A stretch of 44,641 nt of DNA, from positions 30,818 through 75,458 of the forward strand of contig PNAZ01000162.1 of NCBI GenBank assembly GCA_003169655.1. The letters run 5' to 3'. Shown here piece by piece: positions 1-44,641 of this stretch; within the stretch, counting starts at the first letter, position 1, and each line of letters opens with the position of its first letter. Both the position numbers and the translations under genes were made by a program. Source of the stretch: Chloroflexota bacterium (GTDB taxonomy: Bacteria; Chloroflexota; Limnocylindria; Limnocylindrales; CSP1-4). The notes below the pieces were generated by a model. It did not search any database, had not been told where the DNA came from, and was given only the letters and a program-made list of their open reading frames with translations.

Positions 1-155
1 CGGGCGGATCGACGGCCCGGATCGCCAGGACGCCCGAAACCTGGAAGGGCCAGACGGTCATCAAGCGCGAGCTCCTGCCCGACGGCCGCACCAAGCTCAT
101 CCTGAAGGACCCGGCTTCGGGCGATTTCACCGACCGGATCATCTCGGGAGCCTGA
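1..155 (+). CDS. 3' end of an unidentified CDS (partial, runs off the window)
   Basis: Frame 3 reads ...TWKGQTVIKRELLPDGRTKLILKDPASGDFTDRIISGA and ends at TGA 153-155. Third positions are G/C-rich as in the other genes here. No family recognised. Confidence 0.35.
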   Translation, partial: GGSTARIARTPETWKGQTVIKRELLPDGRTKLILKDPASGDFTDRIISGA

Positions 156-174
156 GCTCGACCGATCCGGCAGA

Positions 175-2331
175 TCAGGCCCGGCCGGCGGTCACCTCGT
201 CGGCCCGACTCCGCCCCGACAGGAGAATCAGGTCCTCGTGGAGCTCGAACCAGACGCTGTGGAAGCTGTCGACCCTGGGTGACGCCACATAGCGCTGGTC
301 GCCATCGGCGGCCAGGTGCGCCGCTCGGTCGAGGCGAGCGGAATAGGTCGCCAGGCGCGCCAGAGACGCGACAAGCGGTGACAGCCAGCGGGCCGCATCG
401 CCGTTGAGGACAGCCAGCTCAGCGAGCACACGGGCGTCGTACGCCGGATCCGCGTGGTCGTTGAGTGCCTCCAATCCGTCGATCATGCGCATCTGCCACG
501 CGGTCACCGTCTCCTTCATCCGACGGTCGAGCACGAGGAACACCTCGAGCGCCGCGCTCGCATGTTCCCGTCCCCAGCCGTCCCGGTCGTTCGCGAGGAG
601 CTCGCTGCCAACCGCCTTGCCCGCTGGAGCGAGCCGGTAGGAACCGGTCACGAGCTCGACGAGGCGGTCGGCAAGGAGCCCGTCGAGGCATGCCGAGATC
701 TCCTCGAGGTTCGAGAACTGCGCCTCCGCCAGTCCACTGAGCGTGCCATAGCCCTTGATGGCGAGGCAGCGCAGGACGTCCTCCCGGCTGGCCAACGACC
801 CTTCTCCGGTCTCCTCCGCCGGCGGCTCGCCGGCCGGTTCCGGACGGACCTCCGCCGATCGACCCACGCCGCCGGGCTCGATGCCCAGCTCGCGGGCCCA
901 GGCCAGGAGCTTCTTCGCCTCGGGGACGATGGCGACCTTCGTGACCAGCAGACCATCGAAGATCCCGCCCGTGCTGCCGTCGATCGTGATCGGCGTCCCA
1001 AGCGCGAGCAGCCGGCCCCCGATCGAGACGCCGTCGTCGCTGACAAGCACGGCGGAGGCACCCACGACGGCGGGGATCCCCCAGCCCCGGGCGACCACGG
1101 CGGCATGACTGGCGAGGCCACCCCGGGAGGTAAGGAGGCCCGCCGCCCGGGCCATCCCATGGACGTCATCCGGCGATGTCTCGGACCGGACCAGGATGAC
1201 CGAGCGGCCCGCTTCGGCGAGCATGACGGCAGCCTCGGGCGTCGTCGCGATCTCGCCCGCGGCCACGCCCGGCGACGCGGGCAGGCCAGTGGCGAGCGGG
1301 ACGACAGCGGCGCTGCGGCCGATCGTCACCCGGGGTGGATCGGCCAGGAGGTGGCCCACGCGCTCGACTGCCTGGGCCCGCGTCAGCGGGAAATCGGCAG
1401 CCTCGGCCATGTCGACCGCGATCCGCACGGCCGCCTGCGGGCTGCGCTTCCCGATCCGGCATTGGAGCAGCCAGAGCTTGCCCTGCTCGATCGTGAACTC
1501 GATGTCGCAGACATCCCGGTGGAAGCGCTCGAGCGCCGTGGCATCGCGCGCCAGCTCACTCGCCACGGATGGCAGGCGAGCCGCGAGCTGGGCCAGCGAT
1601 TCGGTCTGATGGCTGCCCGCGACCACGTCCTCGCCCTGGGCGTTGAACATCACATCGCCGTACATCGCCGGCTCGCCGGTGGCGGGATTACGCGTGAACA
1701 ACACGCCCGTAGCTGAGTCCAGGCCGCGGTTCCCGAAGACCATCGTCTGGATCGTGACGGCTGTCCCGAGGTCGTCCGAGATACCCTCGCGCTGCCGATA
1801 GGTCCGCGCCCGGTCGCTGTTCCAGGAGCGGAACACGGCCTGGATCGCCGCCCGGAGCTGGACCCAGGGATCGTCGGGGACGGTATCGACGCCGACAACA
1901 TCCTTGAACATCTGCTCGAACCGGGTCCGGCAGTCGACCGCGAACTTCGGGCTGGCCGAGGCAGCCGCCAGGCCCCGCGTCGTCGCATCGTTCAGGCCCA
2001 GGTTGAGGATGGTGTCCATCATTCCGGGCATCGACACGGGCGCACCGGAACGAACGGAGACCAGGAGCGGGTCGGTCGGGTCGCCGAAGCGCCTGCCGAT
2101 GCGCCCCTCGATGGTCGCCATGTGTTCGCGGATCTCGGCGTCGAGGCCCTCCGGCCAGCCGCTCGCGAGGTACGCATTGCAGGCAGGCGTGGTGATCGTG
2201 AACGCCGGCGGGACCGGCAAGCCCAGGTCGAGGGCCATGACGGTCAGGTTGGCCGATTTGCCCCCCATCAGGGCCTTGAGCTCCCCGAACGGAAGCCGAT
2301 GGCGGTAGTCGCAGTCGTAGACCCAGCTCAC
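175..2331 (-). CDS. Truncated pyruvate-phosphate-dikinase-like protein (ATP-grasp nucleotide-binding domain + phosphohistidine swivel domain + unrelated C-terminal domain)
   Basis: GTG start (MSWVYDCDY...). The N-terminus resembles PPDK (LMGGKSANL, LPVPPAFTITT, DPLLVSVRSGA..SMPGMMDT). Swivel motif TSRGGLASHAAVVARGWGIPAVVG is present. No PEP/pyruvate TIM-barrel follows; the last ~210 aa are unrelated sequence. Confidence 0.85.
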   Translation of the reverse strand: MSWVYDCDYRHRLPFGELKALMGGKSANLTVMALDLGLPVPPAFTITTPACNAYLASGWPEGLDAEIREHMATIEGRIGRRFGDPTDPLLVSVRSGAPVSMPGMMDTILNLGLNDATTRGLAAASASPKFAVDCRTRFEQMFKDVVGVDTVPDDPWVQLRAAIQAVFRSWNSDRARTYRQREGISDDLGTAVTIQTMVFGNRGLDSATGVLFTRNPATGEPAMYGDVMFNAQGEDVVAGSHQTESLAQLAARLPSVASELARDATALERFHRDVCDIEFTIEQGKLWLLQCRIGKRSPQAAVRIAVDMAEAADFPLTRAQAVERVGHLLADPPRVTIGRSAAVVPLATGLPASPGVAAGEIATTPEAAVMLAEAGRSVILVRSETSPDDVHGMARAAGLLTSRGGLASHAAVVARGWGIPAVVGASAVLVSDDGVSIGGRLLALGTPITIDGSTGGIFDGLLVTKVAIVPEAKKLLAWARELGIEPGGVGRSAEVRPEPAGEPPAEETGEGSLASREDVLRCLAIKGYGTLSGLAEAQFSNLEEISACLDGLLADRLVELVTGSYRLAPAGKAVGSELLANDRDGWGREHASAALEVFLVLDRRMKETVTAWQMRMIDGLEALNDHADPAYDARVLAELAVLNGDAARWLSPLVASLARLATYSARLDRAAHLAADGDQRYVASPRVDSFHSVWFELHEDLILLSGRSRADEVTAGRA

Positions 2332-2355
2332 CTCCGTCGCCCGACCTCCGGTAAT

Positions 2356-4599
2356 CTATCCATTGCCGCCCTCTTGCAATGACCGCCAGACCCGCTCCGG
2401 CGTCAGGGGCAGGTCCCGGATCACCGTCCCCGTCGCCTCGTGCACGGCGCCGGCGACTGCGGCCGAAACGCACAGGAGGGCTCCCTCGCTCATCCCTTTC
2501 GAGCCATATGGCCCCGGGCCATCCTCGTTCTCGACCATGTCACTGAGAAGCTCGAGCGGCAGGTCCATGCTGGTCGGGATCCGGTAGTCGATCGCGCCCA
2601 GGTTCCGGATCCGGCCCGATCCATCGAAGATGTAGTGCTCCATCAACGTGTGACCCAGGCCCATCACGGCAGCGCCCTCATCCTGCATCCTGACCTGGAG
2701 CGGATTGAGCGCCTTGCCGACATCGGAGACGGTGACGTGCCGGACCAGCACGATGTCGCCGGTCTCCCGATCGACCTCGGCCTCGATCGCCGTGCAGTTG
2801 AACTCGAAGAATGCGACGGAGCCACCGAGCGGATGGCCGGGATCGCCTTCCTTGCGCATCTCGCCGTTCCCGATCAGCTCGCCGCCCAGCGGCCCGAGGC
2901 CGGGCTTCAGGACGTCGACGATCGGGACCTCGCGCCCCGGCAGAAGGACGACCCCGTGCTCGACAGCGATCTCCGACGGGTCAATCCCTTCCAGCCGGGC
3001 AGCCATCGCGCGTACCTTCGACTGGATGTCGCGGCAGGCGTCCAGGACCGCGTTGCCCATCAGCACGGTCGATCGGCTGGCCGAGGTCTGCTGGTCATAC
3101 GGCACGACGGCGGTATCGCCCATCACCACGGTCACCCAATCGAGTGGTGCGCCCAGCTCGTCGGAGGCAATCTGGGCCAGGATCGTCCGTGCTCCCTGGC
3201 CCATGTCCGAGGTGCCCGCGAAGACGATGACGCTGCCGTCGGCCAACAGCCGAACCGTCGCGTAGGACAGTCCGGTCGTCGGTCCGGACTTGATCCCCAC
3301 GGCGATGCCGCGACCGCGGCCCGGTGGCAGCGGGGTCCCCCAGCCGATCAGCTCGGCGGCCCTGCGGACCACTTGCTCCCAGTGGCCATCGGCCGGGGTG
3401 TCGAATGGGATGAAGGCTTCGCCCAGACGAGCGAGGTTCAGCAGCCGGAGCTCGAGCCGATCGATCCCGAGGGCCAGGGCCCCGGCGTCGATATTCGACT
3501 CGACAGCCCAGTTGACCTGTGGCGCGCCGAAGCCACGGAAGGCGGTCGAGGGTGTCGTGTTGGACAGGATGCTCCGTGCGGTGATCCGCGCCGCGGGTAC
3601 GCGGTATGGTCCGCAGCCCGGGTAACTGCCTTTGCCGACCACTCGATCGGCGATGTCCGCGTACGCGCCGATGAGGTAGTCGGCGGCGATGTCCTGGAAT
3701 GCGAATGTGCCATCCGAGTGGAAGCCCGTCCGAACCCTGATCTTCGCGGACGCTCGGCGGGCCGCCTGGAAGGTTTCCTCGAGGGTGAGGACCAGGCGTA
3801 CCGGCCGGTCGGCCCGGAGTGCCATCAGGGCCACGAGCGGCTCGTACTTGGCGTGCTGCTTGCCGCCAAAGGCGCCACCGGGGTCCGGCGCATGGACGCG
3901 CACCTTCGCGAGCGGCAGCCCGAGGATGTCCGCCAGCACCTTCTGCAACCAGTTCGGGTGCTGGATCGAGCTCCATACGGCGATTCCGTCGCCATCGGGC
4001 GCGGCCATGAACGCGTGCGGCTCGATGGCGAAGTGGGTCACCATCGGGAACTCGTAGGTATGTTCGATGACGAGATCGGCCTGGGTTGCCTCGACATCAC
4101 CCCAGCCGACGAGGTGCTCGCGCAGGACATTCGTCGCGGCGAGGTTGTCGCCCGGCCGCAGGGCCGCGTCCTGGACGAGGGGCGCAGCGGGGTCGAGTGC
4201 CCCTTCGATCGTGAAGACGGCGGGCAGCTCCTCGTACTCGACCTTTACCAGGCGGGCCGCTTCATCGGCCGCATCCCGGCTGTCTGCGGCCACCGCGGCG
4301 ACGGGTTCGCCGTGGTACTTCGTCTCACCGACCGCCAGCACCGGCCGGTCCTGGAACTGGGGGCCGAAGCGCGGGACCGGCTGGGGCAGGTCAGCGGCGG
4401 TCATCACGAGGCGGACTCCCGGGACCCGTTCAGCCGCACTCGTATCGATCGACACGATCCGGGCCCGGGCGCAGTCGAGGGTCACGAGCTTCGCATGGAG
4501 GATATCGGGCAGGCGGATGTCGGCGACATAATGCTGGAGCCCGGTGACCCGCCCCCGTCCTCCGACGCGCTGTGGCGAGGCCCCGACCCGACCGATCAT
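2356..4599 (-). CDS. Molybdopterin-binding large subunit of a xanthine dehydrogenase / aldehyde oxidase / CoxL-family hydroxylase
   Basis: ATG at 4599 (MIGRVGASPQRVGGRGRVTG...) overlaps the small-subunit stop as ATGA. Family motifs: AFGGK, TAFRGFGAPQ, MGQGARTILAQIA, GSKGMSEGAL. The 1111-aa track ORF is a spurious 5' extension. Confidence 0.9.
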   Translation of the reverse strand: MIGRVGASPQRVGGRGRVTGLQHYVADIRLPDILHAKLVTLDCARARIVSIDTSAAERVPGVRLVMTAADLPQPVPRFGPQFQDRPVLAVGETKYHGEPVAAVAADSRDAADEAARLVKVEYEELPAVFTIEGALDPAAPLVQDAALRPGDNLAATNVLREHLVGWGDVEATQADLVIEHTYEFPMVTHFAIEPHAFMAAPDGDGIAVWSSIQHPNWLQKVLADILGLPLAKVRVHAPDPGGAFGGKQHAKYEPLVALMALRADRPVRLVLTLEETFQAARRASAKIRVRTGFHSDGTFAFQDIAADYLIGAYADIADRVVGKGSYPGCGPYRVPAARITARSILSNTTPSTAFRGFGAPQVNWAVESNIDAGALALGIDRLELRLLNLARLGEAFIPFDTPADGHWEQVVRRAAELIGWGTPLPPGRGRGIAVGIKSGPTTGLSYATVRLLADGSVIVFAGTSDMGQGARTILAQIASDELGAPLDWVTVVMGDTAVVPYDQQTSASRSTVLMGNAVLDACRDIQSKVRAMAARLEGIDPSEIAVEHGVVLLPGREVPIVDVLKPGLGPLGGELIGNGEMRKEGDPGHPLGGSVAFFEFNCTAIEAEVDRETGDIVLVRHVTVSDVGKALNPLQVRMQDEGAAVMGLGHTLMEHYIFDGSGRIRNLGAIDYRIPTSMDLPLELLSDMVENEDGPGPYGSKGMSEGALLCVSAAVAGAVHEATGTVIRDLPLTPERVWRSLQEGGNG

Positions 4600-5069
4600 C
4601 GCCGGCCAGCCTCCGCCGTCGCGAGGATCGCCTGGGTGATCTGCTGATAGCAGCCGCAGCGACACAGGTTCCCGGCCATCCCCTCCTCGATCTCGGCGAT
4701 CGTCGGATGGGCGCTGGCCTGGAGCAGCGCATGGGCCGAGATCACCTGGCCAGGGATGCAGAAGCCGCACTGGACCCCGCCTTCGTCGAGGAACGCCTCC
4801 TGGATCGGAGTCAGCCGACCCCCGGTGGCCAGGCCTTCGATGGTCGTCACCACCGCGCCGTCCGCTTCGACGCCGAGCATCAAGCACGAGTCCACCGTGC
4901 TCCCGTCGACGATGACCGTGCAGGCACCGCACTCCCCCACGAGGCAGCACTCCTTGGCCCCGGTCAGCGCCAGGTCGTCGCGCAGGACGTCCAGGAGCGT
5001 GTGCTGTGGCGCGACCCGCAGCGAGCGGCTGCGCCCGTTGACGGTCACCTCGATTGGAATCGTGGTCAT
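4596..5069 (-). CDS. [2Fe-2S]-binding small subunit of the Mo hydroxylase (CoxS/XdhC-small type)
   Basis: Cys clusters CLVGECGACTV, CGFCIPG and CRCGCY. ATGA overlaps on both sides. Confidence 0.92.
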   Translation of the reverse strand: MTTIPIEVTVNGRSRSLRVAPQHTLLDVLRDDLALTGAKECCLVGECGACTVIVDGSTVDSCLMLGVEADGAVVTTIEGLATGGRLTPIQEAFLDEGGVQCGFCIPGQVISAHALLQASAHPTIAEIEEGMAGNLCRCGCYQQITQAILATAEAGRR

Positions 5070-5938
5070 CCTGGCGCTCCCCCTCCAGCCAGCCGATCGA
5101 GTGCGATCCCGACAGCGCGGCGACCGAGAACGCGCAGCATTGCGCGGCGGTACTCGGGACTGGCGCGCATCGACCCGGCTGATGGGCTGGCGGTCGCGAA
5201 CAACTCCTCGAGCACGGCGCCTTTCGCGTCGTCGTCCGCGGCGTCATCTGCCAGGACCCCCGAGCTGTCGACGGCGAGGACGGGCCGGGGCCCGACACTA
5301 CCGAACGCGAGGCGAGTGACTCCGGCTGCGTCGACCAGGCAGGCCAGGGTGACCGAGGCAAGGTCGTGACCGCGTCGACGAGTCCGCCGGAGATGGACCG
5401 AACCAGTCCGTTGGGTGGGCAGCGGCAGCTCGATCGCCATGACGAGTTCTCCGCGCCGGAGTGTGGTCTCGCCGGAGCGCACGAAGAAGTCCCTGATCGG
5501 GATCCGGCGGCTCCCGGCGCTGCCAATCGCGACGACCTGCGCACCGTACACGAGCAGCGCCGGGGCCGTGTCGGCGGCCGGCGACGCGTTGCAGATATTG
5601 CCGCCCAGGGTCGCCCGATTCCGGATCTGGACCGCGCCGACGACGGCCGCCGCCTCGGCCAGGGCGACGAAATGGCGGCGCACTCGCTCATCCGCCGCGA
5701 TCTCGCTCATCACCGTCGTGGCGCCGATCGTCAGCCGGCCGGCCTCCTCGCGGATGACCGGCCGCAGTTCAGGGATCCGCTTGACATCGACCACGATCGT
5801 TGGCTGCAGGCTGCCGTCCCGCAGACGGATGATCAGATCCGTGCCACCGGCCAGCAAGCGGCAGTCGGAACCGCCTGACTCGAGGGTCTTGAATGCCTGC
5901 GCGAGTGTGGCTGGCCGGCTGTAGGCAAAGCTCCTCAC
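5066..5938 (-). CDS. FAD-binding medium subunit of the Mo hydroxylase (CoxM type)
   Basis: GTG start MRSFAYSRPATLAQAF... is a typical CoxM N-terminus. LLAGGTDLII FAD motif. Overlaps the small-subunit start. Confidence 0.88.
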   Translation of the reverse strand: MRSFAYSRPATLAQAFKTLESGGSDCRLLAGGTDLIIRLRDGSLQPTIVVDVKRIPELRPVIREEAGRLTIGATTVMSEIAADERVRRHFVALAEAAAVVGAVQIRNRATLGGNICNASPAADTAPALLVYGAQVVAIGSAGSRRIPIRDFFVRSGETTLRRGELVMAIELPLPTQRTGSVHLRRTRRRGHDLASVTLACLVDAAGVTRLAFGSVGPRPVLAVDSSGVLADDAADDDAKGAVLEELFATASPSAGSMRASPEYRRAMLRVLGRRAVGIALDRLAGGGAPG

Positions 5939-5954
5939 GTTCCGTGGATCCGGC

Positions 5955-6842
5955 TCAGAGGACCTTGTCGACCTCGTCCATCAGCACCTGCGGGGTGGCT
6001 GCGCGGACGAAGTAGTAGGGGCGCTCGCTGAAGCGTGCCACGAACCCGGCGCGGGCCTTCCGAAGCGCATCGGTATCGACGATGGGCATCGGCTGACCAG
6101 GCGCGAGCAACTCGTTGAGGAGGAAGTAGTTCTGGACAGAATGGAGCGTCTGGAATTGACGCTCGAACGGGATCATCTGGACACAGCTCGGGTCGAAGTT
6201 GCCATCGATCGCCGGCACGACGACGACGTCGACGACACTCGGTTCGGCATGGAAGGTCCAGGTCGGCATCTCGCCGAAGAACTTCTCCACCGCCCGGTTC
6301 GGAGCGGCCTTGTCCGCCCGCTCGGTGCCCTCGGTGCGTTTCTTGAGGAACGGCTCCCGGGAGCCTGCGACCACCAGGCCTGCCTCATCGACGACGGTCG
6401 TCTCGGTCGACACCAGGAGTGCCCCGCGGCGGCAGGCCTCGATCTGACCCATGCTCTTGCCGTGGTTCGACTCGCCACCCAGGAACAACACGGTCCTGTC
6501 GCCATAGCGGACCGCGGAGGCGTGGAAGGGATGGAGACCGACGGCCTCCATCCGGAGCGCGAGCATGGTCACCACGACTTTCTGGATCGGCCCGGCCGGC
6601 CATGGTCCGCTGAAGTGCATCGCCCGTCCGTCGTAGGCGATGGATCGCTCGCCGTCCTGGCGCCACACGATGTCCGGCTCTGGCAGCGTAACCTCGGGCG
6701 AGATCCGCACGTCGGCGAGGCGGTAGTTGAGAAATGTCAGATCCTCGAGCACGTGCTCGCGCGGTTCGCCGCCGTAGACGTCGACCCGCAGCCGCGCGGC
6801 CCCGGCCGACATCTCCTCGGTCAGTTGCAGGTCGCCGTTCAT
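5955..6842 (-). CDS. HPr-kinase-C-terminal-like P-loop protein (function unknown)
   Basis: I start it at ATG 6842 (MNGDLQLTEE...), just downstream of the transaldolase stop. The 345-aa track ORF would overlap transaldolase. FLGGESNHGKSMGQIEACRRGALLVSTETTVVDE resembles the HprK P-loop and the following RGH.LV.DD segment. Confidence 0.6.
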   Translation of the reverse strand: MNGDLQLTEEMSAGAARLRVDVYGGEPREHVLEDLTFLNYRLADVRISPEVTLPEPDIVWRQDGERSIAYDGRAMHFSGPWPAGPIQKVVVTMLALRMEAVGLHPFHASAVRYGDRTVLFLGGESNHGKSMGQIEACRRGALLVSTETTVVDEAGLVVAGSREPFLKKRTEGTERADKAAPNRAVEKFFGEMPTWTFHAEPSVVDVVVVPAIDGNFDPSCVQMIPFERQFQTLHSVQNYFLLNELLAPGQPMPIVDTDALRKARAGFVARFSERPYYFVRAATPQVLMDEVDKVL

Positions 6843-6855
6843 GGATTCCCTTCGG

Positions 6856-7965
6856 TCAGCCGGGCTTGGTTTCCGGGTCGGGCAGGACCACGTCACGGAT
6901 CGCCCCGACGAGGTCGTGGTAGGACTTGATGAAGCCGCGCAGCGTCCTGACCGTCGCTCCGTAACTGTCGAACTCGTCGACCGCGAGGCCATCTGGCTCG
7001 AACGCCCGTCCGAAGTCCGGGATCCGCGTCAGCAATTCCTTGATCGTGCCCAGGTCCACCGGCTCGTCGATGCGAGCCACCGGCGAGATCCCGCTGCCGT
7101 TGAAGCGGACCTGCCAGGCATGCGGGATGGTCAGCGCCAGGTCGCCACCAACGAACTCTGTCCAGTGGAGGCGGTGGCGATAGGCCGCGACGAGGAGCCG
7201 CGTCCGGTATGAGCGCTCGTTGAACAACCCGTAGGCGCGTTTGAAGGCTGCGATGCCGGCCCAGTTCAGGACGTCCGGATGGATCGCGATTCCGTCGCGC
7301 TCGACCAGGATCCGCATCCAGTCGTCGAGGCGTCCGACCATCAAAGTGCAGACCGGGGTCATGGCCGCGACATCGCCACCCCGAGCAGCCAGCGCATCGA
7401 GGCCTCGCTCGACGGCTTCCGCCACGGCGAGGGCCTGCGCGACGGTGAAGCACACGGTGGCATTGATGTTGACGCCCGCTGCGGTTGCCAGCTCAATCGA
7501 CTGGATCCCTGCCCGGCTGGCCGGGAACTTGACCTGGATGTTCGGGGCGAGGCCCGCGAACCGGATGCCCTGCTCGAGCATGCGCTCAGCATTCGGGTAG
7601 TTCTGGGGGTTCGTCTGCAGCGACAGCCGGCCCTTGCGTCCGCCCTCGCGCCGGAAGACCGGCTCGAGGATGCTCGCGCCCCGAACCGCCATCTCCTCGA
7701 TGATCGCCCAGGTGAGGTCCATCTCGGTCCAGGCCGGATTCTCGACGGCGAGCTGGCGGATCCGTGGGATCCAGTGCGCCTTCTCGGCCCGGAGCACATC
7801 GAGCACGATGCTTGGATTGGAGGTGGCGCCGGACGCGCCTCGAGCGAGCGCATACTCGAGCTCGGCGACGGCACACGAGTCATTCCAGTAATCGGTGGGC
7901 GTGTCGTCAGTCATCCGGAGCAACGGGCTGTCGACGAAGCTCTGCAGCACGGGGGCGGTCATCAT
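6856..7965 (-). CDS. tal: Transaldolase-family protein
   Basis: GATSNPS motif and Schiff-base lysine context IQVKFPAS. SD GGAGGA lies upstream of ATGATG at 7965. Confidence 0.85.
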   Translation of the reverse strand: MMTAPVLQSFVDSPLLRMTDDTPTDYWNDSCAVAELEYALARGASGATSNPSIVLDVLRAEKAHWIPRIRQLAVENPAWTEMDLTWAIIEEMAVRGASILEPVFRREGGRKGRLSLQTNPQNYPNAERMLEQGIRFAGLAPNIQVKFPASRAGIQSIELATAAGVNINATVCFTVAQALAVAEAVERGLDALAARGGDVAAMTPVCTLMVGRLDDWMRILVERDGIAIHPDVLNWAGIAAFKRAYGLFNERSYRTRLLVAAYRHRLHWTEFVGGDLALTIPHAWQVRFNGSGISPVARIDEPVDLGTIKELLTRIPDFGRAFEPDGLAVDEFDSYGATVRTLRGFIKSYHDLVGAIRDVVLPDPETKPG

Positions 7966-8013
7966 GTTCCATCCTCCGGCTTCAGCACTGCAGCTGGGTC
8001 TGGGTCGAGTATA

Positions 8014-8026
8014 ATCGATTATCGAT
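8014..8026. promoter_or_regulatory. 13-bp AT-rich palindrome ATCGAT-T-ATCGAT in the divergent tal / ABM promoter region (candidate operator overlapping -10-like elements)
   Basis: Sequence read directly. TATAAT at 8010-8015 overlaps it on the plus strand. GATAAT lies on the minus strand ~50 nt upstream of the tal ATG. The same 12-mer recurs at 28938-28949. Confidence 0.45.
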
Positions 8027-8080
8027 GGCTTGCCAATCCGAGCCGACCACCTGGGAACCTCCGACTTCGAGGCGAGACGG

Positions 8081-8371
8081 ATGGCCTACATCGTTTGCGC
8101 AACCTGGAAGGCCAAGCCCGGCGAGGACGGTACCGTGCTCAACCTGCTTCGCCAGATCAGGACAGCATCGGCCAATGAGCCCGGCTGCCTCCTGTTCGCG
8201 GTTCACCGCTCACGCCAGGATCCAAGCGTGTTCTTCCTCTACGAGCAGTACGTCTCGGAGGCCGCCTTTCAGGCTCACGCGACTTCGGATCATGTCCGCC
8301 GCCTCGTGCTCGAAGATGCCGTCCCCCGCCTTGAGTCCCGCCGGCGCGAACTGTTCGAGCTCGTCGAGTAG
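8081..8371 (+). CDS. Antibiotic-biosynthesis-monooxygenase (ABM/Dabb) domain protein
   Basis: ~96 aa from ATG 8081 (MAYIVCATWKAKPG...FFLYEQYVSEAAFQAHATSDHV). This is the typical ABM ferredoxin-like fold pattern. The 8030 start in the track adds an implausible leader. Confidence 0.75.
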   Translation: MAYIVCATWKAKPGEDGTVLNLLRQIRTASANEPGCLLFAVHRSRQDPSVFFLYEQYVSEAAFQAHATSDHVRRLVLEDAVPRLESRRRELFELVE

Positions 8372-8387
8372 GCTGACCAGGGCATGA

Positions 8388-10187
8388 ATGGGAGTCGATT
8401 CTGTGCCGCTCGGTGAGGAGGTCCTGGGCAGGTTCCTGGGGGATGCCTCGTTCCCCGTGGCTTGGGATTCCGAGATCGAGAAGGACTTCTTCTGGGTCTA
8501 CGACGACCTCCATTGTCCGCATCCCGTCAGCCCCATGTTCTTCGACATCGGTGGCTGGTGGTTGACCTGCGACCACATGTTCCGGCGTTTCGGAACCCCG
8601 TTCGCCGTCGACTGGCTGGCCAAGAACGTCAACGGCTACGTCTACACGACCGCGATCCCACCTGACCCGACGCTCCGGATCGACTCGACCGAGTACAGCG
8701 CCCGATACGGCGCACGCGTGCCGCGCGATGCCGATTTTGGCGCAACGATGGGGGCCTACCTCGACACGGTCCTGCCGGTCTATGGTGACCAGTTCGCCGA
8801 TTGGTGGCGGGACCGGCTGCGTCCCGAGATGGAACGCAACTTCGTGTACCTCGAGGAACGCCTGGACGCCGCCGAGCGAATGACCCTGGCCGAGGTGGCG
8901 TGCCTGCTCGAGGACGCGATCGATGTCCACGACCGCCACTGGAAGATCCACTGGATGCTGAACTTCGCGCAGCTCTCGGCAACCTTGAATCTTCGCGCGG
9001 TCATGGAGAAGGCCCGCGGGAACGTCGACGAGCAGCTCCTCGGCCGGCTCCAGAACTCGGCGTCGGACCGCAACTGGGACTCGATCGAGGCACTCTGGCA
9101 GATGAAGAACGAGGTGCGCGACGACCCCGAGCTGCGCCCGGCGTTCGGACTCGACGGGGTGCCCAGGATCGTCGAGGCACTCCGCGCGACCGAGCGCGGG
9201 CAGCGCTTCATCACCGAACGGATCACGGCGTATCAGCGCGAGTTCGGCTGGCACGCCGTGTGGAGCCACGAGTTTATCTTCCCAACCCTGCGCGAGCAGA
9301 TGGAGCCGGTCATCGAGCTCGTGCGAGGCTACCTCGAAACGGACTACGACTACCCTTCAGCCATCGAGGCGATGCGCCTCGACATCGAGGCCGCATCGGT
9401 GGAGATCCTCGATGGCTTGACCGATACGGCGCTCGAGGAGATGCGGGCGGCCAATGCAGTCAATCTGCGGATGGCCCCGCTCACCCCCGACCACCATTTC
9501 TACATCGACCAGGGAGCGAACGCACACGTTCGCCTTGTCCTGATCGCCGCCGGGCGGAAGCTGGTCGAAGCCGGCCGCCTTGACCAGCCGGATGACGTCG
9601 TGTTCCTGCGCTACAACGAGTTGCGCGGCCTGATCGGCGGCGCCGTCAACGTCGATGGCCGGGCCCTGGTGGCGAGCCGACGAGCCGAGCGTCGAGGGTC
9701 GGAAAAGCTGCGACCGCGGGATTGGGTGGGCACGGCGACAGCCTCGCAGCTCGCGTTCCCGTACCTGGTCAACTGGGGATATCCGGACCGCTTCTACCAG
9801 AAGCAGCTGGCCGACGAGCGGATCGTTACCGGGCTCGGGGCGTCACCCGGTGTCGTCGAGGGAATCGCCCGGGTCGTGCGTACGGTCGACGAATTCGACG
9901 AGGTCCGGGCGGGCGACATCCTGGTCTGCCAGATGACGAATCCGGCCTGGGTGGTTCTCTTCACGAAGATCGCCGGTCTGGTGACCGATACTGGCGGGAC
10001 GACCTCGCACCCGGCCGTCCTGGCCCGCGAGTTCGGGATCCCGGCGGTCATCGGCACCTCGGTGGCCACCCAGCGGATCCTCACTGGCGACAGGCTGCGC
10101 CTCGATGGCTCGGCGGGCCTGGTCGAGATCCTCCGCGATGAGCCGACGAAACCGGCGGTTCAGCTATCCGCCCCGATCGGGGGATGA
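8388..10187 (+). CDS. PEP-utilizing-enzyme mobile (swivel) domain protein with a large uncharacterised N-terminal domain
   Basis: C-terminal ~90 aa: GASPGVVEGIARVV...ILVCQMTNPAWVVLFTKIAGLVTDTGGTTSHPAVLAREFGIPAVIG, the classic phosphohistidine swivel. No ATP-grasp or PEP-binding barrel. The start could instead be GTG 8403, which has GGGAG upstream. Confidence 0.85.
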   Translation: MGVDSVPLGEEVLGRFLGDASFPVAWDSEIEKDFFWVYDDLHCPHPVSPMFFDIGGWWLTCDHMFRRFGTPFAVDWLAKNVNGYVYTTAIPPDPTLRIDSTEYSARYGARVPRDADFGATMGAYLDTVLPVYGDQFADWWRDRLRPEMERNFVYLEERLDAAERMTLAEVACLLEDAIDVHDRHWKIHWMLNFAQLSATLNLRAVMEKARGNVDEQLLGRLQNSASDRNWDSIEALWQMKNEVRDDPELRPAFGLDGVPRIVEALRATERGQRFITERITAYQREFGWHAVWSHEFIFPTLREQMEPVIELVRGYLETDYDYPSAIEAMRLDIEAASVEILDGLTDTALEEMRAANAVNLRMAPLTPDHHFYIDQGANAHVRLVLIAAGRKLVEAGRLDQPDDVVFLRYNELRGLIGGAVNVDGRALVASRRAERRGSEKLRPRDWVGTATASQLAFPYLVNWGYPDRFYQKQLADERIVTGLGASPGVVEGIARVVRTVDEFDEVRAGDILVCQMTNPAWVVLFTKIAGLVTDTGGTTSHPAVLAREFGIPAVIGTSVATQRILTGDRLRLDGSAGLVEILRDEPTKPAVQLSAPIGG

Positions 10188-10198
10188 AGGAGGTTCCC

Positions 10199-10873
10199 GT
10201 GGCAACTGCTCGAGCACTCTCCCGCAGCGTGCTCGGCGAGCAGGTCAAGGATCGCATCCTCGAGGGGATCCTCCGGGGCGACTATCCCCCCAACGCTCGG
10301 ATCGTTGAAACGCAAGTCGCACGCGAGCTCAACACCAGCCAGGCCCCGGTCCGGGAGGCCCTCCGCGCTCTCGAGGCCCTCGGCTTCGTCGAGATCACGC
10401 CATTCAAAGGCGCCCGGCTGCGCAGGCCCACCCGCCGCGAGATCCTCGAGGCCTACGCCGTCCGCTCTGCGCTCGAGTCGCTCGGTGCGCGCTCGGCCGT
10501 GCCAGGCATGACCCAGGCCGGGATCGACGAACTCGCCGGGTACTGCGAGGCGATGCACGCGGCGGCCGAGGCCGGCGACGGCCACGGCGTGGCCGAGGCA
10601 GATGCCAGGTTCCACGGCCGGCTCCTGGAGATGGCCGACAACCGCACCCTGGACAAGGTCTGGCGCTCGCTCGAGCCGTTCCTGCGGACGTACATCACGC
10701 TCGTCGTCCCGGGAGCCGATCCGCGCTGGTCGGCCGAACTCCACGCTCCCATCCTGGCGGCCGTGAAGCGCCGCGATACCGAAGCGGTCGTAGCGGCACT
10801 CGAGCGGCACTTCGTCGAGGCGAGCGCAAACATGGCTCGGCGCTGGCCGGATGGCGACCTTCGGGGTGGTTGA
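10199..10873 (+). CDS. GntR-family transcriptional regulator, FadR/FCD subfamily
   Basis: wHTH segment VKDRILEGILRGDYPPNARIVETQVARELNTSQAPVREALRALEALGFV plus a helical FCD-like C-terminus. GTG 10199 has a strong AAGGAGG 6 nt upstream. The alternative ATG 10184 overlaps the previous stop. Confidence 0.88.
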   Translation: MATARALSRSVLGEQVKDRILEGILRGDYPPNARIVETQVARELNTSQAPVREALRALEALGFVEITPFKGARLRRPTRREILEAYAVRSALESLGARSAVPGMTQAGIDELAGYCEAMHAAAEAGDGHGVAEADARFHGRLLEMADNRTLDKVWRSLEPFLRTYITLVVPGADPRWSAELHAPILAAVKRRDTEAVVAALERHFVEASANMARRWPDGDLRGG

Positions 10874-10894
10874 GGCCGACCCACCGCGCCTCCC

Positions 10895-11281
10895 TCAGCC
10901 AGGCAGACCCTGCTTGATCATCGAGAGCGATGGGTCCGGCCCCTTGAAACCGACGAGGTATTCCAGCCTGATCGGCGCGAAGCACTCGTAGAAGACGGCG
11001 TCCTCATCGCCAAGCTGCCGAAAGGCATGGATCCAGTTCGACGGAATCACGAGCAGAGAACCGGGGCCCACCTCGGCCTCCTCGTCGCCCACCTTTGCCC
11101 ACAGCCGACCATGCTCCACGAGCATGATCTGCTCGGCCTCGTGGCTGTGCTCCGGGATGACCACGCCGCCGCGATAGACGATCCGGGTCATCATCGCTTT
11201 CTCGCCCGACACGGTCTGGCGGTGGACGCCGGGGATGTACTCGACGGTAGGGAACTCATCCCAGGTCGTGATCTGACGCAT
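10895..11281 (-). CDS. Cupin-domain protein
   Basis: 128 aa with cupin motifs (PEHSHEAEQIMLVEHG ... GPGSLLVIPSNWIH). GGGAGG SD upstream of the ATG. Confidence 0.8.
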   Translation of the reverse strand: MRQITTWDEFPTVEYIPGVHRQTVSGEKAMMTRIVYRGGVVIPEHSHEAEQIMLVEHGRLWAKVGDEEAEVGPGSLLVIPSNWIHAFRQLGDEDAVFYECFAPIRLEYLVGFKGPDPSLSMIKQGLPG

Positions 11282-11296
11282 GGTGGACCTCCCTGC

Positions 11297-12337
11297 TCAG
11301 CTGTCTGGGGTCGTGCTGGTCTCGGCGAGCCGGGCGGCGCGCGCCCGCGCGTCGAGGCCGCGCAGGATGAGCTCGGGCGTAACCGGCAGCTCGTCGATCC
11401 GCACGCCCGTCGCGTGGTAGATGGCATTGACGATCGCCGGGATCGGCGAGTTCGCCGTCATCTCACCGACGCCCTTGACCCCGTACGGTCCGTTCGACGA
11501 CGGGTACTCGAGCACGACGCACTCGATCTTCGGCATCTCGTAGGCGCCGGGCATCAGGTATTCGCTGAAATCCTTGGGGCTGTAGGCGGGATCGGGGTAG
11601 TACGGCTGGGTCGTCTCGTACAGGGCATGCGACATCCCCATCCAGGCACCGCCCACGATCTGGCCCTTGACCAGGGCCGGGTTGATCTGGCGCCCCACCT
11701 CGTAGGCGCTCCTGATGCTGAGGACTGTCACCTCGCCCGTATCGGTATCAACCGCGACCTCGGCCACGGTGCAGGCGTGGGCTTCGGTCGAGTCGGGGTC
11801 CATGGCGCCGGTCTCGGGATCGACTGGACTCCTGGGCTTCATGTAGACGCCGCGGCCGGCGATCGTCCTGCCGTACTTGAACTGCGCCGCGGCGGCGATG
11901 TCGGCGATCTTCATCGACCGGTCGGGAGCACCGCGGACCAGGATGTTGCCCTGGCCATCGAACTCGAGATCGCTTCGGGCAGCTTCGAGTTCATCTTCCG
12001 CGACGTCGAGGAGGGCCTCGCGCGCCTCCTGGGCGGCCGCGATGACCGCGTTGCCGACGCGGTGCGTCGCCCGGCTCGCGAAGGTGCCCATGTCGTGGGG
12101 TCCGGTGTCGGTGTCGGCGGTGTCGATGACGACGTCGTCCATGCCCACCCCGAGGGCCTCGGCGGCGATCTGGCCAATGACCGTGCGCAAGCCCTGGCCG
12201 AGGTCCGTGGCCGACAACGAGACGACGAACGAACCGCTCGTTGTCGCGTGGATCAGCGCCTGCGACGGGTCACCGCCAAGGTTCATGCCGGTCGGGTAGT
12301 TGACGGCGGACAGGCCCGTGCCGCGGAGCTTCACCAC
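11297..12337 (-). CDS. Mo hydroxylase molybdopterin subunit, C-terminal half (separate ORF)
   Basis: GTG start 1 nt after the stop of the upstream half. Sequence VKLRGTGLSAV..., DLGQGLRTVIGQIAAE, GPYGVKGVGEMT matches the C-terminal domains of XDH/CoxL-family large subunits. Confidence 0.85.
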   Translation of the reverse strand: MVKLRGTGLSAVNYPTGMNLGGDPSQALIHATTSGSFVVSLSATDLGQGLRTVIGQIAAEALGVGMDDVVIDTADTDTGPHDMGTFASRATHRVGNAVIAAAQEAREALLDVAEDELEAARSDLEFDGQGNILVRGAPDRSMKIADIAAAAQFKYGRTIAGRGVYMKPRSPVDPETGAMDPDSTEAHACTVAEVAVDTDTGEVTVLSIRSAYEVGRQINPALVKGQIVGGAWMGMSHALYETTQPYYPDPAYSPKDFSEYLMPGAYEMPKIECVVLEYPSSNGPYGVKGVGEMTANSPIPAIVNAIYHATGVRIDELPVTPELILRGLDARARAARLAETSTTPDS

Positions 12338-12338
12338 C

Positions 12339-13679
12339 TCACACCCCGCCTTCGGGTCGCCGGGCCGATGTCATCGCCCGGAACCTGGCCGGCAGCTCGT
12401 GGCCGACGAGCCCGGCTGCCGCCTGCATCGTCTCGATCAGGGTCGCATCCTCGACCAGCTTGCGATGGGGCTTCATGTCGCCATCCCGATAGGCATTGAT
12501 GAAGTGGATCGACCACGGATCGAGGCCCACGACCTCGGCGATCTTGTCCATCTGGACCTCGATCGCAAACGAGGCCATGGTGATCCCGAAGCCGCGCATT
12601 GCGCTGGACGGCTGGCGGTTCGTATACACGCAGTAGGCGTCGATCGAGACATTCGGGATGGCGTACGGGCCGGCGGCGTTCGCGGCATGCTTCGTGAGCG
12701 CATACGGCGTCTGGCGGCTGTAGGCACCAGAGTCGGCGTAGCTCGTCACCTTGCGGGCGATGATCCGACCGTCGGCCATGACTCCGTCCTTCATGTAGAT
12801 CCGCCAGGCGCTGCGCGTCGACGAGACCTGCATCTCCTCGGAGCGGCTGAAGGCATACCTGACCGGGCGACTCGTCTTCATCGCCGCGAGCGTCGCGAGC
12901 GGCTCGACGATGACATCGACCTTGCCGCCGAACCCGCCACCCACGGTGCCACCGACGAAATGGAGCTTGTTGCCCGGGACCTGGAGAATGATCGCGGTGT
13001 TGTCGAGGCTGAAGTAGACCGCCTGGGTGTTGGTATACACGGTGTACCGCCCATTTGCCTCGGGCACGGCGATGCATGCGGTCGTCTCGGTTGGCGCCTG
13101 CTCGATCGGCTTCGTGTTGTAGACACCTTCGACGATGTGGTCGGCCCGGGCGAACGCTGCTTCGACGTCGCCGAAGCGCACGCGCCGGCAGGGATGGCCC
13201 TCGTACATGAACGTGTTATTGCCCCAGTGAGTCACGATCGGGGCACCGGGCCGGAGGGCCTCTTCGACTTCAAAGACCGCCGGAAGCTCCTCGAGATCGA
13301 GCTTCACCCGGGCCACTGCTTCGAGGGCAGCGTCCTCGGATTCGGCGACGATCGCGACGATCGGCTCGCCCTTGTAGCGGACACGGTCTTCGGCCAGCAC
13401 GAACTCCTCTTCGGGCTCCACCCCGATCAGGCCGAGGATCGTGTAGACGTTGTGGGGCACGTCGGCGTGGGTCAGGGCGCGGACGAAGCCTGGGACGCGC
13501 TCCGCTTCGGACAGGTCGACGCCCAGGATCCGGGCGTGGTGGAGCGGGCTGCGCACGATCTTGAGATGGAGCAGGCCCGGGAACGAGCGGTCCGTGGTGA
13601 ACTGGGTCCGACCGGTCACATGGCCGATCCCGTCACTCCGCGGAACCGACCTGCCGACGACGTTCATGGCCGGACTCAT
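12339..13679 (-). CDS. Mo hydroxylase molybdopterin subunit, N-terminal half (separate ORF)
   Basis: ATG 13679 (MSPAMNVVGRSVPRSDGIGHVTG...) overlaps the 2Fe-2S subunit stop as ATGA. Motifs GGGFGGK and SAMRGFGI. Ends at TGA 12339-12341. The 560-aa track ORF is 5'-extended through the small subunit. Confidence 0.85.
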   Translation of the reverse strand: MSPAMNVVGRSVPRSDGIGHVTGRTQFTTDRSFPGLLHLKIVRSPLHHARILGVDLSEAERVPGFVRALTHADVPHNVYTILGLIGVEPEEEFVLAEDRVRYKGEPIVAIVAESEDAALEAVARVKLDLEELPAVFEVEEALRPGAPIVTHWGNNTFMYEGHPCRRVRFGDVEAAFARADHIVEGVYNTKPIEQAPTETTACIAVPEANGRYTVYTNTQAVYFSLDNTAIILQVPGNKLHFVGGTVGGGFGGKVDVIVEPLATLAAMKTSRPVRYAFSRSEEMQVSSTRSAWRIYMKDGVMADGRIIARKVTSYADSGAYSRQTPYALTKHAANAAGPYAIPNVSIDAYCVYTNRQPSSAMRGFGITMASFAIEVQMDKIAEVVGLDPWSIHFINAYRDGDMKPHRKLVEDATLIETMQAAAGLVGHELPARFRAMTSARRPEGGV

Positions 13680-14167
13680 CGGCGCTGCGCTCCCGGCGCG
13701 GCGCCGGCCTGCGCGGCGCCTTCGACAGCGGCGACGATCGGCTCGTAGCCGGTGCAGCGGCAGATGTTGCCGGCAAGCGCGTCGAGGATCTCCTCTCGCG
13801 TCGGCCGCGGATTGTGCTCGAGGAGCGCCTTCGAGACCATGATCATGCCGGGCGTGCAGTAGCCGCACTGGAAGCCGGAGGCGTCGAGGAACGCCTGCTG
13901 GAGCGGATCCAAGCCATCGACCGGTGTGATCGACTCGAGCGTCGTCACCTGCTGGCCGGCCACGTCTTCGGCTGGCAGCAGGCAGGCGAGCACCGGTTCG
14001 CCCTCGACCAGGACGGTGCAACTTCCGCAGCCGCCCTGGCGACAGCCTTCCTTGACGGCCGTGTACCCGAGCTGGTAGCGCAGGACTGCCTGGAGCGTCG
14101 TCATCGGCTTGACCATGACCTCGACCTCGCGGCCGCCCAGCACAAAGGTGACGATCTTCGAGCCCAT
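13676..14167 (-). CDS. [2Fe-2S]-binding small subunit of second Mo hydroxylase
   Basis: ATG 14167 (MGSKIVTFVLGG...). Cys clusters CRQGGCGSCTV, CGYCTPG and CRCTGY. Confidence 0.9.
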   Translation of the reverse strand: MGSKIVTFVLGGREVEVMVKPMTTLQAVLRYQLGYTAVKEGCRQGGCGSCTVLVEGEPVLACLLPAEDVAGQQVTTLESITPVDGLDPLQQAFLDASGFQCGYCTPGMIMVSKALLEHNPRPTREEILDALAGNICRCTGYEPIVAAVEGAAQAGAAPGAQRR

Positions 14168-14168
14168 C

Positions 14169-15029
14169 CTAGGCACTCTCCGCCACGCGGGCTCGATGCT
14201 GTTCAACGATGAGCTCGAGTGCTCGCCGAACGAAGACGCCGACCATCCGGCGGCGGTACCACTCGGTGGCAAGGGCGTCGGTCAAGGGGCGGCATTCGCG
14301 CACGGCCGCTGCGGCCGCCTGCTCGATGACCCCGGCCTCGAGGGCCGAGCCGACGATCGCCGCCTCCGCACCCGCGACCCGAATTGGGTGCGGGCCGGCC
14401 GCACCGAGGGCGATTCGCGCAGCACTGATCTGGCCGTCGCGCCGTTCGAGGGCGACGGCCACCGTCACGACGGCGGGGGTATTGGCATGCTTCCGGCCAA
14501 ACTTGATGAAAGCCGTCTGGCGCACCGTCGTGGGCACGCTGATCTCCACCAGCAGCTCGTCGGCAGCCAGCGCGTTGGTCATGAAGCCGGTGTGGAAGTC
14601 GGCCAGCGGAACGACCCGCGTGCCCCGTGGGCCGGCCAGGCGCACCTGCGCGTCGAGCGCGAGCAGGGCAACCGCGACGTCGCCTCCCGGAGAAGGCGTG
14701 AACAGGTTGCCGCCGACCGTGGCCATGTTGCGGATTGGCCAGCTCGCCATGTTCCGGGCGGCCTCACGGAGAAGAGGAACGCCCTCCTCGGCGAGGAGCT
14801 GGGTGAGCGTCGTTGTCGCTCCGATCCCGAGAACGTCGCCACGCCGCTCGATGCCGCCGAGACCCGCATGGCGAAGGCTCATCACCCGGTCCGGCATGGC
14901 AATGCCCTCGTTGATCAGGGGCATCGTCAGCGTCCCGCCGGCCATCACCAGGAGCTCCGGCCCGTGACGCTCGAGTAGGTCGATCGCTTCGGGCAGCGAG
15001 CGGGGAACCAGGTATTCGCCCACGGTCAC
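14169..15029 (-). CDS. FAD-binding medium subunit of second Mo hydroxylase
   Basis: I prefer GTG 15029 (VTVGEYLVPRSLPEAIDLL...), which has AGGAG 8 nt upstream and a typical CoxM N-terminus. The track start, GTG 15110, is the alternative. Confidence 0.8.
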   Translation of the reverse strand: MTVGEYLVPRSLPEAIDLLERHGPELLVMAGGTLTMPLINEGIAMPDRVMSLRHAGLGGIERRGDVLGIGATTTLTQLLAEEGVPLLREAARNMASWPIRNMATVGGNLFTPSPGGDVAVALLALDAQVRLAGPRGTRVVPLADFHTGFMTNALAADELLVEISVPTTVRQTAFIKFGRKHANTPAVVTVAVALERRDGQISAARIALGAAGPHPIRVAGAEAAIVGSALEAGVIEQAAAAAVRECRPLTDALATEWYRRRMVGVFVRRALELIVEQHRARVAESA

Positions 15030-15116
15030 CGTGAAGACTCCTGGCCCTCGGGCGAAGCATCCAGCGGGGCGGAGCCGGTCATCTGCATCGAGGGACGCTC
15101 GGGGCGCCACGGGCGA

Positions 15117-15410
15117 TCACGAAATCACCTCGTAGCCCTGGACCTCGCTGCTCGAGATGAGCGCGTTGAGCGCCGGCTGGAGGTCCTGGTGGACCGGCGA
15201 TGAACGCCAGCCCAGGGACGATTCCGCATCGCGGAATCGCAGGATCATCTGGTAGCGGGTCGGGTCTTCAGCCTCACGCAACAGCTCCACCCGCACGAAC
15301 CCGGGAGATTGGGTCATCGCCGGGCGGTATCGATCGGCGAAGAACCGCTCCAACTCGGTGGTCTGGTCGCTCTGGACCTTGAATGTGATGTGACGCTCGA
15401 TCATGGTCAT
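15117..15410 (-). CDS. ABM/Dabb-domain protein
   Basis: 97 aa: ITFKVQSDQTTELERFF...FVRVELLREAEDPTRYQMILRFRDAESSLGWRSSPVH, an ABM-like pattern. The start may be the third codon (ATG 15404), judging by SD spacing. Confidence 0.7.
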   Translation of the reverse strand: MTMIERHITFKVQSDQTTELERFFADRYRPAMTQSPGFVRVELLREAEDPTRYQMILRFRDAESSLGWRSSPVHQDLQPALNALISSSEVQGYEVIS

Positions 15411-15535
15411 CCCTCGAGGAGCGGAATTTGATCGCGGTCCGTAGGCAGGTCTATCGAGATCCTAGTCCGGTTCGGATGGCCCGGGCCGGACGCCGCCGGC
15501 ACGCGGCCCGACCGATCCAGGCCTGGAGCTCGGAT

Positions 15536-16324
15536 TCAGCGCTCCGGCATCGCGCCGAATGTCCTCTCGATGTCGTCGAGCAGCCGCAGCGTCGACTCGA
15601 CCAGGACATCGAGATAGCGCTCGCCGAACTCCGGCGTCGCCGCACGTGGATCACCCCAGGTGCCCGATTGGGTGGCGCGATGGACCGAGCCGGGCGTCGA
15701 GAAGAAGAACGCCGTGTGAACCGGGCCCGGACTCGTGACCTCGGGCAATGGCGGGAACTCGGCGTTCGCCAGGTCCATGTCGACGAGTGCCGGATTGATT
15801 GCGAGGATCGCCGAGGTCTCGCCGAGATTGGCATGCAGGCCCGTCCCCGGGTCGAAGAACTCGGCGGCCTCCGTCGCCGTCATTCCGTCCCAGTAGTTGA
15901 TCGGAAAGGCCCGCACGCCAGCGGGTATCCGATCGGCCGCATTGGCGCAGGCATAGGCGATCGCGTACGTGTTGTCGTAGTGGCCATTGAGGAAGATCAC
16001 CCGCCTGAATCCCACCGCCGCCAGGGACACGCACAGATCCTCGACGAGCGCCATGAAGGTCGGGATCCGCACGTGCACGACCCCGGTGAAACCCACGTGC
16101 GGATAGGACAAGGCGTAGTTGATCGACGGCGCGACCACGGCACCAAGCCGCGGCGCGATGCGACGGGCGACCTCCTGGGGCACCAGGACGTCGGTCAGGA
16201 GCGGGGCATGCGGACCGTGTTGCTCGGTCGAGCCGGTCGGCACGATCACGGTCTGATGGTTCTTGAGGAACGCTTCGACCTCGAGCGTGGTCATCTCGCC
16301 CAGGAACACCGTGGCGGGCTTCAT
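15536..16324 (-). CDS. Creatininase-family amidohydrolase
   Basis: ATG 16324 has AGGAGGAGG upstream. Motif PTGSTEQHGPHAPL and FLNGHYDN are typical of the creatinine amidohydrolase family. Confidence 0.85.
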   Translation of the reverse strand: MKPATVFLGEMTTLEVEAFLKNHQTVIVPTGSTEQHGPHAPLLTDVLVPQEVARRIAPRLGAVVAPSINYALSYPHVGFTGVVHVRIPTFMALVEDLCVSLAAVGFRRVIFLNGHYDNTYAIAYACANAADRIPAGVRAFPINYWDGMTATEAAEFFDPGTGLHANLGETSAILAINPALVDMDLANAEFPPLPEVTSPGPVHTAFFFSTPGSVHRATQSGTWGDPRAATPEFGERYLDVLVESTLRLLDDIERTFGAMPER

Positions 16325-16404
16325 CGCGATCCGTCCTCCTCCTGATCTGGATCCTTCGTGGCCTGTTCGGGCGCGGCTCAGCGCCGCCTTCAGCGGTTCG
16401 AGCT

Positions 16405-17526
16405 TCAGCGAGGGGCGATCCACTCCCCTTCGCGAGCGACGCGGACCACGCCCAGGCGGTCGTCCAGCTCGACCAGGTCGGCTCGCTGGCCGACCGCGAT
16501 CCGACCGCGATCGGTGATGCCCAGCAGCGCGAGTGGATTGCGGCTCGCGGCCGCCACGGCATACGGCAGCGTGAGCCCCGCCTCGACGAGATTGCGCAGC
16601 GCACTGTCGAGGGCGATCACGCTGCCCGCCAGGATGTGGGTCCCGGCCAGCGTCGCACGGCCGCCGAGAACGTCCACTTCGAGCCCCCCGATGGCCGTCC
16701 GTCCATCGCCCAGCCCCGCCAGCGGCAGCGCGTCGCTGACGAGGACGAGCCGGCCGGCGGGCTTCAGCCTGGCAACGATCGGCCAGAGCGCCGGATGGAC
16801 GTGCTGGCCATCGGCAATCAGCTCGACAAAGACGGCGTCGTCGAGCAGTGCCGCGACGGCCAGTCCCGGGGCGTGATGATCGACCCCCGACATCGCGTTG
16901 AACAGATGCGTCGTCGAGCGCGCGCCCGCGCTGTAACCGGCTCGTGCCTGGCCCACGGTCGCGGCGGAATGCCCCAGCGACGCCACGATCCCGTTCGCAC
17001 TCAGCCAGCGGATCAGGTCGAGGCCTCCCTCGACCTCGGGCGCCAGGGTCATCACCCGGAGGCCCGGAAGCAACCCGAGGATCGCCGCCTGGGGCACCGT
17101 GGCGGGAAGGGCGATGAACGCCGGATTCTGGGCGCCCTTCCGGTCGGGCGAGATGAACGGTCCCTCCAGGTTGAACCCGAGCGCCTGCGCGCCATCCGCC
17201 GGTGAATCGGGCAGCCAGTCCCGGACGCGCTCGGCGAACGCCACCAGGGCGCCGAGCGGGGCGGTCACGGCCGTCGGCAGGAACGAGGTCACTCCGTGGC
17301 GGAGGAGCGCTCGGGCCATCCCGTCGAGGTCGGTCCGTGCGCCCATGGCGTCGTAACCGCCCCAGCCGTGGACGTGCAGATCGACGAAGCCTGGCGCGAC
17401 GAACGGGCCGTCCCGCTCGGCGTCGTCGGGCTCGATCGCGGCGATCCGGCCGTCCTCGATGGACAGGCGACCGGGGACGATCGAATCGTCCAGGATCAGC
17501 CTGCCGCCGACCAGCAGCGCGGTCAC
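16405..17526 (-). CDS. nagA: N-acetylglucosamine-6-phosphate deacetylase-like amidohydrolase
   Basis: GFVDLHVHGWGG, GFNLEGPFISP, HLFNAM and the overall NagA length. GTG start. Confidence 0.85.
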   Translation of the reverse strand: MTALLVGGRLILDDSIVPGRLSIEDGRIAAIEPDDAERDGPFVAPGFVDLHVHGWGGYDAMGARTDLDGMARALLRHGVTSFLPTAVTAPLGALVAFAERVRDWLPDSPADGAQALGFNLEGPFISPDRKGAQNPAFIALPATVPQAAILGLLPGLRVMTLAPEVEGGLDLIRWLSANGIVASLGHSAATVGQARAGYSAGARSTTHLFNAMSGVDHHAPGLAVAALLDDAVFVELIADGQHVHPALWPIVARLKPAGRLVLVSDALPLAGLGDGRTAIGGLEVDVLGGRATLAGTHILAGSVIALDSALRNLVEAGLTLPYAVAAASRNPLALLGITDRGRIAVGQRADLVELDDRLGVVRVAREGEWIAPR

Positions 17527-17557
17527 CGCGGAACCCGGCGTCCAGGCGGGCGCACCG

Positions 17558-18490
17558 TCACGTCGCCGCTCGTTCGGCGGCGTGCACTGCAGCGCCGATC
17601 GCGCCAGCCCACGTCCCGAGCTCGGCCCGCACCAGCGCGACGTCCTCGATGGAGGTGGTCCTGACCCGACGGGCGATCTCGGCGCGGATCGGCGCGAACA
17701 GCAGCTCGCCCGCGGCCGCGACGCCCCCGCCGACGACGATCCGATCCGGTGAGATGACGGTGATCATGTTGGCGATCCCGATCCCCAGGTACCGGCCGAC
17801 GTCAGCGAGTCCGGCGCGCGCCCGCTCGTCGCCGGCCTGTGCGGCGCGGACGGCCTCCTCGGCGGTCGCCGTCCCGCAGGCCGCCGCAATCTGGTCGGCC
17901 CGCGCGTAGGCCTCCAGGCAGCCCCGGTTCCCGCAGTGGCACCATGGGCCGTCCGGATCGATCGTGTGGTGGCCGATCTCGCCGGCCGTGCCGTCGTGGC
18001 CCTCATGGACGCGGCCGTCGATCGCGAACACGCCGCCGACGCCCGTCCCCAGCGTGAGCCCGACCATCGACGAGGCGCCCCGTCCGGCCCCCAGTCGCAA
18101 CTCGGCCAGCCCGAACGCCCGAGCATCGTTGACGAGGAACGTGGGCAGGCCGACGGCAGCCGAGACCGGGCCGGCCACCGGCTGGCCCGCCCAGTTGCCG
18201 GGGAGATTCACCAGGAACCGCGTCGTGCCCGTGGCAGGGTCATACAGCCCGGGCACCCCAATCCCGATCGTGAGGGCCGGTCCGCACTCGGCGATCGCGG
18301 CGGCGGCCACCTCGGCCAGCTGGGCGACGACCGTGTCGGGCACGGCAGCGGGGTCGGCCACGACCCGGGTCGGCACCTGGTCGGTCGCCACGGTGGTCCA
18401 GGAACCGCTGGCCTGCGCCACCACGGCCCACTTGAGGTTCGTGGCACCGAGGTCGAGACCCAGATGACGGGTTGCGAGCCCCTGGATCAT
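17558..18490 (-). CDS. ROK-family sugar kinase
   Basis: LGLDLGATNLK N-terminal ATPase motif, GEIGH, and Zn motif CHCGNRGCLEAYA. Confidence 0.88.
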   Translation of the reverse strand: MIQGLATRHLGLDLGATNLKWAVVAQASGSWTTVATDQVPTRVVADPAAVPDTVVAQLAEVAAAAIAECGPALTIGIGVPGLYDPATGTTRFLVNLPGNWAGQPVAGPVSAAVGLPTFLVNDARAFGLAELRLGAGRGASSMVGLTLGTGVGGVFAIDGRVHEGHDGTAGEIGHHTIDPDGPWCHCGNRGCLEAYARADQIAAACGTATAEEAVRAAQAGDERARAGLADVGRYLGIGIANMITVISPDRIVVGGGVAAAGELLFAPIRAEIARRVRTTSIEDVALVRAELGTWAGAIGAAVHAAERAAT

Positions 18491-18517
18491 CGTGTCAATC
18501 CCCTCCGCCGGCGTCGC

Positions 18518-19516
18518 TCAGGACTCTGTTGTGACACGGGTGTAGGCGGCTGCCACGGCGACGATGATCGAACCGAACAGGATCTGGCGGACGGCCTCCG
18601 GGTAGCCCAGCGACGTCAGCAGCGAGCTGAGCACCGTGAGAATGAGCGCCCCGACAATCGTCCCGGCGAAGCCGCCCCGGCCTCCCATGATCGACGTCCC
18701 TCCGATCACCGCCGCCGCCACGGACGGAAGGACATACGAGTCGGCGAGCGACACGCTGGCGGTGTTGGTCAGGCCGGAGATCAGGAACCCGGCGGCCGCC
18801 GCCAGGAGCGCCGAGACGACGTACAGCACGATCAGGATCTGCCACGACCGGGCCCCCGACAGGCGCGCGGCGACCGGGTTGTCGCCGATCGCGTACAGCA
18901 GGCGGCCGTAGCCGGTCCGCCTGAGGCCGACCAGGATGATGGCGGCGAGGGGCACGAAAACCACCAGGCTGTACGGGAGGATCTTGGCCAGGGTCGAGGA
19001 TCCCACCGTCCGGAACTCGCCGGGGATGCCCGTTGAGGTCGTGATCGTCTGGAGCTGCCAGAAGTTCACCAGGCCGAGGACGACCAGGCTCATGCCCAGG
19101 GTCATGATCAGCGGATGCACCCGGAAGACGCCAACGCCGATGCCGCTGACGAGCCCCGCGAGCGCGGCCGCGACGAGCGCGATGACGATGCCCGTCGGCA
19201 CTCCCGAGCCGGCCGCGAGTGACGCCACGACGAAGCCTGCCATCGAGGCGACGGCACCCACCGAGAGGTCGATCCCGCCGGTCAGCATCGTCAGCGTCTG
19301 GCAGCCCGCCAGGATCGCCAGGGGCACGGCGGCCCGCAGCATGATCCCGATCCATTCGGGCCCGACGATGCCCGGGCGGACGATCTCGCTGGCGACGACC
19401 AGGACAGCGAGGAGGGCCAGCAGTGGAATCATCGGCCGGTCAGAGAAGAGGCCGCGCCAGGCGGCCGTGCCGAGCCAGGGGCTGCGCGCTCCCGAGGTGC
19501 CGGCGACGCCTCTCAT
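18518..19516 (-). CDS. Sugar ABC transporter permease (ribose/xylose type)
   Basis: Multi-TM protein with the TGGIDLSVGA motif of RbsC-like permeases. ATGA overlap with the upstream permease. Confidence 0.88.
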   Translation of the reverse strand: MRGVAGTSGARSPWLGTAAWRGLFSDRPMIPLLALLAVLVVASEIVRPGIVGPEWIGIMLRAAVPLAILAGCQTLTMLTGGIDLSVGAVASMAGFVVASLAAGSGVPTGIVIALVAAALAGLVSGIGVGVFRVHPLIMTLGMSLVVLGLVNFWQLQTITTSTGIPGEFRTVGSSTLAKILPYSLVVFVPLAAIILVGLRRTGYGRLLYAIGDNPVAARLSGARSWQILIVLYVVSALLAAAAGFLISGLTNTASVSLADSYVLPSVAAAVIGGTSIMGGRGGFAGTIVGALILTVLSSLLTSLGYPEAVRQILFGSIIVAVAAAYTRVTTES

Positions 19517-20517
19517 CCCCGCGCCCGCCGGATCTGGACGATGCTGCCGATCATGACCACTCCGATGAGGATGAGCCCCTGCAGGACGGTTGCCAGGTTG
19601 GTGTCGACGTCAAGGAAGGTCATGTCGGTCCGGATGATCTGCAGGATCATGACCGCGACGATCGGACCGAACACGCCGCCCCGGCCGCCGGCGAGGCTGA
19701 CCCCGCCCAGGACGATCGCGGCGACGCTCATGAGCGTGTACGGCCCGGGGACAGGCGTTCCGATCCCGGTGCTCGCGGTGAGGGACAGTCCGGCCAGCGC
19801 CGCGAACAGGCCCATGAGGGCGTAGGCAAGGATCCTCGTCCGGCCCACGGACACGCCGCTCCGGAACGCCGCCAGCCGGTCGCTGCCGACCCCGTAGATC
19901 GACAGGCCGAGCCTGGAGCGCCGCACGGGGATCCAGATGAGGGCCACGACGGCGACCAGCACGACCGCTGGCTTGGGGATCCATTCGTTGCCGATCGATC
20001 CGGTGACCAGGTCCTTGAGCCACTGCGCCGCTCCGCCCCCCGGCGAGTCCGCGACGAGCAGCGCACAGCCGGCCCACACGAACGACATCGCCAGCGTGAC
20101 CACGATATCCGGCACCCGGGTGACGACGGCCAGCCCGCCGTTGACCGCCCCGAGCAGGAGGCCGAGGACGAGCACACCCACGACCACGGCGACGTCGAAT
20201 TGCTCGGATTGGCCCGCCATCAGGGTGGCGGAGACGACACTGATGAGGGCCATCATCGAGCCGATCGAGAGGTCGATCCCACCCGAGATGACGACAATCG
20301 CCTGGGCGACGGCCGCCAGGGCGAGGGGCAGCACCGAGATGGCGAGGCCCTGGATGCCGGGCACGCCGTAGTTCGGCTGGATGAGCTTGGTGAAGACGAG
20401 CAGGAGGGCGAGGAACCCGAGGAGGCCGAGGATCCAGGCGTTGCGCCGCGCCGACGACCCGAGCAGGCCGGCGAGGGCAACACGGCCGGAGTCGACCGGG
20501 GCAGTCGCGGCGCTCAT
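19513..20517 (-). CDS. Sugar ABC transporter permease (ribose/xylose type)
   Basis: Multi-TM protein with the SGGIDLSIGS motif. ATGA overlap with the ATPase gene. Confidence 0.88.
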   Translation of the reverse strand: MSAATAPVDSGRVALAGLLGSSARRNAWILGLLGFLALLLVFTKLIQPNYGVPGIQGLAISVLPLALAAVAQAIVVISGGIDLSIGSMMALISVVSATLMAGQSEQFDVAVVVGVLVLGLLLGAVNGGLAVVTRVPDIVVTLAMSFVWAGCALLVADSPGGGAAQWLKDLVTGSIGNEWIPKPAVVLVAVVALIWIPVRRSRLGLSIYGVGSDRLAAFRSGVSVGRTRILAYALMGLFAALAGLSLTASTGIGTPVPGPYTLMSVAAIVLGGVSLAGGRGGVFGPIVAVMILQIIRTDMTFLDVDTNLATVLQGLILIGVVMIGSIVQIRRARG

Positions 20518-22112
20518 CGGTCGGCCTCTGGCCCGGTGGGTCTGGCGGCCGGCGGATCCGCCGGTACCACGACCGCCGCCTCGACCGCGGTCGCTTCGGC
20601 CACGATCTGTTCGGGCATCAGGGCACCCGACCTGAGGTTGTAGGCCGCATGCAGCAGCGCGGCCTCGTCCGCGTTCGCGGCGCCGATCTCCGCGACCACG
20701 CGGCCGCCGAAGATCACGATAGCGCGGTCGCAGACGAGCTGGACCTCCTTCAGCTCAGAGGTGTAGAAGAGGACAGCGGCGCCAGCCTCCGCCAGATCGC
20801 GGAGCAGCACGTAGATCTGGTTCTTGGTGCGGATGTCGATGCCGCGGGTGGGGTCGAAGCAGAGCATCGTGCGCACCCCGCCGGCAACCCAGCGCGCGAT
20901 GGTTACCTTCTGCTGGTTACCGCCGGACAGCCGGCGCACCTCGCCGTGGGCACGAGTGTCGATCTGCAGCGTCGCAATGGCGCGGTCGACCTTGCGGTGC
21001 TCGTCGCCGGCGTTGATCAGGCCCCAACGCCGGATCCGGGCCGTGAACGGAAGAGCGATGTTTTCCCGGACCGAGCGCTGCATCAGGAGGGCCTCGGCAC
21101 GGTCGGCGGGCACATAGACCAGGCCGGCCCGGATGGCATCGGCGGGGTGGTGGAACGAGACAGGCGCACCGTCGACGAGCAACTCGCCGCCACTTGGGCG
21201 TTGGGAGCCGGCGAGGATGTCGAACAGCTCGTCCTGGCCCTGGCCCTCGAGCGCCACCACACCCAGGACCTCACCCGGATAGAGATCGAACGATACGTCG
21301 CTGAGCTTCGTCCCAGAGCTCAGGTCGCGGGCCGTCAGACGCGCTGTGGCGCCGGACGCCCGCGCGGCCGCCGCCCTCCGTTCCGCCGCCGTGGGCATGT
21401 CCACGACGCCCTCACCCAGCATGAGCTCGACGATCCGCTCTTCGGAGCCCTCGGTAACGTCGACCACGCCGACGGTCTCGCCCTCGCGCAGCACCGTCGC
21501 GCGGTCGCACACGGCGGCGATCTCGATCATCCGGTGCGAGATGAAGATGACCGAGCGGTCGCCGCCGCGCTGACGGCCGATGACCTCGAGGACACGCTCG
21601 GTCAGGTTCGCGGGCAGAGCCGCGGTCATCTCGTCGAGCATGAGCACGTCGGGCTCGATCGCGAGGGCACGGGCGAGGTCAATGATCCGGAGCGAGGCCA
21701 GCGGCACGCGCCGCGCGATGCTCGACAGATCGAGATCCTCGAGGCCGAGCTCATGGAGCCAGTGGCGGAAGGGCTCGAGGGGCGTCTCCGTGAGGCGCAG
21801 ATTGGACCGGATGTCCAGGTCCGGGACGAGTGCCGGCTCCTGGTAGATGGAGACGAGACCGCTGCGACGGGCCTCGGCCGGCGAATGGACGGTGCGCGGC
21901 CGGCCATGCACCGCGATCGTGCCGCCGTCGGGCCGAACCGCTCCGGTCAGGATCTTGACGAGGGTGCTCTTGCCGGCGCCGTTCGCGCCCATCAGCGCAT
22001 GGACCTCGCCCGGACGCACCGCCAGGGACGCACACTTCAGCGCGACGACCGCGCCGTACGTCTTGGAGATGCCCGTGGCTTCGAGCAGGAGGCCGGTGGT
22101 GGTGAGGGTCAT
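20514..22112 (-). CDS. Sugar ABC transporter ATP-binding protein (tandem ABC domains)
   Basis: ATG 22112 (MTLTTTGLLLEATGISKTYG...). Walker A GANGAGKST, LSGGNQQK signature, and a degenerate second domain as in RbsA/MglA. The 598-aa track ORF is 5'-extended. Confidence 0.9.
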   Translation of the reverse strand: MTLTTTGLLLEATGISKTYGAVVALKCASLAVRPGEVHALMGANGAGKSTLVKILTGAVRPDGGTIAVHGRPRTVHSPAEARRSGLVSIYQEPALVPDLDIRSNLRLTETPLEPFRHWLHELGLEDLDLSSIARRVPLASLRIIDLARALAIEPDVLMLDEMTAALPANLTERVLEVIGRQRGGDRSVIFISHRMIEIAAVCDRATVLREGETVGVVDVTEGSEERIVELMLGEGVVDMPTAAERRAAAARASGATARLTARDLSSGTKLSDVSFDLYPGEVLGVVALEGQGQDELFDILAGSQRPSGGELLVDGAPVSFHHPADAIRAGLVYVPADRAEALLMQRSVRENIALPFTARIRRWGLINAGDEHRKVDRAIATLQIDTRAHGEVRRLSGGNQQKVTIARWVAGGVRTMLCFDPTRGIDIRTKNQIYVLLRDLAEAGAAVLFYTSELKEVQLVCDRAIVIFGGRVVAEIGAANADEAALLHAAYNLRSGALMPEQIVAEATAVEAAVVVPADPPAARPTGPEADR

Positions 22113-22134
22113 CGGTCCGGTGTGGAGAAGAAGC

Positions 22135-22166
22135 GCGGGGGATGCCGGAGAACCGGCATCCCCCGC
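22135..22166 (-). promoter_or_regulatory. Perfect 14-bp stem / 4-nt loop hairpin between the binding-protein and ATPase genes (intra-operon attenuator or mRNA stabiliser)
   Basis: GCGGGGGATGCCGG-AGAA-CCGGCATCCCCCGC read directly. On the transcript it is followed by GCUUCUUCUCC. Confidence 0.55.
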
Positions 22167-22189
22167 CTGACTTGACGATCTGGGGGAGT

Positions 22190-23371
22190 CTACTCGCCCG
22201 GGCCCTTGCAGCCCGCGGGCGGGACGGCCTGGGCAGGGGTGTACGTGGTCCAGCCGTCGATCGTGATGCCGAGCGGCCAGGACGGGTCGGGCAGCGTGAC
22301 GGCCAGCCAACCCTTCAGCTGGGCCTTGCCGGCATCGGTCAGGTTGTCGACCGCGATGGGGTCCAGCAGGACGGTGTTGGGCTTGGCGCCCGCCGTGGGC
22401 GTGACGGTTGTGCCGTTGAGCAGCTTGAGCGCCAGGTTGACGCCCGCGCCGCCGACGGCGGCCGTGTTGGTGACCGCGACGCCCTTCAGGCCGGGGTAGC
22501 CCACGGGGTCGAGGAGCTGCTTGATGAACGAGCCGCGGTCGGTGCCGACGATCGGCACGTACGGCTTGCCGGCGGCCTTGATGGCGTCGACGACTTCAGA
22601 GTCGATGCCCGACGTCCAGATACCCTGGATCGTGTCGTACTGGCCACTGGCGATGAACTCGTTGGCCAACTTGGTGGCGGTCGGCGGGTCCCACCCGGTT
22701 GCGACGCCAGCGGCCGGGACGACCTTGATGCCCGGGTTCTCGGCAAGGGCCTGCTTGAAGCCGATATCGCGGTCGTCGTCAGCCGGGTTGCCGGCGATCC
22801 CGCGCATGTAGTAGACGGTGCCCGTGCCGTTGAGCTGCTTGAACAGCCAGGTGGCGCCCAGGTAGGCGTACTTCACCTGGTTGTTGTAGAGGTTGTACGT
22901 GTTCGGGTCGGTCACGTAGGCATCGACCGAGACGGTCTTGATGCCGGCGGCCTGCGCCTCGACCAGAGCCGGGTTGAGGGCCGCGGGGTCGTTCGGGTTG
23001 AAGACGATCGCGTTGACGCCCTTGGCGATCAGGTCACGGATGTCCTGGAGCTGGCCCGCGGCGTCCGTGTTGCGACTGGTCACGGTGATCTTGGAGACCT
23101 GGCCCGACGAGAGGGCCTCCGCCCGTGCGGTGCACAACTGCTCCTCGCGGAAGCCGTTGCCCACGCCACCACCGTTCGAATAGCCGATCGTGTACGTCTT
23201 GGCCGGGGCAGACGGTGCTGCTGCGCTGGACGACGGGGCGGCCGCGGAAGTTGGGGCGGCACTGGCTGGTTGGCTGGCTGCCTGGGTGGCTGCCGAGCTG
23301 GAGCACGCTGCCGCGACGACCACGACCGTGGTCAGTGTCGCGATCGCGCGCACGATTCCGGAATGTTTCAT
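22190..23371 (-). CDS. Sugar ABC transporter substrate-binding lipoprotein
   Basis: Signal peptide with lipobox VVAAAC, an Ala/Ser/Pro linker, then a periplasmic-binding-protein type I pattern. GGAGGAG SD. Confidence 0.88.
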   Translation of the reverse strand: MKHSGIVRAIATLTTVVVVAAACSSSAATQAASQPASAAPTSAAAPSSSAAAPSAPAKTYTIGYSNGGGVGNGFREEQLCTARAEALSSGQVSKITVTSRNTDAAGQLQDIRDLIAKGVNAIVFNPNDPAALNPALVEAQAAGIKTVSVDAYVTDPNTYNLYNNQVKYAYLGATWLFKQLNGTGTVYYMRGIAGNPADDDRDIGFKQALAENPGIKVVPAAGVATGWDPPTATKLANEFIASGQYDTIQGIWTSGIDSEVVDAIKAAGKPYVPIVGTDRGSFIKQLLDPVGYPGLKGVAVTNTAAVGGAGVNLALKLLNGTTVTPTAGAKPNTVLLDPIAVDNLTDAGKAQLKGWLAVTLPDPSWPLGITIDGWTTYTPAQAVPPAGCKGPGE

Positions 23372-23464
23372 GAGAACTCAACTCCTCCATTGACCGGCCG
23401 CCGATTCGATTGGTCACGGGCGGCTCGGGATTGACGGTGTGGATCCGAGGGACCCATCGCTTGC

Positions 23465-24331
23465 TCACCCACCTCCTTGCAAATCAATCGCGCGGGCGAG
23501 CCGCCGCGCATGCTCCTGGTATGCCTGTTCGAACAGGGCCTTCGATCGCACGGCGCCCACAACGCTCGCGCGGGTAATGACCGGGGGCATTGCCCCACGC
23601 TCCACGAGAAGCTCGGCGGTCCTGACCTTGATCGCATTGACGATGGCGACCGCGCCAATCGTGGACCCGGGTCCAATGGGGGTTTCCAGGGCGCCAATGG
23701 TCACCATTGCGTCGGCGGGAGGCGTGCAGATATCGACGACGAGGTCCGCGACATCCAGAAGCCGCGCACCGGCCGCAGGTTCCGGTTCGCCGGTCATCGA
23801 CTGGGCCACCGAGGTCACGGCGATCACCCGCAAACCGCGCGCCTTGGCCCCCCGCGCCATCTCGACCGGCAGGGCGGTCAGGCCGCTCGCCGAGAAGACG
23901 ATCATCGCGTCATGAGCACCAAACTGGAAGTTCGAGAGGATCACCTCCGCGAGGCCCGGGACTCGCTCGATGAACATGGCCTGGCGCTGGCCGTTCGCCC
24001 CAACGACCTGGGTGTGGAACGTGACCGAGAGCTCCACGATCGGGTTGAATCCCGGGTAGGACCCGTACCGCGGGAACATCTCCTCGACCGGAATCCGCGA
24101 GTGCCCGGCCCCGAACAGGTGAACCAGCCCGTCGTTCCCGATCGCCTCGGCGCACCACTGGCTGGCGGTCTCGATCGCGTCGGCCTGCGTCTCCGACAGG
24201 CGCTCGAGGAGTGCGACCGCCTCACGCAGCCACGTGGACGCTCCCGAAACGCGGTCGCCAACGGCGGCGACCGACATCATGGCGCGGTCGGCTGGGACGT
24301 CCTCCCGCCGGCTGGTGCGAACATGGCCCAC
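23465..24331 (-). CDS. SIS (sugar isomerase) domain protein, UPF0309-like
   Basis: LVHLFGAGHS ... MIVFSASG pattern of SIS phosphosugar-binding domains. GTG 24331 has GGAGG 6 nt upstream. The alternative start is ATG 24280. Confidence 0.8.
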   Translation of the reverse strand: MGHVRTSRREDVPADRAMMSVAAVGDRVSGASTWLREAVALLERLSETQADAIETASQWCAEAIGNDGLVHLFGAGHSRIPVEEMFPRYGSYPGFNPIVELSVTFHTQVVGANGQRQAMFIERVPGLAEVILSNFQFGAHDAMIVFSASGLTALPVEMARGAKARGLRVIAVTSVAQSMTGEPEPAAGARLLDVADLVVDICTPPADAMVTIGALETPIGPGSTIGAVAIVNAIKVRTAELLVERGAMPPVITRASVVGAVRSKALFEQAYQEHARRLARAIDLQGGG

Positions 24332-25065
24332 TAGTAGCCTCCGTCCGCCACGGTCGCGGCCAGCGTCCGGCCGGCCTTGCGGGCACGGAACTCCTCGATG
24401 ATTGCCTCCGTGGCCGTCGCGCCGACCCGGGTCACGCCCAGGTCCATCACGGCAAGCAGGGCGTCAAGCGAACGGACGCCGCCCGCCGCCTTGACCCCGA
24501 TGGCGGCCGACGTGTTGGCGCGCATCAGGCGAAGGTCGTCATGGGTCGCACCGCTGGGCGCGAATCCCGTGCTGGTCTTGACGAAGTCGCCGCCGGCGGC
24601 CTCGGTCAGGTGGCACGCCCGGACCTTCTCGGCGTCGGTCAGGTAGGCGTTCTCGAAGATCACCTTGACGATCGCCCCGGCCGCGTGCCCGACCTCGACG
24701 ACGGCGCGGATGTCGGCCTCCACGTCGGCGTCGCGGCCCGACTTGAGGGCGCCGATCGGGAGCACCATGTCCAGCTCGGTCGCCCCGTCTGCAAGTGCCC
24801 GCTTCGCCTCGAACACCTTGACCTCGGTCGTGTGGTTGCCGTGCGGGAAGCCGATCGTGGTTCCGACGGCCACGTCAGTCCCATCGAGGATCGCCTTCGC
24901 CCGCCGAACGTCGGCCGGCCGCACGCAGACCGACGCAACATGGTACTTCGCCGCCAACTGGCAGCCGTCCTCGACGAACGCGTCGTCGAGCTCGGGTCGG
25001 AGCAGCGAGTGGTCGATCATTTTCGCGATGTCCTGCTCGGTCAGGCTGTCGATGGACAGTGGCAT
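24331..25065 (-). CDS. deoC: Deoxyribose-phosphate aldolase
   Basis: IDHSLLRP, VCV, Schiff-base lysine context DFVKTSTGF, VKAAGGVR. AGGAG SD. Confidence 0.88.
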   Translation of the reverse strand: MPLSIDSLTEQDIAKMIDHSLLRPELDDAFVEDGCQLAAKYHVASVCVRPADVRRAKAILDGTDVAVGTTIGFPHGNHTTEVKVFEAKRALADGATELDMVLPIGALKSGRDADVEADIRAVVEVGHAAGAIVKVIFENAYLTDAEKVRACHLTEAAGGDFVKTSTGFAPSGATHDDLRLMRANTSAAIGVKAAGGVRSLDALLAVMDLGVTRVGATATEAIIEEFRARKAGRTLAATVADGGY

Positions 25066-25087
25066 CTGGGGCTCCTGTGTCGGGACG

Positions 25088-26002
25088 CTATCGGCAGTAG
25101 GGGCGCAGGACGTCCCGCGCGATGAGGAAGCCCTGCTTGACCTTCTCGTCGCTGCCCTCGAAGCGGCGATCCTCGTGCTCGACGATGCAATCGCCCTCGT
25201 AACCGGCTCGATAGAGCTCGGAGAAGACCGCCGACCACTCGACCTCGCCGAGGCCCGGGATCCGAGGGATCTGCCAGCCGATCCCCATCGAGAACACGCC
25301 GCGCTCGTAGAGCCCGTCGCGGTCGATCATCAGGTCCTTGGCCTGGAAGTGGAGGATATGCGGCCCGAACTCCTTGAGGAACCGGCGGGTGTCGATCATC
25401 TGCAGGACGAGGTGGCTGGGGTCGAAGTTGAGCCCGATCGTCGCGTCCCACTGTTCCAGGATCCGACGCCACATCCGGGGGGTCGTGGCGATGTTGTGAC
25501 CCCCCGGCCATTCGTCGTACGAGAACAGCATCGGGCAGTTCTCGAGGGTGATCCTTCGGCCGTGATCCCGGGCGTAGGCGACGATGTCGGGCCAGACCCG
25601 CAGGGCCTCCGCCCAGTTCTCGTCCTGGTTCCTGGCCCCATCGCCGCCCATGAAGGTGTTGACCAGCGGGACGTTCATCTTCTCGGCCGCGATGATGACC
25701 TGCTTGAGGTGGCCGATTACCTCCGCGCGGTGGGCGGGATCCGGGTGGAGCGGGTTCGGATAGAAGCCGAGGCCCGAGATCGACAGACCCTTGGCCCGGA
25801 GCTCGTCGACGAGCTCCGTTGCCTGGGCGGACGAGAGGTTCGCCACGTCGACGTGGCTGGTCCCGGCATATCGCCGGGCAGGACCGCTACGTTTTGGCCA
25901 ACAGGCAATCTCGAGGGCCTCGAAGCCGACCGATACCGCCCAATCGGCAACGTCCATCAGGGCCGTGTCGGGGAACGGTGCGGTCAGCAAGCCAAGCTTC
26001 AT
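25088..26002 (-). CDS. Sugar phosphate isomerase/epimerase (xylose-isomerase-like TIM barrel)
   Basis: 304 aa. GFEALEI..., ENCP, HFQAKD and EHED patterns are typical of the AP-endonuclease-2/xylose isomerase-like TIM family. Confidence 0.85.
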   Translation of the reverse strand: MKLGLLTAPFPDTALMDVADWAVSVGFEALEIACWPKRSGPARRYAGTSHVDVANLSSAQATELVDELRAKGLSISGLGFYPNPLHPDPAHRAEVIGHLKQVIIAAEKMNVPLVNTFMGGDGARNQDENWAEALRVWPDIVAYARDHGRRITLENCPMLFSYDEWPGGHNIATTPRMWRRILEQWDATIGLNFDPSHLVLQMIDTRRFLKEFGPHILHFQAKDLMIDRDGLYERGVFSMGIGWQIPRIPGLGEVEWSAVFSELYRAGYEGDCIVEHEDRRFEGSDEKVKQGFLIARDVLRPYCR

Positions 26003-26004
26003 CG

Positions 26005-27207
26005 TTACGGACCCACCGGGCTCAATCGACGATCAGGCGTGGTCCCGGCGCCGCTTCGGGCCACGTCGACCCAGCGCCCAGTGCGCGAGCTCTCGAGGAC
26101 GGCGTCGCCGACGAGCATCTCCTCGTGCCCATCGGCGAAGTTGGCGTATGGGCGCGTGGAGGTTGGGGCTCCCGCGATGACGTCGGCGTAGATCGCCCTG
26201 AACGCGGCGCCGAACGTGTCGGCAAAGCCCTCGACGTGCCCGCCCGGCAGCCGGGCGGCAGTCCGCCCAGCTGCGTTCATCAGCGCCGGGTTGCGCAGCA
26301 GCAGTTCGTTGGGTTGGTCGCGGTGACCGATCCAGAGCTGCTCGGGTTGTTCGGAGTCCCAGGCCGCCGCCGCGGCGGCGCCGTCGATCTGGTAGGTGAG
26401 GCTGTTCTTCCTGCCCGGGCTCAACTGCGAGATCGCGCAGCTGCCGCGGGCGCCGCCTTCGAAGCGCAGGAGGATGGTCGCGACGTCCTCCGTGTCGATC
26501 TCGATGGGGACTGTCTCGGTCGCAGGCCCGGTTGCAAAGGTGAGGACAGGCCCCGTCGGCCGGTGGCGCACCGGGATGAAGGTGGTCAGGTCCGCCATGA
26601 CCGACTCGACCCGCCCGCCCGTGAGGTAGCTCATCAGGTCGAGCCAATGCGACCCGATGTCGCCGACGGCGCGTAGGGCGCCCCCCTTGTCTTTCTCCAG
26701 GCGCCAGTTCCAGTCCGTGTCGTACAGCAACCAGTCCTGAAAGTAGTGGCCCGTGACGAGGCGCACGTCGCCGAGGCCGCCCTCCGCGACGAAGCCGGCG
26801 ACGTGCTGGTTGAGTGGGTAGAAGCGGAGATTGAAGTTGACGGCGTTCACCAGCCCGCTCGCCGCAGCCAGTTCGACGAGCTCGGCCGACTCAGCCGACG
26901 TCATGGCCAGCGGCTTCTCGCAGACGATGTGGCGGCCGGCAGCGAGAATCGCCTTGGCCTGGGCATGATGCAGCGCGTTCGGCGAGGTGACGTGGACGAC
27001 CTGCACGGCGTCATCCGCGAGCAGCTCGGTGAGGCTGCGGTAGCCAACGGGCAGGCCCAGCTCCGCCGCCCGCACGGCACTCCCCTCCGGCGAGGACTGC
27101 AACAGGCCGGCGACCCGGACACCGATCCGGCGGAGGGCTTCGACATGGACCTCGCCGATGAATCCCGAGCCAATGACGGCGGCACCGATATCAGCGCGTC
27201 CCGTCAT
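26005..27207 (-). CDS. Gfo/Idh/MocA-family NAD(P)-dependent oxidoreductase
   Basis: N-terminal Rossmann AVIGSGFIGEVH and the CEKPLA motif. Confidence 0.88.
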   Translation of the reverse strand: MTGRADIGAAVIGSGFIGEVHVEALRRIGVRVAGLLQSSPEGSAVRAAELGLPVGYRSLTELLADDAVQVVHVTSPNALHHAQAKAILAAGRHIVCEKPLAMTSAESAELVELAAASGLVNAVNFNLRFYPLNQHVAGFVAEGGLGDVRLVTGHYFQDWLLYDTDWNWRLEKDKGGALRAVGDIGSHWLDLMSYLTGGRVESVMADLTTFIPVRHRPTGPVLTFATGPATETVPIEIDTEDVATILLRFEGGARGSCAISQLSPGRKNSLTYQIDGAAAAAAWDSEQPEQLWIGHRDQPNELLLRNPALMNAAGRTAARLPGGHVEGFADTFGAAFRAIYADVIAGAPTSTRPYANFADGHEEMLVGDAVLESSRTGRWVDVARSGAGTTPDRRLSPVGP

Positions 27208-27209
27208 GA

Positions 27210-28082
27210 TCAGTGTTGATCCGGCGGAACTGCGCCGGTGAACTTGTCCCAGAGCGACGCCGCGTTCAGGGTCTGGATGTGGGCCATCATGTAGCCTTGG
27301 CCGATATCAACGGGATATCGATCGGCGAAGTTGACCCGCTCGATCGTCTCCTCGCGCGACCAGCCCTTGGCCACGGCCGCGGCCACCGCCGCCTTCCACT
27401 CCAGGAGGTTCGCGCGCTGGGTGTCGAGGTACGCCGGCGTTGTCACCGGCCCGTGACCCGGGATGACATGGTCCACGTCCAGGGCGCGGATGCGGTCGAG
27501 CGACGCGATCCATTGGTCGACGTTCGAGGTCATCAGCCAGGTCTGGCATTCGCAGAAGACGGTGTCACCGGTGAACACGACCCGCTCCTCGGGAACGTGG
27601 ACCGCGATCTGGCCCGGGGTGTGCCCCGGGGTGTGGAGCAGCCGGAATGTCTTGTCGCCGACGCGCAGGGTGAGGTCGCCGCTGAAGACGATCGTGCCCT
27701 TGTTGGGATTGGCGTAGTACTCGGCGCGGTCGGGATAGATCGCCGCACCGGCCGGGTCATCGGTTGGGATCGCCTCCTTGGCGTACTCGTACGGGTCGAG
27801 GTCGGGCGTCACGACCATGAAGTTGTCGTACACGCCCTGGTGCTCGACGACCGCGCCGGCCCCCTTGAAGTAGTAGTTGCCAAAGATGTGATCGACATGG
27901 TGCTCGGTGTTGATCAGGTAGCGGATCGGGCCATGCGACTCGGCTTCCTTGCGCATCGCGACGGCCCTCGTCGGGAGCTGGGGCGTGTCGATGACGACGA
28001 CACCATCGGACGTCACCACGTAACTCGGATTACAGCCGCGCAGCTTCGTATCCGTGTGGACGCATGGCGTCACTTGCTCCAT
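27210..28082 (-). CDS. Metallo-beta-lactamase-fold hydrolase
   Basis: HxHxDH motif (TEHHVDH) and HTPGHTPG. ATG 28082 has AAGGAG 9 nt upstream. The track start, 28100, lacks an SD. Confidence 0.82.
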   Translation of the reverse strand: MEQVTPCVHTDTKLRGCNPSYVVTSDGVVVIDTPQLPTRAVAMRKEAESHGPIRYLINTEHHVDHIFGNYYFKGAGAVVEHQGVYDNFMVVTPDLDPYEYAKEAIPTDDPAGAAIYPDRAEYYANPNKGTIVFSGDLTLRVGDKTFRLLHTPGHTPGQIAVHVPEERVVFTGDTVFCECQTWLMTSNVDQWIASLDRIRALDVDHVIPGHGPVTTPAYLDTQRANLLEWKAAVAAAVAKGWSREETIERVNFADRYPVDIGQGYMMAHIQTLNAASLWDKFTGAVPPDQH

Positions 28083-28118
28083 GGGTTGTCGCTCCTTCAT
28101 GTTCCGAGCTGCGTGTGG

Positions 28119-28904
28119 CTACTGGGTCGCGGTCAAGCCGCCGTCGATCATCAGGACCTGGCCGGTCACGAACGATCCGGCGGCGGAGCAGAAAAGCAGG
28201 GTTGGGCCGATCAGGTCGTCGGTAACGCCGACCCGCCCGAGCGGGATCCGGCTGACGAGGCTCGCCTTGAACGCGGGATCGCCGAGCATGGTCGCCACTT
28301 GCGGGGTGTCGACGAAGGTTGGTGAGATGGCGTTGACGGTGATCCCGTACTTCGCCCATTCGGTCGCCCACTGGCGAGTGAGCGAGCTGATCGCACCCTT
28401 CGCGGCAACGTAGGCCGAGTAGCCGGCGTTGATCCCGAGCTGGGCCCGCACGGACGAGATGTTGACCACGCGCCCGCCCTGCCCGCCGGCGATCATCGTC
28501 TTCACTGCTGCCTGCGTGGCGTACAGCGTGCTCCGTAGGTTGAGCTCAAAGATCCAGTCCCAGGCATCGGCCGGATACTCTTCGGCGGCGAACAGGACCT
28601 TGCCCGCGCCGCCGCCGGCCGCGTTGATGATAATGTCCAGGCGGCCGAACCGATCGACGGTCTGGGCGACCATCCTGTCCGCCCCTTCCCGATCAGTGGC
28701 GTCGGCCACGATCGGCAGGCCCTGTGAGCCCGCTGCGTCGATCTTCGCGACCGCAGCGTCAAGCGGCGCGGCGGTCCGGCCCGCCACCGCAACGCGCGCC
28801 CCGGCGCCTGCGAGCGCGACGCCCAGCGCCGATCCGATCGCGCCGCCACCACCGACCACGAGTGCCACGCGCCCATCGAGACTGAAGATGGAGAGCTGCG
28901 TCAT
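28119..28904 (-). CDS. Short-chain dehydrogenase/reductase (SDR)
   Basis: ATG 28904 (MTQLSIFSLDGRVALVVGGGGAIGSA...). Catalytic YxxxK (YVAAK). The 721-aa track ORF is a spurious extension antisense to the GNAT and DHDPS-like genes. Confidence 0.9.
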   Translation of the reverse strand: MTQLSIFSLDGRVALVVGGGGAIGSALGVALAGAGARVAVAGRTAAPLDAAVAKIDAAGSQGLPIVADATDREGADRMVAQTVDRFGRLDIIINAAGGGAGKVLFAAEEYPADAWDWIFELNLRSTLYATQAAVKTMIAGGQGGRVVNISSVRAQLGINAGYSAYVAAKGAISSLTRQWATEWAKYGITVNAISPTFVDTPQVATMLGDPAFKASLVSRIPLGRVGVTDDLIGPTLLFCSAAGSFVTGQVLMIDGGLTATQ

Positions 28905-28937
28905 GCGTCTTCGGTGGCTCCGCCATCTGGGCTGATC

Positions 28938-28949
28938 ATCGATTATCGA
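28938..28949. promoter_or_regulatory. Second copy of ATCGATTATCGA in the divergent SDR-operon / small-membrane-protein promoter region
   Basis: Exact 12-nt match to 8014-8025. Lies ~34 nt upstream of the SDR ATG (28904), and the minus strand reads TCGATAATCGAT with a GATAAT -10-like hexamer. Confidence 0.45.
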
Positions 28950-29045
28950 GGATACGCTCGCCGTCCCCGGTTGGTCAAGCCAGCCGCCCGATGCGCCACG
29001 ATCGTTGTGAGTAACCTGCACTCCCGAGCTGGAAGGACAACGTGG

Positions 29046-29246
29046 ATGACGCACCAGAGCGAAAGCGGCAGGAACCTGAATGAGCGCAAGGAGCATGACC
29101 GCAAGGCCCGCTTCTACGAGTCGACGACGGGCAATCCGTATCACCTCTCGAGCGTCGGGCGGGTGGTCGTGGCGATCGTGATCGTGGTCGTGCTGATCGC
29201 GCTGACCTGGTTTTTCATCGGCGGCTGGCAGACCGGGGTCCGATGA
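29046..29246 (+). CDS. Small single-pass membrane protein (66 aa)
   Basis: ATG 29046 has GGAAGGA upstream. Polar N-terminus, then one hydrophobic helix VVVAIVIVVVLIALTWFFIGGW. The stop overlaps the GNAT start as ATGA. Confidence 0.45.
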   Translation: MTHQSESGRNLNERKEHDRKARFYESTTGNPYHLSSVGRVVVAIVIVVVLIALTWFFIGGWQTGVR

Positions 29247-29683
29247 CGATCGTGGTCCGGGCGATCCGGCCGGGCGAAGGTCCGGCGATCGTGGCTGCCG
29301 GCGGCCTGTTCGATTCGGCGCCCGACCTGGCCACTGCCGATCGCTTCCTCGCGACGCCCGGCCATCACCTGCTGATCGCCTATGAAGGCGAGACGCCAGC
29401 GGGTTTCGTGAGCGGTGTCGAGCTGAGCCATCCCGACAAGGGCACCGAGATGTTCCTGTACGAGCTCGCGGTCGACGAGGCATTCCGGCGGCGCGGGATC
29501 GGCAAGGCGCTCGTCGACGAGCTGCTCGGGATCGCCCGCGCCCATGGCTGCTACGACCTGTGGGTCCTGACCGACCACGACAACGACGCGGCCCTGGCCA
29601 CCTACCGCTCGACCGGCACGACCGAGGAGTCGACCCACCTGATGCTGACCTGGGACCTGCCAGCCGCCGAGGCCCAGCCGTGA
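29243..29683 (+). CDS. GNAT-family N-acetyltransferase
   Basis: 146 aa with acetyl-CoA motif LAVDEAFRRRGIGKALV. Confidence 0.8.
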   Translation: MTIVVRAIRPGEGPAIVAAGGLFDSAPDLATADRFLATPGHHLLIAYEGETPAGFVSGVELSHPDKGTEMFLYELAVDEAFRRRGIGKALVDELLGIARAHGCYDLWVLTDHDNDAALATYRSTGTTEESTHLMLTWDLPAAEAQP

Positions 29684-30582
29684 GGTTGCGCGGGACCTGG
29701 TACATCGTGCCGACCCCGTTCGACGTGAACGGCGGTCTCGACCTGCCCAGCCTGGGGCGGCTCGTCGATGCGGCGGTCGCCTGGGGCGTCGATGGCCTGA
29801 CGGTGATGGGCGTGATGGCCGAGCCGGGCGCGCTGAGCGCGGACGAGCGCACAGCGGCCCTACGGACGCTCTTCGATGCCTCGGCCGGGCGCCTGCCCAT
29901 CGCCGTCGGTTGCTCGGGCGGCGCGCTCGCGGCGACCCTCGAGCTGATCGCGCAGGCGCGTGAGCTGGGCGCCGTCGCGGTGATGATCGCCGCTCCGCCG
30001 CTCTTCCGGAACGTCGACCAGCTGCCGGAGTACTTCCTCCAGGCGGCCTCTGGGGGCCTGCCGCTGGTCATCCAGGACGAGCCGAACGCGACGGGCGTCG
30101 TGATCCCGGTGAGCATCCTGCTGGCCGCCGCGGCGGCGAGCGGCAGCAGGACGATGAAGATCGAGGACCCGCCCACGCCGGCCAAGATCGGCCGGCTCCT
30201 GGCGGGCAACGCCGAGCTCGACATCTTCGGCGGGCTCGGTGGCGTGTCGGCCCTGGGCGAGCTGCGTCGGGGCGCCTGCGGCACGATGACGGGCTTCGCC
30301 TACCCCGAGATCCTGCGCGCCATCCGTGAGCGGGTCGAGGCCGGCAAAGTGCGCGAGGCCGGGCTGCTCTTCGACCGCTACCTGCCGCTGATCCAGTTCG
30401 AGGCGCAGCAGGTCGTGGGCCTCGGAATCCGCAAGGAGGTCCTCCGTCGGCGCCGCGTCTTCACAACCAACCGCACGCGCAGCCTGTCACCGACCCTGGA
30501 TGCGAACACGCTCGAGGAGCTCGACGACCTGCTCGATCGACTCGGGATCGTGCCTGGTCCGCAACCACTCAGTCCGGCCTGA
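29680..30582 (+). CDS. Dihydrodipicolinate-synthase/NAL-family (class I aldolase-like) protein, divergent
   Basis: GTG 29680 overlaps the GNAT stop as GTGA. VPTPF...GLD, GLTVMGVMAEPGALSADER and MKIED (Schiff-base Lys position) follow the DHDPS family pattern. Confidence 0.8.
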   Translation: MRLRGTWYIVPTPFDVNGGLDLPSLGRLVDAAVAWGVDGLTVMGVMAEPGALSADERTAALRTLFDASAGRLPIAVGCSGGALAATLELIAQARELGAVAVMIAAPPLFRNVDQLPEYFLQAASGGLPLVIQDEPNATGVVIPVSILLAAAAASGSRTMKIEDPPTPAKIGRLLAGNAELDIFGGLGGVSALGELRRGACGTMTGFAYPEILRAIRERVEAGKVREAGLLFDRYLPLIQFEAQQVVGLGIRKEVLRRRRVFTTNRTRSLSPTLDANTLEELDDLLDRLGIVPGPQPLSPA

Positions 30583-30662
30583 CGGTCAATCTCGCATCAC
30601 GGCGCCTTGGCCGGGGCCCCAGAATAGGCGCGCCCACGCCCTGAGCATCTGGAGGGATCCAT

Positions 30663-31151
30663 TTGAGCCCACTCGCGACGATCTTCCTGTTCCTGCACGT
30701 GATGGGGGCGATCGCTGCCTTCGGGCCCTCGTTCGTCCTGCCGATCATCGCCAGCCAGGCGCGCAAGATGCCATCCGGCGCCCTCTTCGGCCTGAAGCTG
30801 ACCGATGTGGTCGAGCGCCGGCTGATCATTCCTCTGGGCCTCTTCCAGGCGCTGACCGGGATCGGCCTGATCTGGACAGTGGGCTTCGACCTGACCGCCA
30901 CGCACTGGCTGTCGGCCGGGATCATCCTGTACGTGATCGCGATCGTCTTCGCGATCCTCGTCCAGGCGCGAACGATCGAATCGATGATCCACCTGGTCGA
31001 ATCCGCGCCACCCCGGGCCCCGGGCACCCCGCCCGGCCCACCGCCGCCCGCCTTCGTTGCCCTCGCCGGTCGAGCTCAGAACGGCGGCATCTTCCTGTCG
31101 GTGCTGCTGGTCCTGATCGTGTACTTCATGACGATCAAGCCGCAGTTCTAG
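30663..31151 (+). CDS. Integral membrane protein (about 4 TM helices), possibly DUF2269-like
   Basis: TTG start with GGAGGGA 5 nt upstream. Hydrophobic segments alternate with short loops. The family assignment is from memory only. Confidence 0.65.
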   Translation: MSPLATIFLFLHVMGAIAAFGPSFVLPIIASQARKMPSGALFGLKLTDVVERRLIIPLGLFQALTGIGLIWTVGFDLTATHWLSAGIILYVIAIVFAILVQARTIESMIHLVESAPPRAPGTPPGPPPPAFVALAGRAQNGGIFLSVLLVLIVYFMTIKPQF

Positions 31152-31200
31152 GCTGGAGGATCGCGGATCGGCCCGAACATGTGGGTCGGTAAACGGCAGG

Positions 31201-31296
31201 AAACGGTCGGCTGAACGCCGCGCCACCGGCTCGGGGTCATCAACGGGTCGCGGCGCTGGCCGCGGCGTTCAACGGGTCGCGGCGCTGAACCGCGCC
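31201..31296. repeat. Tandem direct repeats in a convergent intergenic region
   Basis: TCAACGGGTCGCGGCGCTG occurs exactly at 31240-31258 and 31269-31287 (period 29). A degenerate third copy lies at 31201-31224. Short GC hairpins are embedded (CGCGGC-GCTG-GCCGCG). Confidence 0.55.
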
Positions 31297-31320
31297 GGGG
31301 CGACGGGCTCATGGGCCGGG

Positions 31321-32400
31321 CTACTCCCCGGCCTCTGACGCCGTGGCCCAGATGTCGGTCAGGGTGTAGCCCGTCGGGAACGGGTCGTCGGGCGCCACCA
31401 CGTACCGGGCGAAGCCGGTGATCCAGCCCCGGCCGCTGATCGTGGGCACGACCGCCGGGTATTCGCCGACCTTCGTCTCGGCCAAGAGCCGGCCGGTGAA
31501 CGTCGTCCCCAGGATCCCCTCGTGGACGAACGGCTGGTCGAGCCCCAGCCGGCCGCGGGCATGCTCGCAGGCCATCTTGGCGCTCGTCCCGGTGCCACAC
31601 GGCGAGCGGTCGATCGCGCCGGTCCAGCTCCCGGGCCGGTCCCAGGAGGCCTGGCCCGTCGACACGATCACCGCGTTGCGGCGGGACGAGCCGGGGGCAT
31701 GGGCCGGCCCCGAGATCTGGGCGATCGTCACGCCGCTGGTCAGGTCCGGGTTTTCGGGGTGGCGCACCGGCAGCTGCTCCTGGGTCGCGAGCTTGACCAT
31801 CTCGCCGATCCGGACAATGTCACCCGCCTCGTCGGGCGTGATCCGGAGGCCGAACCGCTCGGCATCGGCGATCACATAGAACATCCCGCCCCAGGCCACG
31901 TCGACGGTGACCGAGCCGAGCTGGGGCACCTCGACGACGGCATCGAGGTGGACCGCGAACGCCGGCACGTTGCGGAACGTGACCGACATCACCCGGCCGT
32001 CGCGGACCTCGGCCTGGACCTCGATCAGGCCGGCCGGCGACTCGAGCCGGAGGGTGGTGATCGGCTCGACGGCGGGGACCATCCCCGTCTCGATCAGGAC
32101 CGTGACCACGCAGATCGTGTTCGAGCCGGATATGGCCGGGTACTCGACCTGCTCCATGATCACGTAGCCGGCGTCGACGCCGGGCATCGTCGAGGGCAGG
32201 ATCAGGTTGCAGTTGGCCGCCGGGTAACCCCGCGGCTCGCGCAGCATCAGCTTGCGCAGGTCATCGGCGTGGTCCCGGAGGTGGGCCATCTTGTCGAGCA
32301 TCGTGGCGCCCGGGACATCGAGCACGCCACCGGTGATCACCCGGCCCGGCTCGCCGGCCGCGTGGGCGTCGACGGCCGTGATCATCCGGTCGAAGCGCAT
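31321..32400 (-). CDS. Proline racemase / 4-hydroxyproline epimerase / hydroxyproline dehydratase family protein
   Basis: MRFDRMITAVDAHAAGEPGRVI N-terminus and DRSPCGTGTSAKMA second catalytic motif. The first catalytic position reads SGSNT, Ser instead of Cys. Confidence 0.88.
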   Translation of the reverse strand: MRFDRMITAVDAHAAGEPGRVITGGVLDVPGATMLDKMAHLRDHADDLRKLMLREPRGYPAANCNLILPSTMPGVDAGYVIMEQVEYPAISGSNTICVVTVLIETGMVPAVEPITTLRLESPAGLIEVQAEVRDGRVMSVTFRNVPAFAVHLDAVVEVPQLGSVTVDVAWGGMFYVIADAERFGLRITPDEAGDIVRIGEMVKLATQEQLPVRHPENPDLTSGVTIAQISGPAHAPGSSRRNAVIVSTGQASWDRPGSWTGAIDRSPCGTGTSAKMACEHARGRLGLDQPFVHEGILGTTFTGRLLAETKVGEYPAVVPTISGRGWITGFARYVVAPDDPFPTGYTLTDIWATASEAGE

Positions 32401-32432
32401 CTCCGCTTGCCTGGGCCGGCCGCGCGCCCGGC

Positions 32433-32822
32433 CTAGGGCTTGCGCTCGAGGATCGGGCGGGCCTTGTCAGGGTCGTCGACCACAAAGGTGAACATCGCCC
32501 GATCGCCCCAGCGGCCCAGGAAGAGGTGGCCGATGATGTTGACCCCGGCGTCGGCGAGCTCGCGCGACACGCCGGCCATCCCGCCCGGCCGGTCGCCGAC
32601 CTCGGCCAGGATCGACTCACCCTCAATGAACGTGTAGTTGCCGGCCTGCAGGACCGCCCGGGCGGTGTCGTCGTCGGCGGTCGTCATGATCACGTGACCG
32701 GTCTCGCCCATGCTGCCGCCGCCGATCGCCCGCAGGTCCACCCCGCGCTCGGCCAGCGCCTCCGACAAGGTCGCGAGCGCACCGGGTTGATTGGGGAGCT
32801 GGACGACGAACTGACGGGCCAT
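32433..32822 (-). CDS. ACT-domain protein
   Basis: ATG 32822 with GGAGG SD. Two repeats of the ACT-like pattern: VQLPNQPGALATLSEALAERGVDL and VGDRPGGMAGVSRELADAGVNI. Confidence 0.7.
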   Translation of the reverse strand: MARQFVVQLPNQPGALATLSEALAERGVDLRAIGGGSMGETGHVIMTTADDDTARAVLQAGNYTFIEGESILAEVGDRPGGMAGVSRELADAGVNIIGHLFLGRWGDRAMFTFVVDDPDKARPILERKP

Positions 32823-32907
32823 GAGCACCTCCGCGGATCTGGGTCGGCCGATTCTGACACGGCGGCCGGTCCTGCGGAGCCCCGCTCGGCCGGACCCGAT
32901 CGGGCGA

Positions 32908-34446
32908 TCAGGATCGCGGCGCCGGGGGCCGCCTGGTCGGGGTCCGCGGCGCCGCTGCCAGGGCGATCGCCCGGCGATCGGCGTCGAGGTAGGCCGTCGT
33001 CGGCCCTGAGGCCCAGTCGTGATCGACCGCCATGCCCCGCTCGATGACCCCATTCCAGGCAGCCGGCCGGGCCCGCGTCTCGAATGCCTGCTCGCACGCC
33101 CAGGCTAGGTCGTCGGGCGTCGGATGCTCGAACACGAAGCCGGTGCCCGTGCCGGGGTGGAGGTACTCGTCGACGACGGTGTCGGCCAGGCCGCCCGTCC
33201 GGTGGACGATCGGCGGCGTGCCATAGCGCAGGGCGATCATCTGGCCCTGACCGCACGGCTCGAAGCGGCTGGGCATCACGAACAGGTCGCAGCCGGCGTA
33301 GATCCGGCGAGCCATCGCCCGGTCAAAGCGCTCGTTCAGGACGATCCGATCAGGGCGTCGACCGGCGAGGGCCCGGAACGGCTCGGCGAGCGTCGGGTCG
33401 CCACTGCCCTGGACGATGAGCCGGGCGCCGGACGACAGCAGGCGGGGCGCGGCTTCAGCCAGGAGGTCGAAGCCCTTCTGCGGGTCGAGCCGGCCGATCA
33501 TGCCCAGGACCGGGCCGTCGTCGCCGGGGTCGAAGCCCACCCGATCGAGGAGGTCGGACCGGCAGGCCGCCTTACCGCCCCGATCCGCAGCCGAGTACGA
33601 AACCACCAGGTCGGCGTCGGTCGATGGGTCCCAGACCGCCGGGTCGATCCCGTTCAGGATCCCGAAGAAGCGCGGCCGGCCGGCGAGGTCGAGCTGCGCT
33701 GCCTTCCAGCGCAGGGTTGAATCGAGCCCGAACCCGACGGCCGGCGTCAACGCCTCGGCGGCAAAGGTCGGGCTGACCGTGTTCACCAGGTCGGCCCGCT
33801 CGATCCCGGCCCACAGCAGGTCGATCCCGGTCGCCGTCGAGGCGACGACGCGATCGCCGAGGTCCAGCCCGAGGGTGGCGAGATCGGCCCGCTCGACCCA
33901 GCCGTGGTAGGCAAGGTTGTGGATCGTCAGCAGCGAAGCGAGCCGGGCCCGGCCGACGATCGGATCATCGGGATAGAAGCGATCGCGCAGGACGAGAGTC
34001 GTCGAAGCGTGCCAGTCATGGATGTGGAGCAGGTCGATCGGACGGCGTTCGGCCCGGAGCGTCTCGAGGACCGCCCGGGCGAGGAGACCGAATCGCCATG
34101 GGTCGTCGGGGTAGCCGTAGATCCCGTCGCGATCGAAGGCCGGCGCGAAATCGACCAGGCGCAGGCGATAGCCGTGGGTCACGACGGACCGGATCGTGAC
34201 CGTCGCGGCGCCCTCGGCCTCGGCGGGGGGCGGCGGCCCGTATGGGCCGGGCACGCTCACCAGCGCCTCGGAGATGACGGCGTCGCCCGGCAGGACGACC
34301 GAGCGGTAGGCCGGCAGGAAGACATCGACCGGCTCGTCAAGGGCATCGGTCCGGCCCAGGCCGCGAGCGAGCGCATCGACCACGTCACCGAGTCCGCCGG
34401 CCTTCGCCCAGGGCTCGCACTCGGCGGCAACGGACACGATTCGCAT
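32908..34446 (-). CDS. glgA: Glycogen (starch) synthase
   Basis: ATG 34446 (MRIVSVAAECEPWAKAGGLGDVV...). Carries the KxGGL motif, a C-terminal PSRFEPCGQ, and has GT5 length. The 1079-aa track ORF is an extension antisense to glgP. Confidence 0.9.
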   Translation of the reverse strand: MRIVSVAAECEPWAKAGGLGDVVDALARGLGRTDALDEPVDVFLPAYRSVVLPGDAVISEALVSVPGPYGPPPPAEAEGAATVTIRSVVTHGYRLRLVDFAPAFDRDGIYGYPDDPWRFGLLARAVLETLRAERRPIDLLHIHDWHASTTLVLRDRFYPDDPIVGRARLASLLTIHNLAYHGWVERADLATLGLDLGDRVVASTATGIDLLWAGIERADLVNTVSPTFAAEALTPAVGFGLDSTLRWKAAQLDLAGRPRFFGILNGIDPAVWDPSTDADLVVSYSAADRGGKAACRSDLLDRVGFDPGDDGPVLGMIGRLDPQKGFDLLAEAAPRLLSSGARLIVQGSGDPTLAEPFRALAGRRPDRIVLNERFDRAMARRIYAGCDLFVMPSRFEPCGQGQMIALRYGTPPIVHRTGGLADTVVDEYLHPGTGTGFVFEHPTPDDLAWACEQAFETRARPAAWNGVIERGMAVDHDWASGPTTAYLDADRRAIALAAAPRTPTRRPPAPRS

Positions 34447-34503
34447 CGGCCCATTGTCGGGGCCGCGCCGAGCGGCCGCTCGCTCGCCTATCATTCGCCG
34501 CGG

Positions 34504-36717
34504 ATGGATCCCCTCGTTCACGTGCCAACACTGCCCGGCGCGCCGTTTCGCCTGCCGCCCCAGCTCGAAGGCTTGCGCCGGCTCGCCTACAACCTGTGGT
34601 GGAGCTGGCATCCGGCGGCCAAGGTCCTCTTCAATCGGATCGACGCGGCGGCCTGGACCCGCTATCGCAACCCGGTCGCCGTCCTCGAGGGCGCCGTTGA
34701 CTGGCGGACGCTGCTCGAGGACCAGGACTTCCTGGTCGAGTACCAGGCCGTGATCGGCGACCTCGACGCCTACCTGGCCAACGGCAGCAACCACTGGTTC
34801 CAGCGCCAGTACGGCGGGTCGCTCGAGGGCCCGATCGCCTACTTCTGCGCCGAATACGGCTTCTACGAGAGCCTCGGGATCTACTCCGGCGGCCTCGGCG
34901 TCCTGGCCGGCGACCACCTCAAGACCGCCTCGGACATGGCCCTCCCGTTCATCGGCGTCGGGCTGATGTATCGCAAGGGCTACTTCCGCCAGACGATCGA
35001 CGCCGACGGTCACCAGGAGCATGCCTACCCCGACTACGACCTGGCCCGGCTGCCAGTGCTCCGGGCGGCGGACCGCTACGGCGATCCGCTGATGGTCACG
35101 ATCGACCTGCCCGGCCGGACCCTTCACGTCGCGATCTGGGTGGCCCAGGTCGGCCGCGTGCCAACGCTCCTGCTCGACACCGACATCAACGAGAACGAGG
35201 AGGCCGATCGCCCGATCAGTCACATCCTGTACGTCCGCGGACGCGAGATGCGTCTCCACCAGGAGCTCGTCCTGGGCGTTGCCGGGACCCGCGCGATCCG
35301 GGCCCTGGGGATCAACCCGGCGGCGTGGCACCTGAACGAGGGCCACAGCGCGTTCCTGCTCGCCGAGCGAGCCCGCGAGCTGGTCGCGGTCGGAGGCACG
35401 TTCGACGAGGCCTTCGAGCACGTCCGGTCGACCAGCGTGTTCACGATCCATACCCCGGTCTCGGCCGGCAACGAGCGCTTCGACGCCGATCTCGTCCGGA
35501 AGGTCGCCGGTCCGGTCCTCGGGGCGGAGCGGCCGGAGGCCGCCGGCCTGATCGACATCGAGCGGCTGTTGGTCCTCGGCCGGGGCGTTGACGACGATCC
35601 CCGCCAGTTCGACATGACCGCCCTCTCGCTGCGCCTGTCGTGTGCCGCTAATGCCGTGAGCCAGCTCCATGCGATCACCGCCAACGCGACCTGGTCGCCG
35701 ATGCTCGGCGAGCGCCGGATCCTGGGGATCACGAATGGCGTCCACGCGCCGACCTGGGTCGGGACCGAGATGAACGGGCTGTACGCGAACATCCTGGGCG
35801 CCGACCTCGACGACCTCGACCCGCAGACCAGGACCGGCCGTTTCTGGGAACGATTGAGCCGGATCCAGGATCGCGACCTGTGGGCCGCCCATCAGCGCCA
35901 GAAGAGCGAGCTGTCGATGTTCGCCCGCAAGCGCCTGCGCAGCCAGTTCGCCCGCCACGGTGAGGCGCCGCTCGTGCTCGAGCAGCTCGAGGAAGCCCTC
36001 GACCCGGAGATCCTGACGATCGGCTTCGCCCGCCGCTTCGCGACCTACAAGCGGGCCGGGCTGCTGTTTACCGACGTCGAGCGACTGGCCCGCCTGCTGT
36101 GGCACCCGGAGCGGCCGGTCCAGATCATCTTCGCCGGCAAGGCCCATCCCGCCGACCGGCCGGGTCAGGGCGTGATCCAGCAGATCTTCGAGCGCTCACG
36201 CTCAGCCGCCCTGCGCGGCCGGGTGTTCATCCTCGAGGATTACGACATGCGGATCGCCCGCTTCCTGGTCCAGGGCGTCGATGTCTGGCTGAACAACCCC
36301 CGCCGGCCGCTCGAGGCCTCCGGCACGAGCGGGATGAAGGCCGCCCAGAACGGCGTGGTCAATGCGTCGGTCCTGGATGGCTGGTGGGACGAGGGCTGGA
36401 CCGGCGACAACGGCTGGGCGATCGGCAGCCGCGACCAGAATCCGGACGAAGGCGCCCAGGATTGGGCCGACGCCGTCGACCTGTACCGGATCCTCGAGGA
36501 CGAGATCGTGCCCCGCTACTACGAGCGTGGCCCGAGCGGCATCCCGACCGGCTGGACGGAGCGGATGCGCAGCTCGATCGCCTCGACCATCTGGCGCTTC
36601 TCGACGACCCGGATGCTGCACGAGTACACCGAGCAGCTCTACCTGCCGGCGGCCGGGGTGGCGGTCGTCGCCCGGCCCGAGCAGCCGGGGGTTGGGGCCG
36701 GAACGCCCGCGGGTTAG
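34504..36717 (+). CDS. glgP: Alpha-glucan (glycogen/maltodextrin) phosphorylase, GT35
   Basis: ATG 34504 ([12 protein letters not shown]...[11 protein letters not shown]). PLP-lysine motif [14 protein letters not shown]. Confidence 0.9.
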
Positions 36718-37000
36718 ATCCCGACCGGCTCGCGGACGAGGACGACCGTGGTCCTGCCCGCGGTCCATTCGCCGTAGATGATCAGGACCTTCTCGAGGAT
36801 GGTGTGGACGCCGAGCCGGGCCACGACCTGGGCATCCTCGTACGGGAAGACCACATCGTCGATCCGGCGCAGGGCGGCGTCCAGAGGGCCTCGATGTTGT
36901 GGGCCCGAATGGCCGCGGCGACATGCTCGACCCGATCGGTCGAGGGGGCCCCGCCCGCAGCGGCCTCCGTCCCGGCCGTCCTGGTCCCGACGGCGGTCAC
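36714..37000 (-). pseudogene. Small gene apparently interrupted by a frameshift near 36884-36892
   Basis: GTG 37000 overlaps the upstream stop as GTGA and reads ...[18 protein letters not shown]. Protein-like sequence then continues in another frame ([58 protein letters not shown], stop 36714). Each frame looks like Arg/Ser/Pro-rich off-frame noise beyond the junction. Confidence 0.35.
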
Positions 37001-37434
37001 AGCGGCAGGGCCGCGGCCACGATCGCGGCCACGATGCCGACCGCCAGGCTGCCGACCAGGATCTGGTTCGCCCGATTGCGGTCGCGCGCCCGGGCGGCAA
37101 CGTCCTCGACCTGTTCGGTCTGGCCGAGCTCACCGAAGTTAAAGATGCCGCGCGAGGCGAAGCCGGCACAGAACTTGAAGATCGCCTGGAGATAGCCCGC
37201 GGCGGCACCCGCGGCGGGCAGGCCCACGATCAGCCTGGCGAGGGGCGGCACATGGGCCGCGACGAGGACCACGAAAAGGCCGACCGTGACGATCAGCCCG
37301 ATATGGCCGGCACGCCGGCGGCGGGAGATCTCGGCCGGGCCGATATTGCAGGCACCGGGCCGGTATTCGGCATCGGATGTGCCGGCGGCCGACGCCGGGG
37401 TGGGCGCGGCAGCGGCGAGGGCGGTGAGCATCAT
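36997..37434 (-). CDS. Hypothetical membrane protein (3-4 TM helices)
   Basis: ATGATG at 37434 with GAGG upstream. Sequence: [35 protein letters not shown]..., a central FKFCAGF, and a C-terminal TM helix. Family not recognised. Confidence 0.6.
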
Positions 37435-37536
37435 CGTTCGTGCCTCGTTGAGGGCCGGATCCGACCGGCGAGACAACTATTGCACACGCAACCAGTTTGC
37501 GCCGTTGGCGGTCCGTCGCGAAGATCCGGACGTGAC

Positions 37537-37584
37537 GGTGCCTCCAGCGGCCTCACCCAGAGGAGGTCAGCAGCCAGAGGCACC
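37537..37584 (-). other. 48-nt imperfect nested hairpin upstream of the membrane-protein gene
   Basis: Outer arms GGTGCCTC / GAGGCACC (8 bp) enclose inner arms CCTC / GAGG. Lies in the 158-nt gap between the 43-aa ORF and the gene starting at 37434. Confidence 0.35.
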
Positions 37585-37594
37585 GTGGGCAGCC

Positions 37595-37614
37595 GGGCGG
37601 CCTGCGCGCCGCCC
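37595..37614 (-). terminator. GC-rich hairpin 20 nt downstream of the 43-aa ORF (possible factor-independent terminator without U-tract)
   Basis: GGGCGGC-CTGCGC-GCCGCCC: 7-bp stem, 6-nt loop. No U-run follows. Confidence 0.3.
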
Positions 37615-37634
37615 AGCCGAGGGTAGGCGACGAG

Positions 37635-37766
37635 CTAGCGCATCCCCGCGCGCGGGGTGTACGAGTCGACTCGGCTGTCGCGCGAGTCGACGCCCCAGCG
37701 CTGCGCCAGTGCTCCGAATAGTGCGAGGATGGCGACGGTGATGACGATGCCTGCGATGAGTGCCAT
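37635..37766 (-). CDS. 43-aa small membrane protein (not in the ORF track)
   Basis: Translated by hand: MALIAGIVITVAILALFGALAQRWGVDSRDSRVDSYTPRAGMR, TAG at 37635-37637. One TM helix followed by a W/R-G-x-DSRD tail. This resembles small proteins I recall as widespread in Actinomycetota. A GC-rich hairpin follows. Confidence 0.5.
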   Translation of the reverse strand: MALIAGIVITVAILALFGALAQRWGVDSRDSRVDSYTPRAGMR

Positions 37767-37854
37767 GGTTGATCTCGATAGCTGCTCGAGTGCCGGACTC
37801 GCACTCGAAGTTGATATAGTGTCCTAGGCCAAATCCTACTTGGACCACCCTACT

Positions 37855-38889
37855 ATGTCAACCACCCATCAGGGCCTCGACGTCGAGCGTGATTCGGACG
37901 TCCCGATCAGCACCCAGATCTTCTGGCAGGTCGCCTACCAGATCGACTCCGGCCGCCTGCTGCCGGGCGCCCGCCTGGCGCCCGTCCGCGAGCTGGGCGC
38001 GGCGCTGCGGGTCAATCCGAACACGATCCGGGCCGTCTACAAGCGGCTGGCCGACGCAGGCTACGTGACCAGCCGCCATGGCGCGGGCACCCACGTCGCC
38101 GACCGGCCGCCCCAGCGGCGGGGCCAGGAAGCCCTGGCCGGGATCGTGGCCGAGATGCTCCGGCGGGCGAGAGCGGCCGGGTTCACGGCCGACGAGGTCG
38201 CCTCGGCCACGTTTGCCGAGGCGGCGGAGCGCAAGCGGCCCGGCCCGCTCGTCCGGATCCTGTTCGCCGAATGCACCAACGCCGACGCGGTCTACGACGC
38301 GGCGGCGATCGTCGATGCCTTCCCCGCCGCGGTCGAGGCCGAGGGCACCCTCCTCCACGAGATTCCCGAGCGGCTCGAGCGCTTCCGCTACGACCTGATC
38401 GCGACGACAACGTTCCATGCCGACGAGGCCCAGGCGTATTCGGTCGGCCTGGGGATCCCGCTCATCGCGATGATCGTCGGGCCGGGCTACATGGAGCTCG
38501 TCCACGAGATTGCGGCCCTGCCACCGGGCGCCGCGGTCGGCCTTGTATGCGCCTCGGAGACCGGCACCGACAACATCGCCGAGACCCTCCGCCTGGCGGG
38601 CGCGACCGGGGTCGAGATCGTGCGCGCCGTGATCGGCTCGGACGAAGGCCTGCAGCACATCGACGACGTCGCCGACCTGATCCTCCTGTCGCGCGAGGCG
38701 ATCGCCCTGGGGCTCGATGACCGCTTCAGCCGGCCCGAGCGCGTCCGGGCCTGGAAGTACGAGTTCGACCCCTCGGGCCTCGAGCTGCTCCGGCGGGCGA
38801 TCGAACATGTCCAGGACGAGCGGCCGCCGTCGGACGGGCTGGAAGAGCGACCAACCCTCCTCCCGACCTCGATCGGCGCCGTCCGCTGA
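37855..38889 (+). CDS. GntR-family transcriptional regulator with atypical C-terminal effector domain
   Basis: wHTH IFWQVAYQIDSGRLLPGARLAPVRELGAALRVNPNTIRAVYKRLADAGYVTSRHGAGTHV. The ~250-aa C-terminus has an alternating alpha/beta pattern, unlike FCD or UTRA. ATG 37855 is preferred over TTG 37840. Confidence 0.8.
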   Translation: MSTTHQGLDVERDSDVPISTQIFWQVAYQIDSGRLLPGARLAPVRELGAALRVNPNTIRAVYKRLADAGYVTSRHGAGTHVADRPPQRRGQEALAGIVAEMLRRARAAGFTADEVASATFAEAAERKRPGPLVRILFAECTNADAVYDAAAIVDAFPAAVEAEGTLLHEIPERLERFRYDLIATTTFHADEAQAYSVGLGIPLIAMIVGPGYMELVHEIAALPPGAAVGLVCASETGTDNIAETLRLAGATGVEIVRAVIGSDEGLQHIDDVADLILLSREAIALGLDDRFSRPERVRAWKYEFDPSGLELLRRAIEHVQDERPPSDGLEERPTLLPTSIGAVR

Positions 38890-38890
38890 G

Positions 38891-41800
38891 GTGGCCCCTC
38901 GGCAGCCCACCGAGCGAGAGTTCCGCCTCGCCCGCCTCGCCCGGGAACGCTACGGCCTGGCCGACCTGACCTTCGACCCCCGGCTGTCCACCGCCCGGAC
39001 GATTGCCGCGCGGCTTGCTGCGAGTCGCAGTCCAACCGCGGGTCGTGGCGGAGGAACGGCCCAGGCCGGCGCCGCTGCAGGGCTCACGGCCGGCGCAACG
39101 CCCGCAGCCGGGACCGACGCAACGCCCGCGGCAGTGGCCCCGGATCCACCGGTTACCGCGGGCGAGCTGCACGCCGCCGGGATTCTTGTCTCGATCCTTG
39201 GACGGCTGATCGATCGCTACCGCGAGTCGGCCGAGCCCGACGCATTAGACCTGGCGGCCGATCAGCTCGAGGTCGTCGTCGGTCCGGACGAGCTTGCGGC
39301 GACGGTGGAGGCCTTCCCGGTCGAGTTTCCCCGGCACCTCGACGCGCCGGAGCCGCCGGACCCGGACGTCGCCATCGCCCAGCTGCTCCTCCTCGGGGTG
39401 CTGTCCGAGAATCCGGCCATCCTGCCGTTCGGTGAGCTGATCGACCTGGGTCCATTGCGGGATCGGGCAGCCGCTGTGCCGGGGGTCCGGGCAGCCCTCG
39501 ATGAGATGCTCGACGGCCGGCCGGCTTTCCCCGACGATTCCCGCTCGCTGATCGAGCTGCTGCGCGAGCCCGCCCTGGCGGCGCCTGGCTCGCTCGCCGA
39601 CCAGCTCCGCTACATCCGGAGCGCCTGGGGCGAGCGCTTCGCGCCACTCCTGGGCGACCTGCTCGAGCAGCTCCTGGTCGCCCTCGATGTCCTGGCCGAG
39701 GAGAGCCATTCAGCCGAGCTCGCCTGGCTCGCCATCCAGCCGGACGCCGGCGGCGCTGGGCCGTCGGAGGTCTACACCTTCGAAGGTGACGCCGCCGAGG
39801 CCGAGCAGTTCAGCCTCGACACGGACTGGATGCCGCGGCTGATCCTGGTCGCCAAGAGCACCTACGTCTGGCTGGATCAGCTCTCGCGCCAGTACGAGCG
39901 CGAGGTGCGGACGTTGGACGCGATCCCCGACGAAGAGCTCGACACGCTCGCCCGGCGGGGGATCACCGGCCTGTGGCTGATCGGGCTGTGGGAGCGCAGC
40001 CGGGCCTCCGCCCGGATCAAGCAGCTCCGCGGCCAGCCCGATGCTGTCGCGTCGGCCTACTCGCTCGATGACTACGTGATCGCCGCCGACCTCGGTGGCC
40101 CGGGCGCCTTGAGCGACCTGCGCAACCGAGCGGCCCGACGCGGTATCCGCCTGGCCAGTGACATGGTGCCCAATCACATGGGGATCGACTCGCGCTGGGT
40201 GATCGAGCATCCCGACTGGTTCCTGGCGCTCCCCGAGTCGCCCTTCCCGGTGTACTCGTTCAACGGTCCGGACCTGTCCAGCGACGAGCGGGTCGGGATC
40301 CGGATCGAGGATCACTACTACGACGCGAGCGACGCCGCCGTCGTTTTTGAGCGCACCGACCGGCTGACAGGCGGGATCAGATACGTCTACCACGGCAACG
40401 ACGGCACGACCTTCCCCTGGAACGACACGGCCCAGCTCGACTACTCCCAGGCGGCCGTGCGCGAGGCGGTCATCCGGACAATCGTGGCCGTCGCCCAGCA
40501 GTTCCCGGTGATCCGCTTCGACGCGGCGATGGTCCTCGCCAAGCGCCATATCGAGCGGCTGTGGTTCCCTGAGCCAGGCGCCGGCGGGGCAATCCCCTCG
40601 CGCGCGGGCCGGGGTATGAGCCGGCGGGCCTTCGAGGCCCTGATGCCCAACGAGTTCTGGCGCGAGGTGGTCGATCGGGTCGCCGTCGAGGCACCCGGGA
40701 CGCTCCTCCTGGCCGAGGCGTTCTGGCTGCTCGAGGGCTACTTCGTGCGCACGCTGGGGATGCATCGGGTCTACAACAGCGCCTTCATGAACATGCTCCG
40801 CGACGAGCACAACGACGAGTACCGCCAGGTGATGAAGAACACCCTGGAGTTCGATCCGGCGATCCTGGGCCGCTTCGTCAACTTCATGACCAACCCCGAC
40901 GAGAAGACAGCCGTCGAGCAGTTCGGGACCGGCGACAAGTACTTCGGTGTCGCCGCGCTGCTGGCCACCCTGCCCGGCCTGCCGATGCTCGGCCACGGCC
41001 AGGCCGAGGGCTACCGCGAGCAGTACGGGATGGAGTTCCGTCGGCCCCGGCTCCAGGAGTCGGTCGATGAAGGCCTGCTCGCCCATCATGAGCGGACGAT
41101 CTTCCCGCTCCTGCATCGCCGCGCCGAGTTCGCCGGCTCCGAGCACTTCCGCCTCATCGACTTCGAGACCGGATCCGGCCAGGTCGACGAGAACGTCTTC
41201 GCCTACACGAATCGCGGTCCGAACGGCGAACGCTCACTGGTCATCTTCCACAACCGATCCGCGCAGACGAGCGGCCGGCTGCGCCGGTCCACGACGTATG
41301 CCGAACGCGGGCCCGACGGCGACAAACGGCCGGCCCGGGTTACGCTCGGCGATGCCCTGGGGCTGACGGCCGGGCCCGATCGCTGGCTGGCCGCCCGGGA
41401 CGCGATGACCGACCGGGAGGAGCTCCACGCGACGGGCGAGATCGTCGAGCACGGCTTTCCGGCCACGCTGGCGGCCTACGCCTGCCGGGTCTACGTCGAC
41501 CTGCGCGAAGTAACCGATGCGCGTGATACGCCATGGTCCCAGCTGGCCGCCCGCCTGGCCGGCGGCTCGGTCCCCAACCTGGCCGACGCCCTGGCCGACC
41601 TGGTCGTCGAGCCCGAGCATCAACGGGTCCGGGCGGACCTGGTCGCCGCCCTCGCTTCGGCCGCGACGCCGGCGGCCCAGGTCGTCGCCGCGGCCGGCCC
41701 GATTCGCGGCCTCGACGTTCAGCGCCTGCGTCTCTGGCCAGTCATTGGCGATGGCCTGGCGCAGGCGGGCTGGCAGCTCGCGAAGGTGGATCGGGCGGTG

Positions 41801-42172
41801 GGACTGGCCGTGGCCCTGTCCGGCGCGGACCCGGCGGCCATTGCCCTCGACGCTGCCGCGATCCGAGCGTGGTTCGCCGATCCGGGGATCCGGGCCGGCC
41901 TGCGGGTCAACGCCTGGGACGGCTCCGAGTTCGTTGAGCGCGAGGCGTGGCTGCTGTGGATCGCGGTCGTGGCCGAGGCGAGCGGACGCCCGAACGCGGC
42001 CCGCTCGCGCACGCTGGCCCGCGCCGCCGAGGAGGCCGGCTATCGCCTCGATCGTCTCCTGGCGGCCGTGGCGGTCAGGCCCCGGGCACGTCGCCCAGGA
42101 CCAGGTCGCGCAGGAGCGCCGGGGCGAGGGTCCCGTGGCCCATCGTCGCCTCGAGATGGCGGCGCTGGCTGA
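38891..42172 (+). CDS. Large GH13-like (alpha-amylase family) protein with long N- and C-terminal extensions
   Basis: GTG 38891 lies 1 nt after the regulator stop, so the start is uncertain. GH13 regions: DMVPNHMG (I), VIRFDAAMV (II), LLLAEAFW (III), FMTNPDE (IV). Confidence 0.8.
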   Translation: MAPRQPTEREFRLARLARERYGLADLTFDPRLSTARTIAARLAASRSPTAGRGGGTAQAGAAAGLTAGATPAAGTDATPAAVAPDPPVTAGELHAAGILVSILGRLIDRYRESAEPDALDLAADQLEVVVGPDELAATVEAFPVEFPRHLDAPEPPDPDVAIAQLLLLGVLSENPAILPFGELIDLGPLRDRAAAVPGVRAALDEMLDGRPAFPDDSRSLIELLREPALAAPGSLADQLRYIRSAWGERFAPLLGDLLEQLLVALDVLAEESHSAELAWLAIQPDAGGAGPSEVYTFEGDAAEAEQFSLDTDWMPRLILVAKSTYVWLDQLSRQYEREVRTLDAIPDEELDTLARRGITGLWLIGLWERSRASARIKQLRGQPDAVASAYSLDDYVIAADLGGPGALSDLRNRAARRGIRLASDMVPNHMGIDSRWVIEHPDWFLALPESPFPVYSFNGPDLSSDERVGIRIEDHYYDASDAAVVFERTDRLTGGIRYVYHGNDGTTFPWNDTAQLDYSQAAVREAVIRTIVAVAQQFPVIRFDAAMVLAKRHIERLWFPEPGAGGAIPSRAGRGMSRRAFEALMPNEFWREVVDRVAVEAPGTLLLAEAFWLLEGYFVRTLGMHRVYNSAFMNMLRDEHNDEYRQVMKNTLEFDPAILGRFVNFMTNPDEKTAVEQFGTGDKYFGVAALLATLPGLPMLGHGQAEGYREQYGMEFRRPRLQESVDEGLLAHHERTIFPLLHRRAEFAGSEHFRLIDFETGSGQVDENVFAYTNRGPNGERSLVIFHNRSAQTSGRLRRSTTYAERGPDGDKRPARVTLGDALGLTAGPDRWLAARDAMTDREELHATGEIVEHGFPATLAAYACRVYVDLREVTDARDTPWSQLAARLAGGSVPNLADALADLVVEPEHQRVRADLVAALASAATPAAQVVAAAGPIRGLDVQRLRLWPVIGDGLAQAGWQLAKVDRAVGLAVALSGADPAAIALDAAAIRAWFADPGIRAGLRVNAWDGSEFVEREAWLLWIAVVAEASGRPNAARSRTLARAAEEAGYRLDRLLAAVAVRPRARRPGPGRAGAPGRGSRGPSSPRDGGAG

Positions 42173-43853
42173 AGCCCGGCGTCGGGCCGAAGCCGCCCGG
42201 GATCGGGCGCTCGACGACCGTCGCGGCCTGATTGCCGGCCAGCTTCCGGCGGACGTCGCGTTCGAGCTCCCAGAGGGCCATTGAGCCGACGAAATAGGTC
42301 GACAGCTGGGTCGATGACAGGCGCGCCCGGTTGTACTTGTTGCGGGCCTCGGCCTCTTCCTGGAAGCCACCCTCGACCATCAGCTCGATGGCTTGCTCCT
42401 CGGTCAGCGGACCCCCGAAGTCCTCGCCGGCGTGGATCCGGACGTCGATGACCGCGTTGAGGGCGGCTCGCAGGTAGAACTTCCAGTGGGTGAGCAGCAG
42501 CGCCGGATCGTCCGCGCCGTACCCCACGTCGATCATCACCTGGGTCACGTAGACCGCCCAACCCTCGGCGAACACCCCGCTCTGGAAGACCGCCCGGACG
42601 AGCGATGGACAGAGGTTCGAGTAGGCGCCCTGGAGATAGTGGCCCGGTACCGCCTCGTGGATCGTCAGGACTCGCAGCATCCGGTCGTTGTCCTCGCGCA
42701 GGTAGCTCTCGGCCTGCTCGGGCGTCCAGTCGTCCGGGATCGGGGTGATCGCGAAGAACGCCTTCTGGCCGCGGTCAAACGGTCCCGGAGAGTCGAGCAT
42801 CGCGCCGCCGAAGGCCCGCAGGAAGAGCGGTGTCCAGCGAATCTCGAGCGGCTCGTCCGAGAGGCCGACAAGGTCCTGGGCTCGGCAGAATTCCTCGATC
42901 CGGCCCAGCTCGGCCCGGCAGAAGTCGAGCAGGTCGGCCGGTGCCTGGTGCTCGCCGCCGAGCGCGTCGAGGACGCCCCGCACCAGCTCGCCATCCGTTG
43001 CCGGTCGCGGCCGGCCAGGACACCAGGTCGACCACATCCCGCCGGCCAGGCGGACCATCTCGGCCCGGACCGCGTCGGCCTCAGTGCTCGCCCGATCGTG
43101 GATCCGGGTCGGAGTCAGCTCGGGATCGCGCAGCGTCCGTTGCATCTTGGCGGCGAACAGGTCAGGCCCCAGGCGGCCCTCGCCGCTGGACCGCGGGATC
43201 ACCTCGTTGCGCAGGATCGACTCGGCCCGGGCCACGGCCTCGACGCCGGTCGCGGCGGCCGACCGCAGCCGCTCGAGGACGGCGGCGACGGCCGGCACGG
43301 TCGGCGCGGCTGCCTCTGCTTCGGCCAGGGCGTCGCCGATCAATTCGCCGATGCCGGGCAGCTGGCCGAGGGCGGTCTCGGCATGGAAGCGCGCCACCGG
43401 TCGACCGTCGGTCGTCCCAACCAGGCCGGCTCGGGCGGCATCGATGAGCGTGGGCAGGCCTTCGAGCCGGCCGGCGATCGAGGCCAGCCGGTCCGCGAGC
43501 GGCGCGAACTCCCGGGCGACGAGCGGAAAGATGCCGGCGCCCATCACGTAGACCCATTCGAGCGGGTCCCAGGCCAGCTGCTGGAGCTCCAGGTCCTCGA
43601 AGCGCATCTCGTCGAGGACGAGCAGCAGGAGCCGCTGGTCGACCGCGTCGTCCTGGTTCAGCTCGGTCGCTGGAATCGCCGCGAAGACGCTCGCCCAGCG
43701 CTCCGCGAAGGCCAGCCTGGCCACCCGTCCCGCCTCGGTCAGGTCCGGCCATTCGGCGTCGTGGTCGTGCATCCCGGCGGCGGTTGCCGCGAGCGGATCG
43801 AGGGCAAAGAACTCGGTGAAGAACGTGCCGGTCTGGTCGGCAAAGGACGCCAC
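42075..43853 (-). CDS. DUF885-family protein (HExxH metalloprotein-like)
   Basis: GTG 43853 has AGGAG 6 nt upstream. The 638-aa track ORF would overlap the GNAT gene. HEAVPGH motif and a typical DUF885 C-terminus. Confidence 0.85.
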   Translation of the reverse strand: MASFADQTGTFFTEFFALDPLAATAAGMHDHDAEWPDLTEAGRVARLAFAERWASVFAAIPATELNQDDAVDQRLLLLVLDEMRFEDLELQQLAWDPLEWVYVMGAGIFPLVAREFAPLADRLASIAGRLEGLPTLIDAARAGLVGTTDGRPVARFHAETALGQLPGIGELIGDALAEAEAAAPTVPAVAAVLERLRSAAATGVEAVARAESILRNEVIPRSSGEGRLGPDLFAAKMQRTLRDPELTPTRIHDRASTEADAVRAEMVRLAGGMWSTWCPGRPRPATDGELVRGVLDALGGEHQAPADLLDFCRAELGRIEEFCRAQDLVGLSDEPLEIRWTPLFLRAFGGAMLDSPGPFDRGQKAFFAITPIPDDWTPEQAESYLREDNDRMLRVLTIHEAVPGHYLQGAYSNLCPSLVRAVFQSGVFAEGWAVYVTQVMIDVGYGADDPALLLTHWKFYLRAALNAVIDVRIHAGEDFGGPLTEEQAIELMVEGGFQEEAEARNKYNRARLSSTQLSTYFVGSMALWELERDVRRKLAGNQAATVVERPIPGGFGPTPGFSQRRHLEATMGHGTLAPALLRDLVLGDVPGA

Positions 43854-43926
43854 TGGCAGCTCCTGGAAGCGGTCGGATGGATCGCGGCTGGGGACGACGA
43901 GTCTAGCGCTCCCGTACACTCGGCCG

Positions 43927-44547
43927 ATGCCAGTCGACCTCCGGATCGCACCGGTCGAGCTGCGGGGAACGCACGTCCGACTCGAGCCCATGAGCCCCGA
44001 TCATCTGGCCGGCCTGAGGGTGGCCGGCTCCGACCCGCGGATCTGGCGCTGGATGCCGCTCGACGGTTCGACGCCGGACGGGATGGCCGCGCTCGTCGAG
44101 GCGGCCCTCGCGGCCCAGGCGGCGGGCAGCGAGCTGCCCTTCGTCACGATCGAAGCGGCGACCGGCCGGGTGGTGGGCAGCACTCGCTACCTCGCTCTCG
44201 CCCCGGCCAACCTGCGCCTGGAGATCGGCTGGACCTGGATCGATCCGGCCTTCCAGCGCAGCGCCGTGAACAGCGAGGCCAAGCTGCTCGGCATGGGCCA
44301 CGCCTTCGAGACGCTCGGCATACGCCGGGTGGAGTTCAAGACGGACGCGCTGAACGAGCAGTCGAGGGCCGCGATCCTGGGCATCGGCGCCCAGTTCGAG
44401 GGCATCTTCCGCAAGCACATGGTGATGCCCGGCGGGCGAGCCCGCGACTCCGCCTACTACAGCGTGATCGACACCGAATGGCCCGACGTTCGAGCATACC
44501 TCCAGGCACGTCTGGCCCGTCATAGCCTCAAGGAGGGATCGCAATGA
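43927..44547 (+). CDS. GNAT-family N-acetyltransferase (RimJ/RimL-like)
   Basis: ATG 43927 (MPVDLRIAPVELRGTHVRLEPMSPDHL...). EIGWTWIDPAFQRSAVNSEAKLL and RVEFKTDALNEQSRAAI are typical of the Acetyltransf_3 type. Confidence 0.85.
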   Translation: MPVDLRIAPVELRGTHVRLEPMSPDHLAGLRVAGSDPRIWRWMPLDGSTPDGMAALVEAALAAQAAGSELPFVTIEAATGRVVGSTRYLALAPANLRLEIGWTWIDPAFQRSAVNSEAKLLGMGHAFETLGIRRVEFKTDALNEQSRAAILGIGAQFEGIFRKHMVMPGGRARDSAYYSVIDTEWPDVRAYLQARLARHSLKEGSQ

Positions 44548-44641
44548 TCGGATTCGCGACCGAGACGATCGGCACCGCGCTCGCCCTGTGGGTGACGACC
44601 CTGGTCTATTCGGATATCAGCTTCGGCAAGCATCCCGAGGT
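44544..44641 (+). CDS. 5' fragment of a hydrophobic (membrane) protein, runs off the window
   Basis: ATG 44544 overlaps the GNAT stop as ATGA. Reads MIGFATETIGTALALWVTTLVYSDISFGKHPE... Confidence 0.4.
   Translation, partial: MIGFATETIGTALALWVTTLVYSDISFGKHPE

Follow-up and report, generated by a model that had tools for sequence, protein, structure and literature searches.

A conserved gene cluster of Ca. Limnocylindria associates swivel-histidine dikinase components with a molybdenum hydroxylase and may encode an ATP-dependent activation-plus-hydroxylation route

The 44,641-nucleotide stretch analysed here (the window) carries nine genes that we consider somewhat more probably than otherwise to form a conserved catabolic cluster of Ca. 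Limnocylindria (Chloroflexota), in which an ATP-dependent swivel-His dikinase would phosphorylate a hydroxylated small molecule on which an FAD/[2Fe-2S]/Mo hydroxylase then acts. The substrate of the dikinase is most likely a hydroxy-aromatic compound or a hydroxy-N-heterocycle. The activation-plus-hydroxylation route put forward in an earlier note on this DNA is, as a proposal, still the best reading of the locus. The same note knew of no described pathway with such a combination of genes. This does not hold for the pairing of a Mo hydroxylase with an ATP-driven phosphorylating system, for which one genetic precedent has been published, the 3hpd cluster of Ensifer; compared with it, the unusual parts are a VadK-type kinase that carries a fused partner domain and a mini-PEPCK-like protein of an uncharacterised family. 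It does hold for other members of the cluster, since within the literature that could be searched no precedent was found for the mini-PEPCK-like protein of 295 aa, for the fusion of VadK with its partner, or for a TAL/FSA-like gene in such a context.

The genes are arranged in two tightly packed divergent operons, as described before. On the minus strand lie the genes for a divergent transaldolase/FSA-family protein of 369 aa (6856-7965), the 295-aa P-loop protein (5955-6842), the FAD-binding medium subunit (290 aa, 5066-5938), the two-[2Fe-2S] small subunit (157 aa, 4596-5069) and the Mo-pterin subunit (747 aa, 2356-4599) of the hydroxylase, and a 718-aa protein with the Pfam domains PPDK_N and PEP-utilizers (175-2331). 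Their spacing ranges from a 4-nt overlap to a 24-nt gap, and the ATG of the Mo subunit overlaps the stop codon of the FeS subunit as ATGA. The plus strand carries an ABM-family protein of 96 aa (8081-8371), a 599-aa protein (8388-10187) and a GntR/FCD transcription regulator of 229 aa (10184-10873). The 115-bp intergenic region (7966-8080) is the shared divergent promoter region and contains TATAATCGATTATCGAT, read directly from the sequence. One sigma-70-like site was found in it, on the minus strand, versus 0.0 expected from shuffles, and the search for inverted repeats in the same region reported none.

The association of these genes is far beyond chance. Relatives of the 295-aa protein are encoded in 443 species genomes, and the cluster was examined in 80 fetched species-level genomes, in which the association recurs, as it does in distant lineages. 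In the 45 full-length related loci used for gene counts, almost all from Ca. Limnocylindria MAGs, the genes for the 295-aa protein, the FAD subunit and the FeS subunit are present in all 45, the Mo subunit in 44, the 599-type protein in 43, the 718-type protein in 40 and the TAL-like protein in 27. The co-occurrence that the earlier note had asked about is therefore widespread. The core also recurs around 295-aa homologues that are only 39-56% identical. In locus L083 (56% identity), the 599-type protein is found with GntR, a cyclase, an ATP-grasp-only protein, TAL and the Mo, FeS and FAD subunits. In L085-L087, from a genome with 35% GC (39% identity), FAD, FeS, the 599-type protein and Mo form one operon, and an ATP-grasp-only protein and the homologue of the 295-aa protein are encoded next to it. 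L088 has the 599-type protein followed by the 295-aa homologue. A further distant locus, L090, has the 599-type protein, GntR and the three hydroxylase subunits, together with a short PPDK of 491 aa and, as a protein of its own, a 209-aa relative of the C-terminal domain of the 718-aa protein.

The three phosphotransfer proteins recognised before are all present, and the swivel His is conserved in both proteins that carry one. In the 599-aa protein, the C-terminal swivel (Pfam PEP-utilizers, aa 507-577) had been the only recognisable part. A second part was found: homologues are assigned PF27448 (Rph_4th) in precomputed Pfam, the NCBIfam models PRK08296, RedH, PigC and RPH align with residues ~30 to ~580-585, and the rifampicin phosphotransferase structure 5FBS matches residues 382-582. 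The swivel His541 (codon 10008-10010, plus strand), in the motif GGTTSHPAV, corresponds in the structure-based match to the catalytic His of RPH, and GGT(T/V)SHPAV is kept in at least 65 related sequences. The protein is thus the H component of a two-component RPH-like small-molecule dikinase of the PpsA/CreH/HpeH type. Such dikinases act on phenol (PpsAB), 4-cresol (CreHI) and hydroxyphenylethanones (HpeHI), and in HpeH and PpsA the swivel His passes the phosphate to the substrate hydroxyl (PMC12167813). The 599-aa protein shares their architecture, a RIF-binding-like domain followed by a C-terminal swivel with the catalytic His; the residue ahead of this His is Ser, as it is in PpsA and CreH. 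By analogy with HpeH and PpsA, it would hold the substrate in the RIF-binding-like domain and His541 would transfer phosphate to the substrate hydroxyl. The published systems differ from the present cluster in their ATP-grasp partner, the I component, which is ATP-grasp-only and resembles PEP synthase, not PPDK, whereas the partner here is PPDK-derived, contains a swivel His itself together with an additional domain, and is not accompanied by an I component; the contrast with the published I components counts against the proposed pathway. Their downstream enzyme is a P450, a biotin carboxylase or a UbiD carboxylase instead of a Mo hydroxylase, and they have no counterpart of the 295-aa protein.

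This PPDK-derived partner, the 718-aa protein, had been described as a truncated PPDK-like dikinase. The PEP/pyruvate barrel is indeed absent, the PPDK-like part ending at about residue 481 (PPDK residue 529, just ahead of the barrel in PDB alignments), but the protein is not simply truncated, since its last ~204 residues form a conserved folded domain. It exceeds the cutoff of the NCBIfam short-PPDK model NF004531 (499 bits, cutoff 456), matches PPDK structures in the PDB (best E=1e-117) and is 42-43% identical to short PPDKs on Diaphorobacter and Rhodococcus plasmids. The swivel His409 (codon 1105-1107, minus strand) lies in GGLASHAAV, a motif seen in 50 related sequences, and aligns with the catalytic His of PPDK; its equivalent in VadK is His422. 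The first 480 residues belong to the VadK/Rv1127c family, with which they share the PPDK ATP-grasp domain and swivel His without the PEP/pyruvate domain. VadK of M. tuberculosis autophosphorylates and has Rv1126c as a tightly bound operonic partner (PMC13400623). By this analogy, the 718-aa protein would bind ATP in its ATP-grasp domain and autophosphorylate His409, and the phosphate of His541 might come directly from ATP on that domain or through a His-to-His relay. Both the 599-aa protein and residues 1-480 of the 718-aa protein fall in characterised families, while no known substrate or complete described pathway can be assigned to them.

The C-terminal domain (residues ~515-718; 178-789, minus strand) is confidently folded (AF2 pLDDT 94) as a winged helix and a helical bundle, with a conserved motif SPRVDSYHxVWFELHEDL...GRA. 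It has no match in Pfam, and Foldseek gave no significant match of the whole domain to PDB structures. Its homologues are stand-alone genes of ~200 aa directly downstream of short PPDKs, as in L090 and on an M. avium plasmid (hhalign probability 99.9, E=1e-31), with further homologues on other plasmids; on the Diaphorobacter, Rhodococcus and M. avium plasmids, a short PPDK, an Rv1126c-like protein and an H-type PEP-utilizing enzyme are clustered. The fused domain may accordingly be called Rv1126c-like, a likeness drawn through the M. avium plasmid pair and not from Rv1126c itself, and would be the counterpart of the mycobacterial partner, which is a separate protein. The surroundings also differ, VadK adjoining methylcitrate-cycle genes and the 718-aa gene lying in a Mo hydroxylase/H-component cluster.

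This partner could instead be a regulator, a VadK-type autophosphorylating His kinase whose fused domain binds DNA or target enzymes, so that the pathway is tuned by ATP or phosphate status, while another ATP-grasp protein, with its gene outside the cluster, supplies the 599-aa protein with phosphate. We regard this as unlikely. VadK of M. tuberculosis is described as a kinase that interacts with metabolic enzymes and regulates those of the methylcitrate cycle (PMC13400623), the stand-alone homologues of the C-terminal domain are annotated as MarR-family regulators, and among the core members the 718-type protein shows the lowest conservation (mean 63% in the 45 full loci) and a variable position. 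These points count against a catalytic role, and Limnocylindria genomes could carry a gene for an I component at another locus. Moreover, no VadK-type protein is known to serve an H component. However, the DtxR/MntR/MarR-like winged-helix matches with which the domain opens are weak (Foldseek E about 0.02-0.1) and cover ~76 of its 204 residues, and the cluster already has a GntR/FCD regulator. An ATP-grasp-only I component is found exactly where the 718-type protein is absent, and vice versa: L083, L085 and T. roseum lack the 718-type protein or short PPDK and have an ATP-grasp-only protein in the cluster beside the H component, as in PpsAB, CreHI and HpeHI, whereas no I component of the L083 type was found among the genes of the window or of the 80 loci. 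This mutual exclusion suggests functional replacement.

For the oxidative step, the three subunits form a xanthine-oxidase-family hydroxylase (Pfam Ald_Xan_dh_C, MoCoBD_1 and MoCoBD_2 in the Mo subunit; Fer2 and Fer2_2, with ten Cys, in the FeS subunit; FAD_binding_5 and CO_deh_flav_C in the FAD subunit). No NCBIfam equivalog reaches its cutoff with the Mo subunit. Its best solved-structure and NCBIfam match is 4-hydroxybenzoyl-CoA reductase of Thauera aromatica (alpha subunit, 1RM6, E=3e-95), although the equivalog score of 427 is far below the cutoff of 995, the FAD subunit, with only 3 Cys, lacks the [4Fe-4S] insertion, and the cluster has no CoA ligase. In Thauera, this reductase is part of the phenol route that starts with phenylphosphate synthase. 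Among plasmid sequences, the best relative of the Mo subunit (41% identity) comes from a Variovorax cluster, where the genes nearby look like those of pyridine-ring (maleamate-type) catabolism.

The closest genetic parallel is the 3hpd cluster of Ensifer adhaerens HP1, in which the 3-hydroxypyridine dehydrogenase HpdA1-A4 is encoded with orf9, a 'pyruvate-phosphate dikinase', and orf10, a 'PEP-utilizing protein mobile subunit'; HpdA converts 3-hydroxypyridine only with orf9 and orf10, by an unresolved mechanism (bioRxiv 10.1101/2020.01.08.898148). Both clusters thus combine a xanthine-oxidase-family Mo hydroxylase with a PPDK-like protein, a PEP-utilizing swivel protein and a GntR regulator, the likeness to orf9 and orf10 resting on gene descriptions and not on sequence. 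Because orf9 and orf10 are genetically required for HpdA activity, we infer by analogy that the Mo hydroxylase here would hydroxylate the phosphorylated or otherwise activated substrate. Unlike HpdA, which has a separate fourth SRPBCC subunit, the present cluster lacks this characteristic subunit, and this counts against the proposed pathway. The Ensifer cluster carries maleamate-pathway genes, whereas neither these nor a ring-cleavage dioxygenase gene is found in the Limnocylindria cluster, which likewise counts against the proposed pathway; the published description of the Ensifer cluster includes neither a TAL-like gene nor a PEPCK-like protein of 295 aa.

A quite improbable alternative is sugar or C3 metabolism, in which the FSA-like aldolase frees an aldehyde, the Mo enzyme is an aldehyde oxidoreductase comparable to archaeal glyceraldehyde dehydrogenase, and the dikinase and mini-PEPCK-like protein phosphorylate an acid or enol as a split PEP-forming or glycerate-type kinase. 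The TAL/FSA-family protein (Pfam TAL_FSA, 116 bits; no NCBIfam TAL model comes near its cutoff) retains the Schiff-base Lys, and an FSA-like Gln occupies the position of TalB Glu96 (KFPAS aligned with IKVPAT and SLQ with SLE in the PDB alignment; S-x-Q in 45 of 47 homologues). Genes for Zn-ADH, aldehyde dehydrogenase, SDR and split transketolase flank the cluster in related genomes, where a cyclase gene also occurs, sugar transport and metabolism genes lie downstream in the window, and the 295-aa protein has a PEPCK-like predicted fold. The aldolase, Zn-ADH, cyclase, aldehyde dehydrogenase and split transketolase fit sugar or aldehyde chemistry no worse than aromatic chemistry, and so count against the preferred pathway. 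The NCBIfam glyceraldehyde dehydrogenase models match all three hydroxylase subunits, but the alpha model reaches 321 bits against a cutoff of 790 and is outscored by the 4-HBCR and XdhA models. Furthermore, aromatic or N-heterocyclic rings are the substrates of the nearest relatives that the Mo subunit has in the PDB and on plasmids, the H component has an RPH-type substrate domain and not a PEP/pyruvate barrel, and the T. roseum counterpart cluster has fumarylacetoacetate-hydrolase-family and cyclase genes.

The 295-aa protein is the most conserved of the cluster (mean identity 80%) and belongs to an uncharacterised small family of mini-PEPCK/HprK fold, with the P-loop GGESNHGKS at residues 122-130 (6453-6479). 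It had been called HprK-like, a description that suits it less well than PEPCK-like. No Pfam or NCBIfam family matched it. Its AF2 model (pLDDT 88) recovered ATP-PEPCK with Foldseek at E=3e-7 and the HprK/P C-terminal domain at E~1e-3, with TM-scores to PEPCK-fold proteins of only 0.4-0.47, and the family profile matches PEPCK 1J3B (E=0.005) in the segment with AGEIKK, the P-loop and the His that precedes it. The predicted fold and key motifs therefore resemble ATP-PEPCK more than HprK, PEPCK having ~530 residues and the P-loop here reading GE(S/E)NHGK(S/T). As the constant extra partner of the dikinase genes, the protein would most likely handle a phosphoryl group at its nucleotide site, for example by returning it from a phosphorylated product to ADP or handing it to Pi; alternatively, it may be a third dikinase subunit.

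In PEP synthase and PPDK, activity is controlled through phosphorylation of a Thr that lies two residues ahead of the catalytic His. An HprK/P- or PDRP-like kinase/phosphorylase switching the dikinase through a residue near that His would agree with the P-loop, with the HprK/P domains recovered by Foldseek (22-24% identity over ~115 residues) and with a gene that always adjoins swivel-domain genes in the loci examined, but is very improbable, since PEPCK, a small-molecule kinase, gives the better match both in fold and in sequence, to which the PEPCK-specific AGEIKK-like motif contributes, Pfam Hpr_kinase_C gives no match even at E=10, and the position holds Ala in the 718-type protein (GGLASH) and Thr or Val about equally in the H type (GGTTSH/GGTVSH), leaving no conserved phospho-acceptor there.

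In the preferred pathway, downstream products would be processed by the FSA-like aldolase, joined by the ABM protein in loci that have it, and the GntR/FCD protein (Pfam GntR, FCD) would regulate both operons from the shared intergenic region. Its gene is present in 39 of the 45 full loci and in the distant loci L083, L089 and L090. The ABM gene (Pfam ABM, E=2.5e-20) occurs in only 6 of the 45, and Thermomicrobium roseum shares the order of ABM followed by the H component.

The earlier note had described nine genes in two divergent operons, and this arrangement was confirmed by gene calls selected by third-position GC (the GC content of the window is ~69%) and checked with Pfam and NCBIfam, together with the intergenic region shared by the two operons. 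On the minus strand, Pfam recognizes a TAL/FSA-family protein (6856-7965), then, after the gene of a 295-aa protein without a Pfam or NCBIfam match (5955-6842), the FAD subunit (5066-5938), the 2x[2Fe-2S] subunit (4596-5069) and the Mo subunit (2356-4599, its start overlapping the FeS stop as ATGA) of a Mo hydroxylase, and finally a 718-aa protein with PPDK_N and PEP-utilizers domains (175-2331, also recognized by NCBIfam). The plus strand encodes an ABM protein (8081-8371), a 599-aa protein with a PEP-utilizers domain (8388-10187) and a GntR/FCD regulator (10184-10873), all three identified with Pfam. The 115-bp intergenic region between the operons (7966-8080) was read directly and contains TATAATCGATTATCGAT, with one sigma-70-like site. 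In this sequence TATAAT is followed at once by two palindromic ATCGAT hexamers, 1 base apart, and this pair, which overlaps the -10 region, is a candidate GntR/FCD operator; no inverted-repeat operator was reported by the repeat search of the intergenic region. For several proteins the best matches come from Candidatus Limnocylindria/CSP1-4 Chloroflexota MAGs.

To describe the conservation of the cluster, one genome per GTDB species was scanned, and a relative of the 295-aa protein is encoded in 443 genomes, the best 80 of the 443 loci (77-93% identity) originating nearly throughout from Limnocylindria MAGs. Gene counts were taken from the 45 loci with the full 10 kb on each side: the 295-aa, FAD and FeS genes are found in all 45, Mo in 44, the 599-type gene in 43, the 718-type gene in 40, GntR in 39, TAL in 27 and ABM in 6. 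The order 295-aa, FAD, FeS, Mo is invariant in these loci, and no other member of the cluster is as well conserved as the 295-aa protein, which has a mean identity of 80%. More distant loci keep the association. At L083, a 56% identical homologue of the 295-aa protein, whose gene overlaps a PPDK_N-only gene, is accompanied by a 599-type gene, GntR, a cyclase, TAL and Mo/FeS/FAD genes. At L085-L087 (GCA_038896655.1 / GCA_029775995.1; 35% GC), the homologue is 39% identical and followed by a PPDK_N-only gene, and the 599-type gene is placed between the FeS and Mo genes. At L088, a 599-type gene directly precedes the homologue. Several distant homologues lie on contigs too short for gene context. 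Since the association is found in close and distant loci alike, the possibility, considered in the earlier note, that these genes are syntenic in no other genome can be discarded. At L085-L087, an SCP2 gene also precedes the 295-aa homologue and a second complete Mo hydroxylase adjoins.

The 718-aa protein belongs to the short PPDKs: its score with the NCBIfam model NF004531 is 499 bits, above the model's cutoff of 456. Its residues 16-481 align to PPDK structures (E=1e-117), the alignment ends at PPDK residue ~529, before the PEP/pyruvate barrel, and no match to PEP-utilizers_C was found in the protein with Pfam, in agreement with the previous description of an ATP-grasp plus His-swivel protein lacking this barrel. 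The architecture of VadK and other short PPDKs (ATP-grasp and central swivel His, no barrel) is thus present, and the swivel His and ATP-grasp motifs are conserved. The NF004531 family includes Rv1127c, renamed VadK, a PPDK-derived autophosphorylating histidine kinase that is bound tightly by its operonic partner Rv1126c (PMC13400623). The last ~204 residues of the 718-aa protein, which found no match at E=10 in the local Pfam copy, were modelled by AF2 with a pLDDT of 94 as a winged helix, weakly DtxR/MntR/MarR-like, with a helical bundle behind it; the PDB has no significant match to the domain in its full length.

Homologues of this C-terminal domain are encoded as separate genes of ~200 aa immediately downstream of short PPDKs. 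At L090, a 491-aa short PPDK is followed by a 209-aa homologue, in a cluster with 599-type, GntR and FAD/FeS/Mo genes and with no 295-aa gene; on a M. avium plasmid, a 542-aa short PPDK is followed by a 201-aa homologue (hhalign probability 99.9, E=1e-31); and on Diaphorobacter and Rhodococcus plasmids the homologue downstream of the short PPDK is annotated as hypothetical or MarR family. An H-type PEP-utilizing enzyme, i.e., one related to the 599-aa protein, is also present at all these loci. From this recurrent arrangement, the 718-aa protein is best described as a putative fusion of a VadK-type kinase with an Rv1126c-like partner, the likeness being drawn through the L090 and M. avium genes. 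We take Rv1126c to be ~200 aa long and to adjoin Rv1127c, which serves as a lead only. The winged helix and the MarR-family annotations would also suit a role of the 718-aa protein as a regulator; the resemblance to such regulators is weak, and we regard this role as unlikely. On plasmid pA of Rhodococcus pyridinivorans (L096, 1-12600), a cre-like cluster comprises P450, ferredoxin reductase, SDR, aldehyde dehydrogenase, SurE-type phosphatase and H-type PEP-utilizing enzyme genes. It also carries an Rv1126c-like gene annotated as 'MarR family' and a short PPDK of 502 aa that has a swivel His of its own, whereas ATP-grasp-only genes are absent from this region.

In the 599-aa protein, PF00391 (PEP-utilizers) matches aa 507-577 and places His541 in GGTTSHPAV, a motif conserved among the 599-type relatives as GGT(T/V)SHPAV. 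This swivel is the sole part matched in the local Pfam copy, where the N-terminal 450 residues gave no match at E=10. The swivel His proposed before is therefore present, but the swivel is not the only recognizable part of the protein as had been claimed: its homologues carry PF27448 (Rph_4th) in the precomputed Pfam annotation, and the NCBIfam models PRK08296, RedH, PigC and rifampin phosphotransferase, all below cutoff, align over aa ~30-585. The RPH structure 5FBS aligns to residues 382-582. A RIF-binding-like domain followed by a C-terminal swivel with the catalytic His characterizes the H component of two-component RPH-like small-molecule dikinases, and both are found here; judged from its sequence, the 599-aa protein is of H-component architecture, as are PpsA, CreH and HpeH. 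In HpeH and PpsA, ATP is bound by a separate ATP-grasp I component and the C-terminal swivel His passes its phosphate to a phenolic hydroxyl; the published I components resemble PEP synthase, not PPDK (PMC12167813).

A separate I component, i.e., an ATP-grasp-only gene of the L083 type, was found neither in the window nor in the 80 Limnocylindria loci, and at L001, one of the close loci, none is present among the called genes within 10 kb. In the window, the PPDK-type 718-aa protein is the sole ATP-grasp protein. The distant loci L083, L085 and L089 (Thermomicrobium roseum) do encode an I component. The two types are complementary: L083, L085 and T. roseum have an ATP-grasp-only gene and no VadK-type gene, whereas the window, L001 and L090 have a VadK-type gene and no ATP-grasp-only gene. 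This complementarity is the main argument for the 718-aa protein as I component, a role that we infer it to fill. An I component could also be encoded elsewhere in the Limnocylindria genomes.

The three adjacent and overlapping hydroxylase genes carry all Pfam domains of a three-subunit xanthine-oxidase-family enzyme above cutoff, and none of the subunits reaches an NCBIfam equivalog cutoff. Among solved structures, the Mo subunit comes closest to the alpha subunit of 4-hydroxybenzoyl-CoA reductase (E=3e-95), with quinoline 2-oxidoreductase behind. An assignment of the enzyme as a 4-hydroxybenzoyl-CoA reductase was rejected, since the FAD subunit, with 3 Cys in 290 aa, has no 4Fe-4S insertion and TIGR03194, TIGR03195 and TIGR03193 score far below cutoff. 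On plasmids, the Mo subunit has its closest relative, at 41% identity, in a Variovorax cluster with SRPBCC, FAD monooxygenase, isochorismatase-family, alpha/beta hydrolase and 'leucyl aminopeptidase' genes, which looks like a pyridine-ring/maleamate-type pathway. The TAL-family protein (PF00923, 116 bits) keeps the Schiff-base Lys (KFPAS), and the position of TalB Glu96 is Gln in 45 of the 47 TAL homologues. Both features of the TAL/FSA family are thus present in an FSA-like state, Gln at this position marking the aldolase FSA and Glu marking TAL; in NCBIfam, the protein stays below the equivalog cutoffs of both TAL and FSA. Cyclase and Zn-ADH genes occur near the cluster in ~30 of the 80 loci, and at L001 between the Mo and 718-type genes, and an aldehyde dehydrogenase gene in 17. 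The aldolase and these dehydrogenases could be taken as signs of a sugar or aldehyde pathway; such a pathway appears quite improbable to us.

The 295-aa protein had been described as an HPr-kinase-like P-loop protein. No significant match was found in Pfam or NCBIfam, and Hpr_kinase_C gave none in either collection even at E=10. An exhaustive search of 1.84 billion representatives returned 184 relatives, mostly fragments, with ~8 diverse full-length sequences. When an AF2 model (pLDDT 88, from a 16-sequence alignment) was searched with Foldseek, ATP-dependent PEPCK ranked first (E=3e-7, TMq 0.41-0.47, ~350 columns) and the C-terminal domains of HprK/P second (E~1e-3, TM 0.23-0.40, 22-24% identity over ~115 residues). 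By sequence, the family profile matches Thermus PEPCK 1J3B at E=0.005, the PEPCK segment ...AGEIKK...PMHASA...GLSGTGKT being aligned with ...AGEIQK...PFHASA...GGESNHGKS of the family. This segment of 1J3B contains the PEPCK-specific motif, a metal-binding (Mn) His and the kinase-1a P-loop. The match to Pfam PEPCK_ATP is not significant (E=0.32), and at 295 aa the chain has roughly half the length of the two-domain PEPCK (~530 aa). Neither Hpr_kinase_C nor the GxSGxGKS P-loop of HPr kinase/phosphorylase is found, the P-loop reading GGESNHGKS; the P-loop of the previous description thus stands. Mini-PEPCK-fold protein is a better name than HprK-like, the protein itself belonging to neither the PEPCK nor the HprK family. 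That it is a protein kinase is very improbable, in spite of the second Foldseek rank of HprK/P, since the residue at position -2 of the swivel His is Ala in the 718-type and Thr/Val in the H type, which makes a PDRP/HprK-like phosphorylation beside this His unlikely.

Other candidate relatives were considered. The proteins P0123, P0213, P0240 and P0253, in which a 295-aa domain is joined to FCD/FAD_binding_5/Fer2_2 fragments in genomic order, were rejected as Rosetta-stone fusions and look like merged gene calls in frameshifted assemblies. No homologue was found on plasmids (tblastn, PLSDB), nor in the counterpart cluster of T. roseum. The ~300-aa hypothetical proteins encoded beside H-type genes in Diaphorobacter and M. 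avium were likewise rejected as relatives (hhalign probability <1%). These proteins (L095, 6311-7225, and L097, 10730-11620) are 35% identical between the two plasmids, and their genes adjoin H-type enzymes in clusters with a short PPDK and an Rv1126c-like gene. At L092 (982-2216), the gene of a 257-aa protein that shares 42% identity with the 295-aa protein overlaps, stop with start, the CoxG/Polyketide_cyc2 (SRPBCC) gene behind it, which encodes the kind of extra subunit typical of the HpdA and PicA hydroxylases.

The earlier note knew of no described pathway joining such a phosphotransfer module to an HprK-like protein, a Mo hydroxylase and a transaldolase. In the 3hpd cluster of Ensifer adhaerens HP1, the Mo hydroxylase HpdA1-A4 requires co-expression of orf9 ('pyruvate-phosphate dikinase') and orf10 ('PEP-utilizing protein mobile subunit') to produce 2,5-dihydroxypyridine from 3-hydroxypyridine, and both the orf9 and the orf10 knock-outs are without growth on 3-hydroxypyridine, the authors leaving the mechanism open (bioRxiv 10.1101/2020.01.08.898148). 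The genetic pairing of a split dikinase with a Mo hydroxylase is therefore already known, contrary to that statement, and the earlier interpretation is supported in part, in its phosphotransfer proteins and in the synteny. HpdA differs from our system by a separate SRPBCC subunit and by maleamate-pathway genes, neither of which is in the window cluster; no SRPBCC/CoxG domain was found by Pfam among the genes of the cluster. In the cultured organism T. roseum (DSM 5159), the megaplasmid cluster (NC_011961.1, TRD_RS09580-09625) contains GntR, cyclase, ATP-grasp-only and hypothetical genes, the FAD, Mo and FeS subunits, a fumarylacetoacetate-hydrolase-family gene, ABM and an H component (50% identical). 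Just upstream of this cluster (L089, 6490-8593) lie Tm-1-like ATP-binding and PEP-hydrolase-family genes. The Tm-1-like protein is of the UPF0261 family, to which MarK, an aromatic kinase according to recent work, also belongs, so that two types of aromatic kinase may stand side by side in T. roseum.

Taken together with the domain identities, conserved histidines and gene associations observed here, the best-supported reading is a catabolic cluster in which a swivel-His dikinase activates a hydroxylated small molecule by phosphorylation for the Mo hydroxylase. The VadK-Rv1126c-like fusion would stand on the ATP side, autophosphorylating as VadK does; the 599-aa protein would transfer the phosphate from its His to the hydroxylated substrate by analogy with HpeH and PpsA; and the Mo hydroxylase would act on the activated compound, in dependence on the phosphotransfer proteins, as HpdA does. 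The 295-aa mini-PEPCK-like protein would be a constant accessory handling a phosphoryl group at its nucleotide site, with the FSA-like aldolase acting downstream and GntR/FCD controlling expression; its role, the route of phosphate between the swivel proteins and the class of substrate are purely conjectural. A more specific proposal, which we put forward tentatively, is that a multi-protein phosphotransfer machine of a kind not yet described gates the Mo hydroxylase: phosphate would pass from the VadK-type fusion to the H-component His and on to the substrate, the phosphorylated substrate would be hydroxylated, or dehydroxylated, by the Mo enzyme, and the mini-PEPCK would return the phosphoryl group to ADP, perhaps in a step linked, like that of PEPCK, to carboxylation or decarboxylation. 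If this is true, VadK-type kinases would originally have served as the ATP-side component of small-molecule dikinases, and the virulence kinase of mycobacteria would be an orphaned derivative.

Coupling of a Mo hydroxylase to an RPH-like dikinase is known from 3hpd. New here are the putative VadK-partner fusion, which would replace the I component, a PEPCK-fold family without previous description, whose protein is better conserved than any other in the cluster, and the FSA-like aldolase. The finding joins three recent and separate lines of work, on HpdA, HpeHI and VadK. It indicates an ancient and widely distributed dikinase-Mo hydroxylase coupling, found in hundreds of Limnocylindria species, in Thermomicrobium and in the 35% GC lineage, and provides natural variants with which to dissect it: I component or VadK type, with or without the 295-aa protein, a small and very conserved PEPCK-fold family without a database model. 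VadK, a virulence kinase of M. tuberculosis, was recently described without a known phospho-acceptor, and both the gene fusion and the repeated neighbourhoods tie its type to an Rv1126c-like partner and to H-type enzymes, which offers a testable target hypothesis. Limnocylindria are abundant, uncultured bacteria of soil and freshwater, and a catabolic cluster that is nearly universal gives a clue to their diet.

Elsewhere in the window, a second Mo hydroxylase operon is found on the minus strand (10895-15110), with FAD (14169-15110), FeS (~13676-14272) and Mo subunits, and a cupin gene (10895-11281) follows it. The Mo subunit is divided between two ORFs that meet at 12337/12339 and differ in frame. 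The same split, again with a difference in frame, recurs in L042, L044 and L065, which suggests a genuine large subunit of two genes, like chains A and B of nicotinate dehydrogenase 3HRD, rather than a frameshift. Directly downstream, on the same strand, creatininase-family and amidohydrolase genes (15536-17526) hint at N-heterocycle or lactam catabolism. A long sugar-type operon (17558-28100, minus) comprises a ROK kinase, two BPD_transp_2 permeases, a double ABC ATPase, Peripla_BP_4, SIS, a DeoC-type aldolase, a xylose-isomerase-like TIM barrel, a GFO/IDH/MocA oxidoreductase and a metallo-beta-lactamase-fold protein. A proline-racemase-family gene and the gene of an alpha-glucan phosphorylase with a DUF3417 domain (31321-32400 and 33904-36717, respectively) are unrelated to the cluster.

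Follow-up and report, generated by a model that had tools for sequence, protein, structure and literature searches.

The sequence ATCGAT-N-ATCGAT is likely the operator of an FCD-type GntR regulator encoded at positions 10199-10873 of the DNA studied here, a stretch of 44,641 nucleotides from a Chloroflexota bacterium (the window). The motif is conserved in relatives, it remains linked to the GntR gene and to a set of target genes, and it overlaps promoter-like hexamers. The initial annotation of the window had proposed that two gene clusters share a common operator. This proposal is supported by a footprint found in 24 of 24 orthologous loci and by a linkage that persists through rearrangements.

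An exact search of the whole window found the 12-mer ATCGATTATCGA at 8014-8025 and at 28938-28949, with no third copy. The G+C content of the window is about 69% throughout, and the claim that an AT-rich 12-mer occurs twice in GC-rich DNA is thus confirmed. The two sites are as follows:

8014..8026, no strand: operator O1, ATCGAT-T-ATCGAT, a perfect 13-bp 6+1+6 dyad in the middle of the 115-bp gap between tal and the ABM-domain gene
28938..28950, no strand: operator O2, ATCGATTATCGAG, which reads CTCGATAATCGAT towards the SDR gene and is one base off the dyad

O1 is the perfect 6+1+6 palindrome that had been reported at 8014-8026; its centre is at 8020, while that of the gap is at 8023. O2 requires a correction, as it ends in G and is one base short of a full palindrome. 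The half-site ATCGAT is itself a palindrome, and therefore the whole site is both an inverted repeat and a 7-bp direct repeat. An RNA hairpin was rejected as an explanation: a 6-bp stem with a 1-nt loop is impossible, and conservation of the motif is at the DNA level and holds for either orientation of the genes. When the window was scanned with a position weight matrix (PWM) built from all sites, O1 was its top match (27.4 bits) and O2 its second-best (23.0 bits). The scan gave no sites in the window beyond these two; the third-best match, at 10913, scored 13.1 bits and lies within a cupin gene. Under Markov models of order 1-3, the expected count of ATCGATTATCGA in the window is 2-3e-3, and it is the sole recurring 12-mer with at least 8 A/T in the window. 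At least one repeated 12-mer of that AT-rich kind (at least 8 A/T) was also present in 9.5% of dinucleotide shuffles of the window, and the window statistics alone are therefore only suggestive.

O1 separates two sets of genes, annotated with Pfam and NCBIfam:

175..7965, minus strand: operon under O1, five genes
6856-7965, minus strand: transaldolase-like gene (tal), start at 7965
5955-6842, minus strand: P-loop protein of unassigned family, 295 aa, with the P-loop-like motif GESNHGKS
5066-5938, minus strand: FAD subunit
2356 to about 5073, minus strand: fused Fer2-Moco (molybdopterin) hydroxylase, xanthine-dehydrogenase family
175-2331, minus strand: truncated PPDK-like protein, 718 aa, without the PEP/pyruvate domain, passing NCBIfam NF004531
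8081-8371, plus strand: ABM-domain gene, first gene of the plus operon
8388-10187, plus strand: PEP-utilizer protein (PEPut), 599 aa, with only a PEP-utilizer mobile domain, at the C-terminus
10199..10873, plus strand: GntR-family regulator of the FadR/FCD subfamily, third gene of the plus operon and candidate binder

The ABM, PEPut and GntR genes appear to form one plus-strand operon that starts from O1, with GntR in third place. The nearest models to PEPut are PRK08296 hypotheticals, rifampicin phosphotransferase and PigC/RedH. The protein of 5955-6842 had no match in Pfam, NCBIfam or the PDB. It was considered as a hidden DNA-binding protein and set aside, having no family match and carrying GESNHGKS; because of this motif it is more likely kinase-like. 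An odd enzyme set, namely the PPDK-like protein (175-2331), the P-loop protein (5955-6842) and PEPut (8388-10187), stands beside the Moco hydroxylase, and it looks like an uncharacterized pathway of ATP-dependent activation and hydroxylation. A second, paralogous molybdenum-hydroxylase operon follows the GntR gene:

10895-15410: second Mo-hydroxylase operon, with ABM 15117-15410, FAD 14169-15110, Fer2 13676-14272, two Moco-domain genes and cupin 10895-11281

No site was found in the promoter gap of this second operon (15411-15535), nor in the 93-bp gap before the binding-protein gene.

O2, 34 bp ahead of the start of SDR, heads a long run of genes, annotated with Pfam:

15536..28904, minus strand: operon under O2, 13 genes with gaps of at most 93 bp
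28119-28904, minus strand: SDR, head of the run, start at 28904
27210-28100, minus strand: MBL-fold hydrolase, second in the run
next in the run: GFO/IDH/MocA oxidoreductase, xylose-isomerase-like TIM, DeoC-type aldolase, SIS
next in the run: sugar ABC transporter (4 genes), ROK kinase, amidohydrolase
15536-16423, minus strand: creatininase-family gene, end of the run

The 13 genes are presumably read as one transcript, and no regulator gene is found among them. Of all the genes in this run, only the SDR-MBL pair is consistently tied to the motif in relatives.

We then turn to the relatives themselves. The GntR protein was scanned against one genome per species, which yielded 24 orthologous loci with 65-86% identity; two further matches were unrelated. 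All 24 loci came from Chloroflexota or Candidatus Limnocylindrales MAGs of peat, permafrost and soil. ATCGAT-N-ATCGAT was perfect in 22 of these loci and had one mismatch in the other 2, and it was always located in the gap ahead of the GntR-containing operon, whatever the gene order. In a motif-anchored alignment the 12 specified bases were invariant in 23-24 of the 24 loci, with both halves equally conserved, while the centre base was free (G in 12 loci, C in 6, T in 5 and A in 1). The only other informative columns were TA..AT(A), immediately to the left, and TGCC(A/C), 18-23 nt to the right; in terms of the promoter scan described below, the left block matches the -10 and the right one the reverse complement of the -35. 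Columns beyond about -6 and +23 were at background, and no other conserved motif was visible in these promoter gaps. As phylogenetic footprints go, this is a textbook one for the site of a dimeric DNA-binding protein within a promoter. Two loci of one project, L013 and L014, share the same sequence around the motif and are filed as an Acidimicrobiales MAG and a Chloroflexota MAG, respectively; one of them is probably mis-binned.

A profile of 17 GntR orthologues found 523 metagenome relatives, from which 80 further loci were retrieved. A copy with at most one mismatch was present upstream of the GntR operon in 31 of the 32 metagenome loci having at least 2.4 kb of upstream sequence. No copy was found upstream of the GntR gene in L090, within 2.5 kb of upstream sequence, or in L088, L089 and L104, within 1-1.3 kb. 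In total, 102 non-redundant loci (860 kb) contained 54 perfect copies, where 0.12 were expected, and 46 one-mismatch copies, where 3.0 were expected. A chance origin of the motif is excluded by these counts. Every locus was retrieved via the GntR gene, and so the co-occurrence of motif and GntR is partly built into the sampling. Within the approximately 860 kb sampled, near-perfect copies were essentially confined to the promoters of this gene set. Three one-mismatch copies (L008:1607, L010:1590 and L017:1425) fall within coding DNA and were discounted as chance matches.

The metagenome loci include a second clade of GntR paralogues with 61-67% identity (L092-L099, L102, L103), in which the motif stands 60-200 bp directly upstream of the GntR gene. 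One contig, L098, carries both paralogue types. The genes in the loci of this clade (L096:8977-15500, L098, L099, L106) encode a cupin and a split transketolase, an aldehyde dehydrogenase, tal, a PEP-hydrolase-like protein and DUF1097. Extra copies of the motif precede the cupin/split-transketolase operon, tal and the PEP-hydrolase-like gene, at -10 or start-site positions. Triple arrays of ATYGAT-like hexamers with a 7-bp period were seen at L096:8860-8879, L089:9091-9110, L099:6864-6883 and L106:9993-10012; in these the central hexamer is perfect and the outer two are degenerate. At L100:2143-2174 there are two perfect dyads 19 bp apart. The arrays and doubled dyads suggest alternative registers or higher-order binding in some genomes.

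Synteny maps were drawn by tblastn with the window proteins, as crude gene calls based on GC3 made ORFs too long and wrongly assigned some sites to coding DNA. In the commonest gene order, tal is read away from the motif on one side and PEPut-GntR-Ploop-FAD-Fer2-Moco-PPDKlike on the other, followed by convergent SDR-MBL genes that are read from a second copy, motif 2. The adjacency of PEPut and GntR is kept in nearly all loci. In L001, PEPut is absent and the motif directly precedes the GntR gene. The block of P-loop, FAD, Fer2, Moco and PPDK-like genes comes after GntR on the plus strand in most of L004-L024, and behind tal on the other strand in the window and in L001-L003; this rearrangement leaves all the genes under the same operator. 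Motif 2 reads CTCGAT(A/T)ATCGAT towards SDR and is found before SDR-MBL wherever these form their own unit; a copy lies upstream of SDR orthologues in eight loci (L006, L007, L008, L016, L018, L021, L023 and L024). Where SDR-MBL has no copy of its own, it is located behind tal under motif 1 (L012, L017, L020, L083, L086), and in L019 and L064 it is directly at motif 1. Thus, SDR-MBL is still at the motif after several independent rearrangements, and the target set stays attached to it. The creatininase-family gene in L015 has its own one-mismatch copy. In L004:7141-8073 and L016:528-1199, where the long tal is absent, a short TAL/FSA-type aldolase gene lies on the other strand next to the motif. 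It is a possible non-orthologous replacement that would keep an aldolase in the regulon.

Both window copies had been described as lying in divergent promoter gaps. Both are indeed intergenic, but relatives do not keep the divergence at O2: they differ in the gene that lies beyond the motif, and a divergent promoter at O2 therefore lacks conservation support. In the window, the far side of O2 (29046-30582) contains a small ORF, a GNAT gene and a DHDPS-family gene. Elsewhere, the far side of motif 2 is occupied by a DHDPS-family gene (L007:19237-20178), by an alanine racemase gene (L016:12597-13895 and L018) or, in others, by the 3' end of a cupin gene. In several relatives, it is the cupin end of the second Mo-hydroxylase operon that abuts motif 2.

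The protein that would bind these sites is probably the one encoded beside O1. The product of 10184/10199-10873 matches PF00392 (GntR winged helix-turn-helix, E 3e-12) at its N-terminus and PF07729 (FCD, E 9e-27) at its C-terminus, and so carries both domains of the subfamily. Its closest solved structures are GntR/FCD regulators, the nearest PDB entry being 7XP0; a literature search on this entry gave no relevant paper. The start at 10199 given by the initial annotation looks right, as a GTG codon sits there five bases after AAGGAGG. In the 17 orthologues, numbered from the ATG at 10184, the recognition-helix region T51-E64 is invariant, which fits an invariant operator. D140, H144, H187 and H209 are likewise invariant; they are putative metal ligands of the FCD domain, in which an Asp or Asn and three His are expected in a D-x3-H / H / H pattern. 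This GntR gene is the only regulator gene conserved in the neighborhood. A site upstream of the regulator's own operon was found in 24 of 24 genome loci and in 31 of 32 metagenome loci, its link to this operon and to co-localized targets holds across rearrangements and in the paralogue clade, and the site is short, A/T-rich and made of two half-sites, like a FadR/FCD operator. The comparative linkage, with no other conserved regulator, argues strongly for the FadR-type protein as the binder, as had been proposed from the window. The window encodes one more GntR protein:

37840-38889: second GntR protein, 349 aa, with an N-terminal GntR winged helix-turn-helix and a C-terminal region without a Pfam match

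This second protein was rejected as the binder, as no relative of it was found in any of the 106 loci fetched.

The site could also be a genuine operator whose binder is encoded elsewhere, for example a global carbon-catabolite regulator, while the local GntR protein recognizes something else. The motif departs from the GntR-family GT/AC consensus (PMC4494728), the linkage is partly circular owing to the GntR-based sampling, and there are a few GntR loci without an upstream copy. A remote binder is nevertheless unlikely. The motif accompanies the GntR gene in each of three arrangements: ahead of PEPut-GntR, ahead of GntR alone (L001) and 60-200 bp upstream in the paralogue clade. The same promoter gaps show no other conserved motif. 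In the sampled DNA, near-perfect copies stay almost entirely with the promoters of this gene set, and the stray one-mismatch copies checked are in coding DNA.

To place the operators relative to promoters, both gaps were scanned for sigma-70-like consensus; the hits are consensus matches only, and the promoters and start sites are predictions. The scan gave exactly one sigma-70-like site per gap, both on the minus strand. These sites and a plus-strand -10 are listed here:

8036..8008, minus strand: predicted tal promoter, -35 TTGGCA (8036..8031), 17-bp spacer, -10 TATACT (8013..8008)
8010..8015, plus strand: predicted -10 for ABM-PEPut-GntR, TATAAT, ending in the two bases with which O1 begins
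28978..28949, minus strand: predicted SDR promoter, -35 TTGACC, 18-bp spacer, -10 TATCCT, about 0 expected in shuffles

The tal promoter has 10 of 12 consensus matches (about 0 expected in shuffles), and O1 fills 13 of the 17 bases of its predicted spacer. Its flanks TGCC(A/C) and TA..AT are partly conserved in loci with tal on this side. For the plus strand, the equivalent -10 in relatives is CATAAT or TATCAT, and no recognizable -35 was found for this promoter at O1. The initial annotation had pointed to TATAAT (8010-8015, plus) and GATAAT (8022-8017, minus); both hexamers are present, but TTGGCA-17-TATACT is the better minus-strand promoter. At O2, the last two bases of the SDR -10 TATCCT are the first two of the operator, and TTGAC(G/C)-N17/18-TAT(T/C)CT is kept in 7 of 9 SDR promoters. 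The register between -10 and operator is alike on the plus strand at O1, at O2 and at L096:11987, while at L096:15074 the operator sits 5 nt downstream of the predicted -10. The operator thus overlaps a predicted sigma-70-type promoter at tal and at SDR, and on the plus strand at O1 it overlaps a -10 only. Four metatranscriptome runs from the same studies contained no reads over 5900-10900.

We infer from these positions that the regulator would act as a repressor. A GntR/FCD dimer would bind the 13-bp dyad, with one winged helix-turn-helix per ATCGAT half-site. At O1, the bound dimer would fill the -35/-10 spacer of tal and, at the ABM-PEPut-GntR promoter, cover the -10 end and the start site; a single dimer would thereby shut both promoters. 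Occupancy of O1 would also repress the regulator's own gene, i.e., autoregulation. At O2, with a geometry matching that of the plus-strand promoter of O1, the dimer would cover the start site together with the final two bases of the -10, thereby blocking the SDR-MBL-sugar operon. A small-molecule effector bound by the FCD domain would release the repressor, and both clusters would be induced together. Since the putative metal-site residues Asp/His/His/His are kept in the FCD domain, this effector is probably a carboxylate or some other oxidized intermediate from the encoded pathway.

Two other readings start from the same promoter positions. In the first, the conserved element is the promoter element itself: an alternative sigma factor site, or an unusual extended -10 or discriminator. 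The motif always overlaps or abuts -10-like hexamers, and its being AT-rich in a GC-rich genome is typical of core promoter elements. We consider this reading very improbable. Two-fold symmetry, a free centre and equal halves are the signature of a dimeric protein rather than of asymmetric sigma contacts. The register, too, varies from one promoter to another: the motif is in the spacer at tal and at the -10 end at PEPut and SDR, and at L096:15074 it lies 5 nt downstream of the -10. Moreover, doubled and tripled arrays exist (L100, L096, L089). In the second reading, GntR binds the site and acts as an activator or a dual regulator. The plus-strand promoter of O1 has no -35, as is sometimes the case for activator-dependent promoters, but at every predicted promoter the site overlaps the -10, the start site or the spacer, which is the classical position for steric repression. 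Most characterized FadR-subfamily regulators of catabolic operons are effector-released repressors, and we give an activator only a very slight chance here. Finally, that the two window copies are a functionless chance repeat of an AT-rich word has a negligible probability: some repeated AT-rich 12-mer does occur in 9.5% of shuffles, but the perfect copies far exceed expectation (54 against 0.12) and keep their positions at orthologous promoters while the flanks are randomized.

Assuming repression by the local GntR protein, the pair provides a testable regulator-operator link in a lineage of peat, permafrost and soil Chloroflexota without cultured or genetically tractable members. It ties two clusters 21 kb apart into one functional unit, and this helps to decode an odd enzyme set that comprises a Mo hydroxylase, PPDK-like phosphotransferases, a transaldolase-like enzyme and sugar-uptake genes. 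A broader view can be offered only tentatively. More than 500 GntR relatives appeared in the metagenome scan, and the operator may mark the regulon of an uncharacterized catabolic pathway found widely among Limnocylindria-type Chloroflexota of soil and peat; its regulator may represent a distinct specificity class (GA/TC) of the FadR subfamily. The pathway would then consist of the Mo hydroxylase, two PEP-utilizer/PPDK-like phosphotransferases without a PEP/pyruvate domain, the P-loop protein, the tal-like enzyme, SDR and the MBL-fold hydrolase; the sister clade would add the split transketolase, the aldehyde dehydrogenase and the PEP-hydrolase-like protein. The recognition code would lie outside existing protein-DNA correlation maps. 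The site is an example of a FadR-subfamily operator that keeps the geometry and not the GT/AC core, which makes it useful for models of DNA recognition by winged helix-turn-helix proteins, and automated regulon prediction that requires the GT/AC consensus would miss it.

The operator pattern of the GntR family is NyGT-Nx-ACNy, and that of the FadR subfamily is TKGT-N3(2)-ACMA (PMC4494728). The motif TCGA-TNA-TCGA has GA...TC in place of the canonical GT...AC core, and family precedent does not predict it. NanR and BioR are listed as exceptions to the GT/AC pattern (PMC4494728); since such exceptions exist, the missing core lowers the typicality of the site without excluding the family. We found no paper that joins ATCGAT with GntR and operator, nor a description of the motif, in the literature searched, and there is no ATCGAT-N-ATCGAT site in the available portion of the supplementary site tables of PMC4494728.

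Compared with the operators of FadR-subfamily regulators such as LldR, PdhR, GlcC, DgoR and ExuR, the arrangement is alike in having a local, apparently self-regulating GntR/FCD gene inside a catabolic cluster. The site shares the frame T.G....C.A, in which the half-site G and C are 5 nt apart and the outer T/A are kept. It also overlaps the core promoter, as these operators do, and a single central site serves a divergent pair; central single sites in divergent gaps have been reported where one site regulates both operons (PMC4494728). Some of the loci studied here have additional adjacent half-sites at a distance of about 7 nt, and extra half-sites 7-12 nt away have been described for GntR sites (PMC4494728). 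The differences are GA...TC for GT...AC, half-sites that are themselves palindromic, and a host from an uncultured Chloroflexota lineage. BioR, of the GntR/FadR subfamily, offers a likeness at the family level: its operator TTATMKATAA (PMC4494728) is also an A/T-rich palindrome without GT/AC and serves a local repressor, while its sequence, length and regulon (biotin) differ. E. coli NanR, with its (GGTATA)3 operator (PMC8012715), is likewise a GntR/FCD repressor, and its repeats resemble the hexamer arrays of some relatives. The NanR repeats, however, are asymmetric, direct and bound by three dimers, whereas here the two-hexamer dyad is basic and triple arrays are exceptional. These comparisons are best read as pointing to a locally encoded repressor-operator pair of the FadR subfamily that is non-canonical in its half-site and would otherwise be an ordinary local gene switch.
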